Assembly (NCBI GenBank): GCA_963767005.1
Contig: CAVYCN010000003.1
Location: forward strand, 224,001 to 288,000
DNA from: an uncultured Actinomycetes bacterium
GTDB taxonomy: Bacteria > Actinomycetota > Thermoleophilia > UBA2241
DNA: 64,000 nt
Reading direction: 5' to 3'
Every line of letters begins with the position of its first letter. Position 1 is the first letter of the stretch. The notes below the pieces were generated by a model that saw only the letters and a list, made by a program, of their open reading frames with translations, was not told the origin of the DNA and ran no database searches. A program made the translations under genes and the position numbers. Positions 1 through 64,000 of this stretch are shown here, in pieces.

Positions 1-141
1 TTCGGTGGGCAGGCCGGGCTCGCCGGCGTGGGCCGCGAGCCAGGCGAGACCCTCGTCGGTGCCGGCGAGGGTGCGCGGGCGGCGCTTCGCGCCGCCCGCG
101 CAGGCCAGGCGCACGACCTGACGACCGTACAGCCAGTCCAC
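1..141 (-). CDS. Probable 23S rRNA methyltransferase RlmB/TrmH family, 5' part only (runs off window)
   Basis: GTG at 141 gives MDWLYGRQVVRLA..., resembling the RlmB N-terminal 'YGR..V' motif; lies directly downstream of cysS, a common synteny. Confidence 0.5.
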   Translation of the reverse strand, partial: MDWLYGRQVVRLACAGGAKRRPRTLAGTDEGLAWLAAHAGEPGLPTE

Positions 142-154
142 GACTAGGCGCTCC

Positions 155-192
155 ACGAAGTCAAGCCCACCTGAGCGATGACGACGAAGTCG
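155..192. repeat. Dispersed 38-bp intergenic element, copy 1
   Basis: ACGAAGTCA-N7-CTGAGCG-N2-GACGACGAAGTCG; inverted copy at 49038-49075, 31/38 identical. Confidence 0.6.
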
Positions 193-201
193 CTCATCGG
201 C

Positions 202-1749
202 CTAGCTCTTGCGCAGCACCTGCGTGCCGGCCGGGGTGTCGCGCACCTCGAAACCGGCCGCCTCGATGCGCGCGCGCAGCTCGTCGGCCTGAGACCAGTC
301 CTTGGCCGCCCGCGCGTGGTCGCGCAGCAGGCAGGCGTAGGTCGCGTCGGCGCAGGCCAGGCGCTCGTCGACGAGCTCGGCCATGTCGTCCCAGCGCTCC
401 TCGGCGGCCAGGCGCGCGGCCGGCGGCAGCGGCACGACTTCGGTCACGCAGACTTCGCCGTCGGTGGCGGCCACGGGCACCGCGGCCGGCGCCTCGTCGG
501 GCAGCGTGATGCAGAGGTCGTCGAGGCATTCGACGAGCAAGTCCTCGACGTCTTCGAGCACCGCCGGCTCGACGGCGTGACGGGCGTGATCGGCCGCGCT
601 CACGTAGCGGAACAGCTCGCGGCCCAGGCCGAACAGCTCGCCGAGCGCGCCGGCCGTGTTCAGGTCGTCGTCCATGTGCTCGGCGAAGGCCTCGCGGGCG
701 CGCGTGAGCGCCGCGGCGAGCTCGGCCGGGTCGTGCGTGTCGCCCTGACCCGGGTTGTCGGCGCGAAAGCCGGCCGTGCGCACCGCCTCGACGAGGCGGC
801 CGTAGGCGGCCGCGGCCTCGTCGAGCTTCTCGAGCGAGAACTCGAGCGGGCTGCGGTAGTGCGTCGTCAGGAAGTAGGTGAGCACGACCGGCGCCGGGTA
901 GCGGTCGAGCACCTCGCGCAGCAGGAAGATGTTGCCCACCGACTTGGCCATCTTCTCGCCGCTCGCGCGGATCATGCCGTTGTGCATCCAGATGCGGGCG
1001 AAGGGCATGCCGGCCGCCTCGGCCTGGGCGATCTCGTTCTCGTGGTGCGGGAAGATGAGGTCGCGCCCGCCGCCGTGGATGTCGAAGCCGGCGCCCAGAT
1101 AGCGCAGGCCCATCGCCGAGCACTCGATGTGCCAGCCGGGCCGGCCGAGGCCCCAGGGGCTCTCCCACAGGTGGTCGCGCTCACCGGGCTTGGCGGCCTT
1201 CCAGACGGCGAAGTCGAGCGGGTCCTCTTTGCCCGGCTCGGCTTCGACCCGGGCCTCCTCGCCGAGCTCGTCGATGCGCTGCTTGGAGAGCTTGCCGTAC
1301 TCGGGGAAGCTGCGCACCCGAAAGTAGACGCTGCCCTGCGCCTCGTAGGCGTGGCCGGCGGCGATGAGCTGGCAGACGAGGTCGACGATCTCGGGGATCG
1401 TCTCGCTGGCGAGCGGCTCGACGTCGGGCCGCGGCACGCCGAGCCGGTCGGTGTCGTCGACGTAGGCCTGGGCGTACTCGGCGGCGACGGCGATCGGCGA
1501 GCGCCCCTCGGCGTCGGCCTTGGCGTTGATCTTGTCGTTCACGTCGGTGACGTTCTCGACGAGCGTGACCGCGAAGCCGCGGGCGACGAGCCAGGAGCGC
1601 AGCACGGCGAAGACGACGTAGGGCCGGGCGTTGCCGACGTGGACGAGGTTGTAGACCGTGGGGCCGCACGCGTAGATGCCGACCTTGCCCTCGTCGCGCG
1701 GCACGAGCTCCTCTTTGCGCTGGGTGAGTGAGTTGAAGAGCCTGATCAC
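202..1749 (-). CDS. cysS: Cysteine--tRNA ligase
   Basis: [37 protein letters not shown] and KMAKS motifs; TAG stop. Confidence 0.97.
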
Positions 1750-1761
1750 GGTCGGTCTCCT

Positions 1762-3183
1762 TTAAGTCGAGGCGGTCGCTGCGGCGAGACGCGCGAGCGT
1801 CTCGCCGCCGTCGATGGCGGCGAGGACGTAGTGCAGCTCGGGGCCGTGCTCGCGGCCGGTCAGGACCCGGCGCAGCGGCATGAGCAGGTCGCGCGGGGTC
1901 CAGCCCCGCTCCTTGCCCAGACGGCGATACTCGCCGAGCAGCTCGCGAGCGACGTCGGGCGCGAGCCAGGGCGCCGGCGCGGCGCGACGCAGCCCGGCGA
2001 AGAGCTCAAGCCGCTCGCCGGCGTCGGCGGCGATGCGCCGCGCCTCGGCGTCGAGCGCGGGCCGTTCGAGCACGGCGGCGGCGAGCTCGGGCACCTGACC
2101 GTAGCGCTCGAGCGACGGCTTGAAGGCGGCGGCGAGCGCGCGGACGGCCGGCGCCGGGGCGCCGGCCAGACGCTCGCCCACCAGGCGCTCGTGCTCGGCG
2201 TCGTCGAGCGTCATGATCCAGCGATGGTTCAGCCAGTCGAGCTTGGCCAGGTCGAACACGGCCGGGCTGGCCGCCAGCGCCGCGAGGTCGAAGTCGGCGA
2301 CGAGCCGCTCGAGGCCGAGGATCTCGTCGTCGCCGTGCGACCACGACAGCAGGGCCAGGTAGTTGACGACCGCCTGGGGCAGGTAGCCGAGCGCCCGGTA
2401 CTCGCCCACCGCGGTCGCGCCGTGGCGCTTGGAGAGCTTGCCGCCGTCCGGCGCGAGGATCATCGAGTGGTGGGCGTAGACCGGCGCCGGCGCGTCGGGC
2501 CACAGGCTGCGCCGCAGCAGCTCCTGGCGGGCGGTGTTGGTGAGGTGGTCGTCGCCGCGGATGACGTGGCTGATGGCCATCGCGCCGTCGTCGACGACCG
2601 CCGCGAAGTTGTAGCTCGGCATGCCGTCGGAGCGCAGGATGATGAAGTCGCCGATCGCGTCGCCACCGATGGTGATCGGCCCGCGGATGGCGTCGTCGAA
2701 GCGCACCTCGCCGGCCGGCACGGCAAAGCGCAGCGCGGCGCGCTCGCCGGCGGCCAGGCGGCGCTCGACCTCGCCCTTCTCGAGCGCGCGGCAGCGGCCA
2801 TCGTAGCGCGGCGGCCGGCCGCTCGCCAGGGCCGCCTCGCGCAGCGCGTCGAGACGCTCCTGGCTGCAGAGGCAGGGGTAGGCGAGGCCGGCGGCCAGCA
2901 GGTGATCGGCCGCAACCCGGTAGCCCGGTGCGCGCTCGGCCTGACGGTAGGGGCCGAACGGGCCGCCCACGTCGGGCCCCTCGTCCCAGCCCAAGCCGAG
3001 CCAGGCGAGGTCGTCGAGGATGGCTCGCTCGAAGCGCTCCTCTGAGCGCGCCGTGTCGGTGTCCTCGATGCGCACGACGAAGCGGCCGCCCCAGTGGCGC
3101 GCCATGAGGAAGTTGTAGAGCGCGGTCCGTGCGGTGCCGATATGAAGCGAGCCCGTGGGGCTCGGCGCGAAGCGGACTCTCAC
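1762..3183 (-). CDS. gltX: Glutamate--tRNA ligase
   Basis: RVRFAPSPTGSLHIG, RIEDTD, VIRGDDH, KLSKRHG; start approximate (GTG 3183). Confidence 0.95.
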   Translation of the reverse strand: MRVRFAPSPTGSLHIGTARTALYNFLMARHWGGRFVVRIEDTDTARSEERFERAILDDLAWLGLGWDEGPDVGGPFGPYRQAERAPGYRVAADHLLAAGLAYPCLCSQERLDALREAALASGRPPRYDGRCRALEKGEVERRLAAGERAALRFAVPAGEVRFDDAIRGPITIGGDAIGDFIILRSDGMPSYNFAAVVDDGAMAISHVIRGDDHLTNTARQELLRRSLWPDAPAPVYAHHSMILAPDGGKLSKRHGATAVGEYRALGYLPQAVVNYLALLSWSHGDDEILGLERLVADFDLAALAASPAVFDLAKLDWLNHRWIMTLDDAEHERLVGERLAGAPAPAVRALAAAFKPSLERYGQVPELAAAVLERPALDAEARRIAADAGERLELFAGLRRAAPAPWLAPDVARELLGEYRRLGKERGWTPRDLLMPLRRVLTGREHGPELHYVLAAIDGGETLARLAAATAST

Positions 3184-3332
3184 CGTCTGGTCGAAGCTTA
3201 TCGTTCTGCCCCCGTGCTGGTCGGGACCACCGTATCCGAGTCTACCACCGCCTCCGTCCGGAGGGCGCGTACGGCGTGGCGGCCGGGAGCGCGTACGGTG
3301 CCGGCAGCCGGTGATACACTCAAGCGCTCGAG

Positions 3333-4841
3333 GTGACCAGCGCCCCACGGGAGCCCCGCATCGTGAGAAAGCAAGCGCAGACGAGCGGCCAGCAGGCGAC
3401 CCCCTACGTCGACGCCCTGCTCGCCTACCGCGCGCGCGGCTTCGTGCCCTTCCACACGCCCGGTCACAAGCTCGGCAAGGGCGCGCCCGACGTCATGCGC
3501 GAGGCCTTCGGCGAAGACCTGCTCGCGGTCGACGTCGCGATGGCCGGCGGGGTCGAGGACACGCGCGAGTCGACCGCCCTCGTGCGCGCCGCCGAGGACC
3601 TCGCCGCCGCGGCCTGGGGCGGCGAGCGCTGCTTCTTCTTGGTGAACGGCTCGACGAGCGGCGTCCACGCCCTGCTGCTGGCTCTCGCCGGGCCCGGCGA
3701 GAGCGTCATCCTGCCACGCAACGCGCACAAGTCCGTGCAGGCCGCCCTCATCTTCTCGGGCGCCGTGCCGCACTACGTCGAGCCGGTCATCGACCCGGTC
3801 TGGGGCATTCCCCTGAACGTGCCGGCCGAGGCCGTCGCGGCGACGGTCGCCGCCCACCCCGAGGCCCGGGCGGTGCTCGTCGTCTCGCCCTCGAGCAACG
3901 GCGTCTGCGCCGCCGTCGAGGCGATCGCCGCCTGCGCCCACGGCGCCGGCCTGCCGCTCGTCGTCGACCAAGCCTGGGGGCCGCACCTGCGCTTCTGCAG
4001 CCGCCTGCCGCTCGACGCCATGTCGGCCGGCGCCGACGCCATGGTGGCGAGCACGCACAAGCTGATCAGCGGCATCACGCAGTCGTCGGTCCTCGTCGCC
4101 GGGGGCGAGCGCGTCCGCCTGCACCGCCTCGAGAGCGTGATCAAGATGACCCAGAGTACGAGCCCGCAGGTGCTGATCTACGCCTCGATCGACGCCGCCC
4201 GGGCGCAGATGGCGACGCACGGCGAGGAGCTCTGGTCGCGGGCGGTCGACAACGCGGGCTGGCTGCGCGAGCGCCTGGCCGCGTTGCCCGGGGTGCGCGT
4301 ACTCGGCGAAGAGGTGCTCGAGCGCCCCGGCGTCGCCGACCTCGACCGCACACGCGTGACCGTGTCGGCCTGCGACCTCGGTCTGACCGGCTACGAGCTC
4401 GAGACGGCGCTGCGCGACGGCTACGGCATGGCCGTCGAGGCGGCCGACCCGCTCAACGTGCTGCTCAACGTCACCTACGGCGACTCGCGCGACGACGTCG
4501 CCGGCTTTCTCTCGGCCATGACCGACCTGGCCGCCAGGCGCCGCGACGCCGGCGCGGTGCGATGCGCGACGCCGCTCGCCGCCTGGCCGCGCTTTCCGCG
4601 CCAGGTCATGACCCCGCGTGACGCCTTCTTCGCGCCCTCCGAGGCCGTGCCGGTGGCGCAGGCAGTCGGCCGAGTGAGCGCCGAGCTCGTCGCCCCCTAC
4701 CCGCCGGGCATCCCCGTCGTGGCTCCCGGCGAGGAGGTCTCCGACGAGATCGCGGCGTACCTTGCCGAGGCCGCGACCCGCGGCATGCACGTGCACGGCC
4801 CCGAAGACCTCACCCTCGAGACGCTGCGCGTCGTGAGCTGA
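3333..4841 (+). CDS. PLP-dependent Lys/Orn/Arg decarboxylase family protein
   Basis: FHTPGHK, VNGST, RNAHKS, STHK (PLP lysine), STSP, PYPPGIP; start could be the GTG at 3363. Confidence 0.9.
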   Translation: MTSAPREPRIVRKQAQTSGQQATPYVDALLAYRARGFVPFHTPGHKLGKGAPDVMREAFGEDLLAVDVAMAGGVEDTRESTALVRAAEDLAAAAWGGERCFFLVNGSTSGVHALLLALAGPGESVILPRNAHKSVQAALIFSGAVPHYVEPVIDPVWGIPLNVPAEAVAATVAAHPEARAVLVVSPSSNGVCAAVEAIAACAHGAGLPLVVDQAWGPHLRFCSRLPLDAMSAGADAMVASTHKLISGITQSSVLVAGGERVRLHRLESVIKMTQSTSPQVLIYASIDAARAQMATHGEELWSRAVDNAGWLRERLAALPGVRVLGEEVLERPGVADLDRTRVTVSACDLGLTGYELETALRDGYGMAVEAADPLNVLLNVTYGDSRDDVAGFLSAMTDLAARRRDAGAVRCATPLAAWPRFPRQVMTPRDAFFAPSEAVPVAQAVGRVSAELVAPYPPGIPVVAPGEEVSDEIAAYLAEAATRGMHVHGPEDLTLETLRVVS

Positions 4842-4852
4842 GGGGGCGCGAA

Positions 4853-5503
4853 GTGCGCCGCTCGTCTGGATCCGGCCGTCAAGCGCGGCGCGCCGCCCCG
4901 CCGGCCGGCGCGCCGACGACCGGGCCGCGCCCACGCCACGCGGCGCTTGCGACGGCCCTGGCCGGCGTCGCCCTGGCGGCCTGCCTCGTGCTGGGGGCCG
5001 GTTGCGGCGCCCACGCCGCGACCGGCCCCCAGCACTACCGCGACGCGACGTTCGGCGTGTCGCTCACGGTCGCCGGCCGCCTGCCGCAGTGGCGCACGAC
5101 CACGACCGGCGGCGCCTTCGAGGTGTCGTTCGTCGATCCGGCCGGCGCCGTGGCGCAAGGCCGCCACCTCGACGCGCTCACCCTGTCGCTCGTCGACACC
5201 GGCACCATGCCGACCGGCGCCACCCAGTTCGCGAGCGCGCTGCGCGGCCTGGGCACGGCGATGGTCGCCAAGCTCGGCACGCAGGCGCAGGCCGGCACGG
5301 CGAGCGACGTGGCGCTCAACGGCCTGTCCGGGGTCGTCGTGCCCTACGCCGCCACGGTCTCGGGCCGGCAGGTGGTGGGCTGGCTGTACCTGCTCGCCTC
5401 GTCGGGCCGCATCTACGCGATCACCGCGCAAGCCACGACCGACCGCTGGAGCTTCTACCGGCCGCTGTTCAGCCGGGCGATCGCCTCGTTCCGGGTGAGC
5501 TGA
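4853..5503 (+). CDS. Hypothetical exported lipoprotein (possibly PsbP/DcrB-like fold)
   Basis: Hydrophobic signal ending LGAGC; C-terminal 'YAITAQA...F...IASFRV' pattern. Confidence 0.55.
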   Translation: MRRSSGSGRQARRAAPPAGAPTTGPRPRHAALATALAGVALAACLVLGAGCGAHAATGPQHYRDATFGVSLTVAGRLPQWRTTTTGGAFEVSFVDPAGAVAQGRHLDALTLSLVDTGTMPTGATQFASALRGLGTAMVAKLGTQAQAGTASDVALNGLSGVVVPYAATVSGRQVVGWLYLLASSGRIYAITAQATTDRWSFYRPLFSRAIASFRVS

Positions 5504-5516
5504 CCGCGGCCGGCGT

Positions 5517-5568
5517 GCGCCGACGCCGCCGGCCGCGCCGACGCCGCCGGGCGCGCCGACGCGGCGGC
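5517..5568. repeat. About 3 copies of an 18-bp GC-rich tandem repeat between convergent genes
   Basis: GCGCCGACGCCGCCGG(CC/GC) at 5517, 5535 and (degenerate) 5553. Confidence 0.5.
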
Positions 5569-5601
5569 GCAGGCAGCGCGCGAGTCGGCCCGACGGGACC
5601 C

Positions 5602-6126
5602 TCAGACCTTGATGCCCAGACCGCTCGCGGTGAAGAGGGGGTCGAGCCGCACGCCCTCGGCGGCGAAGGCCGCCGCGCCGCCCTGCTCGCGGTCGACCAC
5701 GCAGAGCACGCCGCGCACCTCGAGGCCCGCTTCGCGCAGCACGCGCACGGCCTGCAGGGCCGCGCCCCCCGACGTGACGATGTCCTCGACCACGACCACG
5801 CCCTGGCCGGCCTCGGCGCGGCCCTCGAGCAGGCGCTTGGTGCCATAGTCCTTCTCGGCCTTACGGACGATGACGAACGGCTTCTCGGCGACGAGCGAGA
5901 GGGCGGCGACCAGGGCGACGGCGCCGAGCTCGGGCCCCGCGAGCAGGTCGAACGGCCCGCAGGCGGGCAGGCGCTCGGCCAGTCCGGCGGCGAGGTCGCG
6001 CAGCAGGTCGGGACGCGTCTCGAACAGGTACTTGTCGAGGTAGTACCTGCTCCGCGCGCCCGAGCGCAGCACGAAGTCGCCCTCGAGGTAGCTGGCCGCA
6101 AGCAGCCGGTCGCCGAGCTCGCTCAC
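5602..6126 (-). CDS. pyrE: Orotate phosphoribosyltransferase
   Basis: GDFVLRSGARSRYYLDK, RKAEKDYG, PRPP motif VVVEDIVTSGG. Confidence 0.93.
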   Translation of the reverse strand: MSELGDRLLAASYLEGDFVLRSGARSRYYLDKYLFETRPDLLRDLAAGLAERLPACGPFDLLAGPELGAVALVAALSLVAEKPFVIVRKAEKDYGTKRLLEGRAEAGQGVVVVEDIVTSGGAALQAVRVLREAGLEVRGVLCVVDREQGGAAAFAAEGVRLDPLFTASGLGIKV

Positions 6127-6241
6127 GATGGTGCCCCCTGTCCGTCAACTAGACTGCGTCGTTGCCGCGCATGCTGGCGCGACTTCGTCGCGCCGCTCGC
6201 GGGCGCGCCGCGCTTGCCTGCCCCGTGCGAGGGCGGCGCCG

Positions 6242-7582
6242 TCAGGCGCCGCCGATCGACACCCCTTCGATCACGACCGAGGGCGTGAGGATGCTGCCGC
6301 TCGGCACCCAGCGGGCGTCGTCGCCCAGCGCCACGATGCTGCGCAGCATCGACACGATGTCGCCGGCCATGGTGACCTCGTGCACCGCCGCGCCCACGCG
6401 GCCGCCCTCGATCAGCAGGCCGCTGATGCCCACCGAGAACTCGCCCGAGACCGGGTTCGCGCCCGAGTGGATGCCGATGGCGTTGGTCACGAGCACGCCG
6501 TGGTCGATCGCGCCGATCAGGTCGGCGAGCGGCGTCGTGGGGCCCGACAGCACCAGGTTGGTCGTGCCCACGCCCGGCGTCGTCTGATACGAGCCGCGCA
6601 CGCCGTTGCCGGTCGACCGGCGACCCTCGCGATGCGCCGTCTTCACGTTGTAGAGAAAGCCCGACAGGACGCCGCCGGCAAGCAGCGGCGTGCGCCCGCA
6701 GGGCACACCCTCGCCGTCGAACGGCGCACTCGCCAGGCCGTCGGGGTGGATGCCGTCGTCGGTCAGGGTGACGACCGACCCGGCCACCTGCTCGCCGACC
6801 CGGCCGGCGAACAGCGACCGGCCCTTCTGCACGGCCTCGGCCGTGAGCGCGGCCGACAGCACACCGAAGAACGACGCCGACACGAACGGGTCGAGCACCA
6901 CCGTCGTCCTGGTCGTCTGTGCCTTGGTGGCGCCGAGCTGGCGCACCGCGCGCATGGCGGCCTCGGCGCCGCAGCCCGCCGGGTCGAGATCGGCCGGCTT
7001 GCGCGCCACGGTGAACGACAGGCCGGTCTCGATCTGCTCGTCCTGCTCGGCGAGCACGTAGGCGTAGGCGTAGCAGTGACCCTCGCGGTACTGGCCGCGC
7101 ACGCCGGTCGAGCTCGCGAGGAACACCTGCGCGTCGCCGTCGGCGTACACCGCCTCGTCGACCGACTTGACCCGCGGGTCGGCGTCGAGAGCGGCCCGCT
7201 CGGCGGCGAGGGCGAGCTCGATGCGCTGCTCGTCGGTCGCTTCGTCCAAGCCCGGGTCGAACACGTCGACGCGGGCCGGCTCGTCGCCCGGCTCGGGCAG
7301 CACCGCGTCGGGGTCGTGGTCGGCCACGCCGGCGTTGCCGAGCGCGGTCGCGACGACCTCGCCGAGCGACGCCTCGGACAGGTCGGAGGTGTAGGCGTAG
7401 CCGACCGAGCCGTCCTGGACGACGCGCAGGCCGAGGCCCTTGCGCCGCGCCGAGGTGAGCTCCTCGACGGCGCCGCGGAACACCTTGACGCGCCGTGACA
7501 CGCTCTGCTCGGCGTACACCTCGGCCGCGCGCGCGCCACGCGCCAGCGCGAGCTCGAGGAGCCTGTCGACGGCCTCGTTCAC
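6242..7582 (-). CDS. pmbA: TldE/PmbA family protein
   Basis: GLGLRV...GYAYT, FDGEG, STGN, SGEFS; GTG start overlaps the tldD stop (GTGA). Confidence 0.88.
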   Translation of the reverse strand: MNEAVDRLLELALARGARAAEVYAEQSVSRRVKVFRGAVEELTSARRKGLGLRVVQDGSVGYAYTSDLSEASLGEVVATALGNAGVADHDPDAVLPEPGDEPARVDVFDPGLDEATDEQRIELALAAERAALDADPRVKSVDEAVYADGDAQVFLASSTGVRGQYREGHCYAYAYVLAEQDEQIETGLSFTVARKPADLDPAGCGAEAAMRAVRQLGATKAQTTRTTVVLDPFVSASFFGVLSAALTAEAVQKGRSLFAGRVGEQVAGSVVTLTDDGIHPDGLASAPFDGEGVPCGRTPLLAGGVLSGFLYNVKTAHREGRRSTGNGVRGSYQTTPGVGTTNLVLSGPTTPLADLIGAIDHGVLVTNAIGIHSGANPVSGEFSVGISGLLIEGGRVGAAVHEVTMAGDIVSMLRSIVALGDDARWVPSGSILTPSVVIEGVSIGGA

Positions 7583-8982
7583 GAGGCGGTGCCGCCCACC
7601 GTCATCGCGGCGATGCGCAGGGTCGCCTGGCCGGTGCCGACCGGCACGCTCTGGCCGTCCTTGCCGCAGATCCCCGACTTCACCTCGAAGTCGGCGCCGA
7701 TCATGTCGATGCTCTTGAGGATGTCGATGCCGCTCCCGACGAGCGTCGCGCCACGCAGTGGCGTCGTTACGCGGCCGTGCTCGATCAGGTAGCCCTCGGC
7801 CACGCCGAAGACGAAGTTGCCGCTCGCCGGCTCGACCTGGCCGCCGGCCAGCGTCTTTGCGTAGAAGCCGTGGTCGGTGGCGGCGATGATGTCGTCGGCG
7901 GTCGCCGCGCCGGCCGCGATGCAGGTCGTCGTCATGCGCGGGATCGGCACGTGGCGGAACGACTGCCGGCGGCCGTTGCCCGTCTGCGCCGCGCCGGCCT
8001 CGCGGGCACGCAGGCCGTCGTAGAGGAAGCCGGTCAGGCGACCCTCCTCGATCACGACCGTGTGTTGCGTGGGCGCGCCCTCGTCGTCGACCGCCGCCGA
8101 GCCCCATTCGCCGGGGATGCTCCCGTCGTCGAAGGCGCTGACGATCGGGGCGGCGACGACCTCGCCGATCCTGCCCTGGTAGATGCTCGAGCCCTTGGCG
8201 ATGCCGTCGGCCTCGAGGCCGTGGCCGCAGGCCTCGTGGAACAGCGTGCCGCCAAAACCGTTGCCCATGACGACGGCCATGGGGCCGGTCGGCGCCGGCC
8301 GGGCGTCGAGCATGGTGACCGCCTTGTGCGCGGCGGCGCGCGCCATGTCCTGGGCGATCGTCTCGTCGATGATCTCGAAGCCCAGGCTCTTGCCCAGGCT
8401 CTCGTAGCCGGTCTGGATCACGCCGTCGCGGCGCGCCACGGCGTTCACCGTAAAGCGCACGCGCGTGCGGTCGTCGGCGACGTAGGCGCCCAATGAGTTT
8501 GCGACCAGCACGCGCTGCCGGCTTTCGAGGTAGCCGGCCATGACCTGGACGACGGCGGGGCTCATAGCGCGGGCCGCCTCGTCGGCGGCCCGCAGCAGCC
8601 CCGCCTTGACGGCGGTCGCAACCGACGGCGGCGGCACCAGCACCGGCGCCGTCGGCAGGCTCGCTTGGACCGGACCGAGCTCGACGACGCGGCCGGCGCC
8701 GCCTCCGCCGCGCAGCGCGGCCGCGACGGCGTCGGCGGCGCGCTCGAGGTCGGCCTCGGAGATGTCGTCGGCGTAGGAGTAGTAGGTGCGGTCGCCGCTC
8801 GTCAGGCGCACGCCGAAGCCCGCCTCGCGGCCGCCGGCGGCGCGTTCGACGCGGGCGTCCTCGAGCGACAGGCCGAGCGAGCCGCGGTCCTCGACGAACA
8901 CCTCGGCGAAGTCGCCGCCGTGGCGCAGAGCGCGCCGAATCGTGGCGTCGAGCAGGTCCTTGGACAGGTCGTCGAGCTGCAT
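7579..8982 (-). CDS. tldD: TldD metalloprotease
   Basis: HEACGHGLEAD, DDEG, GNGRRQS..PIPRMT, CGKDGQSVPV. Confidence 0.93.
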   Translation of the reverse strand: MQLDDLSKDLLDATIRRALRHGGDFAEVFVEDRGSLGLSLEDARVERAAGGREAGFGVRLTSGDRTYYSYADDISEADLERAADAVAAALRGGGGAGRVVELGPVQASLPTAPVLVPPPSVATAVKAGLLRAADEAARAMSPAVVQVMAGYLESRQRVLVANSLGAYVADDRTRVRFTVNAVARRDGVIQTGYESLGKSLGFEIIDETIAQDMARAAAHKAVTMLDARPAPTGPMAVVMGNGFGGTLFHEACGHGLEADGIAKGSSIYQGRIGEVVAAPIVSAFDDGSIPGEWGSAAVDDEGAPTQHTVVIEEGRLTGFLYDGLRAREAGAAQTGNGRRQSFRHVPIPRMTTTCIAAGAATADDIIAATDHGFYAKTLAGGQVEPASGNFVFGVAEGYLIEHGRVTTPLRGATLVGSGIDILKSIDMIGADFEVKSGICGKDGQSVPVGTGQATLRIAAMTVGGTAS

Positions 8983-9094
8983 CAGATGGTCATTCCCCGC
9001 AGGCGAGGGTCCCGTAAACGGAACGTACTGTACCACGCGCAGGAGGCACGGCGCGGCCGGGCGTCACGGCACCCGGGCCGGCGCTCCCGGAGGC

Positions 9095-9790
9095 TCACCC
9101 GAACAGGATGCGCAGCCGGCAGCGGTCGTCGCCGCGACTGATCGCCGACGAGGCCTCGAGGGCGGCGGCGCTGCCGGTCTCGGCGAGACGCCCGATGAAC
9201 CCTTCGAGGAAGGCGCGGTGCATGACGCACACGAGGTCGGGCTGGGCCGACGAGAGCTCCTTGAAGATGCAGTTGCGCACGTCGAGGGCCAGCACGTCGT
9301 CGTCCCAGCTCACCTGGGGCAGCATGCCGACCTCTTCGCCGACCTCGACGATGGCCGTGACGAGCTCGTCGCGGCCGCCGCGGCGAAAGTCGGGGTGGTC
9401 GGTGGCGTAGGCCACGGCCGCGTCGTCGCCCGCCACCCGGCACACGGCCGCCACCCGCTCGAGGTCGCCCGCCTCGGCGAGCGCCCTGAGCGCGAGGTCG
9501 GCGAGCACGTCGTAGCGGCGCGGCGGCAGCGACAGCGACGAGACCGTGTCGCTCAGCCGGTACAGCCGGGCCGGCCTGCCGCCCGAGCCGTCCTTGCGCA
9601 GCGCGGTCTCGAGCAGACCGGCCTGCTCGAGCTTGCCGAGGTGCATGCGCGCCACGTTGGGGTGCAGGCCGAACCGCTCGGCGACCTCGGCCACGGTCAC
9701 CTGGTCGTGCGGCCGTTCGACGATCGAGCGGTAGATGCCGTAGCGCGTGCCGTCGGCGAGGACGGCCGTGAGTCTCTGTTGGCGGTCCAC
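9095..9790 (-). CDS. ArsR-like HTH transcriptional regulator with Cys-containing C-terminal domain
   Basis: VAEVAERFGLHPNVARMHLGKL, GRPARLY, RNCIF...VCVMH...C. Confidence 0.8.
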   Translation of the reverse strand: MDRQQRLTAVLADGTRYGIYRSIVERPHDQVTVAEVAERFGLHPNVARMHLGKLEQAGLLETALRKDGSGGRPARLYRLSDTVSSLSLPPRRYDVLADLALRALAEAGDLERVAAVCRVAGDDAAVAYATDHPDFRRGGRDELVTAIVEVGEEVGMLPQVSWDDDVLALDVRNCIFKELSSAQPDLVCVMHRAFLEGFIGRLAETGSAAALEASSAISRGDDRCRLRILFG

Positions 9791-10004
9791 GGGCCCCTTT
9801 CGTTTCGCCCTGCCATCGTACTGGAAACGGGTGGGGGTAACAACGGTGCCAACAGTGGGAACGCCGGCGACCGCCGGCCGACCCGCCGCTGGCCGTTGGG
9901 CCGCGCCCGCCCCATGAGCTAGACTGCCAGGGCGTCAGACCGGCCACGACGACCTCGGAGGAGCTCGCCATGATCCATCTCGCCCCGCGGCCCTCCGCGC
10001 AACG

Positions 10005-10853
10005 ATGAGCGTCCTGCACGCGATCATCCTCGGCATCGTCCAGGGCCTGACCGAGTTCCTGCCGATCTCGAGCTCGGGTCACCTGATCCTCGTGCCCTGG
10101 CTGCTCGGCTGGAATGTGTTCCACGGCAACGAGAACCTGAACAAGACATTCGATGTCGCCCTGCACCTGGGCACGTTCGTCGCGGCGATCGCCTACTTCC
10201 GCCGCGAGGTCGTGGTCATCGTGCGCGCCTGGCTGCGCAGCCTGGCGCGGCGCAGCGTGAAGACGCCCGACGAGCGCCTCGCCTGGCTGCTGCTCGTGAG
10301 CACCATCCCCGCCGGCCTGGTCGGCGTGGCCTTCGAGAGCTTCGTCGAAGACCGGCTCGGCAAGCCCTGGCTGATCTGCGTGATGCTGATCGTCTTCGGC
10401 CTCGTCATGCTGGCCGTCGACATCACGGCGCGGGCGAACAAGCACATGGACGACCTGCGCTTCGGCGGCGCCCTGGGGATCGGCGTCGCGCAGGCGATCG
10501 CCCTGTCGCCCGGAGTCTCGCGCTCGGGCATCACGATGGTCACCGGCCTGCTGCTCGGGCTCGACCGCGAGTCGGCCGCGCGCTACTCGTTCCTGCTGTC
10601 CGTGCCGGTGGTCGGCGGCGCCGCCGTGCTCAAGCTCGGCCAGCTCGCCGCCAACGGCATGCCACCGCACATGCTCACGCCCTTCGTGGCGGGCACGATC
10701 GCCGCCGCGATCAGCGGCCTGGCGGCCATCTGGTTCCTGCTCGACTACCTGCGCAAGCACACCTTTGCGATCTTCGTGGCCTACCGGCTGATCGTCGGCG
10801 TGGCCCTGCTCGTGGTCATTCTCGCCGGCCTGCGGCCCGCGACCGGCATCTAG
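10005..10853 (+). CDS. uppP: Undecaprenyl-diphosphate phosphatase
   Basis: GIVQGLTEFLPISSSGHL and PGVSRSG motifs; multiple transmembrane segments. Confidence 0.96.
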   Translation: MSVLHAIILGIVQGLTEFLPISSSGHLILVPWLLGWNVFHGNENLNKTFDVALHLGTFVAAIAYFRREVVVIVRAWLRSLARRSVKTPDERLAWLLLVSTIPAGLVGVAFESFVEDRLGKPWLICVMLIVFGLVMLAVDITARANKHMDDLRFGGALGIGVAQAIALSPGVSRSGITMVTGLLLGLDRESAARYSFLLSVPVVGGAAVLKLGQLAANGMPPHMLTPFVAGTIAAAISGLAAIWFLLDYLRKHTFAIFVAYRLIVGVALLVVILAGLRPATGI

Positions 10854-10859
10854 CAGAAG

Positions 10860-10910
10860 GCGGGCGGCGAGGGGGCGGGCGGCTGCGCCGCTCGCCCCCT
10901 CGCCGCCCGC
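10860..10910 (+). terminator. 24-bp GC-rich hairpin after uppP
   Basis: GCGGGCGGCGAGGGGGCGGGCGGC-TGC-GCCGCTCGCCCCCTCGCCGCCCGC (one G-U pair). Confidence 0.6.
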
Positions 10911-10917
10911 GACCGCT

Positions 10918-10926
10918 TGCTATACT
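10918..10926 (+). promoter_or_regulatory. Extended -10 promoter for amidase-pylSc
   Basis: TGcTATACT about 60 bp upstream of the amidase ATG. Confidence 0.5.
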
Positions 10927-10983
10927 TTGGCGGCCCGGCGGGCAGATAGCGCAAGCGCGTGACAGCGAAAGCGGCGACCCCTC

Positions 10984-12051
10984 ATGCGGACACTCACCCT
11001 CGGCGATCGTGGCAAAGAAGTCTCCGACGTGCAGAAACGCCTGCACGCGCTGGGCTACGAGCTCGGCAGCGAGGGCGTCGACGGCTTTCTCGGGCCGCGC
11101 ACCCGCCTGGCCCTGCGCGCCTTTCAGCAGGAGCGCGGCCTGCTCGCCGACGGCGTCCTCGGGGCCAACACCTGGCGCGAGCTCGTCGAGGCCGGCTACG
11201 CGCTGGGCGACCGCCTGCTCTACCTGCGCGTGCCCAACTTCCGCGGCGACGACGTGCTCGCCCTGCAGGTGAAGCTCGACCTGCTCGGCTTCAACGCCGG
11301 CCCCGAGCGTGGCATCTTCGACAGGTCCGTCGAGCGCGCGCTGATCGACTTCCAGCGCAACGCCGGCCTGCCGTCCGACGGCATCGTCGGCGACGACACC
11401 CTGCGCAAGCTCGACGCGCTGCGCAAGGCCGAGTCGGGCCGCGAGGGCAAGAAGATCCCCGACCGCGACGAAGGCTTCGTGCCCGAGACCAGCCTGGCCG
11501 GCGCGGTCATCGTGATCGACCCCGGGCACGGTGGTCAGGACGTCGGCATCGTCTCGCCCGGCGGGCGGCGCGAGAAGGACCTCACGCTCGCCGTCGGCCT
11601 GCGCCTGGCCGAGATGCTGCGGGCCGAGGGCAGCCGCGTGGTCATGACGCGCGAATCCGACCAGACCGTGCCGCTCTACGTGCGCACCGACGCCGCCGAC
11701 ACGGCCACCGCGACCTACCTCGTCTCACTGCACTTCAACGCCAACGAGAGCCCCGCCGCGGACGGTGCCGTCTGTTACTACTTCCAGCGCAGCCACTACT
11801 ACTCCGAGCACGGCGCCCGCCTGGCCGACTACATCGGCGCCGAGGTCGGGCGCCTGTCCCCGGCCGGTTTCATCGCCGGCCTGGGGCGTAACTTCGCCAT
11901 GCTGCGCGAGCCCACCGCGATCGCCGTGCTGGTCGAGCCGCTGTTCCTCACCAACCCCGCCGACGACGCCCGCGCCGGGCGCGCCGACTACATCGAGGCC
12001 GTGGCACGCGCCATCGTGACCGGCTTCACGCGCTACCTCTCACGGGCGTGA
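10984..12051 (+). CDS. N-acetylmuramoyl-L-alanine amidase with two peptidoglycan-binding domains (CwlM-like)
   Basis: Two PG_binding_1 repeats (DGFLGPRT..AFQ; FQRNAGLPSDGIVG) plus Amidase_3 motifs IDPGHGG, EK, SLHFN, LVEP. Confidence 0.88.
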   Translation: MRTLTLGDRGKEVSDVQKRLHALGYELGSEGVDGFLGPRTRLALRAFQQERGLLADGVLGANTWRELVEAGYALGDRLLYLRVPNFRGDDVLALQVKLDLLGFNAGPERGIFDRSVERALIDFQRNAGLPSDGIVGDDTLRKLDALRKAESGREGKKIPDRDEGFVPETSLAGAVIVIDPGHGGQDVGIVSPGGRREKDLTLAVGLRLAEMLRAEGSRVVMTRESDQTVPLYVRTDAADTATATYLVSLHFNANESPAADGAVCYYFQRSHYYSEHGARLADYIGAEVGRLSPAGFIAGLGRNFAMLREPTAIAVLVEPLFLTNPADDARAGRADYIEAVARAIVTGFTRYLSRA

Positions 12052-12911
12052 GCACCGGGCCGACCGACGACGACGGCGGGATCGCTTTCACCGCGACCCA
12101 GCGCCAGCGCCTGCACGAGCTGGGCGCCGACGCCGCGGCCGGCGGGCGGACCTTCGCCGACGCGGGCGCGCGCGACGCGGCCTTCCGCGACCTCGAGACG
12201 AGCTTCGCCGCCGCCAGCCGCGCCGCCCTCGACGCGCTGCGCGCCGGGTCGCGCGTCCCGGCGCTGCGCCGTCTCGAACAGGCGCTGCGGGCGGCGCTCA
12301 GCGACGCCGGCCTGGTCGAAGTCGTGACGCCGACGATCGTCGGAGTCGAGGCGCTGCGCAAGATGGGCATCGAGCCGGGCGGCGAGCTTGCCGAGCAGGT
12401 CTTCTGGCTCGACCGCGACCGCTGCCTGCGGCCCATGCTCGCGCCCAACCTCTACACCCTGATGCGACGCCTGGCGCGGGTGTGGCGGCAGCCCTTCGCG
12501 ATCTACGAGATCGGCTCGTGCTTTCGCCGCGACACCAAGGGCAGCCGCCACCTGAACGAGTTCACGATGCTCAACCTCGTCGAGCTCGGCACGCCGCTCG
12601 AGCGCCGCGACGACCGCCTGCGCGAGCTCGCCGCGGTCGTGCTCGACGCGGCCGGCGTGACCGGCCACGAGCTCGTGCGCAAGCACTCCGAGGTGTACGG
12701 CGACGAGCTCGACGTAGTGGTCGCCGGCGTCGAGGTCTGCTCCACGGCCCTGGGGCCGCACCCGCTCGACGACGCCTGGGGCATCACCGATCCCTGGGTC
12801 GGCCTCGGCTTCGGGCTCGAGCGGCTGCTCGTGGCGCGCGACGGCCTGGCCGGCATCGAGCGCGTCGGCCGCAGCGTGAGCTACCTCGACGGCGTGCGGC
12901 TGCAGCTCTAG
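12048..12911 (+). CDS. pylSc: Pyrrolysyl-tRNA synthetase, C-terminal catalytic subunit
   Basis: FTATQRQRLHEL, CLRPMLAPNLY, EIGSCFRRDTKGSRHLNEFTMLNLVE, SEVYGDELD, GPHPLD.AWGI..PWVGLGFGLERLL; matches the bacterial split-PylRS type; TAG stop. Confidence 0.96.
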   Translation: MSTGPTDDDGGIAFTATQRQRLHELGADAAAGGRTFADAGARDAAFRDLETSFAAASRAALDALRAGSRVPALRRLEQALRAALSDAGLVEVVTPTIVGVEALRKMGIEPGGELAEQVFWLDRDRCLRPMLAPNLYTLMRRLARVWRQPFAIYEIGSCFRRDTKGSRHLNEFTMLNLVELGTPLERRDDRLRELAAVVLDAAGVTGHELVRKHSEVYGDELDVVVAGVEVCSTALGPHPLDDAWGITDPWVGLGFGLERLLVARDGLAGIERVGRSVSYLDGVRLQL

Positions 12912-12977
12912 GCGGCGGCTCATGCGGGACGGGGCCGGTGAGGCTGCCGCCTCATCGGCCCCGTCCCATCGCCGCTC

Positions 12978-13535
12978 TCAGGCGGTCGCGCCCGCGCTCA
13001 CCGTCTCGGCCGGCTCCGCCGCCTTGACGAACTCGGCGTCGACGCTCAGCTTGACCTCGTCGCCGACGAGCAGGCCGCCAGCCTCGGTCACGACGTTCCA
13101 GGTGAGGCCGAAGTCCTTGCGGTTCAGCTTGCCGGTGGCCGACACGCCGATGCGCGTGTTGCCCCACGGGTCGGCGACCGGCCCCGATACCTCGGCGTCG
13201 AGCACGACCTCGCGGGTGACGTCCTTGATGGTGAGGTCGCCGGTGATCGCGTACCGGCCGTCGCCGCCCTCGACCCGCTTGACCACGTAGGTCATCTCCG
13301 GGTACGTCTGGGCGTCGAAGAAGTCGGGCGAGGCCAGGTGACCGTCGCGCTGGGCCTCGCGCGTGTTCACGCTGCCGGTCCGCACCGTCACGGTGCCGCG
13401 CGACCTGCTCAGGTCGTCCTCGTCGATGTCGGCGTCGATCGTGAAGTCGTCGAAGTGGCCGCGCACCGTCGAGACCACCATGTGGCGTACGGCGAACTCG
13501 AGGTTCGCATGCGTTCCGTCTGTCGTCCAGGCCAT
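12978..13535 (-). CDS. YceI family protein
   Basis: HANLEFAVRHMVVSTVRGHF, RDGHLASPDFFD, GDLTIKDVTREV, NRKDFGLTWN; GGAGG RBS. Confidence 0.92.
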   Translation of the reverse strand: MAWTTDGTHANLEFAVRHMVVSTVRGHFDDFTIDADIDEDDLSRSRGTVTVRTGSVNTREAQRDGHLASPDFFDAQTYPEMTYVVKRVEGGDGRYAITGDLTIKDVTREVVLDAEVSGPVADPWGNTRIGVSATGKLNRKDFGLTWNVVTEAGGLLVGDEVKLSVDAEFVKAAEPAETVSAGATA

Positions 13536-13556
13536 CGTGCCCTCCTTTGAAGCATG

Positions 13557-13603
13557 ATGTTTGGCTGGCCAACAAAGTACCCGATAGTTGGCCAGCCAAA
13601 CAT
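13557..13603. promoter_or_regulatory. Probable MarR operator (17-bp perfect inverted repeat)
   Basis: ATGTTTGGCTGGCCAAC-N13-GTTGGCCAGCCAAACAT between divergent yceI and marR. Confidence 0.7.
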
Positions 13604-13620
13604 TCGGGTAGACTACGAGC

Positions 13621-14283
13621 ATGACTCCTGCGGGCAGACACGATGCAGCACGAGCGCCGGGCGGAGACCCCGCCCATCAGGCGACCCCGGCGCCGGCTGC
13701 CTGCGGCGCGGGCCCGTGCGCCGCGTCCGACGCGGACGCCGTCTCAGGCGCACGCACCGGCGAGTCACCCTGCGCGGGCCAGGAGACCGCGGCGCCGGAG
13801 GGGCTCGTCTGCGAGCACTGGCCGCGCAGCACCGCCCTCGCCGAGCGCACCGGCCCGACGGTGCACGCCGTGTTCCGCCTGTCGCGCATGCACCGCACGA
13901 TGGCCGGCCGCCTGCTGCGCGACCTCGGCCTGGCGCCCGGTCAGGAGCTCCTGCTGCTGCAGCTCTGGGACCGCGACCGCTGCTCGCAGACCGACCTCGT
14001 CGAGCGCCTCGGCATCGACCCGTCGACGGTGACCAAGATGCTGCAGCGTCTCGAGCGCGGCGGCTGGGTGCGCCGCGAGCCGTCGCCCGACGACGGGCGC
14101 GTGATGCTGGTGACCCTGACCGCCGCCGGCCGCGACCTGCAGGCCGCGGTCACCGACCTCTGGCGGCAGCTCGAGCACGAGACCGTGAAAACGCTGGCCG
14201 ACGAGGACCGGGCGGAGCTGCTGCGCCTGCTGCGCAAGGTCGAGACCGGCCTGCGCGCCACCTGCCCCGGCGGCGACGGCTGA
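13621..14283 (+). CDS. MarR family transcriptional regulator with N-terminal extension
   Basis: GIDPSTVTKMLQRLERGGWVRR..DDGRV..LTAAG; start uncertain. Confidence 0.88.
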   Translation: MTPAGRHDAARAPGGDPAHQATPAPAACGAGPCAASDADAVSGARTGESPCAGQETAAPEGLVCEHWPRSTALAERTGPTVHAVFRLSRMHRTMAGRLLRDLGLAPGQELLLLQLWDRDRCSQTDLVERLGIDPSTVTKMLQRLERGGWVRREPSPDDGRVMLVTLTAAGRDLQAAVTDLWRQLEHETVKTLADEDRAELLRLLRKVETGLRATCPGGDG

Positions 14284-14290
14284 ACAACGA

Positions 14291-14331
14291 GGACCGGCCG
14301 GGCGGCGCCTGCGGCGCCGCCCGGCCGGTCC
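14291..14331. terminator. 19-bp perfect hairpin between convergent marR and corrinoid gene
   Basis: GGACCGGCCGGGCGGCGCC-TGC-GGCGCCGCCCGGCCGGTCC. Confidence 0.65.
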
Positions 14332-14353
14332 GTCTTCCGCCTCTTGTCGCGCC

Positions 14354-14995
14354 TTACCTGCCGAGCAGGGCGTCGATCTTCTTGACGCCGTCCGAGGCGT
14401 CCTCGGCGTAGGCGTCGGCGCCGATCTGGTCGGCCCAGCGCTGCGTGCAGGGGGCACCGCCGACCACGGTCTTGAAGGGCAGGCCCTCGTCGCGGATGAT
14501 CTTGATGACGCGGCGCTGCTCTTCCATCGTGGTGGTCAAAAGGGCGCTCATGCCGATGATGTCGGCGCCCTGCTCCTTGGCGCGGGCGATGAAGGTCTCG
14601 GCCGGCACGTCGCGGCCGCAGTCGGTGACGTCGTAGCCGTGGGCCTTCAGGTAGGCGATCACGATCGCCTTGCCGATGTCGTGCACGTCGCCCTGCACGG
14701 TGCCGATGATGACGGTGCCCTTCTTCTCGGCGGCGCCGCCCTCTAAGGCCGCGTTACAGACCCGGGTGGCGGCGTCCATCGCCTGGGCGGCGAGCATGAG
14801 CTCGGGCAAAAAGACCTCGCCCGACTCGAAGAGGTCGCCGACCTCGCTGATGCCGGCCACGAAACCCTTGTTGACGATCTCGCCGGGGCTCATGCCGGCC
14901 GCCAGGGCGCGCGTGGCGACGTCCTCGGCGGCGGCGGCGTCGTAGTTGACGATCGAATCGATCGCTTCCTGGATGAGCTCGTCTGTGTTGGCCAT
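14354..14995 (-). CDS. Methyltransferase-cognate corrinoid protein (MttC/MtbC/MtmC-like)
   Basis: Cap domain GISEVGDLFESGEVFLPELMLAA; B12-binding GTVQGDVHDIGK...SALLTTT...GGAP; GAGGAG RBS. Confidence 0.92.
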   Translation of the reverse strand: MANTDELIQEAIDSIVNYDAAAAEDVATRALAAGMSPGEIVNKGFVAGISEVGDLFESGEVFLPELMLAAQAMDAATRVCNAALEGGAAEKKGTVIIGTVQGDVHDIGKAIVIAYLKAHGYDVTDCGRDVPAETFIARAKEQGADIIGMSALLTTTMEEQRRVIKIIRDEGLPFKTVVGGAPCTQRWADQIGADAYAEDASDGVKKIDALLGR

Positions 14996-15184
14996 AGCGT
15001 GCAACTCCTCCTCAAGAAGTCTGCCGTCCACTCGCCTCGCAAGCGATGGGTGCGCAAGCCCGGCGAACCGCGCCCGTACGCGTGGCGACGGTCCGCTTCG
15101 TTCGCGCACAAGTATACAGGTTCGCCCGAGCGCAAGCGTCCCACGGCGAGCGCCGGCGACACCGCGTGTTGGTACAATCGGGCC

Positions 15185-16063
15185 ATGCGTTACGTCGGCG
15201 CCGTCATCCGTCCGCCCAGCGAGGCTGCGAGCCTGATCGTACAGGTCACCTACGGCTGCTCCAACGCCTCGTGCGACTTCTGCTCGACCTACCTCGACAA
15301 GCCCTTCGCAGTGCGCCCCGCCGACGAGGTCGAGCAGGACCTGGCCGACCTGCCGCTCGCCATCAAGGAGCGCGTGCGCCGCGTCTTTCTGGCCGACGGC
15401 GACGCCCTCGCGCTGTCGCGCCGCCGGCTCGAGCACATCCTCGGGCTGCTGCGCCGCGAGCTGCCGGCCCTGGAGCGCGTGAGCTCCTACGCCAACGCCC
15501 GCAACCTGCTCACCAAGAGTCCCGACGACCTGGGCGCGATCCGCGCCGCCGGGCTCGAGCTGCTCTACCTGGGCCTCGAGTCGGGCGACGAGGAGACCCT
15601 CGCCGCCATCCACAAGGGCATCACCGTGGCCGAGCAGATCGAGGGTTGCGCCCGCGCGACGGCGGCCGGCTTCGAGCTCTCGGTCACCGCCATCCTCGGC
15701 CTGGCCGGGCCCGCACGCTCGCTCGCCCACGCGCGCGCCACGGGCGCCGCCCTGTCGGCCATCGACCCGCGCTACATCGGCGTGCTCAGCCTCATGGTCG
15801 AGCCCGGTACGCGCACGGCGGCGCGGGTCGCGTCGGGCGAGTTCGTCGTGCCCGACGCCTTCACCATGCTGCGCGAGCTGCGCGAGATCGTCGCCACGAC
15901 CGACGTGACCGACGCGCTGTTCCGCTCGAACCACGCCTCGAACTACCTGCCGGTCGGTGGCCGCCTGCCGCGCGACAGGGACGCCATGGTGGCGGCCCTC
16001 GACGGCGTGCTGTCGGCGCCCGACCGGGCCCGTCTCAAGCCCGAGGAGTGGCGCCTGCTGTAG
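15185..16063 (+). CDS. Radical SAM protein of unknown function
   Basis: RPPSEA, CxxxxCxxC-type motif GCSNASCDFC, FLADGD, YLGLESG, FRSNHASNY; TAG stop. Confidence 0.85.
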   Translation: MRYVGAVIRPPSEAASLIVQVTYGCSNASCDFCSTYLDKPFAVRPADEVEQDLADLPLAIKERVRRVFLADGDALALSRRRLEHILGLLRRELPALERVSSYANARNLLTKSPDDLGAIRAAGLELLYLGLESGDEETLAAIHKGITVAEQIEGCARATAAGFELSVTAILGLAGPARSLAHARATGAALSAIDPRYIGVLSLMVEPGTRTAARVASGEFVVPDAFTMLRELREIVATTDVTDALFRSNHASNYLPVGGRLPRDRDAMVAALDGVLSAPDRARLKPEEWRLL

Positions 16064-16091
16064 CGGCTGGTGGCGCGACCGCGTCGCGCGG

Positions 16092-16433
16092 CTAGTGTCC
16101 GGTGTCCCGCTCGCGCAGGAACGACCCGTAGCCCCGCCGGAACTTGGTCGCGGCGTACTTCTGCAGCTTCCACTCCGGGATGCGGCACTGCGGGCAGGCC
16201 TCGAAGAAGAGCTTGTTGCGCAGCCAGCGCGCCGAGCGGCTCGTCTTGGAGTCGCGCACGATCATGACCTTGCCGCAATGGGTAGTCAGGCGCGCCCTGC
16301 TGCCCAGCACCTCGAACTCCTTGACGCCGTGCAGCAGGCCGCGGCGCGAGGGCCACAGCTTCATCTTCTCGACGAGCCTGAAGAGCGGCACCTGCTTGCG
16401 GTAGTAGACGACCTTGTTGGGATCGGTGGGCAC
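16092..16433 (-). CDS. pylSn: Pyrrolysyl-tRNA synthetase, N-terminal tRNA-binding subunit
   Basis: YYRK..LVEKMKLWPSRRGLLHGVK, THCG, SRSARWLRNK, CPQCRIPEWKLQKY; TAG stop. Confidence 0.95.
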   Translation of the reverse strand: MPTDPNKVVYYRKQVPLFRLVEKMKLWPSRRGLLHGVKEFEVLGSRARLTTHCGKVMIVRDSKTSRSARWLRNKLFFEACPQCRIPEWKLQKYAATKFRRGYGSFLRERDTGH

Positions 16434-16523
16434 GCCTGCGAGTGTAGCAAAGCCGGGCGGCCGCGAGGAACGCGGGCGGCGGCGCCGAAGCGGAACTTTT
16501 CACAGTCGTCTATCATCTGACCA

Positions 16524-18908
16524 GTGGCGCGACAGGCAGGCGCGGCCAGCGAGCGAGCGGAGTCGCACGAGGTGACGGGCAGGACCGAAGGAGCACGACG
16601 GCGGGGCGCCGGGCGTCCCCACGCCGTGCGCCTACGCCCCGCCCCGGGCACACGCCTCCACCGCCGCCTGCCGATCACGGCCTGGCTACCCACCTATCAG
16701 CGCCGCTTCCTGCGCGACGACACGATCGCCGCGCTGACCGTCATCGGCCTGCTCCTGCCCGAGTGCATGGCCTACGCGCAGATCGCCGGCGTGCCGCCCC
16801 AGGCCGGCCTCTACGCCACGCTGGCCGGCCTGACCGTCTACGCCCTCTTCGGCACCTCGCGCCAGATCATCTGCTCGCCGACCTCGACGGCCGCCATCAT
16901 GGCGGCCGCCGTCGTGGCCGCGCACGGCAGTCGCAGCCCCGCGCAGGCCATCACTCTGGTGGCGATGGTGGCCGTCATCGTCGGCCTGTTCATGGTGATC
17001 GCCGGCGTCGCCCGCCTCGGCTTCATCTCGGAGTTCCTCGCCCGCCCCGTGGTCACCGGCTACGTGACCGGCCTGGCGATGACCATCATCGCGCGGCAGG
17101 TGCCGAGCCTGCTCGGCATCCACGTCACGACCTCGGCCGACTTCTTCCGGGTCGCCTGGGCCGACCTCACGCACCTCGACGAGGCCAGCCTGGCGACGGC
17201 CGCGCTCAGCGCGGTCGCCCTCACCCTCCTGTTCCTCGCCCGGCGCTGGCCGCGCTTGCCGGGCGCGCTCACCGTGCTCGTGCTCGGCGTGATCGCGGCG
17301 GCCGTCCTGCACCTTGGCAGTCACGGCGTGGCCGTCGTGGGCACCATCCCGAGCGGCCTGCCGCTGCCGCGGCTGCCCCACCTGCACGGCGTCGACCTCG
17401 TCACGCTGCTGCCCAGCGCCGCCGGCATCGCCATCGTCGTCTACGCCGAGGCGCTGTCCGGGGCGCGGACCTTCGCCGTGCGCCATAGCTACGAGATCGA
17501 CGCCAACCAGGAGCTCGTGGCGCTCGGCCTGTCGAACATGAGCTCCGGCGCCTTCGGCGGCATCGTCGTGAGCGGCGGCCTGTCGGGCTCCGCCCTCGCC
17601 GACACGAGCGGCGCGCAGTCGCAGCTCACCGCCCTGATCGGCGCCGGCGTGCTGCTCGTCATGGTCTTCACCGTCACGCGCGTCGGCCACGACCTGCCCG
17701 AGGCGATCCTCGGCGCGGTCGTGGTGCGCGCCGTCTGGGGCCTGATCGACTTCGGCGCCCTGCGTCGCTTCGCCGGCGTGCGCGTGCTCGACGCCGCCCC
17801 GGCGGTCGCCGCTCTCATCGGCGTCCTCGCTCTGGGCGTGCTGCCCGGCCTGGGGGTGGCCGTCGGTCTGTCGCTCGCCATCCTGATCTACCGCTCGAGC
17901 CGGCCCCACGCCGCGGTGCTCGGGCGGGTGCCCCACTCCAAGACCTACAGCGACGTGTCGCGCCATCCCGAGAACGAGACGTTCCCCGGCCTGCTGATCT
18001 TCCGTCTCGACGGCCAGCTCTTCTTCGCCAATGCCGGCTTTGCCGTCGACCGTCTGAACCAGTTGCTCTCCGCCATGCAACCGTCGCCCCGCGTCGTGAT
18101 CTGGAACATGGAGTCGACCACCGACCTCGACGTGACGGCCGCCGAGACGCTGCTGCGCCTCACCCGCACCCTGCGCGAGAGCGGCCGCGACGTCGTGTTC
18201 GCCCGCGTCGGCTCGGCCGTGATCGACGTCTTCGGGCGCTGCGGCATGCTCGAGCTGATCGGCGAGGACCACCTCTTCCTCACGGTGGACAGCGCCGTGC
18301 AGGACTGCCTGCACAGCCGCCTCGCGGTGATCGCGGCGCTCGAGGCGCAGCTCAAAGAGGCGACGGCGGCCTGCATCATCGCTCACGGCGTGGCCGCCGG
18401 CGAGGTCACCGTGGCCGACGCCTACCGGACGATCGCCGACATCGAGGGCCGCGGCGACGCCATGCGTGGCGAGCTCGTCGCCCGCCTGTCGGGCGTGCTC
18501 GTCGCGCCGATCGACCGCGAGGACCTGTTCCGCCTCTCGCGCTCGATCGACGACGTCCTCGACAACCTGCGCGACTTCATCCGCGAGTGGGACCTCTACG
18601 AGATCGATGCCGCGAGCGCCTACCTGGGCCTGCTCGACGCCACCGCCGACGCGATCGCCGACCTCAAGCGCGCCGTACACGCCGTGGCCACCGACCCCAA
18701 GGACGTGAAGCAGGCGCTCACCTCGAAGGAGTCGGCCGAGGAGATCCGCCGGCTCTACGACGTCGAGCTCGGCCGGCTGTTCCACGGCACGCTCACGATG
18801 GAGGTCGTGAAGTGCCGCGAGGTGCTGCGCAGGCTCGACGTCGTCGGCCTGCGCTTGAACGAGGCCGCCGACCGGCTCTCCGACGCGGCCATCAAGCGCT
18901 GGGCCTGA
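16524..18908 (+). CDS. SulP anion transporter with STAS domain fused to a C-terminal DUF47/PhoU-like domain
   Basis: PECMAYAQIAGVPPQAGLY, DANQEL.ALGLSN, STAS FRLDGQLFFAN; C-terminal IEGRGD...PIDREDLFRLSRSIDDVLD; start uncertain. Confidence 0.85.
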   Translation: MARQAGAASERAESHEVTGRTEGARRRGAGRPHAVRLRPAPGTRLHRRLPITAWLPTYQRRFLRDDTIAALTVIGLLLPECMAYAQIAGVPPQAGLYATLAGLTVYALFGTSRQIICSPTSTAAIMAAAVVAAHGSRSPAQAITLVAMVAVIVGLFMVIAGVARLGFISEFLARPVVTGYVTGLAMTIIARQVPSLLGIHVTTSADFFRVAWADLTHLDEASLATAALSAVALTLLFLARRWPRLPGALTVLVLGVIAAAVLHLGSHGVAVVGTIPSGLPLPRLPHLHGVDLVTLLPSAAGIAIVVYAEALSGARTFAVRHSYEIDANQELVALGLSNMSSGAFGGIVVSGGLSGSALADTSGAQSQLTALIGAGVLLVMVFTVTRVGHDLPEAILGAVVVRAVWGLIDFGALRRFAGVRVLDAAPAVAALIGVLALGVLPGLGVAVGLSLAILIYRSSRPHAAVLGRVPHSKTYSDVSRHPENETFPGLLIFRLDGQLFFANAGFAVDRLNQLLSAMQPSPRVVIWNMESTTDLDVTAAETLLRLTRTLRESGRDVVFARVGSAVIDVFGRCGMLELIGEDHLFLTVDSAVQDCLHSRLAVIAALEAQLKEATAACIIAHGVAAGEVTVADAYRTIADIEGRGDAMRGELVARLSGVLVAPIDREDLFRLSRSIDDVLDNLRDFIREWDLYEIDAASAYLGLLDATADAIADLKRAVHAVATDPKDVKQALTSKESAEEIRRLYDVELGRLFHGTLTMEVVKCREVLRRLDVVGLRLNEAADRLSDAAIKRWA

Positions 18909-18985
18909 GGGAGCGCACCCGGCTCACCGCGACCGCGGTGGATCAGGAGAAAGTCGTTCGGGGTCTTCCTGTGCAGGGAGATCGG

Positions 18986-19058
18986 TGGCGGGGAGTAGGG
19001 GAGTTACACCCCTCTACGTGGATTTAGAGTCCACGCTGATCCTTCCGATCGACCCCCC
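18986..19058 (-). tRNA. pylT: tRNA-Pyl (anticodon CUA)
   Basis: GGGGGGT C GATC-GGAAG-GATC A G CGTGGA-CTCTAAA-TCCACG TAG AGGGG-TGTAACT-CCCCT ACTCCCC G CCA: one nt between acceptor and D arms, 5-nt D loop, 6-bp anticodon stem, 3-nt variable loop, no TTC, G73, encoded CCA. Confidence 0.96.
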
Positions 19059-19101
19059 GCGCCGAGGCCAAGGGTAGCTCATCGGCGGCCGCGCGACAAA
19101 G

Positions 19102-19923
19102 TCAGCGCGTGAGCGCCTCGACGGCCATCGCGGCCACACCGAGGGCGAGCGGCTCGTGCACGAGCCGCTCGCCCAGCGCCCGGGCCGCGGCTGCCGTGAC
19201 GCCGGGCGGCAGGCCCGGCGAGCTCACCACGCCGTCGCTGCCCACCCAGCCGGCGTCGATCAGGTCGGGCGTGGGGGTGGCGTCGAGCACGAACCGGCTG
19301 CGCGCGAGGCCGTCGGCCAGCGTGACCGGCGTGACCTGCGGCAGCTCGGCGACGATGGGCGCGAGACGCGCCTCGTCGCGCTCGCAGACGAGCACGTCGG
19401 CGCCGAGCGTGACCAGACGGGCGGCGGCGGCCCGGCCGACGGGGCCGAGGCCGATCAGCAGGACGGGCCGGCCGGCGAGGCCGGCGGGCCCGGCGGCGGC
19501 CGCGAGCGCCGCGACGTAGGCGTGCGCCGTGCAGGGATCGTCGTCGGCGACCACGCGGCGCGCGAAGTCGAGCGCCAGGAACCTGCCGTCGTCGGCGGCG
19601 AAGACGAGGTCGTCGCCGGCCTTCAGGGCCTCGCCGAAGCCGGCCACGTCGGTGGCGTCGGTCACGCGGGCGCGGCAGCCCAGGCGGGCGCAGATGGCGG
19701 CGACGCAGTCGACGAAGCCGGGGATGACGCCCTCGCCGCTCGTGATCGGCACGACGGCGACGGCGGCCTGGGCGAGGGCGTCGCGGGCGACACCCGCGGA
19801 TGCGCCGCAGGCCCGCGCGGCCAGTGCGACGAAGTCGCAGCCGGTGAGCGCCACCAGGCGCCCCTCGACCTCGTCGAGATGCGCGGTCAGCGTACGGACG
19901 TCGTCCTCGACCAGTCTCGTCAC
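19102..19923 (-). CDS. pylD: Pyrrolysine synthase (3-methylornithyl-N6-L-lysine dehydrogenase)
   Basis: MTRL, VVPITSGEGVIPGF, TDVAGF, ADD..FLA, NAD-binding GLGPVG, PGLP.G, HEPLALGVAAM; GAGGAG RBS. Confidence 0.93.
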   Translation of the reverse strand: MTRLVEDDVRTLTAHLDEVEGRLVALTGCDFVALAARACGASAGVARDALAQAAVAVVPITSGEGVIPGFVDCVAAICARLGCRARVTDATDVAGFGEALKAGDDLVFAADDGRFLALDFARRVVADDDPCTAHAYVAALAAAAGPAGLAGRPVLLIGLGPVGRAAAARLVTLGADVLVCERDEARLAPIVAELPQVTPVTLADGLARSRFVLDATPTPDLIDAGWVGSDGVVSSPGLPPGVTAAAARALGERLVHEPLALGVAAMAVEALTR

Positions 19924-19941
19924 CGCGACTCCTCCTCGCCC

Positions 19942-21240
19942 CTACTCGAGCACGACGTCGAGGCCGTACTCGCCCGCCAGGCGGTCGACGGCGGCCGCGG
20001 CGCGCATGCGCGCCTCGGCCGCCGTCTCGCCTCTCGTCATGATCACGGCGACCCAGCCGCCTGCCCGGCTGCGGGCGCGCGCCTCGCGCGCCTCGCCGAG
20101 GTCGACCACCTTGGCCCCGAGCGCGCGTTCGACCGGCCCGTCGGTCAGCACCACGTCGGCGCCCCACAGGCCCTCGCAGCGACGCAGGGGACCGGCCGCC
20201 CCGACCACGTGCTCGCCCAGCACCTGCACCCGCCCGTCGGCGACGAGCACGTGCTCGTAGACGGCGCCGCGCCGGGCGGCGGTCGCGGCCGGTCCGGCGG
20301 CCAGATCGGCCGGCACGGCGCCGCTCGCGAACGTCTCGGCCAGGACCTGGACGATGTTGACGTCGCTCGCGTGGTAGGCGCAGGCCGGCGTCTGGCTGGG
20401 CAGCCGCGCGTCGATCTCGAGCACCTTGGGCACGCCGGCGTGCCCCATCATGACCTCGACATCCATCACGCCGCCCAGCCCGGCGGCGGCGCCCGCGCCG
20501 GTGCGACCGACGCCGGCCGCGAGGCGCCGGCTCACCTCGTCGAGCGCGGCCAGCGCCCCGTCGTCGATCAGGTCGGAGCCACCGCCCTGCGCGGCGGGGT
20601 CCTTCGCCGCCTGCGCGACCGGGGCGACGACGCGTTTGCAGTCCCAGCCCGCGTCGAACTCGAGCCAGGTGGGCGCCAGCGTGACCGTCGCGCCACCGTA
20701 CGAGACCATGTCGACCGAGAGCGAAGGCCCGGGCACGTACTCCTCGATGACGGCGTCGGCGCCGCTTGCGGCCAGACGGGCGCGCGCGAGCGCGAGCTCG
20801 GTATCCGACCAGACGAGCTCGACCTGCACGCTGCCGCTCCCCACGCTCGGCTTGACGATCACGGGAAAGCCGCAGGGCCAGGGCGCCGGGCGGGGCACGT
20901 CGAGCCGCGCGAACAGCTCGTTCGAGCGCAGCTTGGACTGGGTCACCGCGTAGGCGTCGGGGTCGAAGAGCAGCGGCACGCCCAGCCCTGGCACGAACGA
21001 GGCGAGAAAGGCGAGCGTGCGCTCGTCCTCGCAGGCCGGCAGCACGGCGTCGCACGACAGGAGCACCTCGCGAGTGCGGGCCGGGTCGACGGCGACGTCG
21101 AACACGTGGCTCTCGGCGGCCAGGCCGGCCGCCGGCCGCCCCGGGCGCCGGTCGACCAGCACGACGTCGTAACCGGCCTCGCCGGCCAGGTACGCCGCCT
21201 CGGTGCCCTGCAGCTTGCCGCCGACGACCGCGAGCCTCAT
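19942..21240 (-). CDS. pylC: 3-methylornithine--L-lysine ligase (ATP-grasp)
   Basis: VVGGKLQGTEAAYLA, FPVIVKPS.GSGS, EEYVPGPSLS, WDCKRV, LEIDARLPSQTP, GEHV; ATGA overlap with pylB; TAG stop. Confidence 0.94.
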   Translation of the reverse strand: MRLAVVGGKLQGTEAAYLAGEAGYDVVLVDRRPGRPAAGLAAESHVFDVAVDPARTREVLLSCDAVLPACEDERTLAFLASFVPGLGVPLLFDPDAYAVTQSKLRSNELFARLDVPRPAPWPCGFPVIVKPSVGSGSVQVELVWSDTELALARARLAASGADAVIEEYVPGPSLSVDMVSYGGATVTLAPTWLEFDAGWDCKRVVAPVAQAAKDPAAQGGGSDLIDDGALAALDEVSRRLAAGVGRTGAGAAAGLGGVMDVEVMMGHAGVPKVLEIDARLPSQTPACAYHASDVNIVQVLAETFASGAVPADLAAGPAATAARRGAVYEHVLVADGRVQVLGEHVVGAAGPLRRCEGLWGADVVLTDGPVERALGAKVVDLGEAREARARSRAGGWVAVIMTRGETAAEARMRAAAAVDRLAGEYGLDVVLE

Positions 21241-22370
21241 GCGGGGCGCTCGGCGGCCGCCACCCCGTCGCCGCCCGCGGCGATCGCGGCCGCCGCCCGG
21301 CGGCCGCGCGCGGCCGCCACCCAGGCGGCGTACTCGGCCGCGCTCGCGACCCGCAAGCCTGACTTGGCCAGCCGTTCCACGACGACGGGCGCGGTGCGCA
21401 AGCCGGCGTCGATGTCGAGCTCGGACTGCGAGACGCCGGCGAGACCGGTGTGGGGCGGCACGAGCGACGTGACGACGTTCGCGCCGGCGGCGATGCGCGA
21501 CTCGAGGCCGGCGATGCCGTCGACGTCGAGCGACGCGGGGATCAACCGGTCGGGCATGGCCAGGCGCATGGTGGCGATCGTGACGAGCTCGCCGAGCCGT
21601 CCGGCCGGTCGCAGGTCGGCGAGCGGGGTGCCGCGCTGCGGCACGAAGGTCATGACGCGCACCTGGTCGAGCGGCTCGGCCCGCATGGCGGTCACCGTCA
21701 TGGCGCGCTCGGCCACCGTCTCGCCGACGCCGAGCAGCATGCCGTCCTCGACCAGCATGCCGCGCGCGGCGGCGTCGAGTCGCGCCTGGGCGCGCTCGTC
21801 GAAGTCCTGACCGACCCGCAGGCGGTCGTACAGCTCGCGGGCCTGCGTCTCCTGGTAGCAGGCGTACCACTCGGCGCCGGTCGCGGCCAGAGCGGCGAGG
21901 GCGCCGGGCCCGAGCACGCCCGGCGAGGCCATCACCGGCAGGCCGGTGGTGGCGCGCACCGCCGACACGAGCACGAGAAAGGCGTCGAACTCGCGGCCCT
22001 CGCGGTAGCGCGGGTCCTCGCCCATGGTGAGGTCGATCAGGTGGACGCCTGATCCGGCGAGGCCGACGCTGATCGCCACGACCTCGTCGAGCGACTTGCG
22101 GTACCGCGGCCCCGCGCGGTTGCTGCGACGGTACAGGCAGAACGTGCAGTCGTTGCGACAGTACGTCGAGAAGTAGACGAAGCCGTAGAGAAAGACGGCG
22201 TCGCCGAACCGCCGCCGGCGCAGCTCGCTCGCGGCGGCGAACAGGTCGGCCGCCGCGGCCTGGTCGTCGACCGCGAGCAGCGTGGCGATCTCGCTGTCCG
22301 ACGGCCCCTGCCCGGCGAGCGCCCGTTCCAGGATCGGAGCGATGGCGGCCGACGCCGCGTCGGGCCTCAT
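21237..22370 (-). CDS. pylB: Methylornithine synthase (radical SAM lysine mutase)
   Basis: VFLYGFVYFSTYCRNDCTFCLYR, SGVHLIDLTMGEDP, WYACYQET, QVRVMTFVPQ.GTP, LIPASLDVDG, GANVVTS, GLAGV. Confidence 0.95.
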   Translation of the reverse strand: MRPDAASAAIAPILERALAGQGPSDSEIATLLAVDDQAAAADLFAAASELRRRRFGDAVFLYGFVYFSTYCRNDCTFCLYRRSNRAGPRYRKSLDEVVAISVGLAGSGVHLIDLTMGEDPRYREGREFDAFLVLVSAVRATTGLPVMASPGVLGPGALAALAATGAEWYACYQETQARELYDRLRVGQDFDERAQARLDAAARGMLVEDGMLLGVGETVAERAMTVTAMRAEPLDQVRVMTFVPQRGTPLADLRPAGRLGELVTIATMRLAMPDRLIPASLDVDGIAGLESRIAAGANVVTSLVPPHTGLAGVSQSELDIDAGLRTAPVVVERLAKSGLRVASAAEYAAWVAAARGRRAAAAIAAGGDGVAAAERPA

Positions 22371-22446
22371 CGGGCCGGTCCGCGGGCCGCTGCCGCAACG
22401 GACGCAGGAAGGTCGTGAGACGGGGCGCGGCGAATCATCACGATCA

Positions 22447-22455
22447 CATGGTACC
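22447..22455 (-). promoter_or_regulatory. Possible extended -10 promoter of pylBCDT
   Basis: TGgTACCAT on the minus strand about 77 bp upstream of the pylB ATG. Confidence 0.35.
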
Positions 22456-22476
22456 AGAGCCCGCGAGGAGCCCGAT

Positions 22477-22659
22477 GTGAGGAAATGGGACGACACCCCG
22501 TGGCCGCCGCCGCGCGCCGGCCAGGCCGCGCGGACCGGCGAGGCGCGGCCCGACTCCGGCGAGCGCGACGCGAAGCCGGTCCGGCTGCTGCCGTTCCGCC
22601 TGCGCTCGCTGAAGAGTAGATCGCGGACCGGCGTGCCCGAGCGACCGCGCGGCGCCTGA
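22477..22659 (+). CDS. Possible 60-aa small protein divergent from pylB
   Basis: GAGGAG 6 nt before GTG; MRKWDDTPWPPP...; no recognisable domain. Confidence 0.3.
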   Translation: MRKWDDTPWPPPRAGQAARTGEARPDSGERDAKPVRLLPFRLRSLKSRSRTGVPERPRGA

Positions 22660-22742
22660 CGGCGACCGGCGGTCCTTGCCGCCCCACGACGACCGGCGGC
22701 TCGTGACCCGACGCGCCGCCGCCGCTTGGGCGACCCCGCGAG

Positions 22743-23033
22743 TCAGTCGTGGTCGGGCGCCTCGGGCAGGTTGCGGATGTTCTCGCCGGCCTGCCACTTG
22801 CCGAAGTTGTCGTTCATCGCGTCGATGAGCTCCTTCATGAAGCGCGCCGACATGTTGATGCGCGCGACGACGACACCGTTCACCTCTTCCTCGGTCTCGT
22901 TCTCGTGGTCGAGCCGCATGAAGGTGAGCGAGAACTCGTAGTCCGAGTGGCTCACGTTGGCGAAGTTGGCGTAGACGCCGGCCATCATCTCGGGCGTGGC
23001 GTGAATGTTGAAGCGACGTTCGTCGTCTTGCAT
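22743..23033 (-). CDS. DUF3467-like small protein
   Basis: AGVYANFANVSHSDYEFSLTF...VVARINMS; GGAGG RBS. Confidence 0.8.
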   Translation of the reverse strand: MQDDERRFNIHATPEMMAGVYANFANVSHSDYEFSLTFMRLDHENETEEEVNGVVVARINMSARFMKELIDAMNDNFGKWQAGENIRNLPEAPDHD

Positions 23034-23055
23034 GGTTGCTGCGGCCTCCTTTGCT

Positions 23056-24072
23056 TTACGCGACGGTGTCCCGCTGCAGGCGTGCGGCCACGGCGGCGCT
23101 GAACTCGCGGGTGCCGGCGGTGCCGCCGAGATCGCGGGTGAGGTGGCTGCCCTCGGCGAGCACCGCGGCCACGGCGCCGGACAGCCGGTCGGCGGCCGCA
23201 TCCTCGCCCAGGTGAGCCAGCATGAGCGCGCCCGACAGCAGGAAGGCCGTCGGATTGACGATGTCCCGCCCGGCGATGTCGGGGCCGCTGCCGTGCACCG
23301 CCTCGAACACGGCGCACTCGGGCCCGATGTTGGCGCCCGGCGCCATGCCGGGGCCGCCGATCAGGCCGGCGCAGAGATCGCTCACGATGTCGCCGTACAG
23401 GTTCGGGCAGACGAGCACGTCGAAGCGCTCGGGCGCCATGACGAGCTGCTGGCAGAGATTGTCGACGATGCAGTCGTCGAGCTCGATGTCGGGGTAGCCG
23501 GCGGCGACCTCGCGGACGCAGCGCAGGAACAGGCCGTCGGTCAGCTTCATGATGTTGGCCTTGTGCACCGCCGTCACCCGGCGGCGACCGCGGGCGCGGG
23601 CGTAGTCGAAGGCAAAGCGCGCGATGCGCTCGCTCGCCGCTCGCGTGATCACCTTGATCGACTCGGCCTCATCGGCACTCACCTGGCGCTCGATGCCGGC
23701 GTAGAGGTCCTCGGTGTTCTCGCGCACGACCACGAGGTCGACGCCCGTGAAGCGGCTGGGCACGCCGGGCAGCGAGCGCACCGGCCGCAGGCACGCGTAC
23801 AGGTCGAGCTCCTTGCGCAGCGCCACGTTGACCGAGCGAAAGCCGCTGCCGACCGGCGTGGTGACCGGGCCCTTGATCGCCACTTTGGTCTCGCGCACCG
23901 ACTCGAGGACGTCGTCGGGCAGCGGCACGCCGGCCCGCTCGATGACTGCGGCACCGGCGTCGCGACGCTGCCAGGCGATCTCGACGCCGCTGGCCGCGAC
24001 GACCGTCTCGAGGGCGGCGGCGAGCTCGGGCCCGGTGCCGTCGCCGGGGATCAGCGTGACGGTGTGCGGCAC
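23056..24072 (-). CDS. Isocitrate/homoisocitrate dehydrogenase family (NAD-type)
   Basis: TLIPGDGTGPE, KGPVTTPVGSGFRSVNVALRK, RENTEDLY, HKANIMK, NLYGDIVSD, FEAVHGS. Confidence 0.9.
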   Translation of the reverse strand: MPHTVTLIPGDGTGPELAAALETVVAASGVEIAWQRRDAGAAVIERAGVPLPDDVLESVRETKVAIKGPVTTPVGSGFRSVNVALRKELDLYACLRPVRSLPGVPSRFTGVDLVVVRENTEDLYAGIERQVSADEAESIKVITRAASERIARFAFDYARARGRRRVTAVHKANIMKLTDGLFLRCVREVAAGYPDIELDDCIVDNLCQQLVMAPERFDVLVCPNLYGDIVSDLCAGLIGGPGMAPGANIGPECAVFEAVHGSGPDIAGRDIVNPTAFLLSGALMLAHLGEDAAADRLSGAVAAVLAEGSHLTRDLGGTAGTREFSAAVAARLQRDTVA

Positions 24073-24077
24073 GGGCC

Positions 24078-24608
24078 CTACCCCTCGGGCAGGTGGAACT
24101 CGCCGTAGCGGCGGAAGTGCTCGACGAGGCCGCCGTCGGAGAGGATCTTGAGCATGACCGGCGGCAGCGGCGCGAAGGGCAGGACGAGGCCCCTGGTCAG
24201 GTCGCGCACCTCGCCGACCTCGAGGTCGACCTCGAGGTCGTCCCACTGCTCGACGGCGCTCGTGTCGCAGGTGAGCGCCGGCAGGCCGACGTTGATCGCG
24301 TTGCGAAAGAAGATGCGGGCGAAGGACTGGGCGAGGACCGCGCCGGCGCCGGCCAGCCTGATGATGCGCGGCGCATGCTCGCGGCTCGAGCCCAGGCCGA
24401 AGTTGCGCCCGCCGACCACGAAGTCGCCCGGCTTGATGCGCTTGGCGAACTCGGGGTTCTCGTCCTCGAGCACGTGCTTGGCGAGCTCGGGCAGGTCGGT
24501 GCGCAGGTGAAACAGGCGACCGGGCGCGATCTGGTCGGTCGAGATGTCGTCGCCGAACGTCCAGGCGCGGCCGCGCAGGACCCCGGGGCTGCCGCTCGGC
24601 GCGGTCAT
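24078..24608 (-). CDS. LeuD/AksE-type (homo)aconitase small subunit
   Basis: [11 protein letters not shown], substrate loop [30 protein letters not shown]. Confidence 0.9.
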
Positions 24609-24611
24609 CGG

Positions 24612-25127
24612 TCAGGCGTCGCTTTCGGCGATCGTCACGCTGTTCATGGCAAGGCCGGGCTCGCGCGCCGTCATCGGGTCGCGCGGCGGGATCGCGAGCA
24701 CGACGTCCATGCCCGACACGACCCGCCCGAACACGGCGTGCTTGCCGTCGAGGTGGGGCGTCGCGCGGTGCGTGATGAAGAACTGCGAGCCGTTCGTGTT
24801 CGGCCCGGCGTTGGCCATCGACAGCACGCCGGGCCCGTCGTGCACGAGGCCCGGGCCGAACTCGTCGGCGAAGCGGTAGCCGGGACCGCCGCGGCCGGTG
24901 CCGGTTGGGTCGCCGGTCTGCGCCATGAAATCAGGGATGACGCGGTGGAACGTGACGCCGTCGTAGTAGCCGTCACGGGCCAGGAACACGAAGTTGTTGA
25001 CGGTGGCCGGCGCCTTGTCGGCGTAGAGCTCGACGACGATGTCGCCGCGGTCGGTCGCGATCGTGGCCTTGTAGGCGTGGGTCGGGTCGATGCCCATGGC
25101 CGGCGGGGCGTCGTACTGCTTAGCCAT
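24612..25127 (-). CDS. Cyclophilin-type peptidyl-prolyl isomerase
   Basis: [53 protein letters not shown]. Confidence 0.95.
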
Positions 25128-26427
25128 CGTGGTCTCCTTCGGTCGGGTGCTCGCCGCCCGCCGGCGCGCCGGCGGCGAGCAGCTCGCGCGGGTCGACGAT
25201 CTCGCCGGCGACGGCCGCCGCGGCCGCCGTGAGCGGCGAGGCGAGGTAGATGGCGCCCTGGGGGTTGCCCATGCGCCCCTTGAAGTTGCGGTTGGCGGTG
25301 CTCACGCAGACCTCGCCGTCGGCGAGGATGCCCTGGTGCACGCCGACGCAGGCGCCGCAGCCCGGGTTGGTGACGACCGCGCCGGCGTCGGCGAAGGCCT
25401 GCAGGAGCCCCTCGTCGACGGCCGCGCGCCACACCGCCTGCGAGGCCGGCGTGACGATCAGGCGCGTGCGCGCCGCCCGCCGCCGGCCGCGCAGCAGACG
25501 CGCGGCGGCGCGCAGGTCGTCGAGGCGGCCATTCGTGCAGGTGCCGATCAGCACCTGGTCGACCCGAGTGCCGGCGAGCTCGCTCGCCGGGTGCACGTTG
25601 TCGACCGTGTGGGGCGCGGCCAGCACCGGCACGATCTCGTCGGCGATGAACGACAGGCTGCGCTCGTAGACGGCGTCGGCATCGGGCTCGACCGCGCGCC
25701 AGTCGGCCGCCCGCCCCCGGTCGGCGAGGAACGACCTGGTGACGCCGTCGCTCGCCACGAGGCCGGCCTTGGCGCCGGCCTCGACCGCCATGTTGCTCAG
25801 GGTCAGGCGCTCGTGCATGGGCAGCGCGTCGATCGCGGGCCCGCCGAACTCGAGCGCCTTGTAGGTGGCGCCGTCGGCGCCCAGGCGGCCGATGAGCGTG
25901 AGGACGAGGTCCTTGGCGCTGACCCCGTCGGCGAAGCGCCCGCCGACCTCGACGCGGAAGGTCTCCGGCACGCGCAGCCAGGTCTGGCCGGTCGCCATGC
26001 CGATCGCCACGTCGGTCGAGCCCATGCCGGTGGCGAAGGCGCCCAGGGCGCCGGCCGTGCAGGTGTGCGAGTCGGCGCCGATCACGAGGTCGCCGGGCCG
26101 TGCGTAGCTTTCGGCGACGCGCTGGTGGCAGACGCCCATCTCGACGTCGGACAGGGTCGCGCCCGTCTCGGCGCAGAAGCAGCGCACGATCTCGTGGGCG
26201 TTGGCGAGCTCGACGCGCGGCGCCGGCGCCGCGTGGTCGATGAAGAACACGGCGCGCGGCACGGTGACGCGCACGCGGCCAAGCTCGCGGAGCTGCTGGA
26301 TGGCGAGCGGCCCGGTGCCGTCCTGAGCGATCGCCAGGTCGACCATGGCGACCACGATCTGACCGGCCTGGACCGAGTCGAGCGCCGTGTGGGCGGCGAT
26401 GACCTTCTCGGCGATGGTGGCGGGCAC
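25120..26427 (-). CDS. LeuC/AksD-type (homo)aconitase large subunit
   Basis: [45 protein letters not shown]. Confidence 0.93.
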
Positions 26428-26438
26428 CGCCCGACCGC

Positions 26439-27668
26439 CTACCCGTCGCCCTCGGCCGCTTGGGCGCCGGGCAGCGGCACGGCGTCGCCCAGGCGCCCGA
26501 CGTAGTCCTGGTAGATGTACATGATCTCCTTCGAGAACAGGGCGCGCTTGAGCTCGACCGCGGTCTGCCGCACCATCTTCAGGATCTCCTCGGCGTCGTG
26601 CTGGGACAGCTCGATGCCGAACTCCTGGAACTTGCGGTAGATCGTGCGCGAGCCCGAGTGCTTGCCGACCACGATCTGCCGTTCGAGCCCGACGTCCTCG
26701 GGCGAGTAGGCTTCGTAGTTGAGCGGGTTCTTGATGACGCCGTCGGCGTGGATGCCCGACTCGTGGGCGAACACGTTGGTGCCCACGATGCTCTTCCAGT
26801 CGGGGATCGTGCGGGCCGACGCCGCCGCCACGTACTCGCACAGCTCGCGGAAGCGCGACGTGTGCAGGCCCAGCTCGACGTGGCCGATGTACTTGAGCGC
26901 CATGACGACCTCTTCGAGGGCGGCGTTGCCGGCCCGCTCGCCGAGGCCGTTCACCGTCGTGTTGACGTAGGTCGCACCGGCCTTGATGCCGGCCAGGGCG
27001 TTGGCCGTGGCCATGCCGAAGTCGTCGTGGGTGTGCATCTCGATCTCGAGGCCCTGCAGGTGCAGGAACCGCACCACGTTGTAGGTGTCGAACGGGTCGA
27101 GGATGCCGAGCGTGTCGCAGAAGCGCAGGCGGTCGGCGCCCTCGTCCTTGGCGGCCTGGCCGAAGCGCAGCAGGAACTCGAGGTCGGCGCGGCTTGCGTC
27201 TTCGGCGTTCACCGACACGTAGACGCCGTGCTCCTTGGCGAAGGCCACGCAGGCGCGGATCTGGTCGAGCACCCACTGGCGCGACTTCTGCAGCTTGTGC
27301 TCGATGTGGATGTCGCTCGCCGACATCGAGATGGCGACGGCGTCGACACCGCAGTCGAGCGAGTGCTGGATGTCGGAGATCACGGCCCGGTTCCAGGCGA
27401 GGATCGAGGGCTTGAGACCGAGCTCGACGATCTGGCAGATGACCTGCTTCTCGTCGCCGAGCATGGCCGGGATGCCGACCTCGATCTGGTGCACGCCGAC
27501 CTCGTTCAGCAGGCGCGCGATGCGGATCTTCTCGTGGTTGGAGAACACGACGCCGGCGGTCTGCTCGCCGTCGCGCAGGGTGGTGTCGTCGATGCGCACC
27601 GACGGCCCCTCGGCCGGCTCTTCGCCGATGACGAAGGTCGACAGGTCGCCCGGGTGGAACTCGCTCAC
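26439..27668 (-). CDS. NifV-like homocitrate synthase / DRE-TIM acyltransferase
   Basis: DTTLRDGEQTAGV, HTHDDFGMATAN, GLGERAGNAALEE, FAHESGIHADG, GKHSG. Confidence 0.9.
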   Translation of the reverse strand: MSEFHPGDLSTFVIGEEPAEGPSVRIDDTTLRDGEQTAGVVFSNHEKIRIARLLNEVGVHQIEVGIPAMLGDEKQVICQIVELGLKPSILAWNRAVISDIQHSLDCGVDAVAISMSASDIHIEHKLQKSRQWVLDQIRACVAFAKEHGVYVSVNAEDASRADLEFLLRFGQAAKDEGADRLRFCDTLGILDPFDTYNVVRFLHLQGLEIEMHTHDDFGMATANALAGIKAGATYVNTTVNGLGERAGNAALEEVVMALKYIGHVELGLHTSRFRELCEYVAAASARTIPDWKSIVGTNVFAHESGIHADGVIKNPLNYEAYSPEDVGLERQIVVGKHSGSRTIYRKFQEFGIELSQHDAEEILKMVRQTAVELKRALFSKEIMYIYQDYVGRLGDAVPLPGAQAAEGDG

Positions 27669-29131
27669 TGCGGCCCTCGCGGGGCGAGGGCCGCCCGCAC
27701 GAGCTCGTCGACCAGGCGCGGGTTGGCCTTGCCCTGGGTGCCCTTCATCACCTGGCCGACGAAGAAGCCGGCCACCTGCTCCTTGCCGGCCCGGTACTGC
27801 TCGACCTGGGCCGGCCATGCGGCGAGCACCTCGGCCACGATGGCGCGCAGGGCGTCCTCGTCGGACACCTGGCCGAGGTCGTGCCGCTCGACCACGTCGC
27901 GCGGCTCGGCGCGCTCGTCGACCATGAGGGCGAAGGCCTGCTTGGCGGCCGTGCCCGACACGGTGCCGTCGGCCACCAGGCGCAGCAGCGCCGCGAGGCG
28001 CTCGGCCGTGACGTGGCCGTGGCCCGGCTCGAGGCCCGTGGCGTTCAGGTGAGCCGCGTACTCGCCCATCGTCCAGTTGGCCGCCGGCTTGGGCTCGATG
28101 CCGGCCGCGACGAGGTCCTCGTAGAACCGCGCGAGGGCGCCGCCGCCGCCCAGCACCGCGGCGTCGTAGCGGGAGAGGCCGTACTGGCTCGTGAACCGCT
28201 CGACGCGGGCGGCCGGCAACTCGGGCAGGTCGCGCCGCACCCGCTCGACCCAGGCCGGGTCGGCGAGCAACGGCACCAGGTCGGGCTCGGGGAAGTAGCG
28301 GTAGTCGTGCGCCTCTTCCTTGGAGCGCAGCGGCGTGGTCGAGCCGGTATCGGGGTCGAAGTGCAGCGTCTCCTGCTCGATCGTGCCGCCGGCTTCGAGC
28401 ACCGCGATCTGGCGCGGCAGCTCGGACTCGAGCGCCTGCTGCAGGAACTTGAAGCTGTTCATGTTCTTGAGCTCGGTGCGCGTGCCGAGGGTGTCGCTGC
28501 CCACCGGGCGGACGCTGATGTTGGCGTCCCAGCGGATCTGGCCCTCCTCCATGTTGCACTCGCTCACGCCCAGGCCGACCACCAGGTCGCGGAGCTGGTG
28601 CAGGAATTCGCGGGCCGCTTCGGGCGAGGGGATGTCGGGCTCGGAGACGATCTCGATGAGCGGCGTCCCGCCGCGGTTGAAGTCGACCATCGAGGAGTCG
28701 GAGCCGGCGATGCGCCCGGCCTCGCCGCCGGCGTGCACGAGCTTGGCGGCGTCTTCTTCCATGTGGACCCGGTTGATGCGGCACACGAGCTGCCGGTCGC
28801 CGACCCAGTACGCGAAGCTGCCGGCGACGGCCAGAGGCTCGTCGTACTGCGAGATCTGGTAGGCCTTGGGCAGGTCGGGATAGAAGTAGTTCTTGCGGTG
28901 GAACACGCTGCGTGGCCGGATCGTGCAGCCCAGGGCGAGGGCGATGCGTGCGGCGTACTCGACGGCGCGCTCGTTGACCACGGGCAGCGCGCCGGGGTGC
29001 GCGAGGCAGACCGGGCAGGTGTGCGTGTTGGGCGGCTCGCCCTTGGTGACGGCGCAGCCGCAGAACATCTTCGTGGCGGTGTCGAGCTCGACGTGGACCT
29101 CGAGGCCGATGACCGGTTCCCAGGCGCTCAT
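27665..29131 (-). CDS. gatB: Asp/Glu-tRNA amidotransferase subunit B
   Basis: IGLEVHVEL, RKNYFYPDLPKAYQISQ, HMEEDAAK, RSKEEAHDYRYFPEPDL. Confidence 0.97.
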   Translation of the reverse strand: MSAWEPVIGLEVHVELDTATKMFCGCAVTKGEPPNTHTCPVCLAHPGALPVVNERAVEYAARIALALGCTIRPRSVFHRKNYFYPDLPKAYQISQYDEPLAVAGSFAYWVGDRQLVCRINRVHMEEDAAKLVHAGGEAGRIAGSDSSMVDFNRGGTPLIEIVSEPDIPSPEAAREFLHQLRDLVVGLGVSECNMEEGQIRWDANISVRPVGSDTLGTRTELKNMNSFKFLQQALESELPRQIAVLEAGGTIEQETLHFDPDTGSTTPLRSKEEAHDYRYFPEPDLVPLLADPAWVERVRRDLPELPAARVERFTSQYGLSRYDAAVLGGGGALARFYEDLVAAGIEPKPAANWTMGEYAAHLNATGLEPGHGHVTAERLAALLRLVADGTVSGTAAKQAFALMVDERAEPRDVVERHDLGQVSDEDALRAIVAEVLAAWPAQVEQYRAGKEQVAGFFVGQVMKGTQGKANPRLVDELVRAALAPRGPQ

Positions 29132-30657
29132 CGCTCGACCGCCTCGCCGGTCGGGTCGCCGGGCGGGCCGCCGGAGGCCACGTCCGCCTCGCGTGAGTCG
29201 CGGAACGTCGGCACGGCGTCGAAGCCGAGCGCCCCTTCGATCGCGTGGGCGGCGGCCAGGATGCGGTTCTCGGAGAACGCCGGCCCGATGATCTGGAAGC
29301 CGACCGGCAGATGGCCGGCCAGGCCGCATGGGATCGAGATCGCCGGCAGCCCGGCGAGGTTGACCGGCAGGGTGCAGATGTCGCTCATGTACATGGCGAG
29401 CGGGTCGGCGGTGCGCGTGCCCATGCCGAAGGCGACGGTCGGCGAGGTCGGCGACACGATCAGGTCGACCTGGCCGAAGGCCGTCTCGAAGTCGCGCCGC
29501 ACGAGGGTGCGGACCTTCTGCGCCTGGCCGTAGTAGGCGTCGTAGTAGCCCGACGAGAGCGCGTAGGTGCCGATCATGATGCGGCGCTTGACCTCGGGCC
29601 CGAAGCCCTCGGCTCGCGTGGCCTCGTACATCTCGGTGAGGTCGGCGGCGTGCGGCGAGCGGTAGCCGTAGCGCACGCCGTCGTAGCGCGCGAGGTTCGC
29701 GCTCGCCTCGGCCGGCGCGATGATGTAGTAGGCCGGCAGGGCGTACTCGGTGTGCGGCAGGCTGATCTCGACGCAGGTGCCGCCGAGCTCCTCGATCAGG
29801 GCCACAGTCTGCTCGAAGCGGGCCATGACACCGGGCTCGATGCCGGCCGCGAGGTACTCGGTGGGGATGCCGAAGTGGACGCCGTCGAGACGCTCGGCGG
29901 TGGGCAGCTCGATCGGGTCGGGCAGCGCCACCGAGGTCGAGTCGCACGGGTCGTGCCCGGCGATGCGGCGCAGCAGCATGGCGCAGTCGTAGACGGTGCG
30001 CGTGAGCGGTCCGATCTGGTCGAGCGAGCTCGCGAAGGCCACGAGCCCGTAGCGCGACACCAGACCGTAGGTGGGCTTCATGCCGACGATGCCGCAGAGC
30101 GCCGCGGGCTGGCGGATGGAGCCGCCCGTGTCTGAGCCCAGCGCCCAGAGCGCCTCGCCGGCGGCGACGGCGGCGGCGGAGCCGCCCGAGGAGCCGCCCG
30201 GCACCGTGCCGAGGTCCCAGGGGTTGTGCGTGGCGCCGAAGGCCGAGTTTTCGGTCGACGAGCCCATCGCGAACTCGTCGAGGTTGGACTTGCCCAGCAT
30301 GACGATGTGATCGCCCCAGATGCGGCGCACGGCCGTCGCGGTGTACACGGGCTGGTAGTTGGCCAGGATGCGCGAGCCGCACGTGGTGGTGACGCCCTCG
30401 GTGACCATGTTGTCCTTGATGGCCGTCGGCAGGCCGGCCAGGGCGCCGCGCGTGGCGCCGGCCTCCTGGTCGATCTCGGTCGCGAACTTGGCGGCGTTGT
30501 CGGCGGTGACCAGGATGAAGGCGTGCACGCGACTCTCGACGCGCTCGATCTGGTCGAGGTAGGTCTTGGTGAGCTCCGACGCGGCGAGCTCGCCCTCGAC
30601 GAGCAGGCGCCGCGCCTCGCGCGCCGTCAGGCGCAGCGGGTCGAGGCCGGCGGTCAC
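29128..30657 (-). CDS. gatA: Asp/Glu-tRNA amidotransferase subunit A
   Basis: DEFAMGSSTENS, PGGSSGGS, GSDTGGSIRQPA, ARYDGVRYG. Confidence 0.97.
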   Translation of the reverse strand: MTAGLDPLRLTAREARRLLVEGELAASELTKTYLDQIERVESRVHAFILVTADNAAKFATEIDQEAGATRGALAGLPTAIKDNMVTEGVTTTCGSRILANYQPVYTATAVRRIWGDHIVMLGKSNLDEFAMGSSTENSAFGATHNPWDLGTVPGGSSGGSAAAVAAGEALWALGSDTGGSIRQPAALCGIVGMKPTYGLVSRYGLVAFASSLDQIGPLTRTVYDCAMLLRRIAGHDPCDSTSVALPDPIELPTAERLDGVHFGIPTEYLAAGIEPGVMARFEQTVALIEELGGTCVEISLPHTEYALPAYYIIAPAEASANLARYDGVRYGYRSPHAADLTEMYEATRAEGFGPEVKRRIMIGTYALSSGYYDAYYGQAQKVRTLVRRDFETAFGQVDLIVSPTSPTVAFGMGTRTADPLAMYMSDICTLPVNLAGLPAISIPCGLAGHLPVGFQIIGPAFSENRILAAAHAIEGALGFDAVPTFRDSREADVASGGPPGDPTGEAVER

Positions 30658-30938
30658 GACTGCATCCTGGGCACGCGGAAGCAGTCGGCGCTCACCGCCG
30701 GCGCGTTGCGCAGCGCGTCGTCGCGCGAGAGGCCGGGCCGCGGCTTGTCGGACCGCACCACGTCGGTCACGGCGAGCACGTGGGCGGTCGGCTCGACCGC
30801 GGCGAGATCGAGCTCGCCGATCTTGTCGATGTGGTCGAGGATCTTGGCAAGCTCGGCGGTCATGCGCTCGGCCTCGGCCGGCTCGAGCCGCAGACGCGCC
30901 AGGCGGGCGACGTGACGGACGTCGTCTTGCTCGATCAT
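30654..30938 (-). CDS. gatC: Asp/Glu-tRNA amidotransferase subunit C
   Basis: VRHVARLARL, VEPT.H, NAP, FRVP; AGGAGG RBS. Confidence 0.93.
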   Translation of the reverse strand: MIEQDDVRHVARLARLRLEPAEAERMTAELAKILDHIDKIGELDLAAVEPTAHVLAVTDVVRSDKPRPGLSRDDALRNAPAVSADCFRVPRMQS

Positions 30939-31060
30939 GCGTCCTCCTAGCACATCCCCGCGCGGGCGGGCCTGCTATCGTACCAGAAACCGCGGGGGCG
31001 CGAGAGCGCGCGCGCGAGCGGCGGCGGCGCGGCATCGGCTGCCCGGCCCCCGACGAAGAA

Positions 31061-31092
31061 GCGGCCCCGCCGGACTGGTCCGGCGGGGCCGC
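31061..31092 (-). terminator. Terminator after cold-shock gene
   Basis: GCGGCCCCGCCGGAC-N2-GTCCGGCGGGGCCGC followed by TTCTTC on the minus strand. Confidence 0.6.
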
Positions 31093-31123
31093 GGAGCGGC
31101 GTGGATCTGCGCCGGTACGGCGA

Positions 31124-31327
31124 TCAGCCGACCGGCACGACCTTGGAGGCCTGGAGGCCCTTGTCGCTCTGGGCGATCTCGAACTCGACCGCCTGCCCCT
31201 GGTTCAGGGTCTTGTAGCCGTCGACCTGGATCTCTGAGAAGTGGACGAACAGGTCTTCACCCTCTTCACGTTCGATGAAGCCGTACCCCTTCTCATTGCT
31301 GAACCACTTCACTGTTCCTCGGGCCAA
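31124..31327 (-). CDS. Cold-shock protein
   Basis: [22 protein letters not shown]; TTG start with AGGAGG RBS. Confidence 0.95.
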
Positions 31328-31413
31328 CGTGTTCCCTCCTGCTACCGCCGCGGTATGCCGTGCGGCACCCCCCGGGGTCGCCGAATCGACGGCGACCGTT
31401 TCACAACGCGGTC

Positions 31414-31442
31414 AAACTACACCACCGGGACCGGCGCTGCAA
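31414..31442 (-). promoter_or_regulatory. Putative sigma70 promoter of the csp gene
   Basis: TTGCAG-N17-TAGTTT on the minus strand. Confidence 0.4.
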
Positions 31443-31728
31443 ATACATAGGACCATCATCGTACGCCCGCGCTCCGGTCCGAGCGCCACGCAGCCTTCGC
31501 CACACGGCGCCGGCCCTTGGCAGAGGCTCTGCTTGAGAGTAAAGTGCTGTCGATCAGGGGGGCCTCTCCTTGGCGTTTGCGGCGGGGTCGCGCCGGCTGG
31601 CCGTCGAGTGCGCGACCCACTCCCGCGGGCCTCGGGCGGGAGAGCGTCTCATCCCCTCGCTCTTCAGGGTCGCGGTGCTCAAAGACGACCGCACCGGCCG
31701 CAACGTGTCAGGCGTGAGGAGAGGGAGG

Positions 31729-33120
31729 ATGGACGAACAGCTGCGCGGCCGCGTTCTGCGCGAATCCCGCAAGGCGCTCGAGCTTATGCAGAAGAGTGAG
31801 CTCAGCACCGACGAGCAGGACGCCGTCATCGCCGACTGCGTCGAGAACTTCAGCCGCTACGTCAACCCCGGCATCCTCGATTACCGCAAGTCGGTCTCGA
31901 CCGACTACACGGCGGTCGAGTGGAGCGACGGCGGGGCGACGTTCAAGGACATCCGCGGCCGCGAGTTCATCGACTGCCTCGGCGGCTTCGGCATCTACAT
32001 GCTGGGCCACCGTCACCCGACCGTCATGCGCGCCGTCCAGGGCCAGCTCCAGCACCAGGCGCTGCACTCGCAGGAGCTGCTCGACCCCATGCGCGGCTAC
32101 CTGTGCGAGCTCGTCGCCATGGTCACGCCCGGCGACCTCCAGTACTCGTTCCTCGTGAACTCGGGCACCGAGGCCACCGAGGGCGCCCTCAAGTTCGCCA
32201 AGGTCTATGCCTACGAGAAGAAGCCCGACCACATGCTGGGCGTGATCTCGACCACACGCGCCTTCCACGGCAAGTCGATGGGCAGCCTCAGCGTGAGCGG
32301 CAAGCGCGAGTTCCGCGTGCCCTTCCAGCCGCTCGTGCCGGGCAGCCGCTTCGTGCCCTACGGCGACGCCGACGCGCTCGAGCGCGAGCTCGAGATCTGC
32401 GACATGATCGGCTACGACATCGCCGCCTTCATCGTCGAGCCGGTCCAGGGCGAGGCCGGCGCCATCGTGCCGCCCGACGACTACCTGCCGCGCGTACGCG
32501 AGATCTGCGACGAGTGGGACGTCGTGATGATCGCCGACGAGGTACAGACCGGCATGGGCCGCACCGGCAAGCTCTGGGGCGTCGACAACTGGGGCGTCGT
32601 GCCCGACATCATGACCATGGGGAAGGCCTTCGGCGGCGCCGTGATCCCCTGCGGCAACATCGTCGTCAAGGAACGCATCTTCCACGCCATGTTCGCCAAC
32701 CCCTACCTGCACACGACCACCTTCGGCGGCAACCCGCTGGCAACGGCCGCGGCGATCGGCGCCCTGCACGCGACGATCGAAGAGGACATCCCGCGCCAGG
32801 CCGCCGAGAAAGGCGCCGTGCTGAAGGCCGGCGTGCAGACGCTCGCCGACGAGTACCCCGACATCTACGACGAGGTGCGCGGCCTCGGCCTGCTGATCGG
32901 CATGGAGTTCCACGACGCCGAGACCGGCTACGCCGTCTCGTCGGGCCTGTTCAGCCGCGGCGTCCTGGTGGGCGGCACACTCAACAACGCCAAGACGCTA
33001 CGGCTCGAGCCGCCGGCCGTTATCAGCCTCGCGCAGATCGACGAGGTGCTGGCCCGCCTGGCCGAGACGCTCGCCGAGGTGCGCGCCACACGCGGCGCCG
33101 GCGCGCTCGTGACTCAGTAG
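31729..33120 (+). CDS. patA: Putrescine aminotransferase (class III)
   Basis: VNPGILDYRKSV, EFIDCLGGFG, LHSQELLDP, NSGTE, DEVQTGMGRTG, GKAFGG, HTTTFGGNP. Confidence 0.88.
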   Translation: MDEQLRGRVLRESRKALELMQKSELSTDEQDAVIADCVENFSRYVNPGILDYRKSVSTDYTAVEWSDGGATFKDIRGREFIDCLGGFGIYMLGHRHPTVMRAVQGQLQHQALHSQELLDPMRGYLCELVAMVTPGDLQYSFLVNSGTEATEGALKFAKVYAYEKKPDHMLGVISTTRAFHGKSMGSLSVSGKREFRVPFQPLVPGSRFVPYGDADALERELEICDMIGYDIAAFIVEPVQGEAGAIVPPDDYLPRVREICDEWDVVMIADEVQTGMGRTGKLWGVDNWGVVPDIMTMGKAFGGAVIPCGNIVVKERIFHAMFANPYLHTTTFGGNPLATAAAIGALHATIEEDIPRQAAEKGAVLKAGVQTLADEYPDIYDEVRGLGLLIGMEFHDAETGYAVSSGLFSRGVLVGGTLNNAKTLRLEPPAVISLAQIDEVLARLAETLAEVRATRGAGALVTQ

Positions 33121-33162
33121 CACCCGCTGACCGGCGGCGGCTGCCGCCGGGCGTCCGTACGA

Positions 33163-33212
33163 CGCGACGGGCGGCGGGGCGAGCCTTCTGGCTCGCCCCG
33201 CCGCCCGTCGCG
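33163..33212. terminator. 23-bp hairpin between convergent genes
   Basis: CGCGACGGGCGGCGGGGCGAGCC-TTCT-GGCTCGCCCCGCCGCCCGTCGCG. Confidence 0.65.
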
Positions 33213-33253
33213 CTACGCCGCCGCGGGCGTCACCGCCCGCGGCGGCGCCTGTC

Positions 33254-34066
33254 TCACCAGTCCGAGAAGCCGGTGTTGTACCAGAGCTTGCTCGTGCCCT
33301 TCTTGGCACGCTTGTTCCAGGCCTTGGTCTTGGGCTCGGCCTCGATGCGCGCGAGCAACTGGTCGCAGCGATCCTTGACGTGCTGCTTCTGCTCCTCGCT
33401 GAACGCCGGGACCTTGTCGACGTGCTCCTTCACGCGGCCGAAGTTGGTCGTGGCCGTGTACCAGAAGCCCCAGTCGTCGCCGAAGCGCTTGGCGATGAAA
33501 GTCTGGTTGATCTTCTTCTCGTCGTCGTCGCCGATCGTGGCCGTCGTGAGCAGATACTCGATGTCCTTCAGGTCCTTGTCGTTGATCTCCCAGATCTGCA
33601 GCTTCTGCAGCATGATGTCGGACAGCGACACGCTGTAGGGGTCGAGCTCGAGGCGGCCTGCGTAGTTGACCTCGTGGCAGTAGTCGAGCTTGTCGAAGAA
33701 GACGTCGATCATCGGCACGGGGCCGGCGTAGTAGATGTGCCGCGTCTTGCCCGACGCCATCATCGTCTGCAGGTCGCACTCGTAGCCGAGCGTCTCCATG
33801 AACTTCGGCATCTTGCCGCTGGTCTTGCCGTAGGCGGCGTAGTCGATGTCGGTGAAGTACCGGTCGCCGAGGCGCTCCAGCTTCGCGTAGAGGTCGATCT
33901 GCTCCGGGAAGTAGTAGTGCAGCGCGAGCGGGCCCATGACGCGCATCGTGATGCCCGCCTGCTGGGCGGCCTCGACGATGCGTTTGCCCTCGGCCAGGAA
34001 GGTCTCGGGCGTGGGGTACTGGTCGAGCGGGATGTCCTTCGGCAGGATGAAGGGCTTGGTGCTCAT
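33254..34066 (-). CDS. Hypothetical protein, possible nucleotidyltransferase fold
   Basis: hGP.A...TDID...IDVF acidic pattern; strong codon bias; GGAGG RBS. Confidence 0.6.
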   Translation of the reverse strand: MSTKPFILPKDIPLDQYPTPETFLAEGKRIVEAAQQAGITMRVMGPLALHYYFPEQIDLYAKLERLGDRYFTDIDYAAYGKTSGKMPKFMETLGYECDLQTMMASGKTRHIYYAGPVPMIDVFFDKLDYCHEVNYAGRLELDPYSVSLSDIMLQKLQIWEINDKDLKDIEYLLTTATIGDDDEKKINQTFIAKRFGDDWGFWYTATTNFGRVKEHVDKVPAFSEEQKQHVKDRCDQLLARIEAEPKTKAWNKRAKKGTSKLWYNTGFSDW

Positions 34067-34173
34067 CGCCTGCTGTCGCCTCCTTCGGTAGGACGGGCGC
34101 GGGCGCGGGGGCGCCGCGGCGAGCGACCGGCGGGGCCCGCAGCCGGTGCGGGCCCCGCCGGTCTCAAGGGCGA

Positions 34174-35106
34174 TCAGCCCTGGGTGAAGACGTAGTCCTT
34201 CACCTTCTTCTTGTCGAGCATGATCACGACACCCTTGAGGATGCCCTCGGAGTACTCGCTGCCGGGGTTGATCATGAGCGTGCGGCCGGCCTTCTGGGCG
34301 CCGCGCGACTCGTGGATGTGCCCGTGCAGGCCGAGCAGCGGCTGGTACTTCTCGATCACCATCTTGGCGCCCTGGCTGCCCGCGTGGATCTTCTCCTCGG
34401 CGGACATCTTCATGTCCTTGTCGAGCTTCGGGCAGAGGTCGAGCGAGTAGCCGTGCGGCGGCACGTGGAAGTTGAAGATCGCGCCCTCGTAGTTGCTGAC
34501 CTTCTTGCAGAGCTCGTCGAGGTGAACGGACAGCTCCTCTTCGGACTCCTCACGCGGGGTGTCCCACGGCGTCGGGTTGCTGCGCGAGCACGACACCATC
34601 TCGTGGCCGTCGATGTCGACCACCATGTTGTCGCAGGGCTTGATGACCTTCATGCAGGAGATCATGTCGTCGACCTCCCACCAGTCGTCGTTGCCCGGGC
34701 AGATGTACATCGTGTGGCTCTTGCCCTCGAGCCGCTCGTCGGCCAGCTCGAGCCACTCCTGGATACGCTTGTAGGCGGCGTGCTTGAAGAGCTTGTCGAT
34801 CTCTTTCGGGTCGGCCTTGGTGGCCTCGAACTCCTCGCGGGTCTGGTTGATCCAGTAGTAGCCCGCGTTCTCGATGATCTTCTTGGTGTCGGCCAGCTCC
34901 TGCTCGGTGTTCATCTCGGTGTACATGCCCATGAGATGGCACTCGCGGCCACCGCCGGGCTTCTCGACCAGCGGGATGAGCACCTTGCCGAGCAGGTCGC
35001 CGTTCAGCACGGCGATATCGATGCCGTAGATCGGCAGGGCGTTCAAGAACTTGCGGTAGCAGACGTTCGAACCATGAATGTCGGTGACGTAGAACAGTTT
35101 GATCAT
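34174..35106 (-). CDS. Calcineurin-like metallophosphoesterase (Icc-related)
   Basis: DIHG, GDL, PGNDD, HVPP, GHIHE motifs. Confidence 0.88.
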   Translation of the reverse strand: MIKLFYVTDIHGSNVCYRKFLNALPIYGIDIAVLNGDLLGKVLIPLVEKPGGGRECHLMGMYTEMNTEQELADTKKIIENAGYYWINQTREEFEATKADPKEIDKLFKHAAYKRIQEWLELADERLEGKSHTMYICPGNDDWWEVDDMISCMKVIKPCDNMVVDIDGHEMVSCSRSNPTPWDTPREESEEELSVHLDELCKKVSNYEGAIFNFHVPPHGYSLDLCPKLDKDMKMSAEEKIHAGSQGAKMVIEKYQPLLGLHGHIHESRGAQKAGRTLMINPGSEYSEGILKGVVIMLDKKKVKDYVFTQG

Positions 35107-35177
35107 CTATCACCCTCCCTCGGGCGGAGCGCGGGGGGCGAGAGCGGATGCTCCCGCCCCCCGCGCCGACGGTCAGA

Positions 35178-36812
35178 TCACTCCGGAGGCAGCTCGCCGT
35201 AGGTGACGGCCGAGATGTCCATGCCGGACTTGGCCTTGTTGTAGGCGCTCCAGGCGAAGTACCACACGACGCCGGCGGCCCAGATGCTGCCGAACAGAAT
35301 CCACGAAGGTCCGCTGAACGTCGCGGTCGCGGCGTTGTGGACGGTGAACTCCCAGAGCAGGATGACGAGGTAGACGAGGTCGACCGCGGCGCCCCAGACG
35401 ACGACCGGCAGGCCGAGGAAGGTCCACTTCTTGTAGGGCGACGAGTCCCACACGCCCTTGGCGCGCCGCGAGTACGGGAACCACAGTGCGGCGATCGCGG
35501 TCGGCAGGAAGACCGAGGTGATCTGCATGCCGGTCAGCACGATGTTCTGCATCTGGTTCTGCAGCAGCGTGTAGTAGAAGACCAGCAGCCCCTCGCCCAG
35601 GACCAGGCAGAGGATGTGGTTCTTAACCGGGCTCGCGTAGCGCGGGTTGATGTCGGTGAACCACTTCGGGCCCATGCGGTCCATGCCCCAGGCAAACAGG
35701 ATGCGCGGGAAGGCCAGGTACGAAAGCGCCAGCCACCACAGGGTGAAGGCCACGTACGAGAGGCCCATGAGCGCCGCGATCACCTTGGCCCATGCCGCCG
35801 ACGAGCCCAGCGAGTACACGGCCAAGTCGATGAAGTTCGTGCCGTGCGGCATGCCGGCCATCGACTTCAGCGTGTTGCCGTTATTGTCGTTCCAGGCGGT
35901 CGCGTTCAGGAACTGGAAGCCGACCGTCTTGTAGAGCACGATCGCGATCCAGAGCATGAACAGGAAGGGCACCAGAATGGCGAACAGGTTGGCCCAGATG
36001 ATCGACTTGTCGGGGCGCTTGACCTCGCCGGCGATGAAGGCGATCGAGTAGGCGTAGGCGAACAGCCACGACATGGCGACCATCGTGCCGAAGGTCGCAC
36101 CCCAGTTGGTGTGAGTCGGCATGGCGGTGCCGGCCTGGGCGGCGACCTGGGCCACGAAGGTGTGGTAGGTCGGGCCGTGGTTGGCCAGGGCCGCCGCGTT
36201 CCACTTCGACTCAAAGCCCGAGCGCGAGGTGATCGTCAGGACGACGCCGATGATCGCGCAGCCGCCGATGCCGAAGACCATGACGATCTTCTGCACCTTG
36301 GCGAAGATCTTGATGCCGAAGACCACGAAGAGGAAGCCGACCACGTTGAAGATCGAGGCGATGAAGAAGGTGTGCCAGGTGGGCGCGTCGACCCAGCTCG
36401 CAGCCTTCGTCCAGCCGAGATAGCTGAATGTGGTGTCGAGGCCGGGGCTGACGGCCAGAGGCGCCAGCACGTAGAGCCACATCAGCCAGATGGCGGCGTC
36501 GCCGAAGCTCTGGGCGATGCCGTAGACCGGGTGGATGATGCGCGAGTTGTAGACGTACTCGCCGCCGGACCGCGGCATCGAGCCGCCGAGGATGCCCCAG
36601 ACGAGCGGGAAGCCGATGCCGGCGAGCACCGCCGAGATGATCGCGGCGTAGATCAGGTTGCCGCCGAGGAAGACGCCGAGGCCGAGGCTCACGACGACCC
36701 AGATGCTCGGCGTCAGGCCCTGGTTCATGAAGCCGACCGCGAACGCGTCCATCATCGACAGACCGCGCACCAAGCCGCTTGCCTTACGTGCATACGCTAG
36801 TTCTTCAGACAC
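35178..36812 (-). CDS. APC family amino acid/polyamine permease
   Basis: YARKASGLVR, MPRSGGEYVY, AGEVK, RILFAW..DR, about 12 TM segments, YGELPPE. Confidence 0.88.
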   Translation of the reverse strand: MSEELAYARKASGLVRGLSMMDAFAVGFMNQGLTPSIWVVVSLGLGVFLGGNLIYAAIISAVLAGIGFPLVWGILGGSMPRSGGEYVYNSRIIHPVYGIAQSFGDAAIWLMWLYVLAPLAVSPGLDTTFSYLGWTKAASWVDAPTWHTFFIASIFNVVGFLFVVFGIKIFAKVQKIVMVFGIGGCAIIGVVLTITSRSGFESKWNAAALANHGPTYHTFVAQVAAQAGTAMPTHTNWGATFGTMVAMSWLFAYAYSIAFIAGEVKRPDKSIIWANLFAILVPFLFMLWIAIVLYKTVGFQFLNATAWNDNNGNTLKSMAGMPHGTNFIDLAVYSLGSSAAWAKVIAALMGLSYVAFTLWWLALSYLAFPRILFAWGMDRMGPKWFTDINPRYASPVKNHILCLVLGEGLLVFYYTLLQNQMQNIVLTGMQITSVFLPTAIAALWFPYSRRAKGVWDSSPYKKWTFLGLPVVVWGAAVDLVYLVILLWEFTVHNAATATFSGPSWILFGSIWAAGVVWYFAWSAYNKAKSGMDISAVTYGELPPE

Positions 36813-36910
36813 TATCGCCCCCTTGGTTCCTTCAACGGCCGTGCCCTCGTTAGCGAAAGGAGAGACGAACGGACGGCCGTCCTACAACAACGTGTGCCTT
36901 CGTTTCGCGC

Positions 36911-37402
36911 CTACTCCCGACCGCCTCCCTTCTCCCCGACCGTCTCGGGAATGCGCCACTGATAGATGTCCTTGAGCTTCCAGGGGACCATGACGGTCCG
37001 CGTGCGCGAGACCCCGTTGACCTTGCCGATCACCTCGTCCACGAAGCGCAGCAGGTCTTCGGTGTCGCGCGCGTACACCTGCGCCGACAGGTCGCCGTTG
37101 CCCACGGCGCCGGCGACGTAGCTCACGTTGTCGAGGCTGCAGAGCTGCTCGGCGACCGACTGCACCATCCCGGGCGCGACCTCGATGATCACGTCGCCGG
37201 TGACCCGGTAGCCGACGGCCTGGGGATTGACGATGGCGGTGACCTTGACGACGCCGGCCCGCACGAGCCGCTCGATGCGGTAGCGTACCGCGCGCTCAGA
37301 CACGTGTCCGATGCGGCGCGTCATCTCGGCCGACGAGATACGGCCGTCCTCGGAGAGTAGTGCGACGATCTGGCGGTCGATCGCGTCGAGACTGAACGTC
37401 AC
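36911..37402 (-). CDS. Lrp/AsnC family regulator
   Basis: LDAIDRQIVALLSEDGR, SERAVRYRIERL, C-terminal RAM domain. Confidence 0.9.
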   Translation of the reverse strand: MTFSLDAIDRQIVALLSEDGRISSAEMTRRIGHVSERAVRYRIERLVRAGVVKVTAIVNPQAVGYRVTGDVIIEVAPGMVQSVAEQLCSLDNVSYVAGAVGNGDLSAQVYARDTEDLLRFVDEVIGKVNGVSRTRTVMVPWKLKDIYQWRIPETVGEKGGGRE

Positions 37403-37654
37403 CCCTGACCCCTCTGGCGTGGACAGACCGGCTAACTTCAATCCAACCGTAGGAAAATGTCAACCTAGCGCGACGGGCCGTAGGATTCGTACACTCCGCC
37501 GCAATGGTGCCGTCGGTTTCGGACGGCCCCGGGCGTGACCCAACGACGGCCGGAGCCACGCACGGGTACCCCCCTGACGCAGGATATCGCAGGTCGCCCC
37601 CCGATGCGAGGCCGATCGACCCGGCGCACGACCTCGAGCCGGCGCGGCGGCGCG

Positions 37655-39547
37655 CTACACCTCGGCGCCGGCCACGACGCCGAGCGCCGCGCGCTCGTCG
37701 CCGGTCAGACGCTGGACAGCCTCGAAGCGGCAGACCTGACGGCAGGTGTCGCACTTCGTGCAGGCCGCCAGGTCGATCACATGGGGCTGTTTGCGCTCAC
37801 CGCTGATCGCCCCCACCGGGCACTTCTTGGCGCAGAGCATGCAGCCCGTGCAGGTGTCGGCGTCGATGTGGTAGCTCACGAGGGCGCTGCAGGCCCGCGC
37901 CGGGCAGGCGCCCTTGTAGATGTGGGCCTCGTACTCGTCGCGGAAGTAGCGGATCGTCGTGAGGACCGGGTTGGGCGCCGTCTGGCCCAGGCCGCAGAGG
38001 CTGGTCCGCTTGATCGTGACGGCCAGCTTCTCGAGGCGCTCGATGTCGCCGTCCTCGCCCTCGCCGGCGGTGATGCGCTCGAGGATCTCGAGCATGCGCT
38101 TGGTGCCGAGGCGGCAGGGCACGCACTTGCCGCAGCTCTCATTCTGCGTGAACTGCAGGAAGTACCGCGCGAGGTCGACCATGCAGGTCTGGTCGTCGGC
38201 CACGACCATGCCGCCCGAGCCCATGATGGCGCCCGTCGCGGCCAGGCTCTCGTAGTCGATCGGCGTGTCGATGAGCGCGGCCGGCACGCAGCCGCCCGAG
38301 GGGCCGCCGAGCTGCACGGCCTTGAAATCGCGCCCGCCCTTGATGCCGCCGCCGACGCCGTAGACCATCTCGCGGATGGTCGAGCCGATCGGCACCTCGG
38401 CGAGGCCGCCGTTCACTACCTTGCCGGCCAGCGAGAAGGCCTTGGTGCCGCGGCTCTTCTCGGTGCCGAGCGCCGCGTAGGCCGCGGCCCCGTGCGTGAT
38501 GATCCAGGGGATGTTGGCGTAGGTCTCGACGTTGTTGATGTTCGTCGGCTTGCCCCACAGGCCCGAGACCGCCGGGAACGGCGGCCGCGGCCGCGGCATG
38601 CCGCGGCGGCCTTCGATGCTCGCCATGAGGGCCGTCTCCTCGCCGCAGACGAAAGCGCCGGCCCCCTCCTTGATCTTCAGGTGGAAGTCCCAGTCGGTGC
38701 CGAAGACGTGATCGCCGAGAAAGCCGTGCTCCTCGGCCTGGGCGATCGCCATGCGCAGGCGCCGCACGGCCAGCGGATACTCGGCGCGCACGTAGATGTA
38801 ACCGTCGCGCGCGCCGATCGCAAAGGAGCCGATGATCATGCCCTCGATCACGGCGTGCGGGTCGCCGTCCATGATCGAGGCGTCCATGAAGGCGCCGGGG
38901 TCGCCCTCGTCGCCGTTGCAGATCAGGTACTTCTGATCGCCCTTCGAGGCCGCCGCGAACTTCCACTTCTGGCCGGTCGGAAAGCCGGCGCCGCCGCGGC
39001 CACGGAGGCCCGAGGCCAGGACCTCGTCGATGACCCACTGGGAGGTCTTCTCGGTCACGACGGTGCGCGCGGCGGCGTAGCCGCCGCGCGCGATGTACTC
39101 GTCGATGCGCTCGGGATGGATGATGCCGACGTCGCGCAGCGCGATGCGCTTCTGCTGGGCGTAGAAGGGGATGTCGTGCCAGCAGGCGATGCGTTCGCCC
39201 GTGCCCGGCTCGACGTACAGCAGGTCCTCGACGACCGCGCCGCCGACGAGGTGCTCGGCGACGATGCGCTTGACGTCTTTGGCCTTGAGCTTCGGGTAGT
39301 ACGTCTCGTCGCCCGACACGACGGCGAGCGGGCCCTGCGAGCAAAGGCCGTGACAGCCGATGATCGCGACCTCGACCTGGTCGGCAAGGCCGGCCTCGGC
39401 GATCTCGTGCTCGAAGGCCTCGAACATCTTCATCGAGCCGGCGAACACGCAGGCGGTGCCGGCGCAGACCTGGACACGGCGGCGCCCGTCGGACGCGGGC
39501 ACCACGCCGACGCGCACGCCCTCGGTAGCGGTCGTCGAGGCGCTCAT
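37655..39547 (-). CDS. NuoF/HydB-like NAD(H)/FMN-binding subunit with extra Fe-S domains
   Basis: N-terminal CAGTAC..GCHGLC, SGLRGRGGAGFPTG, CNGDEGDPGAFMD, GAFVCGEETAL, ESCGKCVPCR, two C-terminal CxxCxxCxxxC motifs. Confidence 0.92.
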   Translation of the reverse strand: MSASTTATEGVRVGVVPASDGRRRVQVCAGTACVFAGSMKMFEAFEHEIAEAGLADQVEVAIIGCHGLCSQGPLAVVSGDETYYPKLKAKDVKRIVAEHLVGGAVVEDLLYVEPGTGERIACWHDIPFYAQQKRIALRDVGIIHPERIDEYIARGGYAAARTVVTEKTSQWVIDEVLASGLRGRGGAGFPTGQKWKFAAASKGDQKYLICNGDEGDPGAFMDASIMDGDPHAVIEGMIIGSFAIGARDGYIYVRAEYPLAVRRLRMAIAQAEEHGFLGDHVFGTDWDFHLKIKEGAGAFVCGEETALMASIEGRRGMPRPRPPFPAVSGLWGKPTNINNVETYANIPWIITHGAAAYAALGTEKSRGTKAFSLAGKVVNGGLAEVPIGSTIREMVYGVGGGIKGGRDFKAVQLGGPSGGCVPAALIDTPIDYESLAATGAIMGSGGMVVADDQTCMVDLARYFLQFTQNESCGKCVPCRLGTKRMLEILERITAGEGEDGDIERLEKLAVTIKRTSLCGLGQTAPNPVLTTIRYFRDEYEAHIYKGACPARACSALVSYHIDADTCTGCMLCAKKCPVGAISGERKQPHVIDLAACTKCDTCRQVCRFEAVQRLTGDERAALGVVAGAEV

Positions 39548-40143
39548 CGCCCGCCTCCGGCGCCGGCCGCGCCGTCGCCCGAAGCGCCGTCGTCGGCGCC
39601 CGCGGCGCCGCGCAGGTCGTCGCCGGTGAGGCCGAGCTGCTCGAGCACGCCGATGATGTAGGTGCGCGTGGAGTCGGGGGTGAGGTTGCCGAACGTGTCG
39701 CTGTCGATGCGCATGACGGGCGCCTGCGAGCAGGCCCCCATGCAGGCGACCGAGTCGAGCGTGAAGCTCATGTCGGGAGTGGTGCCGCCGTCGGCCACGC
39801 CGAGCTCCTGCTCGAGGGCCTCGGTGATGCGCGGCGCGCCCGCCACGTGGCAGGCCGTGCCGTGGCAGACGAAGACCTTGTGACGCCCGCTGGGCTCGGT
39901 CGAGAACTGCGCGTAGAAGGTGACGATGCCGTAGATGCGCGCCGCCGGCACGCCCGACAGGCGCGCGATCTCGTTGACCACGGGCTCCGGCAGGTAGCCG
40001 TAGTGCGCCTGTACGTGCTGCAGCACGGCGATGAGGTTGCCGTGGGGGTCGATCTCGCCGACCACCCGGCCGACCTCGGAGAGGTCGAGCTCGGGCACGG
40101 CCGCGCCGGCCTGGGCCTGAGAGTCTGTCACGCGCCTGGGCAT
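39544..40143 (-). CDS. NuoE/HydC-like [2Fe-2S] subunit
   Basis: YGYLP, TFYAQF, CHGTACHV, CMGACSQAP. Confidence 0.92.
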   Translation of the reverse strand: MPRRVTDSQAQAGAAVPELDLSEVGRVVGEIDPHGNLIAVLQHVQAHYGYLPEPVVNEIARLSGVPAARIYGIVTFYAQFSTEPSGRHKVFVCHGTACHVAGAPRITEALEQELGVADGGTTPDMSFTLDSVACMGACSQAPVMRIDSDTFGNLTPDSTRTYIIGVLEQLGLTGDDLRGAAGADDGASGDGAAGAGGGR

Positions 40144-40315
40144 GTCCTACCTTCCGCTGTCGCTCCACCGCGATCGGCCCCGTGGGGGCCTTCCACCATC
40201 AACGTGCCGCCACGTGCCCGGCCGCGCCCGGCGCCCGCAGGCGCCGGCGCCGAGCCGGTGTCGTCATTGTCGCGCCTCGGCGTCGAGGCGCGCAACCGAG
40301 GCGTCCCGCGCCGAG

Positions 40316-40355
40316 GCGCCGGTGGCGGGGGCGTCGACGCCCCCGCCACCGGCGC
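40316..40355. repeat. Perfect 40-bp palindrome after folD
   Basis: GCGCCGGTGGCGGGGGCGTC|GACGCCCCCGCCACCGGCGC. Confidence 0.7.
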
Positions 40356-40365
40356 TCGCGGGCTG

Positions 40366-41247
40366 TCAGGCGCCGCCGGTCTGGGCCTGGCAGGCCGCCA
40401 GGGCGTTCTTGAGCAGGATCACGTTCGTCACGGGGCCGACCCCGCCGGGCACCGGCGTGACCTTCGAGGCGACCTCGCAGACGGCGTCGAAGTCGAGGCT
40501 GCCGACCTGCTTGCCCTCGATGCGGATCGTGGTCACGTCGACGACGACCGCGCCGGGCTTGACCATGTCCTTCTTGATCAGGTTCTGCACCGGCGCGGCG
40601 CAGATCAGCACGTCGGCCTCGCGGCAGGCGGCCGCCACGTCCTTGCTGAAGACGTGGACCACGTGCACCGTCGCATTCTTGTTCAGGCAGAGCAGGGCGG
40701 CCGGCTTGCCGACGATGTTCGAGTGGTTGACGATCGTGACGTTCAGGCCCCTGTCCTTGCCCTCCCCGTCGACGTACATCAGATCGACACCCTCACGCGC
40801 GAGGATCTCCATGCAGGCCGACGGCGTCGCCGGAGCGAACAGGAAGTCGCCGAGCAGCACGTGGCCGATGTTGGCCGGGTTCACGCAGTCGAGGTCCTTG
40901 ATGGGGGCGATCGCGTTGAAGACGGCGTTCTGGTCGATGTCGCCGGCCATCGGCATCAGGGCGAGGATGCCGTGCACCGCCGGGTCGGCGTTGAGGGTCG
41001 CGATCAGGTCGAGCACCTCGGCCTGGCTCGTGCCGGCCGGCAGCGTGTGGTTGAAGTAGGCGAAGCCCACGGTGCCCGTGTTCTTCTCGATCTGGCCGCG
41101 ATAGAACTGCGCGCCGCCGTCGTCGCCGACGAGGATCGTCGCGACGCCCGGCTTGACGCCACGCGCGGCGAGCTTCTCGACCTCGGCGACGATCTCGGCA
41201 CGCACCTGTTCGGCGATCGCCTTGCCGTCGATGATCTGCGCTGTCAT
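40366..41247 (-). CDS. folD: Methylenetetrahydrofolate dehydrogenase (FolD family, probably monofunctional)
   Basis: IIDGKAIA, KDLDC, PATP, SNIVGKP, TPVPGGVGP. Confidence 0.9.
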   Translation of the reverse strand: MTAQIIDGKAIAEQVRAEIVAEVEKLAARGVKPGVATILVGDDGGAQFYRGQIEKNTGTVGFAYFNHTLPAGTSQAEVLDLIATLNADPAVHGILALMPMAGDIDQNAVFNAIAPIKDLDCVNPANIGHVLLGDFLFAPATPSACMEILAREGVDLMYVDGEGKDRGLNVTIVNHSNIVGKPAALLCLNKNATVHVVHVFSKDVAAACREADVLICAAPVQNLIKKDMVKPGAVVVDVTTIRIEGKQVGSLDFDAVCEVASKVTPVPGGVGPVTNVILLKNALAACQAQTGGA

Positions 41248-41299
41248 GTCGTTCCAGCCCTTCTGTCGTCGTGGGGCGCGGCCCTGCGGCGCGCGCGGC

Positions 41300-41941
41300 T
41301 CACAGCTTGTCGTGGGTGACGGCCATGACCTCGGCACGCAGAATGACCGCCTCGCCGAGGATGCCGTCGAGCTCGGCGCGCGCGGCGGCGACGTAGCCTT
41401 CGTCCTTGATCGAGCCGAGGTTGATGAGCACGTTCAGGGCGGCGCCCTGGGCCGCCGACTCACCCAGGATCGCGCCGATCGCGGCGTCGGTCACGGCCGC
41501 CGGGTTGCCGATCTCGGCGGCCGTCTTGGCCAGGCGGCAGACCTCGAGCGCCACGCGGGCGATCTCGAGCGGCACATTGGCGGCCACCTTGAGGGCGGCC
41601 TGGATGTGGGCGGCGCGCGCGGCCTGCTGCTCGGGCGTGTCCTTGGGCATGCGGTAGCCCTCGATCACGCCGTTGTAGGCCGTCGTGTCGTCCTGGAGCA
41701 GGCGCTCGAGCTCGACGCGGCGCGCCTCGGAGGCGGTCACGACCTCGCGCACCTGCGCCTCGACGCCGGCGAACTTCTCCTTGCCGATCGTCAGGTTGCA
41801 GACCATCGACACGAGGGCCGCGCCGAGTGCCCCGGCACAGGCCGACACGCTGCCGCCGCCGGGCGCCGGCTTGCCCGACGCGGCGTCGTCGACGTAGGTC
41901 TGCAGCGACTCGTCGCGGTAGATGGTGGCCTGGTCGCTCAC
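41300..41941 (-). CDS. fchA: FchA-type methenyl-THF cyclohydrolase / formiminoTHF cyclodeaminase family
   Basis: PAPGGGSVSA..GALGAALVSMVCNLT, D..AY, GN..AVTD, NVLINL. Confidence 0.85.
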   Translation of the reverse strand: MSDQATIYRDESLQTYVDDAASGKPAPGGGSVSACAGALGAALVSMVCNLTIGKEKFAGVEAQVREVVTASEARRVELERLLQDDTTAYNGVIEGYRMPKDTPEQQAARAAHIQAALKVAANVPLEIARVALEVCRLAKTAAEIGNPAAVTDAAIGAILGESAAQGAALNVLINLGSIKDEGYVAAARAELDGILGEAVILRAEVMAVTHDKL

Positions 41942-42028
41942 GGCTTATCCTCCGATCACTGGCGTTCGCTCGATGTCGGGGCCGGTCCGGCGGCCGCGGC
42001 GCGCAACCGCGCACGGACGGCGGCGGCG

Positions 42029-42070
42029 AGGCGGGGGCGGCGGCGCCGTACGGCGCCGCCGCCCCCGCCT
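42029..42070. repeat. Perfect 42-bp palindrome between fhs and fchA
   Basis: AGGCGGGGGCGGCGGCGCCGT|ACGGCGCCGCCGCCCCCGCCT. Confidence 0.7.
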
Positions 42071-42090
42071 GTCCGGCCCGCGGACCGCGT

Positions 42091-43806
42091 CTAGAACAGG
42101 CCGATGATGCGGCCGGTCTGCGTATCGATATCGACGTCGACCGCCGCCGGCCGCTTGGCCAGGCCCGGCATCGTACGCATCTCGCCGAGCAGCGGGTAGA
42201 GGTAACCCGCACCGGTCGCCGGACGGATGTCGCGGATCGGCACGCGGAAGCCGCGCGGCCGGCCCTTGAGCGCCGGGTCGTGACTGAGCGAGAGGTGCGT
42301 CTTGGCCATGCAGAGCGGCAGCTTGTCGAGGCCCTGCTCGGTGAAGAGCTTGATCTTGGCCTCGGCCTCGGGCAGATAGTCGACGCCGTCGGCGCCGTAG
42401 ATCTTGGTGGCGATGGTCTCGATCTTCTCCTTGATCGAGGCCTCGAGCGGGTAGAGGAACCTGAAGTCGCCGCCGCGGTCGGCCGCCGCCTTGACGACCT
42501 CGGCCGCCTCCTGGCCGCCGTCGCCGCCCAGGGCGTGGACGTTGATCGGCACCGCATCCTCGGCGCCGGCCGCCACGGCCGCCTTGCGCACGATCTCGAC
42601 CTCGGTCTCGCGGTCGAAGGCGAAGCGGTTGATGGTGACCACCACGGGGATGCCGAAGAACTTCATGTTCTCGATCTGCTTGGCGAGGTTCTCGCAGCCC
42701 TTCTCGAGGGCGACGTTGTTCTCGGCCTTGAGCGCCTCGGGATCGACCGGCATGCCGCCGTGCATCTTGAGCGCCCGCATGGTGCAGGTGATGACCACGG
42801 CGCTCGGCGCGAAGCCGCCGTAGCGGCAGATGATGTCCATGAACTTCTCGGCGCCCAGGTCGGCGGCGAAGCCGCTCTCGGTGACGACGTAGTCGGCCAG
42901 CTTCATGGCGACCTGGTCGGCGATGATCGAGTTGTTGCCCTGGGCGATGTTGGCGAACGGACCCGCGTGGATCAGGCTGGCGTTGCCCTCGAGGGTCTGC
43001 ATGAGGTTCGGCTTGATGGCGTCCTTGAGGAGCACCGTCATGGCGCCGCCGGCGCCGATGTCGTCGGCCGTGAGCGGCTTGCCCGTCTTGCTGTAGCCGA
43101 AGGTGATGCGGCCGAGACGCTCGCGCAGGTCCTTGAGCGAGGTCGCCAGGCCGAGGATGGCCATGACCTCGCTGGCGACCGTGATGTCGTAGCCGGTCTG
43201 GCGCGGGATGCCGTTCAAGCGGCCGCCGAGCCCGTTCACGATCTCGCGCATGGCGCGGTCGTTCAGGTCGACGCAGCGCCGCCACGAGATGGTCAGCGGG
43301 TCGATGTTCAGCTCGTTGCCGTGCATGAGATGGCTGTCGACCATGGCGGCGAGCAGGTTGTTGGCGGTGCCGACGGCGTGGATGTCGCCGGTGAAGTGGA
43401 GGTTCAGGTCCTCCATCGGGATGAGCTGCGAGTAACCGCCGCCGGCGGCGCCGCCCTTGATGCCGAAGACCGGCCCGAGCGACGGCTCGCGCAGCGCCAG
43501 CATCGTGTTGACGCCGATCGCGTTCATCGACTCGGACAGGCCGACGGCCGTGACCGTCTTGCCCTCGCCGAGCGGCGTCGGAGTGATGGCGGTGACGTCG
43601 ATGATCTTGCCGTCGGGCTTGTTCTTCAGCCGCTCGAGCAGGGCCATGTAGTCGATCTTGGCCTTGTAGCGGCCGTAGAGCTCGAGCTCCTCTTCGAGAA
43701 TGCCGACCTTGGCGGCGATCTCGGTGATCGGCAGCATGGTCGCCGCCTGGGCGATCTCGATGTCCTTGGGCACCGGGGACTTGCGGACAGGCTTTGCCGG
43801 ACTCAA
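42091..43806 (-). CDS. fhs: Formate--tetrahydrofolate ligase
   Basis: TAITPTPLGEGKT, GIKGGAAGGGYSQ, NLHFTGD, GPFANIA, MPGL; TTG start with GAGGAGG RBS. Confidence 0.97.
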   Translation of the reverse strand: MSPAKPVRKSPVPKDIEIAQAATMLPITEIAAKVGILEEELELYGRYKAKIDYMALLERLKNKPDGKIIDVTAITPTPLGEGKTVTAVGLSESMNAIGVNTMLALREPSLGPVFGIKGGAAGGGYSQLIPMEDLNLHFTGDIHAVGTANNLLAAMVDSHLMHGNELNIDPLTISWRRCVDLNDRAMREIVNGLGGRLNGIPRQTGYDITVASEVMAILGLATSLKDLRERLGRITFGYSKTGKPLTADDIGAGGAMTVLLKDAIKPNLMQTLEGNASLIHAGPFANIAQGNNSIIADQVAMKLADYVVTESGFAADLGAEKFMDIICRYGGFAPSAVVITCTMRALKMHGGMPVDPEALKAENNVALEKGCENLAKQIENMKFFGIPVVVTINRFAFDRETEVEIVRKAAVAAGAEDAVPINVHALGGDGGQEAAEVVKAAADRGGDFRFLYPLEASIKEKIETIATKIYGADGVDYLPEAEAKIKLFTEQGLDKLPLCMAKTHLSLSHDPALKGRPRGFRVPIRDIRPATGAGYLYPLLGEMRTMPGLAKRPAAVDVDIDTQTGRIIGLF

Positions 43807-43971
43807 CGCGCCCTCCTCTGTAGATCCACTTTCCACGCGCTTCACGATAGGACGGACAGAGGTCCCGGGCGGGTGCTCGCCGGCGTCGGACACGGTCGGT
43901 GGCCGAGCGACGACCCGCGCGGTGCGCTGACCGCTCTTGTGCACGATTCTACAAGGGCCGAAAAATGGGGG

Positions 43972-44940
43972 TCAAACCGGGCTCGACGGCGGTGCGGCGC
44001 CCGAGTCGCCACGATCCGACGTCCGCTCCCACAGGTCCCAGCGCTTGACCACCCGCATCCCGGCGCGTTCGTAGAGCGCAGCGGCGATCTCGTTGTCGGC
44101 GTCGACCGCGAGGGCCACGCGACCGATGCCACGAGCGGCGAACAGAGCGAACGAGTGGCGCAGCAGCGCCGTCGCCACACCGCGACCGCGATACGGCGCC
44201 GCGACGCCGAGAAAGCCGACCCAGCCGCGCGGTCCCATGGCGAGCCCGGTGAGCGCGCCGACCACGGCGGCGGCCTGTCGCGCCACGAGCCAGAGGGTTG
44301 GATCGTAGCCCGGGCCGCTCGCCTCCTCGTCGACCCAGCGCTCGTACGGTTGCGGCTCGTGGTCCCAGTGATCGGCGAAGGCCGCCTCGAGCACGCGATG
44401 GACGTCGGGCAGGTCGTCGGGCGAGCGGATGCCTTCGATCGCGATCCCCGCCGGCGACGGGCCCGCCTCGACCGGCCCCGCGAGCTCGATCTGCATGTGC
44501 CAGAAGTGACGTACGAACCGCAGCCCGCGGACCTCGAGCATCGCCGCCGCGGCGCGGTCGCCGGCGTTGATCGCGTGGCGGAACCGCACCGCCGGCAGGT
44601 CGGGCAGGAGACGAGCGGCGCGCTCCTCGATACGGTCCAGCAGCGCTGTGCCGAGCCCGCGACGCCGGTGGTCGGGGTGGACCACTCCCCACGACTCGAC
44701 CACGTCGGGATCCTCTCCGGCGACCTGCGCGTAGCCGACAATCGTGCCGCCGCCGTCAACGGCGACCCAGGCGTCGGTGGCCGGGTCGAAGCCCGGACGG
44801 CCCCAGCCGCTGCGCAGGAAGCCCTCGTCGAGCACGGCCTCGCCGGCGTCGTCCAGGTCGTCGGCGGCGAGCACTGCGGCGATCGCCCCGAGGTCGTCCC
44901 GGATGGGCGCTCGCAGGCTGTAGCCGTCAAGCAAACGCAT
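43972..44940 (-). CDS. Tandem GNAT acetyltransferase (MshD-like)
   Basis: VHPDHRRRGLGTALL and V..PYRGRGVATALL; LYERAG. Confidence 0.85.
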   Translation of the reverse strand: MRLLDGYSLRAPIRDDLGAIAAVLAADDLDDAGEAVLDEGFLRSGWGRPGFDPATDAWVAVDGGGTIVGYAQVAGEDPDVVESWGVVHPDHRRRGLGTALLDRIEERAARLLPDLPAVRFRHAINAGDRAAAAMLEVRGLRFVRHFWHMQIELAGPVEAGPSPAGIAIEGIRSPDDLPDVHRVLEAAFADHWDHEPQPYERWVDEEASGPGYDPTLWLVARQAAAVVGALTGLAMGPRGWVGFLGVAAPYRGRGVATALLRHSFALFAARGIGRVALAVDADNEIAAALYERAGMRVVKRWDLWERTSDRGDSGAAPPSSPV

Positions 44941-44989
44941 GGCGCCGGCGTATCCGTCCACGAGCGTCGCGCGGCCCGACCGGCGTTCT

Positions 44990-46318
44990 TCAGTCGCCGG
45001 CGGCGGCGCGGCGCCGGGCGGCGGCGCGCGCCGCGTCGTAGACGTCCTTGAGCGGCCGCCCGGCACGCGCCGCCGCCCGGCGGCAGTCTTCGTACTCGGG
45101 CGAGACGGTGACGAGCTCGTCGTCGAGGTAGCCCAGGCGGACGCGGATCGTGGCCGCGTCGCCGGCGCCCTCGTCCGGCGCCGGAGCGCCGGCCGCGGCG
45201 ACGGAGTCTCCAGGGGCGAGCCCGGTCGGATCGAGCTCGGCCGGCTCGACAACGGCCACGCGCTCGTCGAGCAGCAGGCGCCGCGCCGGCAGCACGCGCA
45301 GCCCGAAGGTCGAGGTCTCGCGGAACACGAGCGCCGCGAGCGCGGCCCGGTCCCCGGGCCGCGCGAGCACGCTGAGCACGGTGCCCGAGCGGCCCTTCTT
45401 CATGACCGCCGGCGTCGTCCAGACGTCGAGCGCACCGGCGTCGACCAGGCGTGCCGCCGCGTCTGCGAGCAGCTCGGCCGGCAGGTCGTCGATCGTCGCT
45501 TCGAGCAGCTCGACCTCGTCCTGCGACCAGGGCGCGCCCGGGCCGCCCGGCGCGCGGTCGAGCGGCTCGACGAGCAGGGCGCGCAACACGTTCGGCCGGC
45601 CCTCGAGCTCGCGCCGGCCGGCGCCGACGCCGGCGGTCAGCAGGCGGCCGGCAGGCAGGCCGCCGAAGCGCTCGACGAGGTGGGCGAGCAGGGCCGCTCC
45701 GGTGGGCGTGGCGAGCTCGGCGTCGGGCCCCGTGCCGGCGCCGGCCGTGGGCAGGCCGCGCAGCAGCCAGGCGACGGCCGGCGCCGGCACGGCGAGCTCG
45801 CCGTGGGCGGTGCGCACCGTGCCCGCGCCGAGCGCCGGCGGCGAGGCGCTCACCAGCGCCGGCGCGAGCGCCGCGACGAGGGAGACGACGGCGATGAGGT
45901 CGACGGCAGTGTCGAGGCCGGCGAGCTCGTGGAGGTGCTCCGCGCCGTCGCCGTGCACGGCGCGCTCGGCCGCGGCCATGCGCTCGGCGACGGCCACGAC
46001 CCCGTCGGATACGGCCGGCTCGAGGCGCGCCCCGCGCACGGCCGCGATGAGCTCGGCGAAGGTGGCAAAGCCGGGGCGCTCGTCGACGGTGAACGTCAGG
46101 GCGGCGAGGCCGCCGCGCCGCGCCGCCGCGACGTGCGCGACCGCCGGGTCGATGCCGACCGCCGCGAGGGCCGGCGCGACGATGCGGCCGAGCGCCGCGG
46201 CGGCGCCGGCAGCCGGGTCGCCCGCGTCCGCGCTCACCGCGAGCAGCGCCGCGGCCAGCATGTCGCCGCTCACGCCGCTCACGCAGTCGAGGTGCAGCAG
46301 CGGTCCATGGGCGCGCAT
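44990..46318 (-). CDS. larC: LarC family nickel insertion protein
   Basis: DCVSGVSGDM, HLHE, AHG..PAPA, ELATPTGAA, MKKGR, ETSTFGLR, PEYEDC. Confidence 0.88.
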   Translation of the reverse strand: MRAHGPLLHLDCVSGVSGDMLAAALLAVSADAGDPAAGAAAALGRIVAPALAAVGIDPAVAHVAAARRGGLAALTFTVDERPGFATFAELIAAVRGARLEPAVSDGVVAVAERMAAAERAVHGDGAEHLHELAGLDTAVDLIAVVSLVAALAPALVSASPPALGAGTVRTAHGELAVPAPAVAWLLRGLPTAGAGTGPDAELATPTGAALLAHLVERFGGLPAGRLLTAGVGAGRRELEGRPNVLRALLVEPLDRAPGGPGAPWSQDEVELLEATIDDLPAELLADAAARLVDAGALDVWTTPAVMKKGRSGTVLSVLARPGDRAALAALVFRETSTFGLRVLPARRLLLDERVAVVEPAELDPTGLAPGDSVAAAGAPAPDEGAGDAATIRVRLGYLDDELVTVSPEYEDCRRAAARAGRPLKDVYDAARAAARRRAAAGD

Positions 46319-46435
46319 CGGTGCCTCCGCGTAACGGGGTCGTTGCGCCGCATCCTAGCATCGCCGCCACACCCGCGACCGCTCGCCGTTCGCGCGGGCC
46401 TCCGCGCCGTTTCCCGGTCGGATAGAATCGCGGCC

Positions 46436-47488
46436 ATGAGAATCGCCCAGATCGCCCCACCCTGGATCACCGTACCGCCGGCCGGCTACGGCGGCACCGA
46501 GTGGGTGGTCAAGCACCTCTGCGACGGCCTCACGGCGGCCGGCCACGAGGTCCACCTGTTCGCCACCGGCGACTCGCGCACGCCGGCGATCCTCCATGCC
46601 TACTACCCGCGGCAGCTACCCGATGTCATGGCCCTGCCGGGCGCCATGTCGTCCTACGAAGCACGCCACGTGGTCGACGCGGTCGCGACCATCCGCGCCG
46701 ACGGCGGCTTCGACGTCGTCCACGACCACTCCGGCTTCCAGCTCGTCGCCTACGCCCGCTTCCTCGGGCTGCCGCCCCTGCTGCACACCATCCACTGCGC
46801 GTTCGACACCCACGCCCTGCCCTTCTACGAGCAGTTCGCGCACACCGCCTCGTACGCCACCATCAGCGACTTCCAGCGCTCCCAGGGGCCGGCCGAGCTG
46901 AACTGGGCCGGCACTGTCTACAACGCCCTGCCGGTCGACGACTGGCCGTTTCGCACCGACAAGGACGGCTACCTGCTCGCCTTCGGCCGCGTGAGCGAGG
47001 CCAAGGGCTTCCACCTGGCCATCGAGATCGCCCGCCGCAGCGGGCGCCGGCTGATCATGGCCGGGGTCGTGCAGGACTGGTACCGGGACTACTTCCGCGA
47101 GCGGATCGAGCCCGAGATCGACGGCGACCAGATCGTGTTCGAAGACGAGGTCACCGACGCGCGCAAGCGCGAGCTGTTCGCCGGCGCCGACGCCTTCATC
47201 TTCCCCATCCTGTGGCCCGAGCCGTTCGGCCTCGTGATGGTCGAAGCTATGGCGTCGGGCACGCCGGTCATCGCCCTGCGCAACGGCTCGGTGTCCGAGG
47301 TCGTCGACGATGGTGTCACCGGCTTCGTCTGCGACGACGTCGACGGGATGCTGGCGGCGCTCGACCGGCTGGCCGAGGTCGACCCCCTCGTCTGCCGCCG
47401 GGCGGTCGAGGAGCGCTTCAGCGTGGCGGCCATGACGGCCGGCTACGAGGCGCTCTACAGCCGCCTCGCCGAGGGCGCCACGGCCTGA
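46436..47488 (+). CDS. Glycosyltransferase family 4
   Basis: PPAGYGGTE, KG, WPEPFGLVMVEAMASGTPV. Confidence 0.9.
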   Translation: MRIAQIAPPWITVPPAGYGGTEWVVKHLCDGLTAAGHEVHLFATGDSRTPAILHAYYPRQLPDVMALPGAMSSYEARHVVDAVATIRADGGFDVVHDHSGFQLVAYARFLGLPPLLHTIHCAFDTHALPFYEQFAHTASYATISDFQRSQGPAELNWAGTVYNALPVDDWPFRTDKDGYLLAFGRVSEAKGFHLAIEIARRSGRRLIMAGVVQDWYRDYFRERIEPEIDGDQIVFEDEVTDARKRELFAGADAFIFPILWPEPFGLVMVEAMASGTPVIALRNGSVSEVVDDGVTGFVCDDVDGMLAALDRLAEVDPLVCRRAVEERFSVAAMTAGYEALYSRLAEGATA

Positions 47489-47489
47489 C

Positions 47490-48977
47490 CTATCGCCCCT
47501 CGGCCGCAAGCGCCCGCTTGCGGTCGATGTCGCGCCACTGCGCCGTCACCCACTTCTCGACGCTGTTGCGCAGCACGACCTCGCGAATCGCCCCGGCACG
47601 CGCCGCGCGCTCGTCGCGCGGCATCGTCAGGGCTCGGTAGATGGCCTGCGCCTGCTCCTCGATGTCGAACGGGTTCACGGCCACCGCCAGCGTGCCGATC
47701 TCCTCGAAGGCGCCGGTGTTCTCGGACAGGATCAGCACGCCGTCGATCGTGTTGACGAGGGCGCCCTCCTTGGCCACCAGGTTCATGCCGTCGAAGATGG
47801 CGTTCACCATGAGCGCGTCGTAGTGGCGGTAGGCGGCCAGCGACGCCGGAAAATCGTCCTCGATGCGCACGTCGATCGGCATCCAGTCGGTGTTGCCGTG
47901 GCGCGTGTTGATCTCGGCGACGAGCTGCATGACGCGCTCGCGGTAGGCGACGTACTCCTCGACGTCCTCACGCGACGGCTGCAGGTGGGCGAGGAACGTG
48001 ACGTGGTCCTTGAACTCGGGGTGCAGCTCGAGGAACCGGTCGAAGGCAAGAAAGCCGCGCAGGATGTTCTTGGACAGGTCGAGACGGTCGACGCGCACGA
48101 TCAGATGCTCGCGGCGGCGCTCGAGCAGCTCGCGCTCGGCGCGCGCCACGCGTGGCGAGGCCACGGCGCTCTCGAGCACGTCGGGGTCGATCGAGACCGG
48201 GTAGGCGCGCACCCAGGTGGAGTGGCCGCCGCTCAGCACCGCCCGCTCGTCCTCGTCGATGCGCGCGTCGAGCACGTCGCGGCAGCCCTGCAGGAAGTTG
48301 TCGACGTAGTGTTGCGTGTGGAAGGCCACCACGTCGTTGGCGAGCAGGCTGCGGAAGATCTGCTCGCGGATGTCGCGCGGCAGCACGCGCCAGTAGTCGG
48401 ACTGCGCCCAGGGGATGTGCACGAACTGCTGCAGGAACACCCGGGGGGCGCCGGCCCGCACGACCGGCGAGACGGTGTACAGGTGGTAGTCGTGGACGAT
48501 CACGATGCGGTCCTCGCCGTCGTCGCCGAGCTCGTCGAGGATCGCCTCGCCGAACAGCCGGTTCACCGGCACGTATCCCTCATACCAGGCGTCGAGCTCG
48601 TTCTGCCTGATGTCGGGGTGGCGGGCGAGGTCCCAGAGGTAGTGCTGGATGAACCACAGCATGGGGTTTGCGGCGATGTTGTAGAAGCGGCCGTAGGCCT
48701 CGCGCTCGGGAGCCACGTAGCGCACCTGGAAGGTCTCGCCGTCGAGCTCGACCCGCACCGACGTCGCGGCGGCGGCGATCTCCTCTTCCTCGGGGCTCGC
48801 CGCCGCCGCGATCCACACACCGGGGTGGCGCCGCAGCATGGCGCTGAGCACGGTGACGAGGCCGCCGGCGCCGCGCTTGACCACGGGCTCGCCGGCGGCG
48901 TCGCTGTGGAACGACACGGGGCCGCGGTTGGCGGCCACGATCAGGTTGGAGCGCTGGGGCGTGTACGCGCTGTCCAA
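47490..48977 (-). CDS. otsA: Trehalose-6-phosphate synthase (GT20)
   Basis: ANRGP, GGLV, HDYHL, HIPW, DRLDLSKN, DGMNLVAKE, LSE.TGA. Confidence 0.88.
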   Translation of the reverse strand: MDSAYTPQRSNLIVAANRGPVSFHSDAAGEPVVKRGAGGLVTVLSAMLRRHPGVWIAAAASPEEEEIAAAATSVRVELDGETFQVRYVAPEREAYGRFYNIAANPMLWFIQHYLWDLARHPDIRQNELDAWYEGYVPVNRLFGEAILDELGDDGEDRIVIVHDYHLYTVSPVVRAGAPRVFLQQFVHIPWAQSDYWRVLPRDIREQIFRSLLANDVVAFHTQHYVDNFLQGCRDVLDARIDEDERAVLSGGHSTWVRAYPVSIDPDVLESAVASPRVARAERELLERRREHLIVRVDRLDLSKNILRGFLAFDRFLELHPEFKDHVTFLAHLQPSREDVEEYVAYRERVMQLVAEINTRHGNTDWMPIDVRIEDDFPASLAAYRHYDALMVNAIFDGMNLVAKEGALVNTIDGVLILSENTGAFEEIGTLAVAVNPFDIEEQAQAIYRALTMPRDERAARAGAIREVVLRNSVEKWVTAQWRDIDRKRALAAEGR

Positions 48978-49037
48978 GACCCTCCCCCCTTTCGGGCGCG
49001 GCGACGACGCCTGCCGCGCGCTCCTACGTCCGTCGAC

Positions 49038-49075
49038 CGACTTCGTCGTCGCCGCTCAGGCTTGTGTGACTTCGT
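49038..49075. repeat. Dispersed 38-bp intergenic element, copy 2 (inverted)
   Basis: Reverse complement ACGAAGTCA-CACAAGC-CTGAGCG-GC-GACGACGAAGTCG matches 155-192. Confidence 0.6.
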
Positions 49076-49082
49076 CGCACGC

Positions 49083-50327
49083 CTAGTCGCCGTCGAGGAG
49101 ATCGTTGAAGATGCGCAGGTCGTCGCGCAGCAGACGCGGCGTGAGGAAGTGCCGCCGCACGTGCTCCTTGCCGCGCCGCGCCATGGCCTGGGCCCAGTCG
49201 GGTCGCTCGAGGATCTCGAGACAGCGTTCGGCGCAGGTCGCGCTCGAGTCGACGAGGAAGCCCGTGACTCCGTCCTCGATCTGCAGCGGGATGCCGCCGA
49301 CCGCCCCGGCGACGACCGGCCGCGCCTTCCAGAGGCCCTCGCTCACGGTCAGGCCGAACCCCTCGCGGGTCGACTTCTGCAGGACGACGGCGGCGTGCGA
49401 CTGGAACGCGTTCACCTCGACGCTGCCGATATTGTCGAGGTTGGACAGGACGAACACGTCGGGGTCGCCGCCCACGTAGGCGTGGAGCTTCTCGAGGTAC
49501 TCCCAGCCCTCGGGGTCGTCCGACGCCATCGAGCCGATCAGGGCGAGCTGCACCTCGGGCCGGTACGCCTTGACCTGGCGGTAGGCGTCGACCACGCCGA
49601 GCGGGTCCTTCCAGGGGTCGAAGCGCGAGACCTGCAGGAGCAGGGGCCGTTCGACGTCGATGCCGAACTGCCGCACGATGTAGTGGGCGTCGTCGGGCAC
49701 GAGGGTCATGTTCTTGGGCGCGAGCGGATCGATCGCCGGCGGCACCACCTCGAGCGGCACGCCGAGGCTCTCGGGCGCGTAGCTCGCCATGGTGTAGACG
49801 GCACGGTCGTAGCGCCTGATGAAGGGCAGCAGGTAGTCGTAGAGCTCCGCGTCGGGCGTCGAGGTGTCGATGTGGCAGCGCCACAGCCAGCGCGTGGGGC
49901 CCTCGCCGCCGTCGGCCACCCAGGTGCGCATGGCGCAGGGCTGGGGGTCGTGGATGACGACGAAGTCGTAGTGGCGCGAAAGCTGGGCCGCGTTGCGCCG
50001 GTTCACCTCTTCGTAGAGCTCCCGCACGTCGGCGGACAGCTCGATCGGCGCGCCCTGGAGACCGTTGTGGAAGCTCTTCGTGACGTTGAAGAACTCGCTG
50101 TCGGCCGTCATGACCTGCCACTCGGCCTCGAGGCCGACGTCGTTCATGAGGGGCAGCAGTGTGTAGAGGATCTCGGCGACGCCGCCGCCGAACGAGGTCG
50201 CGTTGACGTGGAGCACGCGCTTGCCGCGCAGCGGCTCGGCGAGCCGCCGGATCTCGGCCATGAGCTCCTTGTGGACGATGCTCTGGTACTCGGCCAGGTA
50301 CTTGCGGCCAACGTTGACGTCGCGCAC
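49083..50327 (-). CDS. treT: Trehalose synthase TreT-like glycosyltransferase
   Basis: NATSFGGGVAEIL, TKSFHNGLQG, IHDPQP, WRCHID, SRFDPWKDP, EGFGLTVSE. Confidence 0.88.
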   Translation of the reverse strand: MRDVNVGRKYLAEYQSIVHKELMAEIRRLAEPLRGKRVLHVNATSFGGGVAEILYTLLPLMNDVGLEAEWQVMTADSEFFNVTKSFHNGLQGAPIELSADVRELYEEVNRRNAAQLSRHYDFVVIHDPQPCAMRTWVADGGEGPTRWLWRCHIDTSTPDAELYDYLLPFIRRYDRAVYTMASYAPESLGVPLEVVPPAIDPLAPKNMTLVPDDAHYIVRQFGIDVERPLLLQVSRFDPWKDPLGVVDAYRQVKAYRPEVQLALIGSMASDDPEGWEYLEKLHAYVGGDPDVFVLSNLDNIGSVEVNAFQSHAAVVLQKSTREGFGLTVSEGLWKARPVVAGAVGGIPLQIEDGVTGFLVDSSATCAERCLEILERPDWAQAMARRGKEHVRRHFLTPRLLRDDLRIFNDLLDGD

Positions 50328-50516
50328 GGGTCGCCTTTCGCGTAAGACAGGTCCGTAGTACATCACAACTGCGAAGGCGCCGCGCCCGCCGGGCCTTCCG
50401 CCGGGCGCGGGCTCCCCAGTCATACCCAGCGCGACGGCCGCCTGCACGCGGGGCCGCAGGACGGGCGCGCGGCGGGGCGGGTGCGTCAGCGGGGCGGGCG
50501 CGTCGGGCGGGACGTG

Positions 50517-51026
50517 TCAGGCCGGGCGGGCCGGCGCCGCGCGCTCGGTCAGCCCCAGGCGCCGCAGCCGCTGGTGCATGGCGGCGAGGCTCACCTCGAA
50601 GCGGTCGGCCAGGCGGCCCACGTCGAGGCCGTCCTCGAGCACGGCTTGGCGCACGAGCGTCGCGGGCATGAGCAGATCAGCCGCGAACTGGTCGGCCTCG
50701 CGCTCGTACCGCGCGGTGGCCGCGCTCGTCGCGCCGCCGCGCTCCGCCACGGCACGCTCGCCGTGCAGCAGGAAATGGCCGACCTCGTGGGCGATCGTGA
50801 AGCGCTGGCGGCGCTCGTGCGCGGGGCCGCGCAGCTCGATGGCGTGGCCGTCGCCGAGGGGCACGAGGGCGGCCTCGGCGACGAACGGGTCGCGGCGACG
50901 CTCGACGAGAGAGAGGTTGAGGTAGCTGACGACGTCGCGCAGCGACACGGGGGCGCGTGTGACCCGGGCGGCCCGCAACAACCGCTCGGCCTCGGCGCGG
51001 ATGGTCTCGTTCGTGTGGCTCGTCAT
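50517..51026 (-). CDS. ImmA/IrrE family metallo-endopeptidase
   Basis: RQRFTIAHEVGH, EREADQFAADLLMP, FEVS. Confidence 0.85.
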   Translation of the reverse strand: MTSHTNETIRAEAERLLRAARVTRAPVSLRDVVSYLNLSLVERRRDPFVAEAALVPLGDGHAIELRGPAHERRQRFTIAHEVGHFLLHGERAVAERGGATSAATARYEREADQFAADLLMPATLVRQAVLEDGLDVGRLADRFEVSLAAMHQRLRRLGLTERAAPARPA

Positions 51027-51209
51027 GGCATCGCAGCTCGAGGAGGTGCGAGTGGCCCCGCCGACGCGGATCGTCACGAACGCCCCCCTGATCGTCCATG
51101 GTACCAGCGCGGCGTGACCGCGCAACTGCCGGCGGCCGTTGGCGGCGAGCCGGGCGGACCGAACGGTCCGCCCGGCTCGCCGCCCCGATGCTATACTCCT
51201 CGGAAGATC

Positions 51210-52751
51210 ATGGGCCGTCGCCGACAGCCGCTTCCGACTCGCGCGCGCGGGCGCGCCGCGGCGCTGGCGGCGCTGGCCGTGGCCCTCGTCCTCTCTACCC
51301 TCGCCGTGCTGCCCAGCGCCAGCGGCTCGACCGGCGCCGGAGCCTCCGCGAGCGTCGCCGCCGTCGGCGCGCAGACCTACGGTGGCGTCGCCGTCGACGC
51401 CGCCGCCACCGACAACACCGCGACGACCACGGCCGGGGCGCTCCCGGCGGGCCTCGTGGCGACGTCGACCGCCGCCTCGTGCTCGTCGTACGTGGTCGAC
51501 CGCACCCTCGTCTCCAGTGCACAGGCGACGGCGAGCGGCGTCGACCTGCTCGACGGGGTCGTCACCGCCAGCTCGGTCCAGGTGGTCGCCGGCGCCAGCG
51601 TCCTCGACGGCGTCGCCAAGGCGACGACCGACGGCAGCGCCGTGTCCGGCCTGCACGTGGCCGGCGTCGCCGACGCCGACCTGCCGACCCAGGGGCTCGT
51701 CACGGTCCCCGGCGTCGGCACCCTCAAGATCCTCTATCAGAGCAGCGAGGCGAGCGGCGGCGAGGGCAGCGCGAGCGCGATCGGCCTCAGCCTCACGCTC
51801 ACCAGCGCGACCGACGGCGTGCCGGCCGGCACGACCATCGTGGTCGGATCGGTGCGCGCCAGCGCCGACCAGGCCTCGCTCGACGCGCTGCTCGGCACGC
51901 CGAGCCCGACCCCGACGGTCACACCGACGCCGACCCGCAGCGCGACGCCCCACCCGACCCACAGCGCGACGCCGTACCCCACGCCCACCCCGAGCCCGAC
52001 CTGGCCGACGACGACCTACACGCCGATGCCGGCCCCGACGACGCCGTCGGCCGAGATCCTCGCCCGGTTCCCCGGCGCCGTGTTCCCCGTCGCGGGCACG
52101 TACACCTACACCGACACGTTCGGCGCCTACCGCGCCGACATGCCGAACCACCAGCACGAGGGCGACGACATCTTCGCGAGCTACGGCACGCCGGTCGTCG
52201 CCGTCCTCGACGGCACCATCACCGGCCTGTCGACCACCGACATCGGCGGCAACAACATCCACCTCACCGACGCGAGCGGCGACTACTTCTACTACGCGCA
52301 CCTCTCGCGTTTTGCCACCGGGCTCGCGCAGGGCGATCACGTGGTCGCCGGTCAGACGATCGGCTACGTCGGCAACACCGGCGACGCGCGCACGACGTCG
52401 CCCCACCTGCACTTCGAGATCCACCCCGACGGCGGCGCCGCGGTCGACCCCACCCCCTACCTCGACGCCTGGCGGGCGGCCGGCCACGCGGTCGCGACGA
52501 CCGGGCAGGGCAGCCTGACCACCGCCACCCCCAGCGCGACCCCCGCGACGACCGACCCGGCGATCGCCGCCGCGGTGCAGCAGGCGGCCGACGCCTTCGC
52601 CGCCCTGCAGGCGGGCGTCACCGGCGGCTCGCGGCAGACGCCGTCGAGCGGTGGCGGGATGGGTCTGCTGGGCGGCGTCCTCGCGGTCGCGAACGTCGGC
52701 GGCGCACTGCTCCTCAAGCGCCTGCAGCTCGCCGCCGTGTTGCTGCCGTAA
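51210..52751 (+). CDS. Secreted M23 peptidase with N-terminal beta-rich domain and Pro/Thr linker
   Basis: Signal peptide; HEGDD, YYAHL, GNTG, PHLHFE; C-terminal hydrophobic anchor; TGcTATACT upstream. Confidence 0.85.
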   Translation: MGRRRQPLPTRARGRAAALAALAVALVLSTLAVLPSASGSTGAGASASVAAVGAQTYGGVAVDAAATDNTATTTAGALPAGLVATSTAASCSSYVVDRTLVSSAQATASGVDLLDGVVTASSVQVVAGASVLDGVAKATTDGSAVSGLHVAGVADADLPTQGLVTVPGVGTLKILYQSSEASGGEGSASAIGLSLTLTSATDGVPAGTTIVVGSVRASADQASLDALLGTPSPTPTVTPTPTRSATPHPTHSATPYPTPTPSPTWPTTTYTPMPAPTTPSAEILARFPGAVFPVAGTYTYTDTFGAYRADMPNHQHEGDDIFASYGTPVVAVLDGTITGLSTTDIGGNNIHLTDASGDYFYYAHLSRFATGLAQGDHVVAGQTIGYVGNTGDARTTSPHLHFEIHPDGGAAVDPTPYLDAWRAAGHAVATTGQGSLTTATPSATPATTDPAIAAAVQQAADAFAALQAGVTGGSRQTPSSGGGMGLLGGVLAVANVGGALLLKRLQLAAVLLP

Positions 52752-52850
52752 CGCCTCAGGCCTCGACGCGAAACGCGCCTGCCGTGCCTGGCGCACCGGC
52801 CGCCGGGCGGATCGTGGCGCACGACGGCGCGAGCACCGAGATCGGGGGGC

Positions 52851-52926
52851 TGGAGCGGATGACGGGACTCGAACCCGCGGTCTTCAGCTTGGGAAGCTGA
52901 CGCGTTACCAGCTACGCTACATCCGC
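52851..52926 (-). tRNA. tRNA-Gly (anticodon CCC)
   Basis: GCGGATGTAGCGTAGCTGGTAACGCG TCAGC-TTCCCAA-GCTGA AGACC GCGGGTTCGAGTCCCGT CATCCGC TCCA. Confidence 0.95.
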
Positions 52927-53019
52927 ACCGCGGTCAGCATACACCAGGTCGTAAGCGGCGCTCCACGGCGCCGCGCCGTGCCCGTACGGCGCTTCGCACA
53001 CCTGCCGGCAACGCCGACG

Positions 53020-54096
53020 TCAGGGCCGCGGCGTGAAGAAACCGGGCTCGTAGACCTCGCCCAGACGCCGCGCCACGGCGGCGATCAGCCGGGCCGCGGC
53101 CTCGAGGTCGTCGAGGTCGGCGACCTCGTGCGGCGAGTGCATGTAACGCACCGGCATGCCGAGGTTGAGGGCGGCCGTGCCGCCGCCCGCCGTCTGCAGC
53201 CACTCGTTGTCGGTCTGCGTGTCGCCCGGGAACGCCTTGACCTGCAAGGTGATGCCCTCGGCCTCGGCCACGTCGCGCACGAGCTCGAACAGGACGCTGT
53301 TGCTGCCGCCCCCACGACCCAGCGTGGGACCGCCGCCCAGCGCCGCGACGCCGCCGGCCTTGCGCGGCTCGACCTCGGGCTGGTCGGTGGCAAACTCGGC
53401 GTCGACCACGACGAGGCACTCGGGACGCTGCCGGCGCGACTGGACGTGAGCACCCATGAACCGGGTCTCCTCCTGCACGGTGGAGAGCGCGGTCAACGCG
53501 GCGCGGCCCGGTGCGGCGGCGTAGAGCTCGAGAGCCCGGACCACCACGTACACACCGGCGCGATCGTCGAGGGCGCGACCCGCGACGGCGTGCCCGCCGA
53601 GCTCCACGAAGTGCGGATCGAAGACGATCGGGTCGCCACAGGCGACACGCTGCAGGGCGTCGTCGCGGCCGCTCGCGCCGATGTCGATCCAGTGCTCGTT
53701 CACGGCCGCCGCCTTGCCGCGCTCGGCCTCGGGGATCATGTGCGTCGGCCGCTTGCCGATCACGCCCGGCACCGGGCCGCCACGGCCCTCGATCACGACG
53801 GCACGACCGGCGAGCAGCGCCGGATCGACGCCGCCGAGCTTTTCGAAGTAGACGAAACCGCGATCGTCGACCCACGTGGCCTGCAGTCCGATCTGGTCGA
53901 TGTGCGCGGCGATCACGATGCCCGGCACGCCCCCGGGGTTGACGGTCGCGACGACGTTGCCGAGCACGTCGGTCTCGGGCTCGGTCACGCCGGCGACGCG
54001 GCGGCGCACGACTTCCTGCGCCGGCTGCTCGAAGCCGCTCGGGCCGGCAGCCATGACCAGGTCGCGCAGGAACGCGACGTCGGGTTCGGTCTTCAC
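53020..54096 (-). CDS. M42 family aminopeptidase
   Basis: GPSGFE, AHIDQIG, LGGVD, ALDDRAG, TVQEE, RYMHSP.E. Confidence 0.88.
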   Translation of the reverse strand: MKTEPDVAFLRDLVMAAGPSGFEQPAQEVVRRRVAGVTEPETDVLGNVVATVNPGGVPGIVIAAHIDQIGLQATWVDDRGFVYFEKLGGVDPALLAGRAVVIEGRGGPVPGVIGKRPTHMIPEAERGKAAAVNEHWIDIGASGRDDALQRVACGDPIVFDPHFVELGGHAVAGRALDDRAGVYVVVRALELYAAAPGRAALTALSTVQEETRFMGAHVQSRRQRPECLVVVDAEFATDQPEVEPRKAGGVAALGGGPTLGRGGGSNSVLFELVRDVAEAEGITLQVKAFPGDTQTDNEWLQTAGGGTAALNLGMPVRYMHSPHEVADLDDLEAAARLIAAVARRLGEVYEPGFFTPRP

Positions 54097-54443
54097 GGGG
54101 CCTCCTTGTCGTGCCGAAAAGTCATCCTACCAGAGGCCGTGGTGGGCCGTCTCCATCACCGCCGGGGGCGCCCCGGGACGCCGGTGGGCAGCCCGTCGAT
54201 GCAGGCCTTTCTGCTCGGCGTTTGGAATCGCCGAAAGCGCCCACACTAGCCCTGTGGCGACTCATACGGCCGGGTCCACCGGCTGTGTCGTCCAGGCAGT
54301 TGTCGAAATGGATGACCAACGGATTATTGCCGTCGTGCTGGGGCTATGGTAGGTATGTACTGGGTCCTTCGTCCTGCGTTCGCAGGAGCGGTCGCTTGGG
54401 TCCGTCACAACGGCAACAAGTCTTTCCGAAAGGGGGCGGGCGC

Positions 54444-54863
54444 ATGGAACGCATCAGGCCGAAGTGGCTGAAGAGCACGAAGGGTGCTCCGTTCACCGGC
54501 ATCGGCTCACTCGAAGCCGACATCCTCGCGATCATCTGGGAGCGCCAGCGGGCGACGGTGCGCGACGTCTACGAGACGCTGCGCGAGCAGCGCACGATCG
54601 CCTACACGACCGTCATGACGGTCATGAACAACCTGGTGAAGAAGGAGCTCCTGGCCCAGGATCGCACCGCCATCGCCTACGTCTACACACCGGCCATCCC
54701 CGGCAACGAGGTGGCCAGCACCATCCTCGACAGCGTCGTCCAGCGGCTGTTCCGGGGCCGCTCGAACCTCGCCCTGTCGCACCTGCTCGGCCTCGAACGC
54801 GACCTCAACCCCGAGCAGGCCGAGGAGCTGCGCAAGTACGCTCGCGAGCACTTCGTCGCCTGA
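54444..54863 (+). CDS. BlaI/MecI/CopY family regulator
   Basis: GSLEADILAIIWE, TVRDV, IAYTTVMTVMNNLVKK. Confidence 0.9.
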   Translation: MERIRPKWLKSTKGAPFTGIGSLEADILAIIWERQRATVRDVYETLREQRTIAYTTVMTVMNNLVKKELLAQDRTAIAYVYTPAIPGNEVASTILDSVVQRLFRGRSNLALSHLLGLERDLNPEQAEELRKYAREHFVA

Positions 54864-54983
54864 CGCCGCCACCGAGCGGCCGCGGCACGCGTCGGCGGCC
54901 GCGCGCCGGCCCCAGGGGCCGGCGCGCGGCCGCTTTTCGTTCGTGACGTGACACGCGGCGCGAGCGAGCTCGCGCCGCGCCCG

Positions 54984-56783
54984 TCACATGCTCTGCGGCG
55001 CGCTCACTCCGAGCAGCTCGAGGCCCTTGGCGAGCGTCGTGCGGCACACTTCGCACAGCCCCGTGCGGAAGGCGGTCGTAGCGGGGTCGTCGCCGATCAC
55101 GCGGCAGTTGCGGTAGAAGACGTGGAACTCGGCGGCGAGCTCGCCGAGATAGGCGTTCATCCGGTGCGGACCGCGCCGCTCGACCGCCTCGAGCACCACC
55201 ACGGGGAACCTCGCCAGCGCGCGCACCAGGTTGCGCTCGTACGGCCCGACCGCGACGCCGCCGAACGACGGCAGCGTCACCGCCGCTCCGGCGTCGTGGG
55301 CGCCGGCGAGCAAGCCCAGCACCTCGGGCGGGAGGGCCTCGGCATCCTCGAGGTTGCGCAGCACGCTGCAGATGCGGGCGTGGGCGTACTGCACGTAGAA
55401 GACCGGGTTCTTGTTCGACTGCTCGACGGCGAGGTCGAGGTCGAGGTCGAGCGTGGAGTCGTGGCTGCGACCGACCATGAAGAACCGCACGGCATCGACG
55501 CCGATCGCGTCGATCAGGTCGTCGACGGTGACGATGTCGCCGCGGCGCTTGGACATGCGCCGCGCCACGCCGCTCTCCAGCAGGTTGACGAGCTGCCCGA
55601 TGATGAGCTCGAGGCGGTCGGGGTCGTGCGGCGGCAGGGCCGTGAACATGGCCTTCATGCGCGGCACGTAGCCGTGGTGGTCGGCGCCCCAGATGTCGAT
55701 CAGGTGCTCGAAGCCGCGGTCCATCTTGTCGCGGTGATAGGCGATGTCCGACAGAAAGTACGTGGGCGCACCGGTCGTGCGGATGAGCACGCGGTCCTTG
55801 TCGTCGCCGTAGTCGGTGGTGCGCAGCCACACCGCGCCGTCGGCGTCGAACAGCTCGCCGTCGGCATCGAGCTCGCGCAGCGCCTTGCCGACCTCGCCGG
55901 CGAAGCCCCGATGCGGCGTGCCGCCGTCGTACAGCGTGGCCTCGCTCTTCCACACGTCGAACGGCACCCGCAGGCGTTCGAGCGTGGCCCGGAAGTTGTC
56001 GAGGATACGATCGCGGCCCCAGACCCTGATCTCGTCGAGCACCGTGTCCGGCGCCTTCGTGACGTCGGGGGCGACCGCGGCGAGGGGCTCGCGGTAGCGC
56101 TCGCCCACCTCGTCGATCAGGCGGTCTGCCACGTCGAGCACGTAGTCGCCGAGGTAGCCGTCGTCGGGCACCGGCAGCTCGAGCCCCAGGCGCTGGCCGT
56201 AACGCGCCGCGAGCGACTGGCCGAACTTGGCCATCTGCGTGCCGAAGTCGTTCACGTAGAATTCGCGGGTCACGTCGTGGCCGGCGTACGCGAAGAGCCG
56301 GCAGAGGGCGTCGCCCATCGACGCGTAGCGGGCGTGGCCGACGTGCAGCGGGCCCGTCGGGTTGACGCTCACGAACTCGACGTTCACTCGCCGGCGGCTC
56401 GCAGGTGGGAGCACGCCGCGGCCGTGGTCGGCGCCGAGGGCGAGCATACGGCGCGTGGTCGCGCGGTACCACTCGTCGCTCAGGAACAGGTTGAGAAAGC
56501 CGGGACCGGCGACCTCGTAGCGCGTGCACAGCCCGGCGCCGGGACCGGCGCACCAGCGCTCGCCGAGCGCGGCCGCGACGTCACGCGGCCTGGCGCCGGC
56601 CCGCTTGGCGACGGCGAGCGCGACGGGCGTCGAGACGTCGCCGAACTCGGGCTTCGGGGGGATGGTGAGCTCGACGGCCGGCACTTCGCCGACCGCAGGG
56701 GCCACCTCGACGAGGGTGCGCGCGAGCGATCGTCCGAGGCCGGTCAGGCCGTACAGATCCTCGTGCACGTCGCGCTCGCTCAT
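54984..56783 (-). CDS. argS: Arginine--tRNA ligase
   Basis: AGPGFLN, EFVSVNPTGPLHVGHAR, WGADHHGY, MSKRRG, YVQYAHAR. Confidence 0.96.
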   Translation of the reverse strand: MSERDVHEDLYGLTGLGRSLARTLVEVAPAVGEVPAVELTIPPKPEFGDVSTPVALAVAKRAGARPRDVAAALGERWCAGPGAGLCTRYEVAGPGFLNLFLSDEWYRATTRRMLALGADHGRGVLPPASRRRVNVEFVSVNPTGPLHVGHARYASMGDALCRLFAYAGHDVTREFYVNDFGTQMAKFGQSLAARYGQRLGLELPVPDDGYLGDYVLDVADRLIDEVGERYREPLAAVAPDVTKAPDTVLDEIRVWGRDRILDNFRATLERLRVPFDVWKSEATLYDGGTPHRGFAGEVGKALRELDADGELFDADGAVWLRTTDYGDDKDRVLIRTTGAPTYFLSDIAYHRDKMDRGFEHLIDIWGADHHGYVPRMKAMFTALPPHDPDRLELIIGQLVNLLESGVARRMSKRRGDIVTVDDLIDAIGVDAVRFFMVGRSHDSTLDLDLDLAVEQSNKNPVFYVQYAHARICSVLRNLEDAEALPPEVLGLLAGAHDAGAAVTLPSFGGVAVGPYERNLVRALARFPVVVLEAVERRGPHRMNAYLGELAAEFHVFYRNCRVIGDDPATTAFRTGLCEVCRTTLAKGLELLGVSAPQSM

Positions 56784-56796
56784 GTCCGTCCCTCGT

Positions 56797-57261
56797 TCAA
56801 TGATGGTACGTCTCACCGCGGGCGATCTTGAGCCCGCGGAACAGTTGCTCGGCCAGGACCACCCTGGCGAGCTGGTGCGGCAGCGTGAGCGGCGACAGCG
56901 AGAGCAGCTCGTGCGCCGCCGCCTTGACCTCGTCGGACAGGCCGAGCGAGCCGCCCACCACGAACGTCGCCGGCCCGCGGCCGGTCCACACCTGCAGCCG
57001 GGCGGCGAAGGCCTCGGTGCCGTAGGCCACCCCCGCCACATCGAGTGCCACCAGCGTGCCGCCGGCCGGCAGTGCCGCCATGAGCCGCCGGCCTTCGTCG
57101 CGCACGACCTCGGCGGCGGCCCGCCCCTGCAGCGGCACCTCGCGCACCTCGCGCACGGTGAACCGGGCGAGGCCGGCGAGCAACCGTTCGTAGTGGGCGA
57201 AGGCCGGCCGCAGGTCGGCGCCGAGGCGGCCGACGGCGAGGATCTCGAGACGCTCGGGCAC
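56797..57261 (-). CDS. rlmH: 23S rRNA pseudouridine1915 N3-methyltransferase
   Basis: AVGR, LD..G, GGSLGL, SLS.LTLPHQLARVVLAEQLFR, YHH C-terminus. Confidence 0.9.
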   Translation of the reverse strand: MPERLEILAVGRLGADLRPAFAHYERLLAGLARFTVREVREVPLQGRAAAEVVRDEGRRLMAALPAGGTLVALDVAGVAYGTEAFAARLQVWTGRGPATFVVGGSLGLSDEVKAAAHELLSLSPLTLPHQLARVVLAEQLFRGLKIARGETYHH

Positions 57262-57305
57262 GGCAGGTCACCCTACCACGGCGCTCGCGCAACCGGCAAC
57301 GAGAC

Positions 57306-57393
57306 GTCCCGGCGGCGGGGACGCCGCCGTCAGTCCGACGCCTGTCCCGGCGGCGGGGACGCCGCCGTCAGTCCGACGCCTGCCCCGGCGGCG
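57306..57393. repeat. Exact 38-bp tandem duplication (2 copies plus partial) spanning the GGDEF gene stop
   Basis: GTCCCGGCGGCGGGGACGCCGCCGTCAGTCCGACGCCT at 57306 and 57344. Confidence 0.8.
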
Positions 57394-58546
57394 AGAAGAA
57401 GCCGATCTGGCCGGCGCCGCGCGACTTGGCCACGTACATGGTCGTGGTCGCCTTGGCCACGAGCTCCTCGACGATCGCGCCGTCTTCGGGGAAGGTCGCC
57501 ACGCCGGCGCTGGCGGTCAGGGTGAAGCGGTGCTCACCCGACTCGCAGACCGTCTCGGCGAGCGCGCCGCGCAGGCGCGAGAGCACGACGTCGGCGGCCT
57601 CGTCGTCGGTCTCGGGCAGCACCAGCAGGAACTCGTCGGCGCCGTAGCGGCACGTGAGGTCGCAGGAGCGCAGCAGCCCACGCAGGTGGTCGGCCCACTG
57701 GCGCATGACCTCGTCGCCGCCCGCCTCGCCCACCGCCTCGTTCACCGCCGCGAAGCCGTCGATGTCGAGCATGAGGAAGGCCACGGTGCGGTCGTGGCGG
57801 GCGGCGCGCGCGAGCTCGAGAGTCGCGTGCTCGCGCAGGTGGCGGAAGTTGTACATGCCGGTGAGCGCGTCGCGCGTCTCGGCGTAGCGATGGTCGTTCA
57901 TCAGGCGCAGGTTCTCGAGGGCGATGTCGGACTGGTCGGCGATGCCGGCGAGCAGGCGGCGCTGGACCTCGCGCTGCGAGCCGTCCTCGACGTACACATA
58001 GCCCTCGGCGCTCGAGTTGTAGGCCTCGAACTGACAGACCGTGTCGCCCAGGCCCCAGCAGAGGGTCTCGCGCGTGATGACGTCGGTGCCGGTGATGCGC
58101 TCGAGGGCGCCGTCGACCAAACCGCGCTCGAAGTCGCAGACGGCGCCGCCCAGCGCCGGGAGCCGGTAGCAGGTGAGGCACTTCGACAGCTTGACGAGCA
58201 CCTTGTCTTCGTCGAGCTCGACCTCGAGCTCGCCCAGCATCATGCCGGCAAACCACGACTTGAGGTCCTGGATGGACTGCAGCGCGAGCTTGGCGCTGAA
58301 GCGCTTGGCCGCCGCGTAGAGGACCGCCCCTGAGTTGCTGCCGAGCACCTCGGGCAGCACCACGAGCTGCAGCAGACGCAGCAGCGCGGTCGGCGGCGAC
58401 AGGTCGGGATCGGCTTCGGCGTTCGTGATCTGCTCGACCGACGGCACCGGCCGCGGGTCTTCGGGCTGCGTGAGGGCGATCAGGTTGCCCAGGGTGTGCG
58501 CGAACAGATCGGCGAGCGTTAGTTCCTCGCGAGAGCGGATGACCAT
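57368..58546 (-). CDS. V4R-domain GGDEF protein (diguanylate cyclase-like)
   Basis: V4R cysteines CLTC..VCDFE..CWGLGDTVCQF; DALTG..N, LDIDGF, RSCD I-site, RYGADEF. Confidence 0.85.
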   Translation of the reverse strand: MVIRSREELTLADLFAHTLGNLIALTQPEDPRPVPSVEQITNAEADPDLSPPTALLRLLQLVVLPEVLGSNSGAVLYAAAKRFSAKLALQSIQDLKSWFAGMMLGELEVELDEDKVLVKLSKCLTCYRLPALGGAVCDFERGLVDGALERITGTDVITRETLCWGLGDTVCQFEAYNSSAEGYVYVEDGSQREVQRRLLAGIADQSDIALENLRLMNDHRYAETRDALTGMYNFRHLREHATLELARAARHDRTVAFLMLDIDGFAAVNEAVGEAGGDEVMRQWADHLRGLLRSCDLTCRYGADEFLLVLPETDDEAADVVLSRLRGALAETVCESGEHRFTLTASAGVATFPEDGAIVEELVAKATTTMYVAKSRGAGQIGFFSPPGQASD

Positions 58547-58672
58547 CCCCCCACCCCTCCAGCGCCGGCCCTGACGGGCGGTTTGCCTTGCCGTCGGCCG
58601 CGACGACGGCGGGACCGCGACCCGGCGATATACTCCGCCCGAGTATACGACACAGGAAGGACGCTGCGACTC

Positions 58673-59317
58673 GTGGACGACCCGACCGGCTCTCTCGGCG
58701 TAACCGACCCTGGCGACGGCGCCGGCGCCGCCAAGCGCGAGCTGCGGCGGCGCATCGTCGCGCGCCGCGACGCGATGGCGGGCGCGCAGCGCCGCGCCGC
58801 CGGCGCGGCGCTGCGCGCCCGCCTCACTGCCCTGCCGGCCCTGACCGCCGCCCGCACCGTCCTCTGCTTCGCCTCGTTTCGCACCGAGGTCGACACGGCG
58901 CCTCTGGTCTCATGGCTGCTCGAACGCGACGTCACCGTGGCGCTGCCGCGCATGATGGGCCCGCGCCACATCGAGGCCCTCGCCGTGACCGAGCCGTCCG
59001 CCGACCTCGTGCCGGGACGTTACGACATCCCGGAGCCACGCGCCGGGCTGCCCGTGGTCGCGCCCGCGACGATCGACGTGGTGATCGTGCCCGGCTCGGC
59101 CTTCGACGCCCGCGGCGGACGCCTGGGCTACGGCGGCGGCTTCTACGACGCGTTCCTCGCCCGCACACGGCCCGAGACGCGGCGCGTCGGCATCTGCTTC
59201 GAGCTCCAGGTCGTCGCGTCCGTGCCTCGCGAACCTCACGACCTCTGCGTCGACGTCCTCGTCACTGAGCTGCGCGTCATCGAGACGGGCTGCCGGCCCG
59301 ACACCCCCGCTCCCTGA
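58673..59317 (+). CDS. 5-formyltetrahydrofolate cyclo-ligase
   Basis: K..LRR, EVDT, IPEP, IVPG.AFD..GGRLGYGGGFYD, PHD; start uncertain. Confidence 0.9.
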   Translation: MDDPTGSLGVTDPGDGAGAAKRELRRRIVARRDAMAGAQRRAAGAALRARLTALPALTAARTVLCFASFRTEVDTAPLVSWLLERDVTVALPRMMGPRHIEALAVTEPSADLVPGRYDIPEPRAGLPVVAPATIDVVIVPGSAFDARGGRLGYGGGFYDAFLARTRPETRRVGICFELQVVASVPREPHDLCVDVLVTELRVIETGCRPDTPAP

Positions 59318-59350
59318 GCCGGGCCGACGGTGGCCCGGGGGCGGCCGTGC

Positions 59351-62300
59351 CTACCGCCTGACGGTGAACGTCTTCACGTTGCTGGTGCCGCTTCCCGTCG
59401 ACACCGTGACCTTGCACTTGCCGAGCCTTGCCTTAGCCGGCACCAGGCACCTGATGCGAGTAGAGCTCCACGAGATGTACCTGGTGCACTTGAAGCCGCC
59501 GAACTTGACATAGAACACCGACCGCCTGGAGCCGAAGTTGGCGCCGATGATCGTGACGCTTGCACCGCGACGCCCGGATGTCGGTGACACCCTGATAATG
59601 GCCGCCCTTGGTGGGACGACCGTGAACCTCGTCTGACTCGCTGCAGTACCGCCTGGCGTGGTGATCGTGATCGTCCCACTGGTCGCGCTCGCCGGCACGA
59701 TCGCTGTGATCTGCGCGTCCGAGCCCTCGGTGAAGCTCGCGCCGGTGCCGTTGAACTTGACCGCCGTCGCGCCGCTGAAGTCCGTGCCGGTGAGAGCCAC
59801 GCTGGTGCCGACGGGGCCCGAGGTCGGGGTGAAGCCGGTCACCGTCGGAGCCCCGATCACCGTGAAGTCCGTCGCGCTGGTGGCGGTGCCGAGCGGGGTC
59901 GTCACCGATACCGGGCCGCTGGTGGCGCCAGCCGGCACGGTGGCGTCGATCTCCGCTGCATTGTCTATGGTGAAGCTCGCCGCGGTGCCGTTGAACGTGA
60001 CCGCCGTGGCGCCGGTGAGGTCGCCGCCGAGCAGGGTCACGCTGGTGCCGACTGGGCCGGAGTCCGGCATGAGAAGGGCAAGCCGGAATCCCATGTCCAC
60101 CATGAAACTGGTCGCGCCGGTGGCGGTGCCGAGCGGAGTCGTCACCGACACCGGGCCGCTGGTGGCGCCGGCCGGCACGGTGGCGGTGATCTGCGCCGGA
60201 TTGTCCACGGTGAAGCTCGCGGCGGTGCCGTTGAACGTGACCGCCGTGGCGCCGGTGAGGCCACCGCCGAGCAGGGTCACGCTGGTGCCGGGCGGGCCGG
60301 AGTCCGGCATGAGAAGGGCAAGCCACGGCCCTGGAAGCACCGTGAAGGTCGCGGTGCTGGCAACACTACCGGCGGGAGTGGTGATCGAGATCACTCCACT
60401 GGTGGCTCCGCCGGGCACTTTGGCCGTGATCTGCGTTGCCGAATCCACCGTGAACGTCGTGGCGGCGAGGCCGTTGAACTCGACCGCCGTCGCGCCGGTG
60501 AAGCCGCCTCCGGTGACGGTGACCGTCGTGTCTGGCTTGCCCGCGGTGGGGGTGAAGGAGACCGGTGGTGCGACCGTGAAGTCGGCGGTCTTGTGGGCCT
60601 CGACGTTGCCGGCCGCGTCCACCGACCAGAACTCGAGATGGTAGGTGCCCAGGGTCGTCGCGCTGACCGTCGTCCCGGTCCCGCTGCGGTTCTCGGCGCC
60701 CGAAAGCACCCACTTCGTGGAGGCGACGCCAGAGCCCCCGGCGTTGTCTCTGGGGTCCAGCGTGATCGTCGCGGGTCCGGCGTAGAGGCCGACGGCATCG
60801 CAGGTGGTGCTGGGTGGGGTGTCGTCTGCGGTCGCATCAGAGAACGCGAGGATCGCACCCCCGTTGCCCACGGCCCAGCCGTGGTGATCGTCCACGAAGT
60901 GCACACCCCACAGCATCGGGGCGCGGATAGGCTCAGGCGTCCAGTGGGTGCCGCCGTCGGTGGTCGCGATGAGGCCGCTACCGTCGTACAGACTGACCGC
61001 CCAGCCGTGGGTCGGGTCGGCAAACGACACAGACTCGAGGGTGTCGGTGGTGCCCGATGACTGGGGAGTCCAGTGGGCACCACCGTCGGTAGTTGCGATG
61101 ATCGCGCCATTGAACCCCACCGCCCAGCCGTGGGTATCGTCGGTGAAGGCGACAGAGTTGAGGTCGCTCGAACCCGACGTCTGGGGAGTCCAATGGGCGC
61201 CGCCGTCGGTGGTCGCGAGGATGGCGCCCTGGAACCCCACGGCCCAGCCGTGGGTCGCGTCGGGGAAGGCGACTGCGTTGAGCTCCGTGGTCGCATTGCC
61301 TGCCGCCTGCGCTGCCCAGTGTGCGCCGCCGTCGGTCGTGGCGAGGATGAGGCTGGTGTAAACCCGCATCCCGGGATGGTAGTTGCTTCCCACCGCCCAG
61401 CCGTGGAGAGAGTCGCTGAACGCGACCCCGAGGAGATCCATGTCACCGTTGTTGTTCTGAACGTTCCAGGTGGCGCCACCGTCGCTGGTCGCAACGATGG
61501 CGCCGATAGAGCCCACCGCCCACCCGTGCTGGGCATCGGTGAAGGTCACCGAAGAGAGCGACCCGAAGCTGTTGCCGGAGGCCGTCTGAGCCGCCCAGTG
61601 GGCGCCGCCGTCCGATGTCGCGAGGATGGCGCCGCCGTAGCTGCCTCCCACCGCCCACCCCCGTTGGGCGTCGGCAAAGAACACCGAGTTGAGGTCGTCC
61701 TCGGTGCCGGCCGTCGGCGTCTGAGACGACCAATCGGCTCCGGCGTCGGTGGTTGCGAGGATCGTGCCGGATTCGTTCACCGCCCAGCCGCGATCGGGGT
61801 CGGCGAAGGTGACCGAGCTGAGGCCATCCAGCACGTGGGATTGCTGGACGGTCCAGTTCGCGCCACCGTCGGTGGTCGCGAGGACTTCGCCCGCGATGCT
61901 GCCGTCGGCATTAGAGTCAGCCGCCCAGCCGTGGGTGGCATCCGTGAAATGGACCGAGTAGAGATGGTTCGCCGTGCCCGGCGCCGTCTGGTTGGTCCAG
62001 TGCGCGCCGCCGTCGGTTGTCGCGACGATGGCGCCGGAACCCCAGCCCACCGCCCAGCCGTGCGCCGCATCGACGAAATCGACCGACTTCAGAGCGTCCG
62101 TGGTTCCCGAGGCCTGCAACGCCCAGTTGGCGCCACCGTCGGTGGTCGCTAGGATGGCGCCGTTGTAGCCGACCGCCCAGCCATGATCGGCGTCGGCGCA
62201 GTCGATCGACTCGAGGTCTTGCGTTGCGCCCGCGCTCTGAAGCGTCCAGTGCGCGCCGCCGTCGGTGGTCGCGTAGATCAGGCCGTCGAACCCCTCGAAC

Positions 62301-64000
62301 CCCGCCGCCCAGCCGTCGCTGTCGTCGGCGAAGGCCACGGACTCGAGCGTCGCCGCCGCGGTGATGCCCGATGCCTGTGCCACCCACGTGGCGCCGCCGT
62401 CGGTCGTCGCGACGACGGTGCCGGCAGCACCCACGGCCCAGCCGTGGTCGGCGTCGGCGAAGTCGACCGAGTTCAGGTGGTCCGTGATGCCCGAGTCCTG
62501 GGTGACCCAGTGCCCCCCGCCGTCGGTCGTCGCCAGGATGAGCCCGGCCGCGCCCACCGACCAGCCGTGGTCGACATCGGCGAAGCAGACGGAGCTGAAG
62601 CTCATGGCCTGCGGCAGCGGGTTCTGCCAGAACCAGTCATCGACTCCGGTGCAGATGAAGCTCAAGGAGCTCGTGGCCGAGCCTTCGGGCGCCGTGACGG
62701 TGATCGGGCCCGACGCGTCGCTTGAAGGCACAGTGGCCGTGATCTCGGAGTCCGAGTCGACGCTGAACGTCGTCGCGGGCGTGCCATTGAAGCTCACCGC
62801 CGTGACGTTCGTGAACCCGGTGCCGCTGATGGTCACGCTCGAGCCCACGGCGCCGGACGCCGGTCTGAAGCCGGTGATCGAGTGCGCCGGCGCGGTGACG
62901 GTGAAGCTCGTCGCGCTCGTGGCCGTCCCGATGGGCGTGGTCACGCTCACCCTGCCGCTGGTGGCGCCGCCGGGCACCGTAGCCGTGATCTGCGTGTCGG
63001 AGTCGACGCTGAACGCTAGCGCGGCGGTGCCGTGGAACCTGACCGATGTGGCCCCGCTGAAGTCGGTACCGGTGAGGGTCACGATGGTGCCGACCGGGCC
63101 CGACGCCGGGGCGAGACCAGTGATCGCGAACGGCGTCCCGCGATAGAGGGCGTTGGCCAGATCGAGACGGCCACCCGATGCGACCTTGCCCGCCAGCCCG
63201 TCGACCGGATCGACGCTGCTCTCGATCTCGCTGATACGCGTCGCCATGCTCTCGTCGGGGTAGGCCGCCGCCATCAGGGCGACGGCGCCGGTGACGTACG
63301 GCGCTGCCAGCGAGGTGCCGTTCTCCGACTCGTAGCCGGCGGAGTCGAGCGCTGTCGGGATCGTGCTCAGGATATCGACGCCGGGAGCCGCCAGGTCGAC
63401 GGTCGTCGGACCCCAGTTGGAGAACGACGCCAGGGAGTCGCTGCTGTCCGTCGCGGCCACCGTGATGATGTTGGGACAGTCGTAGGCCGCAGGGTAGAAG
63501 GGCGTCGTGTCGTTGTCGGTGCCGTTGTTGCCGGCGGCGCAGACGCAGACGATGCCGGCGTTGCCGGCGGCGGCGATGGCGTCGTGCAGGGTCTGGTCAT
63601 AGCCGCCCGCCTGTCCCCACGAGCAGTTGGCCGCCACGACGTCGACCCCGTAGTGGACCTTCTCCCAGGTCATGTAGTTGATGCAGGTGACGGCGTCGGA
63701 CGTATAGCCAGAGCCGGCGCTGCTCATGAACTTGAGCGCCATGACCTGGGCCGACCAGCACACGCCGGCCACGCCGGTGCCGTTGTCGCCCACCGCCGCC
63801 ATGATCCCGGCGGTGAGCGTGCCGTGGCCGTTGTCGTCGGCGGGGTCACCGCTCGCGGTGATGGCATTGATGCCGTGGACGTCGTCGACGTAGCCGTTGC
63901 CGTCGTCGTCGATGCCGTTGCCCGCCGTCTCGCCCGGGTTGTCCCACATGTTGGCGGCGAGGTCGGGGTGCGTGTAATCGACACCGGTATCGATGTCGGC
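59351..64000 (-). CDS. Large S8 subtilase with IPT/TIG domains and YCF48-like beta-propellers (5' end outside window)
   Basis: Catalytic DTG, GHGT, GTSLA; about 14 GWAVG...TTDGG..W repeats; about 7 IPT/TIG repeats. Confidence 0.9.
59870..60325 (-). repeat. Near-identical 240-bp tandem duplication of an IPT/TIG domain
   Basis: Sequence at 59881-60085 aligns with 60121-60325 with few substitutions; both encode [10 protein letters not shown]...PLGTAT. Confidence 0.8.

Follow-up and report, generated by a model that had tools for sequence, protein, structure and literature searches.

The DNA analysed here (64 kb; referred to as the window) very probably encodes an intact, natively inherited pyrrolysine (Pyl) system with a split synthetase, which is likely to make Pyl and insert it at UAG in 16 methyltransferases, while UAG otherwise functions as a stop codon.

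Components of the pyl locus

All six parts of the Pyl system named in a preliminary description of this DNA were confirmed in one cluster: five proteins scoring over their cut-offs, all with open frames, and a CUA tRNA. The features of the locus are as follows:

10984..12051, + strand: CwlM-like peptidoglycan amidase (Pfam Amidase_3 and PG_binding_1)
12048-12911, + strand: pylSc, catalytic subunit of split pyrrolysyl-tRNA synthetase (TIGR02367, 297.8 bits; cut-off 178)
12978..14283: yceI (- strand) and marR (+ strand) (Pfam YceI and MarR)
14354..14995, - strand: methyltransferase cognate corrinoid protein, MtbC/MttC-like (TIGR02370, 218.8 bits; cut-off 215.3)
15185..16063, + strand: radical SAM-type protein, role not assigned, conserved inside the cluster
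16092-16433, - strand: pylSn, tRNA-binding subunit, 113 aa (TIGR03912, 122.2 bits; cut-off 51)
16626..18908, + strand: SulP-family anion permease with STAS and DUF47 domains (TIGR00815 and Pfam)
18986-19058, - strand: pylT, 73-nt tRNA-Pyl(CUA) (ARAGORN)
19102-19923, - strand: pylD, 3-methylornithyl-N6-lysine dehydrogenase (TIGR03911, 194.7 bits; cut-off 150)
19942-21240, - strand: pylC, 3-methylornithine--lysine ligase (ATP-grasp) (TIGR03909, 257.5 bits; cut-off 248)
21237-22370, - strand: pylB, radical SAM methylornithine synthase (TIGR03910, 428.6 bits; cut-off 348)

The five Pyl proteins were scored with NCBIfam models against the curated cut-offs, and the enzyme names are those of the matched models; for PylC, the score is that of a fragment beginning 12 codons into the gene. 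Since the pylSc and pylB models were nearly silent in the controls, exceeding the cut-off in just one of 14 genomes (M. acetivorans), chance matches were excluded. The claim of intact catalytic motifs without frameshifts also held. The alignment of PylSc (287 aa; ORF closed by TAG) with PDB 3DSQ, whose source organism we take to be Desulfitobacterium hafniense, ran end to end (residues 14-286 of PylSc; E 1e-87). In 33/33 rows of family PylSc, there was no variation in the catalytic arginines or in L301, A302, L305, Y306, N346, Y384, and W417 of the pocket, whose placement on the motifs is presumptive. The translation of PylB contained CxxxCxxC, and that of PylSn the His/Cys residues of zinc ligands; the Cys of the former and the His/Cys of the latter are presumed to be ligands. 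Residue numbers of PylSc are in M. mazei numbering, from the supplement header of Guo 2022.

PylSn was encoded by its own gene, 3.2 kb from pylSc on the opposite strand, and the cluster was interrupted by yceI, marR, the corrinoid protein gene, the radical SAM gene, and sulP. The TGA of the amidase gene overlapped the GTG start of pylSc (GTGA), suggesting that the two are probably translationally coupled. When gene orders were compared, the yceI/marR insert was present in close relatives and missing from more distant loci of the family, and the sulP insert was common to close relatives only; yceI and marR are probably outside the Pyl system. On the other hand, the corrinoid protein gene adjoined pylSc in most family loci, and is a conserved member of the cluster. 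The product at 15185..16063, presumably a radical SAM protein from its Cys motif, matched no NCBIfam family at E<=1e-15; the gene occurred in 67/79 genomes of the family and in 42/61 genomes of another Thermoleophilia family (f4), and it was rejected as a new Pyl component because only nine genomes of f4 carried pylSc. An extended -10-like box, TGCTACACT, was located 7 nt upstream of the pylSn start, and this proximity suggests a (probably) leaderless mRNA; a sigma-70 scan found no promoter, and Rfam no regulatory RNA in the 64-kb window. pylC closed with TAG, 18 nt ahead of pylD and in the same frame; a PylC-Pyl-PylD read-through fusion was dismissed since pylC of relatives ended in TGA (28/30), mostly overlapping pylD out of frame.

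In tRNA-Pyl, the CUA anticodon was accompanied by G1:C72, G73, a single-base acceptor-D connector, and a D loop of 5 nt; G73, G1:C72, the one-base connector, and a small D loop are listed for class S tRNA-Pyl (PMC7609411). The anticodon arm was readable in two ways: with a stem of 6 bp, a 3-nt variable loop, and two bases instead of one after the D stem, or with a stem of 7 bp, a variable loop of 2 nt, and a 1-nt connector; the extra pair can form in 42/42 genomes. The 73-nt form, in which the extra base is accompanied by a seventh pair that covaries, was found in 42/42 family genomes and in 0/45 tRNA-Pyl of other types. This tRNA folded as a cloverleaf (z -2.6), and over 22 distinct tRNAs of the family 99.2% of 506 cells paired, a value matched by 0/500 shuffles.

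Since the family tRNA-Pyl deviates from the canonical architecture, the pyl genes might be intact yet out of use, or the unusual tRNA no longer charged. This is very improbable: the frames were open, the pocket residues were kept in all 33 rows, and eight pairs of the family tRNA showed compensatory changes. Furthermore, mtbB was kept in 86/89 family genomes, with up to 14 matches each and one TAG in each listed match, and was lost together with pyl: G022 and G023 (98% complete), without pylS and pylB, were also without mtbB. In G045 (93% complete), TAG-containing mtbB was present and pylSc and pylB were not found, a gap most simply attributed to a missing contig.

Host and inheritance of the cluster

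The host belongs to a UBA2241-type family of the class Thermoleophilia (Actinomycetota). An actinobacterial host had been proposed, and this was borne out by the nearest named records (Thermoleophilia or Actinomycetota) and by the identity of GatB, which dropped from 91 to 78, 61, 58, and 54% from the genus to other families of Thermoleophilia. An MshD-like GNAT, put forward as a further host marker, reached 79.9 bits where the cut-off is 163 and, being far below it, is weak evidence for the host.

Pyl was present in 2/401 sampled genomes of the phylum, suggesting that the ancestor of the family probably imported the system. The same rarity would fit recent acquisition by horizontal transfer, or a chimeric assembly, in place of a native actinobacterial trait, as would a gene order unlike the compact T-Sn-Sc-B-C(-D) of family f4, the different placement of two genomes (G067 and G072) in the PylSc and RpoB trees, and a second pylB and pylD copy on contig C4 that looks imported (GC3 0.82, 1st percentile). 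However, GC3 of the main cluster was 0.95-0.965 against a genome median of 0.946 (58th-87th percentile), and its codon usage matched that of the host. pylSc was found in 73/79 family genomes, the cwlM-like amidase gene lay beside it in 41/41 family loci (but 0/9 loci of family f4), and the pyl gene order was conserved among family loci. Family PylSc formed one clade (support 100/98) in a 35-row tree, which omits two long-branch rows and most family rows, and the patristic distances of PylSc and RpoB were correlated (Spearman 0.735, 0/5000 permutations, 16 genomes). Family-wide presence, the fixed neighbor, codon usage, and RpoB congruence thus indicate that the cluster is old, native, and not chimeric, and recent import or chimerism is very unlikely. 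The long residence suggested in the preliminary description is likewise upheld by GC3 near the genome median, the conserved gene order, and RpoB congruence, while the possibility of a chimeric contig that it had raised is opposed by the locus anchoring (41/41) and by GatB, which is encoded 5 kb away and follows the kinship gradient of the host.

Amber methyltransferases and decoding of UAG

The genome was scanned for mttB, mtbB, and mtmB with in-frame TAG, as had been suggested, and 16 methylamine methyltransferase genes with a single internal TAG were found: seven mttB, eight mtbB, and one mtmB (7/41 MTTB matches, 8/8 MtbB, and 1/4 MtmB, respectively). The TAG fell in one alignment column per methyltransferase family, a column that corresponds to the Pyl position in PDB 7XCM and 1TV2, and the proteins were at most 79% identical to one another. 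Pyrrolysine is likely used in all 16.

There were 16 B12-binding matches in the genome. RACo, MetF, and a single methyl-corrinoid:THF methyltransferase (MT2) were also found, and further genes of the methyl branch were located in the window:

37655..43773, - strand: fhs, fchA-like, folD-like, and nuoE/nuoF-like genes (NCBIfam; PF01268)

Among these, fhs and nuoE scored above the NCBIfam cut-off, and fchA, folD, and nuoF under it. Together with a molybdopterin enzyme gene containing one TGA and selA/B/D/C, the methyl branch (MT2, MetF, FolD, Fhs, and Fdh) and the corrinoid activator were all represented in the genome; gene matches to Hdr and hydrogenase were below the cut-offs. With regard to a complete Wood-Ljungdahl methylotrophic acetogen, the methyl branch was present here, but acsB (acetyl-CoA synthase) had no match in the assembly. 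Acetyl-CoA synthase was found in 60/89 family genomes, so that most relatives could make acetate from methyl groups.

PylB converts lysine to 3-methylornithine, PylC joins a second lysine, and PylD oxidizes the product to pyrrolysine, with which PylSc and PylSn charge tRNA-Pyl. In the mechanism proposed for this bacterium, PylB, PylC, and PylD would build pyrrolysine from two lysines and PylSc and PylSn would load it onto tRNA-Pyl, which may then compete with RF1 at every UAG; partial read-through may suffice for the methyltransferases. These enzymes would transfer methyl groups from tri-, di-, or monomethylamine to corrinoid proteins, one of which is encoded within the cluster, and the single MT2-type methyl-corrinoid:THF methyltransferase would hand them to folate. 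Their oxidation to CO2 would fall to MetF, FolD/FchA, Fhs, and a selenocysteine-containing formate dehydrogenase, the electrons passing to Hdr/Mvh-type complexes.

TAG terminated 976 of 3021 genes (32%) called with a simple purpose-made gene caller, and the code is therefore ambiguous, not reassigned. In relatives with no pylSc match, six samples of 100 kb each gave proportions of 16-41%, so that no depletion of TAG stops was observed against these Pyl-free genomes, among which the label of G045 is doubtful. RF1 was present, as recognized by its PxT and GGQ motifs. A back-up stop occurred within five codons of 4.3% of TAG stops versus 8.1% of TGA stops, and read-through would append a median of 66 residues; a cost of leaky read-through is thus not visibly buffered. 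Since TAG closes a third of the genes, the genome offers a bacterial case in which to study how an amber suppressor is tolerated.

Genome-wide reassignment of TAG to pyrrolysine, a bacterial counterpart of the archaeal 'Code 34', would accommodate the 16 amber methyltransferases and an ABC substrate-binding protein gene (C13:17276-19066) with an in-frame TAG within its Pfam domain, but is scarcely credible given the above frequency of TAG stops and the presence of RF1. When 738 TAG-ending genes were tested for paralogues spanning the stop, coding signal beyond it was found only in eight known mttB/mtmB genes, the one binding protein, and three gene-boundary cases. The TAG of the binding protein was private, orthologues at 76-77% being without the stop. 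Furthermore, translation past the stop would yield RpsR-RplI and AtpA-AtpG fusions (presumptive gene identities). Among the genes tested, there was no conserved TAG beyond the methylamine methyltransferases, in contrast to Code 34, and TAG was used as an ordinary terminator. Additional Pyl proteins were rejected, since the private TAG of the binding protein was the sole case; for an ornithine-racemase-like gene, extension past the stop brought no added Pfam support. As a separate observation, G followed TAG in 12/13 amber methyltransferase genes examined versus 424/976 called TAGs; this context signal is confounded because the next residue is conserved.

Comparison with known pyrrolysine systems

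The novelty implied in the preliminary description did not stand. Bacterial pyrrolysine is usually described as patchy in Bacillota and Deltaproteobacteria. Guo 2022 (PMC9630628) enters two actinobacterial PylSc, ADurb.BinA094 (Actinobacteria bacterium) and MBE0528218.1 (Thermoleophilia bacterium); in the tables and passages covered, no PylSn, cluster, family spread, or tRNA is given for these entries. Since their 11-residue motifs occurred in 1 and 14 loci of the family, both PylSc are probably from the same family as that of the window. Actinobacteriota MAGs from Stordalen Mire, also Thermoleophilia (o/f UBA2241), are reported to express Pyl-mttB/mtbB, and the genus Bog-752 is named as one of the most active methylotrophs (Ellenbogen 2024, PMC10805028). 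In that study, Pyl was inferred from the amber truncation of mttB, and the portions of its supplements covered gave no text match to pylB or pylS; a bog_752 record fell within the PylSc clade of the window in a 78-row tree (a quick version).

The system is not of a new kind, and a Pyl system in Actinobacteria is not new. What appears to be new, within the parts of the literature covered, is the family-wide inheritance of Pyl and the 73-nt tRNA with the extra base and covarying pair, neither of which we found described. In this one uncultured family, Pyl is inherited and close to universal, and goes with many copies of amber methyltransferases, which standard annotation cuts short; this bears on estimates of who takes up methylamines ahead of methanogens.

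Among characterized systems, that of D. hafniense (class S; PDB 3DSQ and 2ZNI) similarly has separate pylSc and pylSn together with PylB, PylC, and PylD, and the two tRNAs are alike in CUA, G73, G1:C72, the one-base connector, and the 5-nt D loop. On the other hand, the genes of the window lie on two strands around a corrinoid protein gene, with uppP-cwlM as their anchor; the tRNA, with one more base ahead of the anticodon arm, is 73 nt long, and PylSc carries M and A at positions 309 and 401, respectively. Outside the family clade, no sequence examined exceeded 53% identity to PylSc, which is below the 55% cross-reactivity threshold of Beattie 2023. The 73-nt tRNA and the divergent PylSc are a candidate new orthogonal pair, cheaply testable. 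It is doubtful, if conceivable, that the pair represents a distinct class S subtype, with the extra base/seventh pair as a recognition element and mutual orthogonality to the pairs in use, and that this family of 89 species is an overlooked, vertically Pyl-encoding lineage competing with methanogens for methylamines.

Deltaproteobacteria with both selenocysteine (Sec) and Pyl (Kivenson 2021, PMC8318568) resemble the host in combining the two expansions in one genome and in linking a Pyl trimethylamine methyltransferase to a methyl branch that runs oxidatively and includes a Sec formate dehydrogenase, but belong to another phylum and use sulfate reduction as the electron sink. Family f4 shares split PylS, amber methyltransferases, and a high-GC host with the window; however, its pyl cassette is patchy (9/61 genomes) and in compact T-Sn-Sc-B-C order among mtxB genes, and its tRNA-Pyl has 72 nt with U73, versus 73 nt with G73. 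A common origin in the two Thermoleophilia families was neither demonstrated nor rejected (AU p 0.078, 35-row tree), and PylSc of f4 formed a separate clade (48-53% identity).

Pyrrolysine genes and host genome

The preliminary description had claimed a complete pyrrolysine (Pyl) system, probably long resident in an actinobacterium-like genome, and its parts list was borne out: all five protein genes (pylSc and pylSn for the split synthetase; pylB, pylC, and pylD for Pyl synthesis) had open frames and exceeded the curated NCBIfam cut-offs in a profile search, and ARAGORN detected the tRNA gene, pylT.

18986-19058, minus strand: tRNA-Pyl(CUA)

Residues 14-286 of PylSc aligned with PDB 3DSQ, and the catalytic arginines and seven pocket residues (as we presume from the motifs to which their numbering was assigned) showed no variation in 33/33 sequences of the family, a UBA2241-type Thermoleophilia family of 89 genomes. 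On the plus strand lay uppP-cwlM-pylSc; next in order came yceI, marR, a corrinoid protein gene, a radical SAM-type gene, pylSn, and sulP; and pylT-pylD-pylC-pylB closed the cluster on the minus strand. Since pylSc overlapped the cwlM stop and a housekeeping-type -10 box was found at pylSn, the synthetase is probably made constitutively; any control would act on pyrrolysine supply or pylT. In Acetohalobium, decoding depends on the substrate. The system is real, complete, and native, belongs to class S with a gene order and tRNA form peculiar to the family, and, judged from sequence, is probably functional. An operon upstream of pylB could make 2-oxoglutarate by way of Re-citrate, or else lysine, from which Pyl is built, by an aminoadipate route.

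23056-27668 of the window: homocitrate-synthase-like gene (TIGR02660 above cut-off), aconitase-family large and small subunits, cyclophilin, and isocitrate/homoisocitrate dehydrogenase-like gene

The window lies on contig C3 (457,575 bases) of a 3.44 Mb genome in 19 contigs, rated 100% complete and 4.87% contaminated, with a GC content of 70-73% in every contig. Near-identical segment pairs were found on different contigs (C4:430319-435684 and C3:320201-325761; C6:241889 and C15:5192; C6:16004 and C9:9012), and these duplications may explain the contamination estimate. A close PylSc occurred in 11 named genomes, each called Thermoleophilia, Actinomycetota, or Actinomycetes bacterium, and PylSc of the isolate bog_752 (84% identical) fell within the 100%-supported clade of the window and its genus in the PylSc tree, while a supplement of Ellenbogen 2024 (PMC10805028) lists Bog-752 as Thermoleophilia; UBA2241; UBA2241. 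The class Thermoleophilia is therefore well supported, and we infer the family and genus names. The identity of GatB from the window (one genome each) decreased from 91% (genus) and 78% (family) to 61, 58, and 54% (three other families), also in agreement with the actinobacterial host proposed earlier.

Distribution and inheritance

In samples containing many incomplete genomes, PylB was above cut-off in 68/89 genomes of the order (which consists of this single family), and PylSc was found in 73/79 other family genomes, 9/61 genomes of a second family of the class (f4), 0/260 across ten other families of Thermoleophilia, and 2/401 in a phylum-wide sample, both Thermoleophilia. The long residence proposed earlier gained support from three sides. 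The GC3 values of the five window genes (0.95-0.965) were close to the genome median (0.946); cwlM adjoined pylSc in 41/41 family loci versus 0/9 f4 loci, with the arrangement cwlM-pylSc-corrinoid-(rSAM)-pylSn-pylD-pylC-pylB found again in several genera; and PylSc distances correlated with those of RpoB in 16 family genomes (Spearman 0.735; 0/5000 permutations equal or higher). Family PylSc formed one monophyletic clade (support 100/98). Two genomes, G067 and G072, were placed differently in the PylSc and RpoB trees. Because G022, without a pyl system, nested inside the family on RpoB, loss is suggested in this genome. G022 and G023 (1.7-1.8 Mb, 98% complete), in neither of which pylSc, pylB, mtbB, or acsB was found, are candidates for a reduced lineage that abandoned methylamine use.

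The f4 PylSc sequences formed a clade of their own, and the f4 gene order was compact; forcing both families together cost 21.6 log-likelihood units but was not rejected (AU p 0.078). Four of the 16-kb f4 loci L105-L113 (L106, L107, L109, and L113) gave no pylD match beside pylC.

A second island, without pylC, was found on contig C4.

C4:545126-554336: amber mttB, corrinoid protein, two permeases, second MttB-family gene, and extra pylB and pylD

Its GC3 was low (pylB/pylD 0.82, 1st percentile; amber mttB 0.86), its PylB and PylD were 56 and 47% identical to the window copies, and its PylB paired with a genus-g11 sequence (support 91/92). This island is possibly a later import adding Pyl synthesis capacity.

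The unexpectedness implied earlier did not hold: of the 81 bacterial genomes with PylRS in Guo 2022 (PMC9630628), two were Actinobacteria, a number repeated in PMC11764691, and Ellenbogen 2024 (PMC10805028) reported Pyl-mttB and mtbB expressed by Actinobacteriota MAGs. Motifs from the two sequences of Guo 2022 matched the family loci. No description of a family-wide Thermoleophilia pyl system or the 73-nt tRNA was found in the mostly open-access literature, whose figures and supplements may hold one.

Form of tRNA-Pyl

The tRNA had the G1:C72 pair, G73, a connector of one base, and a D loop of 5 nt; the first three and a small D loop are described as tRNA-Pyl features in PMC7609411. It differed from that description in being 73 nt long with two bases between the D stem and the 6-bp anticodon stem. 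The tRNA was found in 42/43 family loci examined, and this two-base form in 42/42. The second base was able to pair with the first base of the variable loop in all 42 (G-U 24, G-C 14, A-U 3, C-G 1); among the 22 distinct sequences, this pair showed ten one-sided changes and one two-sided change, a single case that, together with shared ancestry, limits the weight of the covariation. In contrast, f4 tRNA-Pyl (8/8) had one base there, and U73 instead of G73. A metagenome scan admitting both forms gave at least 118 loci, 53 of which passed as tRNA-Pyl; among the matches listed, 45/53 were one-base (diverse, GC 35-64%) and 8/53 two-base, all with the family sequence signature (GC 65-74%). A note to PMC7615293 names long D and variable loops as the exotic features. 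Among the sequences aligned, PylSc identity outside the family clade was at most 53%; the empirical threshold of Beattie for likely cross-reactivity is 55% (PMC11467909).

One viral contig carried the family form.

L271:1781-3083 (IMG/VR contig): intact family-type 73-nt tRNA-Pyl at the contig end, directly adjoining an integrase-like ORF

Since the tRNA adjoins this ORF, which we take to be integrase-like from its motifs, a temperate phage integrating at tRNA-Pyl is suggested.

Methyltransferases and reading of UAG

The whole-genome search for methylamine methyltransferase genes with in-frame TAG, proposed in the preliminary description, was positive: a single internal TAG was detected in 7 of 41 MTTB matches (about 38 genes, three split in two pieces), 8/8 MtbB matches, and 1/4 MtmB matches. 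These 16 TAGs occupied one alignment column per methyltransferase family, and one mttB and the mtmB, when read through, aligned with PDB 7XCM and 1TV2 with TAG opposite the Pyl position. Assembly duplication was ruled out because the amber genes were just 48-79% identical. About 31 MttB-family genes were Pyl-free, as were three of the MtmB family.

C19:119913-121256, C2:314112-315473, and C3:104519-105868: MtmB-family genes without TAG

The methyltransferase repertoire is very large. In the family, mtbB was found in 86/89 genomes, with one TAG each among the matches listed (468 further matches), and not in G006 (61% complete), G022, or G023, the latter two also lacking pylSc and pylB at 98% completeness. 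G045, with an amber mtbB and no pyl gene found, broke this co-occurrence.

Partner genes comprised 16 B12-binding matches, one methyl-THF:corrinoid methyltransferase, one RACo activator, and MetF, together with fhs-fchA-folD-nuoEF in the window. Hdr/Mvh-like genes scored under their cut-offs, and AcsB, found in 60/89 family genomes, had no match in this assembly. A selenocysteine set was also present.

C12:109464-109910 (locus L199): AhpC/TSA peroxiredoxin, TGA at the catalytic cysteine position
C4:372050-376409: selD/selA/selB
C4:389248-389345: tRNA-Sec
C19:162081-163349: molybdopterin enzyme, one TGA

By its gene content, all 22 amino acids are likely in use in this genome.

Our own gene caller assigned 1912 TGA, 976 TAG, and 133 TAA stops to 3021 genes. 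In 100-kb samples, TAG stops were not depleted in two Pyl-positive relatives (31/70 and 22/74 genes) versus six without detected pylSc (16/77, 22/78, 20/89, 24/84, 31/75, and 13/80, the last being G045, whose Pyl-free status is doubtful). Among 738 TAG-ending genes tested, paralogue support for read-through was confined to methyltransferases already known and a single ABC binding protein; mtbB was invisible to this test because every mtbB paralogue is amber.

C13:17276-19066 (locus L197): ABC substrate-binding protein (SBP_bac_5), private in-frame TAG inside the domain

No stop is present there in orthologues of this protein (76-77% identity); the TAG is an amber mutation that the cell tolerates, or else an error of assembly. 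RF1 was present, as identified by motif. According to Kivenson 2024 (10.1101/2024.09.30.615893), Code 34, in which all TAG is read as Pyl, is not observed in bacteria, and this genome is no exception. The genes pylSc, pylSn, pylC, selA, and selB themselves each ended in TAG (window 12909-12911, 16092-16094, and 19942-19944; C4:374445 and 376409), as did pylSc in 23/41 and pylSn in 6/8 relatives, higher than the genome rate of 32%, with kin not being independent.

Follow-up and report, generated by a model that had tools for sequence, protein, structure and literature searches.

The window analysed here, a stretch of 64,000 nucleotides from the genome of an uncultured Actinomycetes bacterium (Thermoleophilia, UBA2241), carries pylT, the gene of a 73-nt tRNA-Pyl (CUA) of the class S type, at 18986-19058 on the minus strand, as identified by ARAGORN, folding, a covariance model and covariation. 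The other pyl genes were assigned with family models, all above the cut-offs. pylB (21237-22370; TIGR03910, 428.6 bits), pylC (19942-21240; TIGR03909, 279.1 bits), which has a TAG stop in frame with pylD, and pylD (19102-19923; TIGR03911, 194.7 bits) precede pylT on the minus strand. The gene for the separate tRNA-binding PylRS subunit, pylSn (16092-16433; TIGR03912, 122.2 bits), lies on the same strand 2.55 kb further on, beyond a sulP-STAS gene (16524-18908, plus strand), which is convergent on pylT, sits between pylT and pylSn and ends 78 nt from the tRNA; sulP adjoins pylT in 1 of 19 related loci examined. The catalytic subunit gene pylSc (12048-12911; TIGR02367, 297.8 bits) is 6 kb from pylT on the opposite, plus strand and overlaps the stop of the upstream amidase gene, with a radical SAM gene, a corrinoid protein gene, marR and yceI between pylSn and pylSc. 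In the PDB, the window PylSc is matched best by a 288-aa PylRS, that of 3dsq and 2zni (E 1e-87). The amidase is an N-acetylmuramoyl-L-alanine amidase (10984-12911 with the overlapping pylSc, plus strand), and 7 of the 19 related loci examined have it immediately before pylSc; these are all the loci that reach that far.

This layout shares with the bacterial pylTScBCDSn/pylSnScBCD cluster, as described in passages of PMC3941956, the same six genes within 11 kb, the pylBCD order and a downstream pylSn, but it differs in running pylB-C-D-T, sulP (opposite strand), pylSn and then, further on, pylSc (opposite strand, behind the amidase gene), so that the arrangement headed by pylT, with every gene on the same strand, is absent. 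The pyl genes would apparently be split into four transcription units, namely pylBCD, pylT, pylSn and amidase-pylSc, and with four separate units the level of the tRNA need not track that of pylBCD. The initial annotation had placed the tRNA last in its operon, 43 bp after pylD; the distance is exact, as the pylD stop ends at 19102 and G1 of the tRNA is at 19058, and the terminal position holds for the pylB-C-D-T run, but not beyond it, since pylSn lies further on along the same strand behind sulP.

The pyl reading frames of the window and its relatives show several peculiarities of their own. The TAG of pylC is separated from pylD by an 18-nt spacer (19924-19944, minus strand), and amber read-through would give a PylC-PylD fusion. 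We rejected such read-through as a conserved feedback device because an in-frame TAG occurs in just 3 of 28 loci, the window included; the pylC-pylD junction elsewhere among the 28 is mostly a 4-nt overlap with TGA. At L042:196-2310 (G006), a single reading frame covers both pylC and pylD, joined by a short linker, and reflects either a fusion that occurs naturally or an artefact of assembly. Another pylB-pylD pair, lacking pylC, lies at G000:C4:551818-554336, beside an amber mttB, a corrinoid protein gene and permease genes, and the same pairing is present at L023 (G033). Both pylSc and pylSn end in TAG (12909-12911, plus strand, and 16092-16094, minus strand), as do 8 of 12 pylSc and 17 of 38 pylSn genes of relatives, compared with about 33% of genes genome-wide; feedback or shared ancestry are possible explanations.

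The gene itself is a real tRNA-Pyl of the amber-decoding type. ARAGORN called tRNA-Pyl (cta) at 18986-19058 and placed it on the minus strand, which had been left unstated before, and the minus-strand fold is a full cloverleaf of -33.5 kcal/mol (z -2.6), with 2 of 200 shuffled sequences equally good. Its acceptor stem is GGGGGGU/ACUCCCC, including G5-U68, followed by a single base, C8, between the acceptor and D stems, a D arm of GAUC-GGAAG-GAUC with a 5-nt D loop, and a 7-nt anticodon loop, CUCUAAA, with the anticodon CUA; the T loop UGUAACU lacks T-psi-C, the first pair is G1-C72, the discriminator is G73, and CCA is encoded. Thus, every hallmark read from the letters by the initial annotation (CUCUAAA, C8, UGUAACU, G73, CCA, G5-U68 and GGAAG) is present, and one base between acceptor and D stem, a 5-nt D loop and absence of T-psi-C are among the tRNA-Pyl features listed in a passage of PMC1851642. 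The anticodon stem has six Watson-Crick pairs plus a covarying seventh, in agreement with the tRNA-Pyl norm of at least 6 bp, and three bases (UAG) separate the 6-bp stem from the T stem, the first of which is predicted to pair, leaving AG as the variable loop. The generic tRNA model of Rfam scored pylT below its gathering threshold and did not report it, and we therefore built a dedicated covariance model from 41 of 58 distinct 72-nt tRNA-Pyl sequences of other taxa, with no member of the 73-nt type included. Even with its own type left out of the model, the window tRNA scored 82.6 bits (E 2.9e-19), compared with 17.6 bits for the runner-up in the window, and two of the checks proposed initially, ARAGORN and a covariance model, thus both bear out the assignment. 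It is the one tRNA-Pyl copy in the genome. A further ARAGORN call in the window, a tRNA-Val at 55243-55331 on the minus strand, has no Rfam support and a coding-like flank, and is likely false.

Separate bacterial genes for PylSn and PylSc, together with at least 75% identity of the tRNA to other bacterial tRNA-Pyl, place the system in class S, and its charging is likely the work of PylSc and PylSn, which are encoded by separate genes. The canonical 72-nt cloverleaf of classes N and S has one base between the D stem and the 6-bp anticodon stem; pylT has two and is thus a variant of that cloverleaf. Our verdict is a class S variant in an ordinary alternative gene position.

This extra base is the distinctive trait of the 73-nt tRNA-Pyl: two bases separate the D stem from the 6-bp stem in 21 of 21 sequences of the 73-nt type and one base in 58 of 58 72-nt tRNAs among the matches listed. 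The initial annotation had allowed for a seventh anticodon-stem pair, and this suggestion is strengthened: the second spacer base can pair with the first variable-loop base in all 21 distinct sequences (G-C 9, G-U 8, A-U 3 and C-G 1) and in 42 of 42 metagenome sequences (G-C 14, G-U 17, A-U 10 and C-G 1; 44 distinct matches from which 2 non-tRNAs were dropped), although all are kin and the counts overstate their independence. Such covariation suggests seven pairs in the anticodon stem and a variable loop of 2 nt (AG), which is the shape we predict for the pylT product, and it is likely that a lineage-wide extra base has lengthened the anticodon stem to seven pairs; a one-base insertion would bring the first variable-loop base into the seventh pair, with a 2-nt loop remaining. 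In three stems of the 73-nt tRNA-Pyl there are compensatory changes.

Alternatively, the extra base might follow the D stem as a linker without a partner, in which case the seventh pair would be an ordinary 26:44-type stack on a canonical core that offers nothing new to PylRS. Consistent with this, the equivalent bases of 72-nt tRNAs can pair in 32 of 58 sequences among the matches listed, 14 of the 17 archaeal tRNA-Pyl whose drawings show 6-bp stems could pair positions 26 and 44/45, and the covariance model based on 72-nt tRNAs handles the extra base as a simple insertion. However, the equivalent pair is unpaired in 19 of 41 aligned 72-nt tRNAs, whereas the 73-nt type gave no unpaired case in 21 plus 42 sequences with four pair types, and A never stands opposite C in these two sets although A-C is the commonest combination in 72-nt tRNAs (23 of 58 among the matches listed). 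We therefore regard the linker as a possible but doubtful account of the base. Matches from the literature on pyrrolysine in Thermoleophilia or UBA2241, pylT gene order and the tRNAPyl stem, mostly judged by their listings, included none describing this shape or promoter, and the portions seen of PMC11363022, PMC5424206 and PMC12626013 add nothing on this lineage.

The 73-nt type accounts for 32 tRNAs among the matches listed, 31 of them in records titled Thermoleophilia, Actinomycetes or Actinomycetota and one in Zixibacteria, and 36 relatives of the same family yielded the tRNA pattern in 32, pylSc in 32 and pylSn in 33, compared with pylSc in 1 of 24 genomes from other families of the class. 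A locus from another family of the class (L417, G044) has a 72-nt tRNA-Pyl with U73, a GGUC/GACC D stem and the order pylT-pylSn-pylSc, and is probably a separate acquisition. Metagenome loci L295-L414 include a 73-nt subgroup with a G2-U71 wobble and a variable base 8; two variants carry U73. One contig filed as viral (L234) ends in a tRNA of the 73-nt type, with no pyl gene detected on the contig, and this tRNA is possibly an integration site or host flank. In Acetohalobium, the use of pyrrolysine is reportedly dependent on the carbon source. For the actinobacteria, a PylSc from a Thermoleophilia bacterium and one from Actinobacteria bacterium ADurb.BinA094 are catalogued in part of PMC9630628, and these entries (MBE0528218.1 and OPZ42170.1) belong to the same PylRS class and by eye resemble the relatives found here; unlike the present analysis, the passages and supplement rows of PMC9630628 concerned do not describe tRNA shape, gene order or promoters.

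Does this shape set the tRNA apart functionally? The initial annotation had proposed it as a candidate new orthogonal tRNA on the grounds of C8, G5-U68 and the GGAAG D loop, and these grounds are weak, as each feature occurs elsewhere or varies. G5-U68 is found in 30 of 41 other bacterial tRNA-Pyl. A GGAAG D loop occurs in 2 of 58 72-nt tRNAs among the matches listed, in Bacillota. C8 is no more than a lineage marker: all 21 genome-derived sequences of the 73-nt type have it, as do 32 of the 42 from metagenomes, and among the genome matches listed it occurs in 1 of 58 72-nt tRNAs. According to passages of PMC1851642, the tRNA-Pyl of Desulfitobacterium hafniense has G5-U68 as well, and a G8C mutant of it lost just 8-fold. 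That tRNA and its PylSc and PylSn (class S; PDB 2ZNI) share with the window G1-C72, G73, G5-U68, the GAUC D stem, a 5-nt D loop starting with G14, the lack of T-psi-C and the split synthetase, so far as the same parts of PMC1851642 describe them; by the same account, the window tRNA differs in having 73 rather than 72 nt, C8 rather than G8, the covarying seventh pair and a 2-nt variable loop. In contrast to D. hafniense, moreover, pylT of the window stands behind pylD with its own predicted promoter, and pylSc is on the other strand.

Identity of the window tRNA is 68-85% (maximum 84.9%) to other bacterial tRNA-Pyl, with the Desulfosporosinus and Sporomusa types at about 80%, and 59-63% to archaeal ones. 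According to a passage of PMC11467909, cross-reaction occurs in some 90% of cases once tRNAs share at least 75% identity or synthetase cores at least 55%, so that cross-charging within class S is expected by default. Against 29 other bacterial PylSc, the core of the window PylSc reaches no more than 53% identity, slightly short of the 55% level. The shape change could counter the predicted cross-charging: passages of PMC11467909 and PMC7609411 have PylRS's N-terminal domain fitting against the tRNA variable loop, whose geometry parts of PMC11467909 and PMC7615293 give as the chief known means of keeping PylRS/tRNA pairs apart, and the altered junction is therefore the single reason for an orthogonality test. 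The class S pairs of Beattie et al. (PMC7615293, in the parts seen) belong to the same bacterial tRNA-Pyl group, in which the window tRNA exceeds the 75% clustering level against many bacterial tRNA-Pyl, but their exotic feature is a D loop of 6-8 nt, whereas the window D loop has 5 nt. An actinobacterial pair was absent from the passages of PMC7615293 and its one supplement that were consulted, and its sequence tables may include the 73-nt type. PylSn and PylSc have lineage-specific residues too, but as the lineage forms a single clade, no link between them and the altered tRNA can be drawn. Here we speculate, as a long shot, that the family has remodelled the core of its tRNA-Pyl (7-bp stem, 2-nt loop, PylSn-read surface) with PylSn and PylSc co-evolving, that the pair would be naturally orthogonal to synthetases of class N and to others of class S, and that the amber tRNA would be always on from a housekeeping promoter in a genome in which a third of the genes end in TAG. 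A natural tRNA-Pyl with a shorter loop and a longer stem, whose PylSc is at most 53% identical to others, would be a cheap addition to orthogonality screens for genetic-code expansion and is worth one slot, the gene position itself being ordinary.

That position was examined with a pattern scan of a genome collection which allowed either tRNA length (72 or 73 nt) and sampled at least 121 tRNA-Pyl loci, gene order being tallied where at least 2 kb were available on both sides. Among the matches listed, pylT never comes first in the 18 loci of the 73-nt type, where it lies inside the cluster in 16 and at its end in 2. The other bacterial loci number 28, with pylT at the head of the cluster in 15, inside it in 11 and last in 2, and of 21 archaeal loci, 14 start with pylT and 7 have it alone. 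The statement of the initial annotation that pylT usually comes first agrees with this tally for other bacteria and with a passage of PMC3941956, which likewise has pylT at the front in most cases. A position after pylD is not unusual, however: among the matches listed, 23 of the 32 loci of the 73-nt type and 20 of the 56 loci from other bacteria have the end of pylD no more than 700 nt upstream of pylT, and the two genes are neighbours again in records titled Peptococcaceae, Anaerovoracaceae, Dehalococcoidales and Deltaproteobacteria. The order pylD-then-pylT is a frequent alternative and an ordinary position. Over 47 loci, the gap between the two genes spans 15-1501 nt and is at most 156 nt in 33; together with the fact that pylT leads in none of the 18 loci of the 73-nt type, this may reflect selection for adjacency.

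The gap itself contains promoter-like boxes. Reading towards the tRNA, the 43 nt comprise TTGTCG (19099-19094), 17 nt, TACCCT (19076-19071) and 12 nt before G1, an arrangement which, from established consensus knowledge, we take to be a sigma-70-type promoter with a predicted -35 box at 19094-19099 (minus strand), just after the pylD stop, and a predicted -10 box at 19071-19076 (minus strand). In the 73-nt type, 47 of the 51 distinct upstream flanks carry a TANNNT box that ends 8-16 nt from the tRNA (10-12 nt in 44 cases), compared with a shuffle mean of 1.4 (maximum 6) and with 0, 0, 2, 0 and 0 in five windows further upstream; 4 of the 51 lack it in this interval. Metagenome loci, found by a pattern that does not touch the flank though not fully independent, being of the same lineage, have the box in 82 of 94 cases (shuffle mean 4.5, maximum 13; control windows 7, 2, 0, 3 and 2), most commonly as TACAAT, TAGAAT, TATCAT or TAGCCT. 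All 12 genomes of the genus have TTG 16-17 nt ahead of the -10 box, and the same -10 box lies 5-30 nt upstream of 25 of 49 tRNA calls in this genome. No enrichment of TANNNT was seen before pylC (7 of 35) or pylD (5 of 38), and 72-nt bacterial pylT genes have it in 19 of 53 cases (shuffle mean 20), where it carries no information because the flanks are A+T-richer. A stock promoter scan of the gap returned no site, since TACCCT fits only 3 of the 6 consensus bases; the scan is too strict for this G+C-rich genome. These boxes suggest that pylT likely has its own sigma-70-type promoter and its own start in the 43-nt gap and is likely switched on independently of pyrrolysine synthesis. RNA polymerase would start about 5 nt before G1, and RNase P would trim the short leader.

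The initial annotation had instead favoured cotranscription with pylBCD, tying amber decoding to pyrrolysine biosynthesis, and had named a separate start just upstream of pylT as what would speak against it; at the level of sequence, the conserved -35 and -10 boxes predict such a start. If the end of the pylBCD transcript were the main source of the tRNA, amber decoding would follow biosynthesis, and this idea draws on the shared strand, the 43-nt gap, the frequent proximity of pylD across the type noted above, and the same stock scan, which found no terminator-like site between pylD and pylT, so that pylBCD transcripts can run on into the tRNA gene. Against it, the spacing between the boxes and the tRNA stays the same however far away pylD lies, pylSc and pylSn lie outside the pylBCD unit too, and in 7 of 47 loci the gap is filled by an opposite-strand ORF, of two unrelated kinds; five of these seven loci appear by id in the box survey, and all five carry the box. 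The conserved box and the intervening opposite-strand genes make coupling to pylBCD unlikely, and we consider it improbable that the tRNA is made mainly in this way. Read-through from pylBCD may add to transcription of pylT, and a partial contribution of this kind is likely and compatible with the promoter of its own that we favour.

The other pyl units have putative promoter elements as well. A candidate extended -10 box of pylBCD (TGGTACCAT, 22448-22456, minus strand) has weaker support: 10 of 18 loci have TANNNT ahead of pylB, against a shuffle mean of 5.5 (maximum 10). For pylSn, a predicted extended -10 box (TGCTACACT, 16441-16449, minus strand) lies 7 nt before the start codon, and TANNNT occurs in 33 of 39 related pylSn upstream regions, grouped 6-13 nt before the start (shuffle mean 15); the pylSn mRNA is likely leaderless, judging from this spacing (16434-16449, minus strand).

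Potential clients of the tRNA are plentiful. In-frame TAG codons were found in 7 of 41 MttB, 8 of 8 MtbB and 1 of 4 MtmB matches, one TAG each and in a single aligned column per family, giving 16 amber methylamine methyltransferase genes, whose TAGs pylT is likely used to read. The genome also has a tRNA-Sec, and thus both expanded codes, and 34 of its 41 MttB-family matches are without TAG, so that its set of methyltransferases is large. An ABC solute-binding protein gene (G000:C13:17276 onward, plus strand) has a mid-gene TAG followed by 310 coding-like codons, and may be a pseudogene, a sequencing error or a non-methyltransferase pyrrolysine protein. Two alanine-racemase-like paralogs considered as new pyrrolysine proteins were rejected, as they end naturally at their TAG.

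TAG is nevertheless an ordinary stop here. A simple in-house gene caller assigned it to 937 of 2876 called genes (about 33%), some 15 of which are front halves of pyrrolysine genes, and in samples of 200-240 kb, three Pyl-positive genomes gave shares of 28-38% and four Pyl-negative ones 22-34%; the use of TAG is hence no lower than in relatives without pyrrolysine. A genome-wide reassignment of TAG to pyrrolysine, served by a constantly expressed tRNA, would fit the predicted promoter and the presence of pyl genes in 32-33 of 36 family genomes, but it is made very improbable by this undepleted use of TAG as a stop and by read-through candidates that are mostly methyltransferases or in-frame next genes. 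Equally improbable is a non-working relic, given that all identity elements are present, three stems show compensatory changes, the partner genes are intact, 16 amber clients exist and, according to a passage of PMC10805028, Actinobacteriota MAGs express Pyl-type mttB and mtbB.

Taken together, the data support a model in which a single tRNA-Pyl gene with its own predicted sigma-70-type promoter and a seventh anticodon-stem pair would be charged by PylSc and PylSn and read the TAGs of 16 methyltransferase genes under the control of pyrrolysine supply, to which we assign a probability of roughly 0.78; the sequence, the fold, all pyl genes, the aligned TAGs and the conserved promoter-like boxes are its directly shown components. 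With about a third of the genes ending in TAG, read-through is probably limited by pyrrolysine supply or charging, and with the tRNA on a promoter of its own the limit would have to lie there. Amber control thus likely resides in pyrrolysine supply, by analogy with Methanosarcina acetivorans, where supply and tRNA charging, not tRNA transcription, were measured to be limiting: on trimethylamine, as reported in part of PMC13663744, pylT stays constant while pylBCD rises about four-fold and charging increases from 21% to 58%. The two systems have an ambiguous TAG in common (passages of PMC13663744 and PMC12626013), and the independence of pylT from pylBCD, measured there, is inferred here; the host of the window differs in being bacterial and in having a split synthetase, about 33% TAG-ended genes and 16 amber methyltransferase genes. 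With a predicted stand-alone pylT promoter and a third of its genes ending in TAG, this organism would offer a bacterial test case for whether pyrrolysine supply or the level of the tRNA governs amber decoding.
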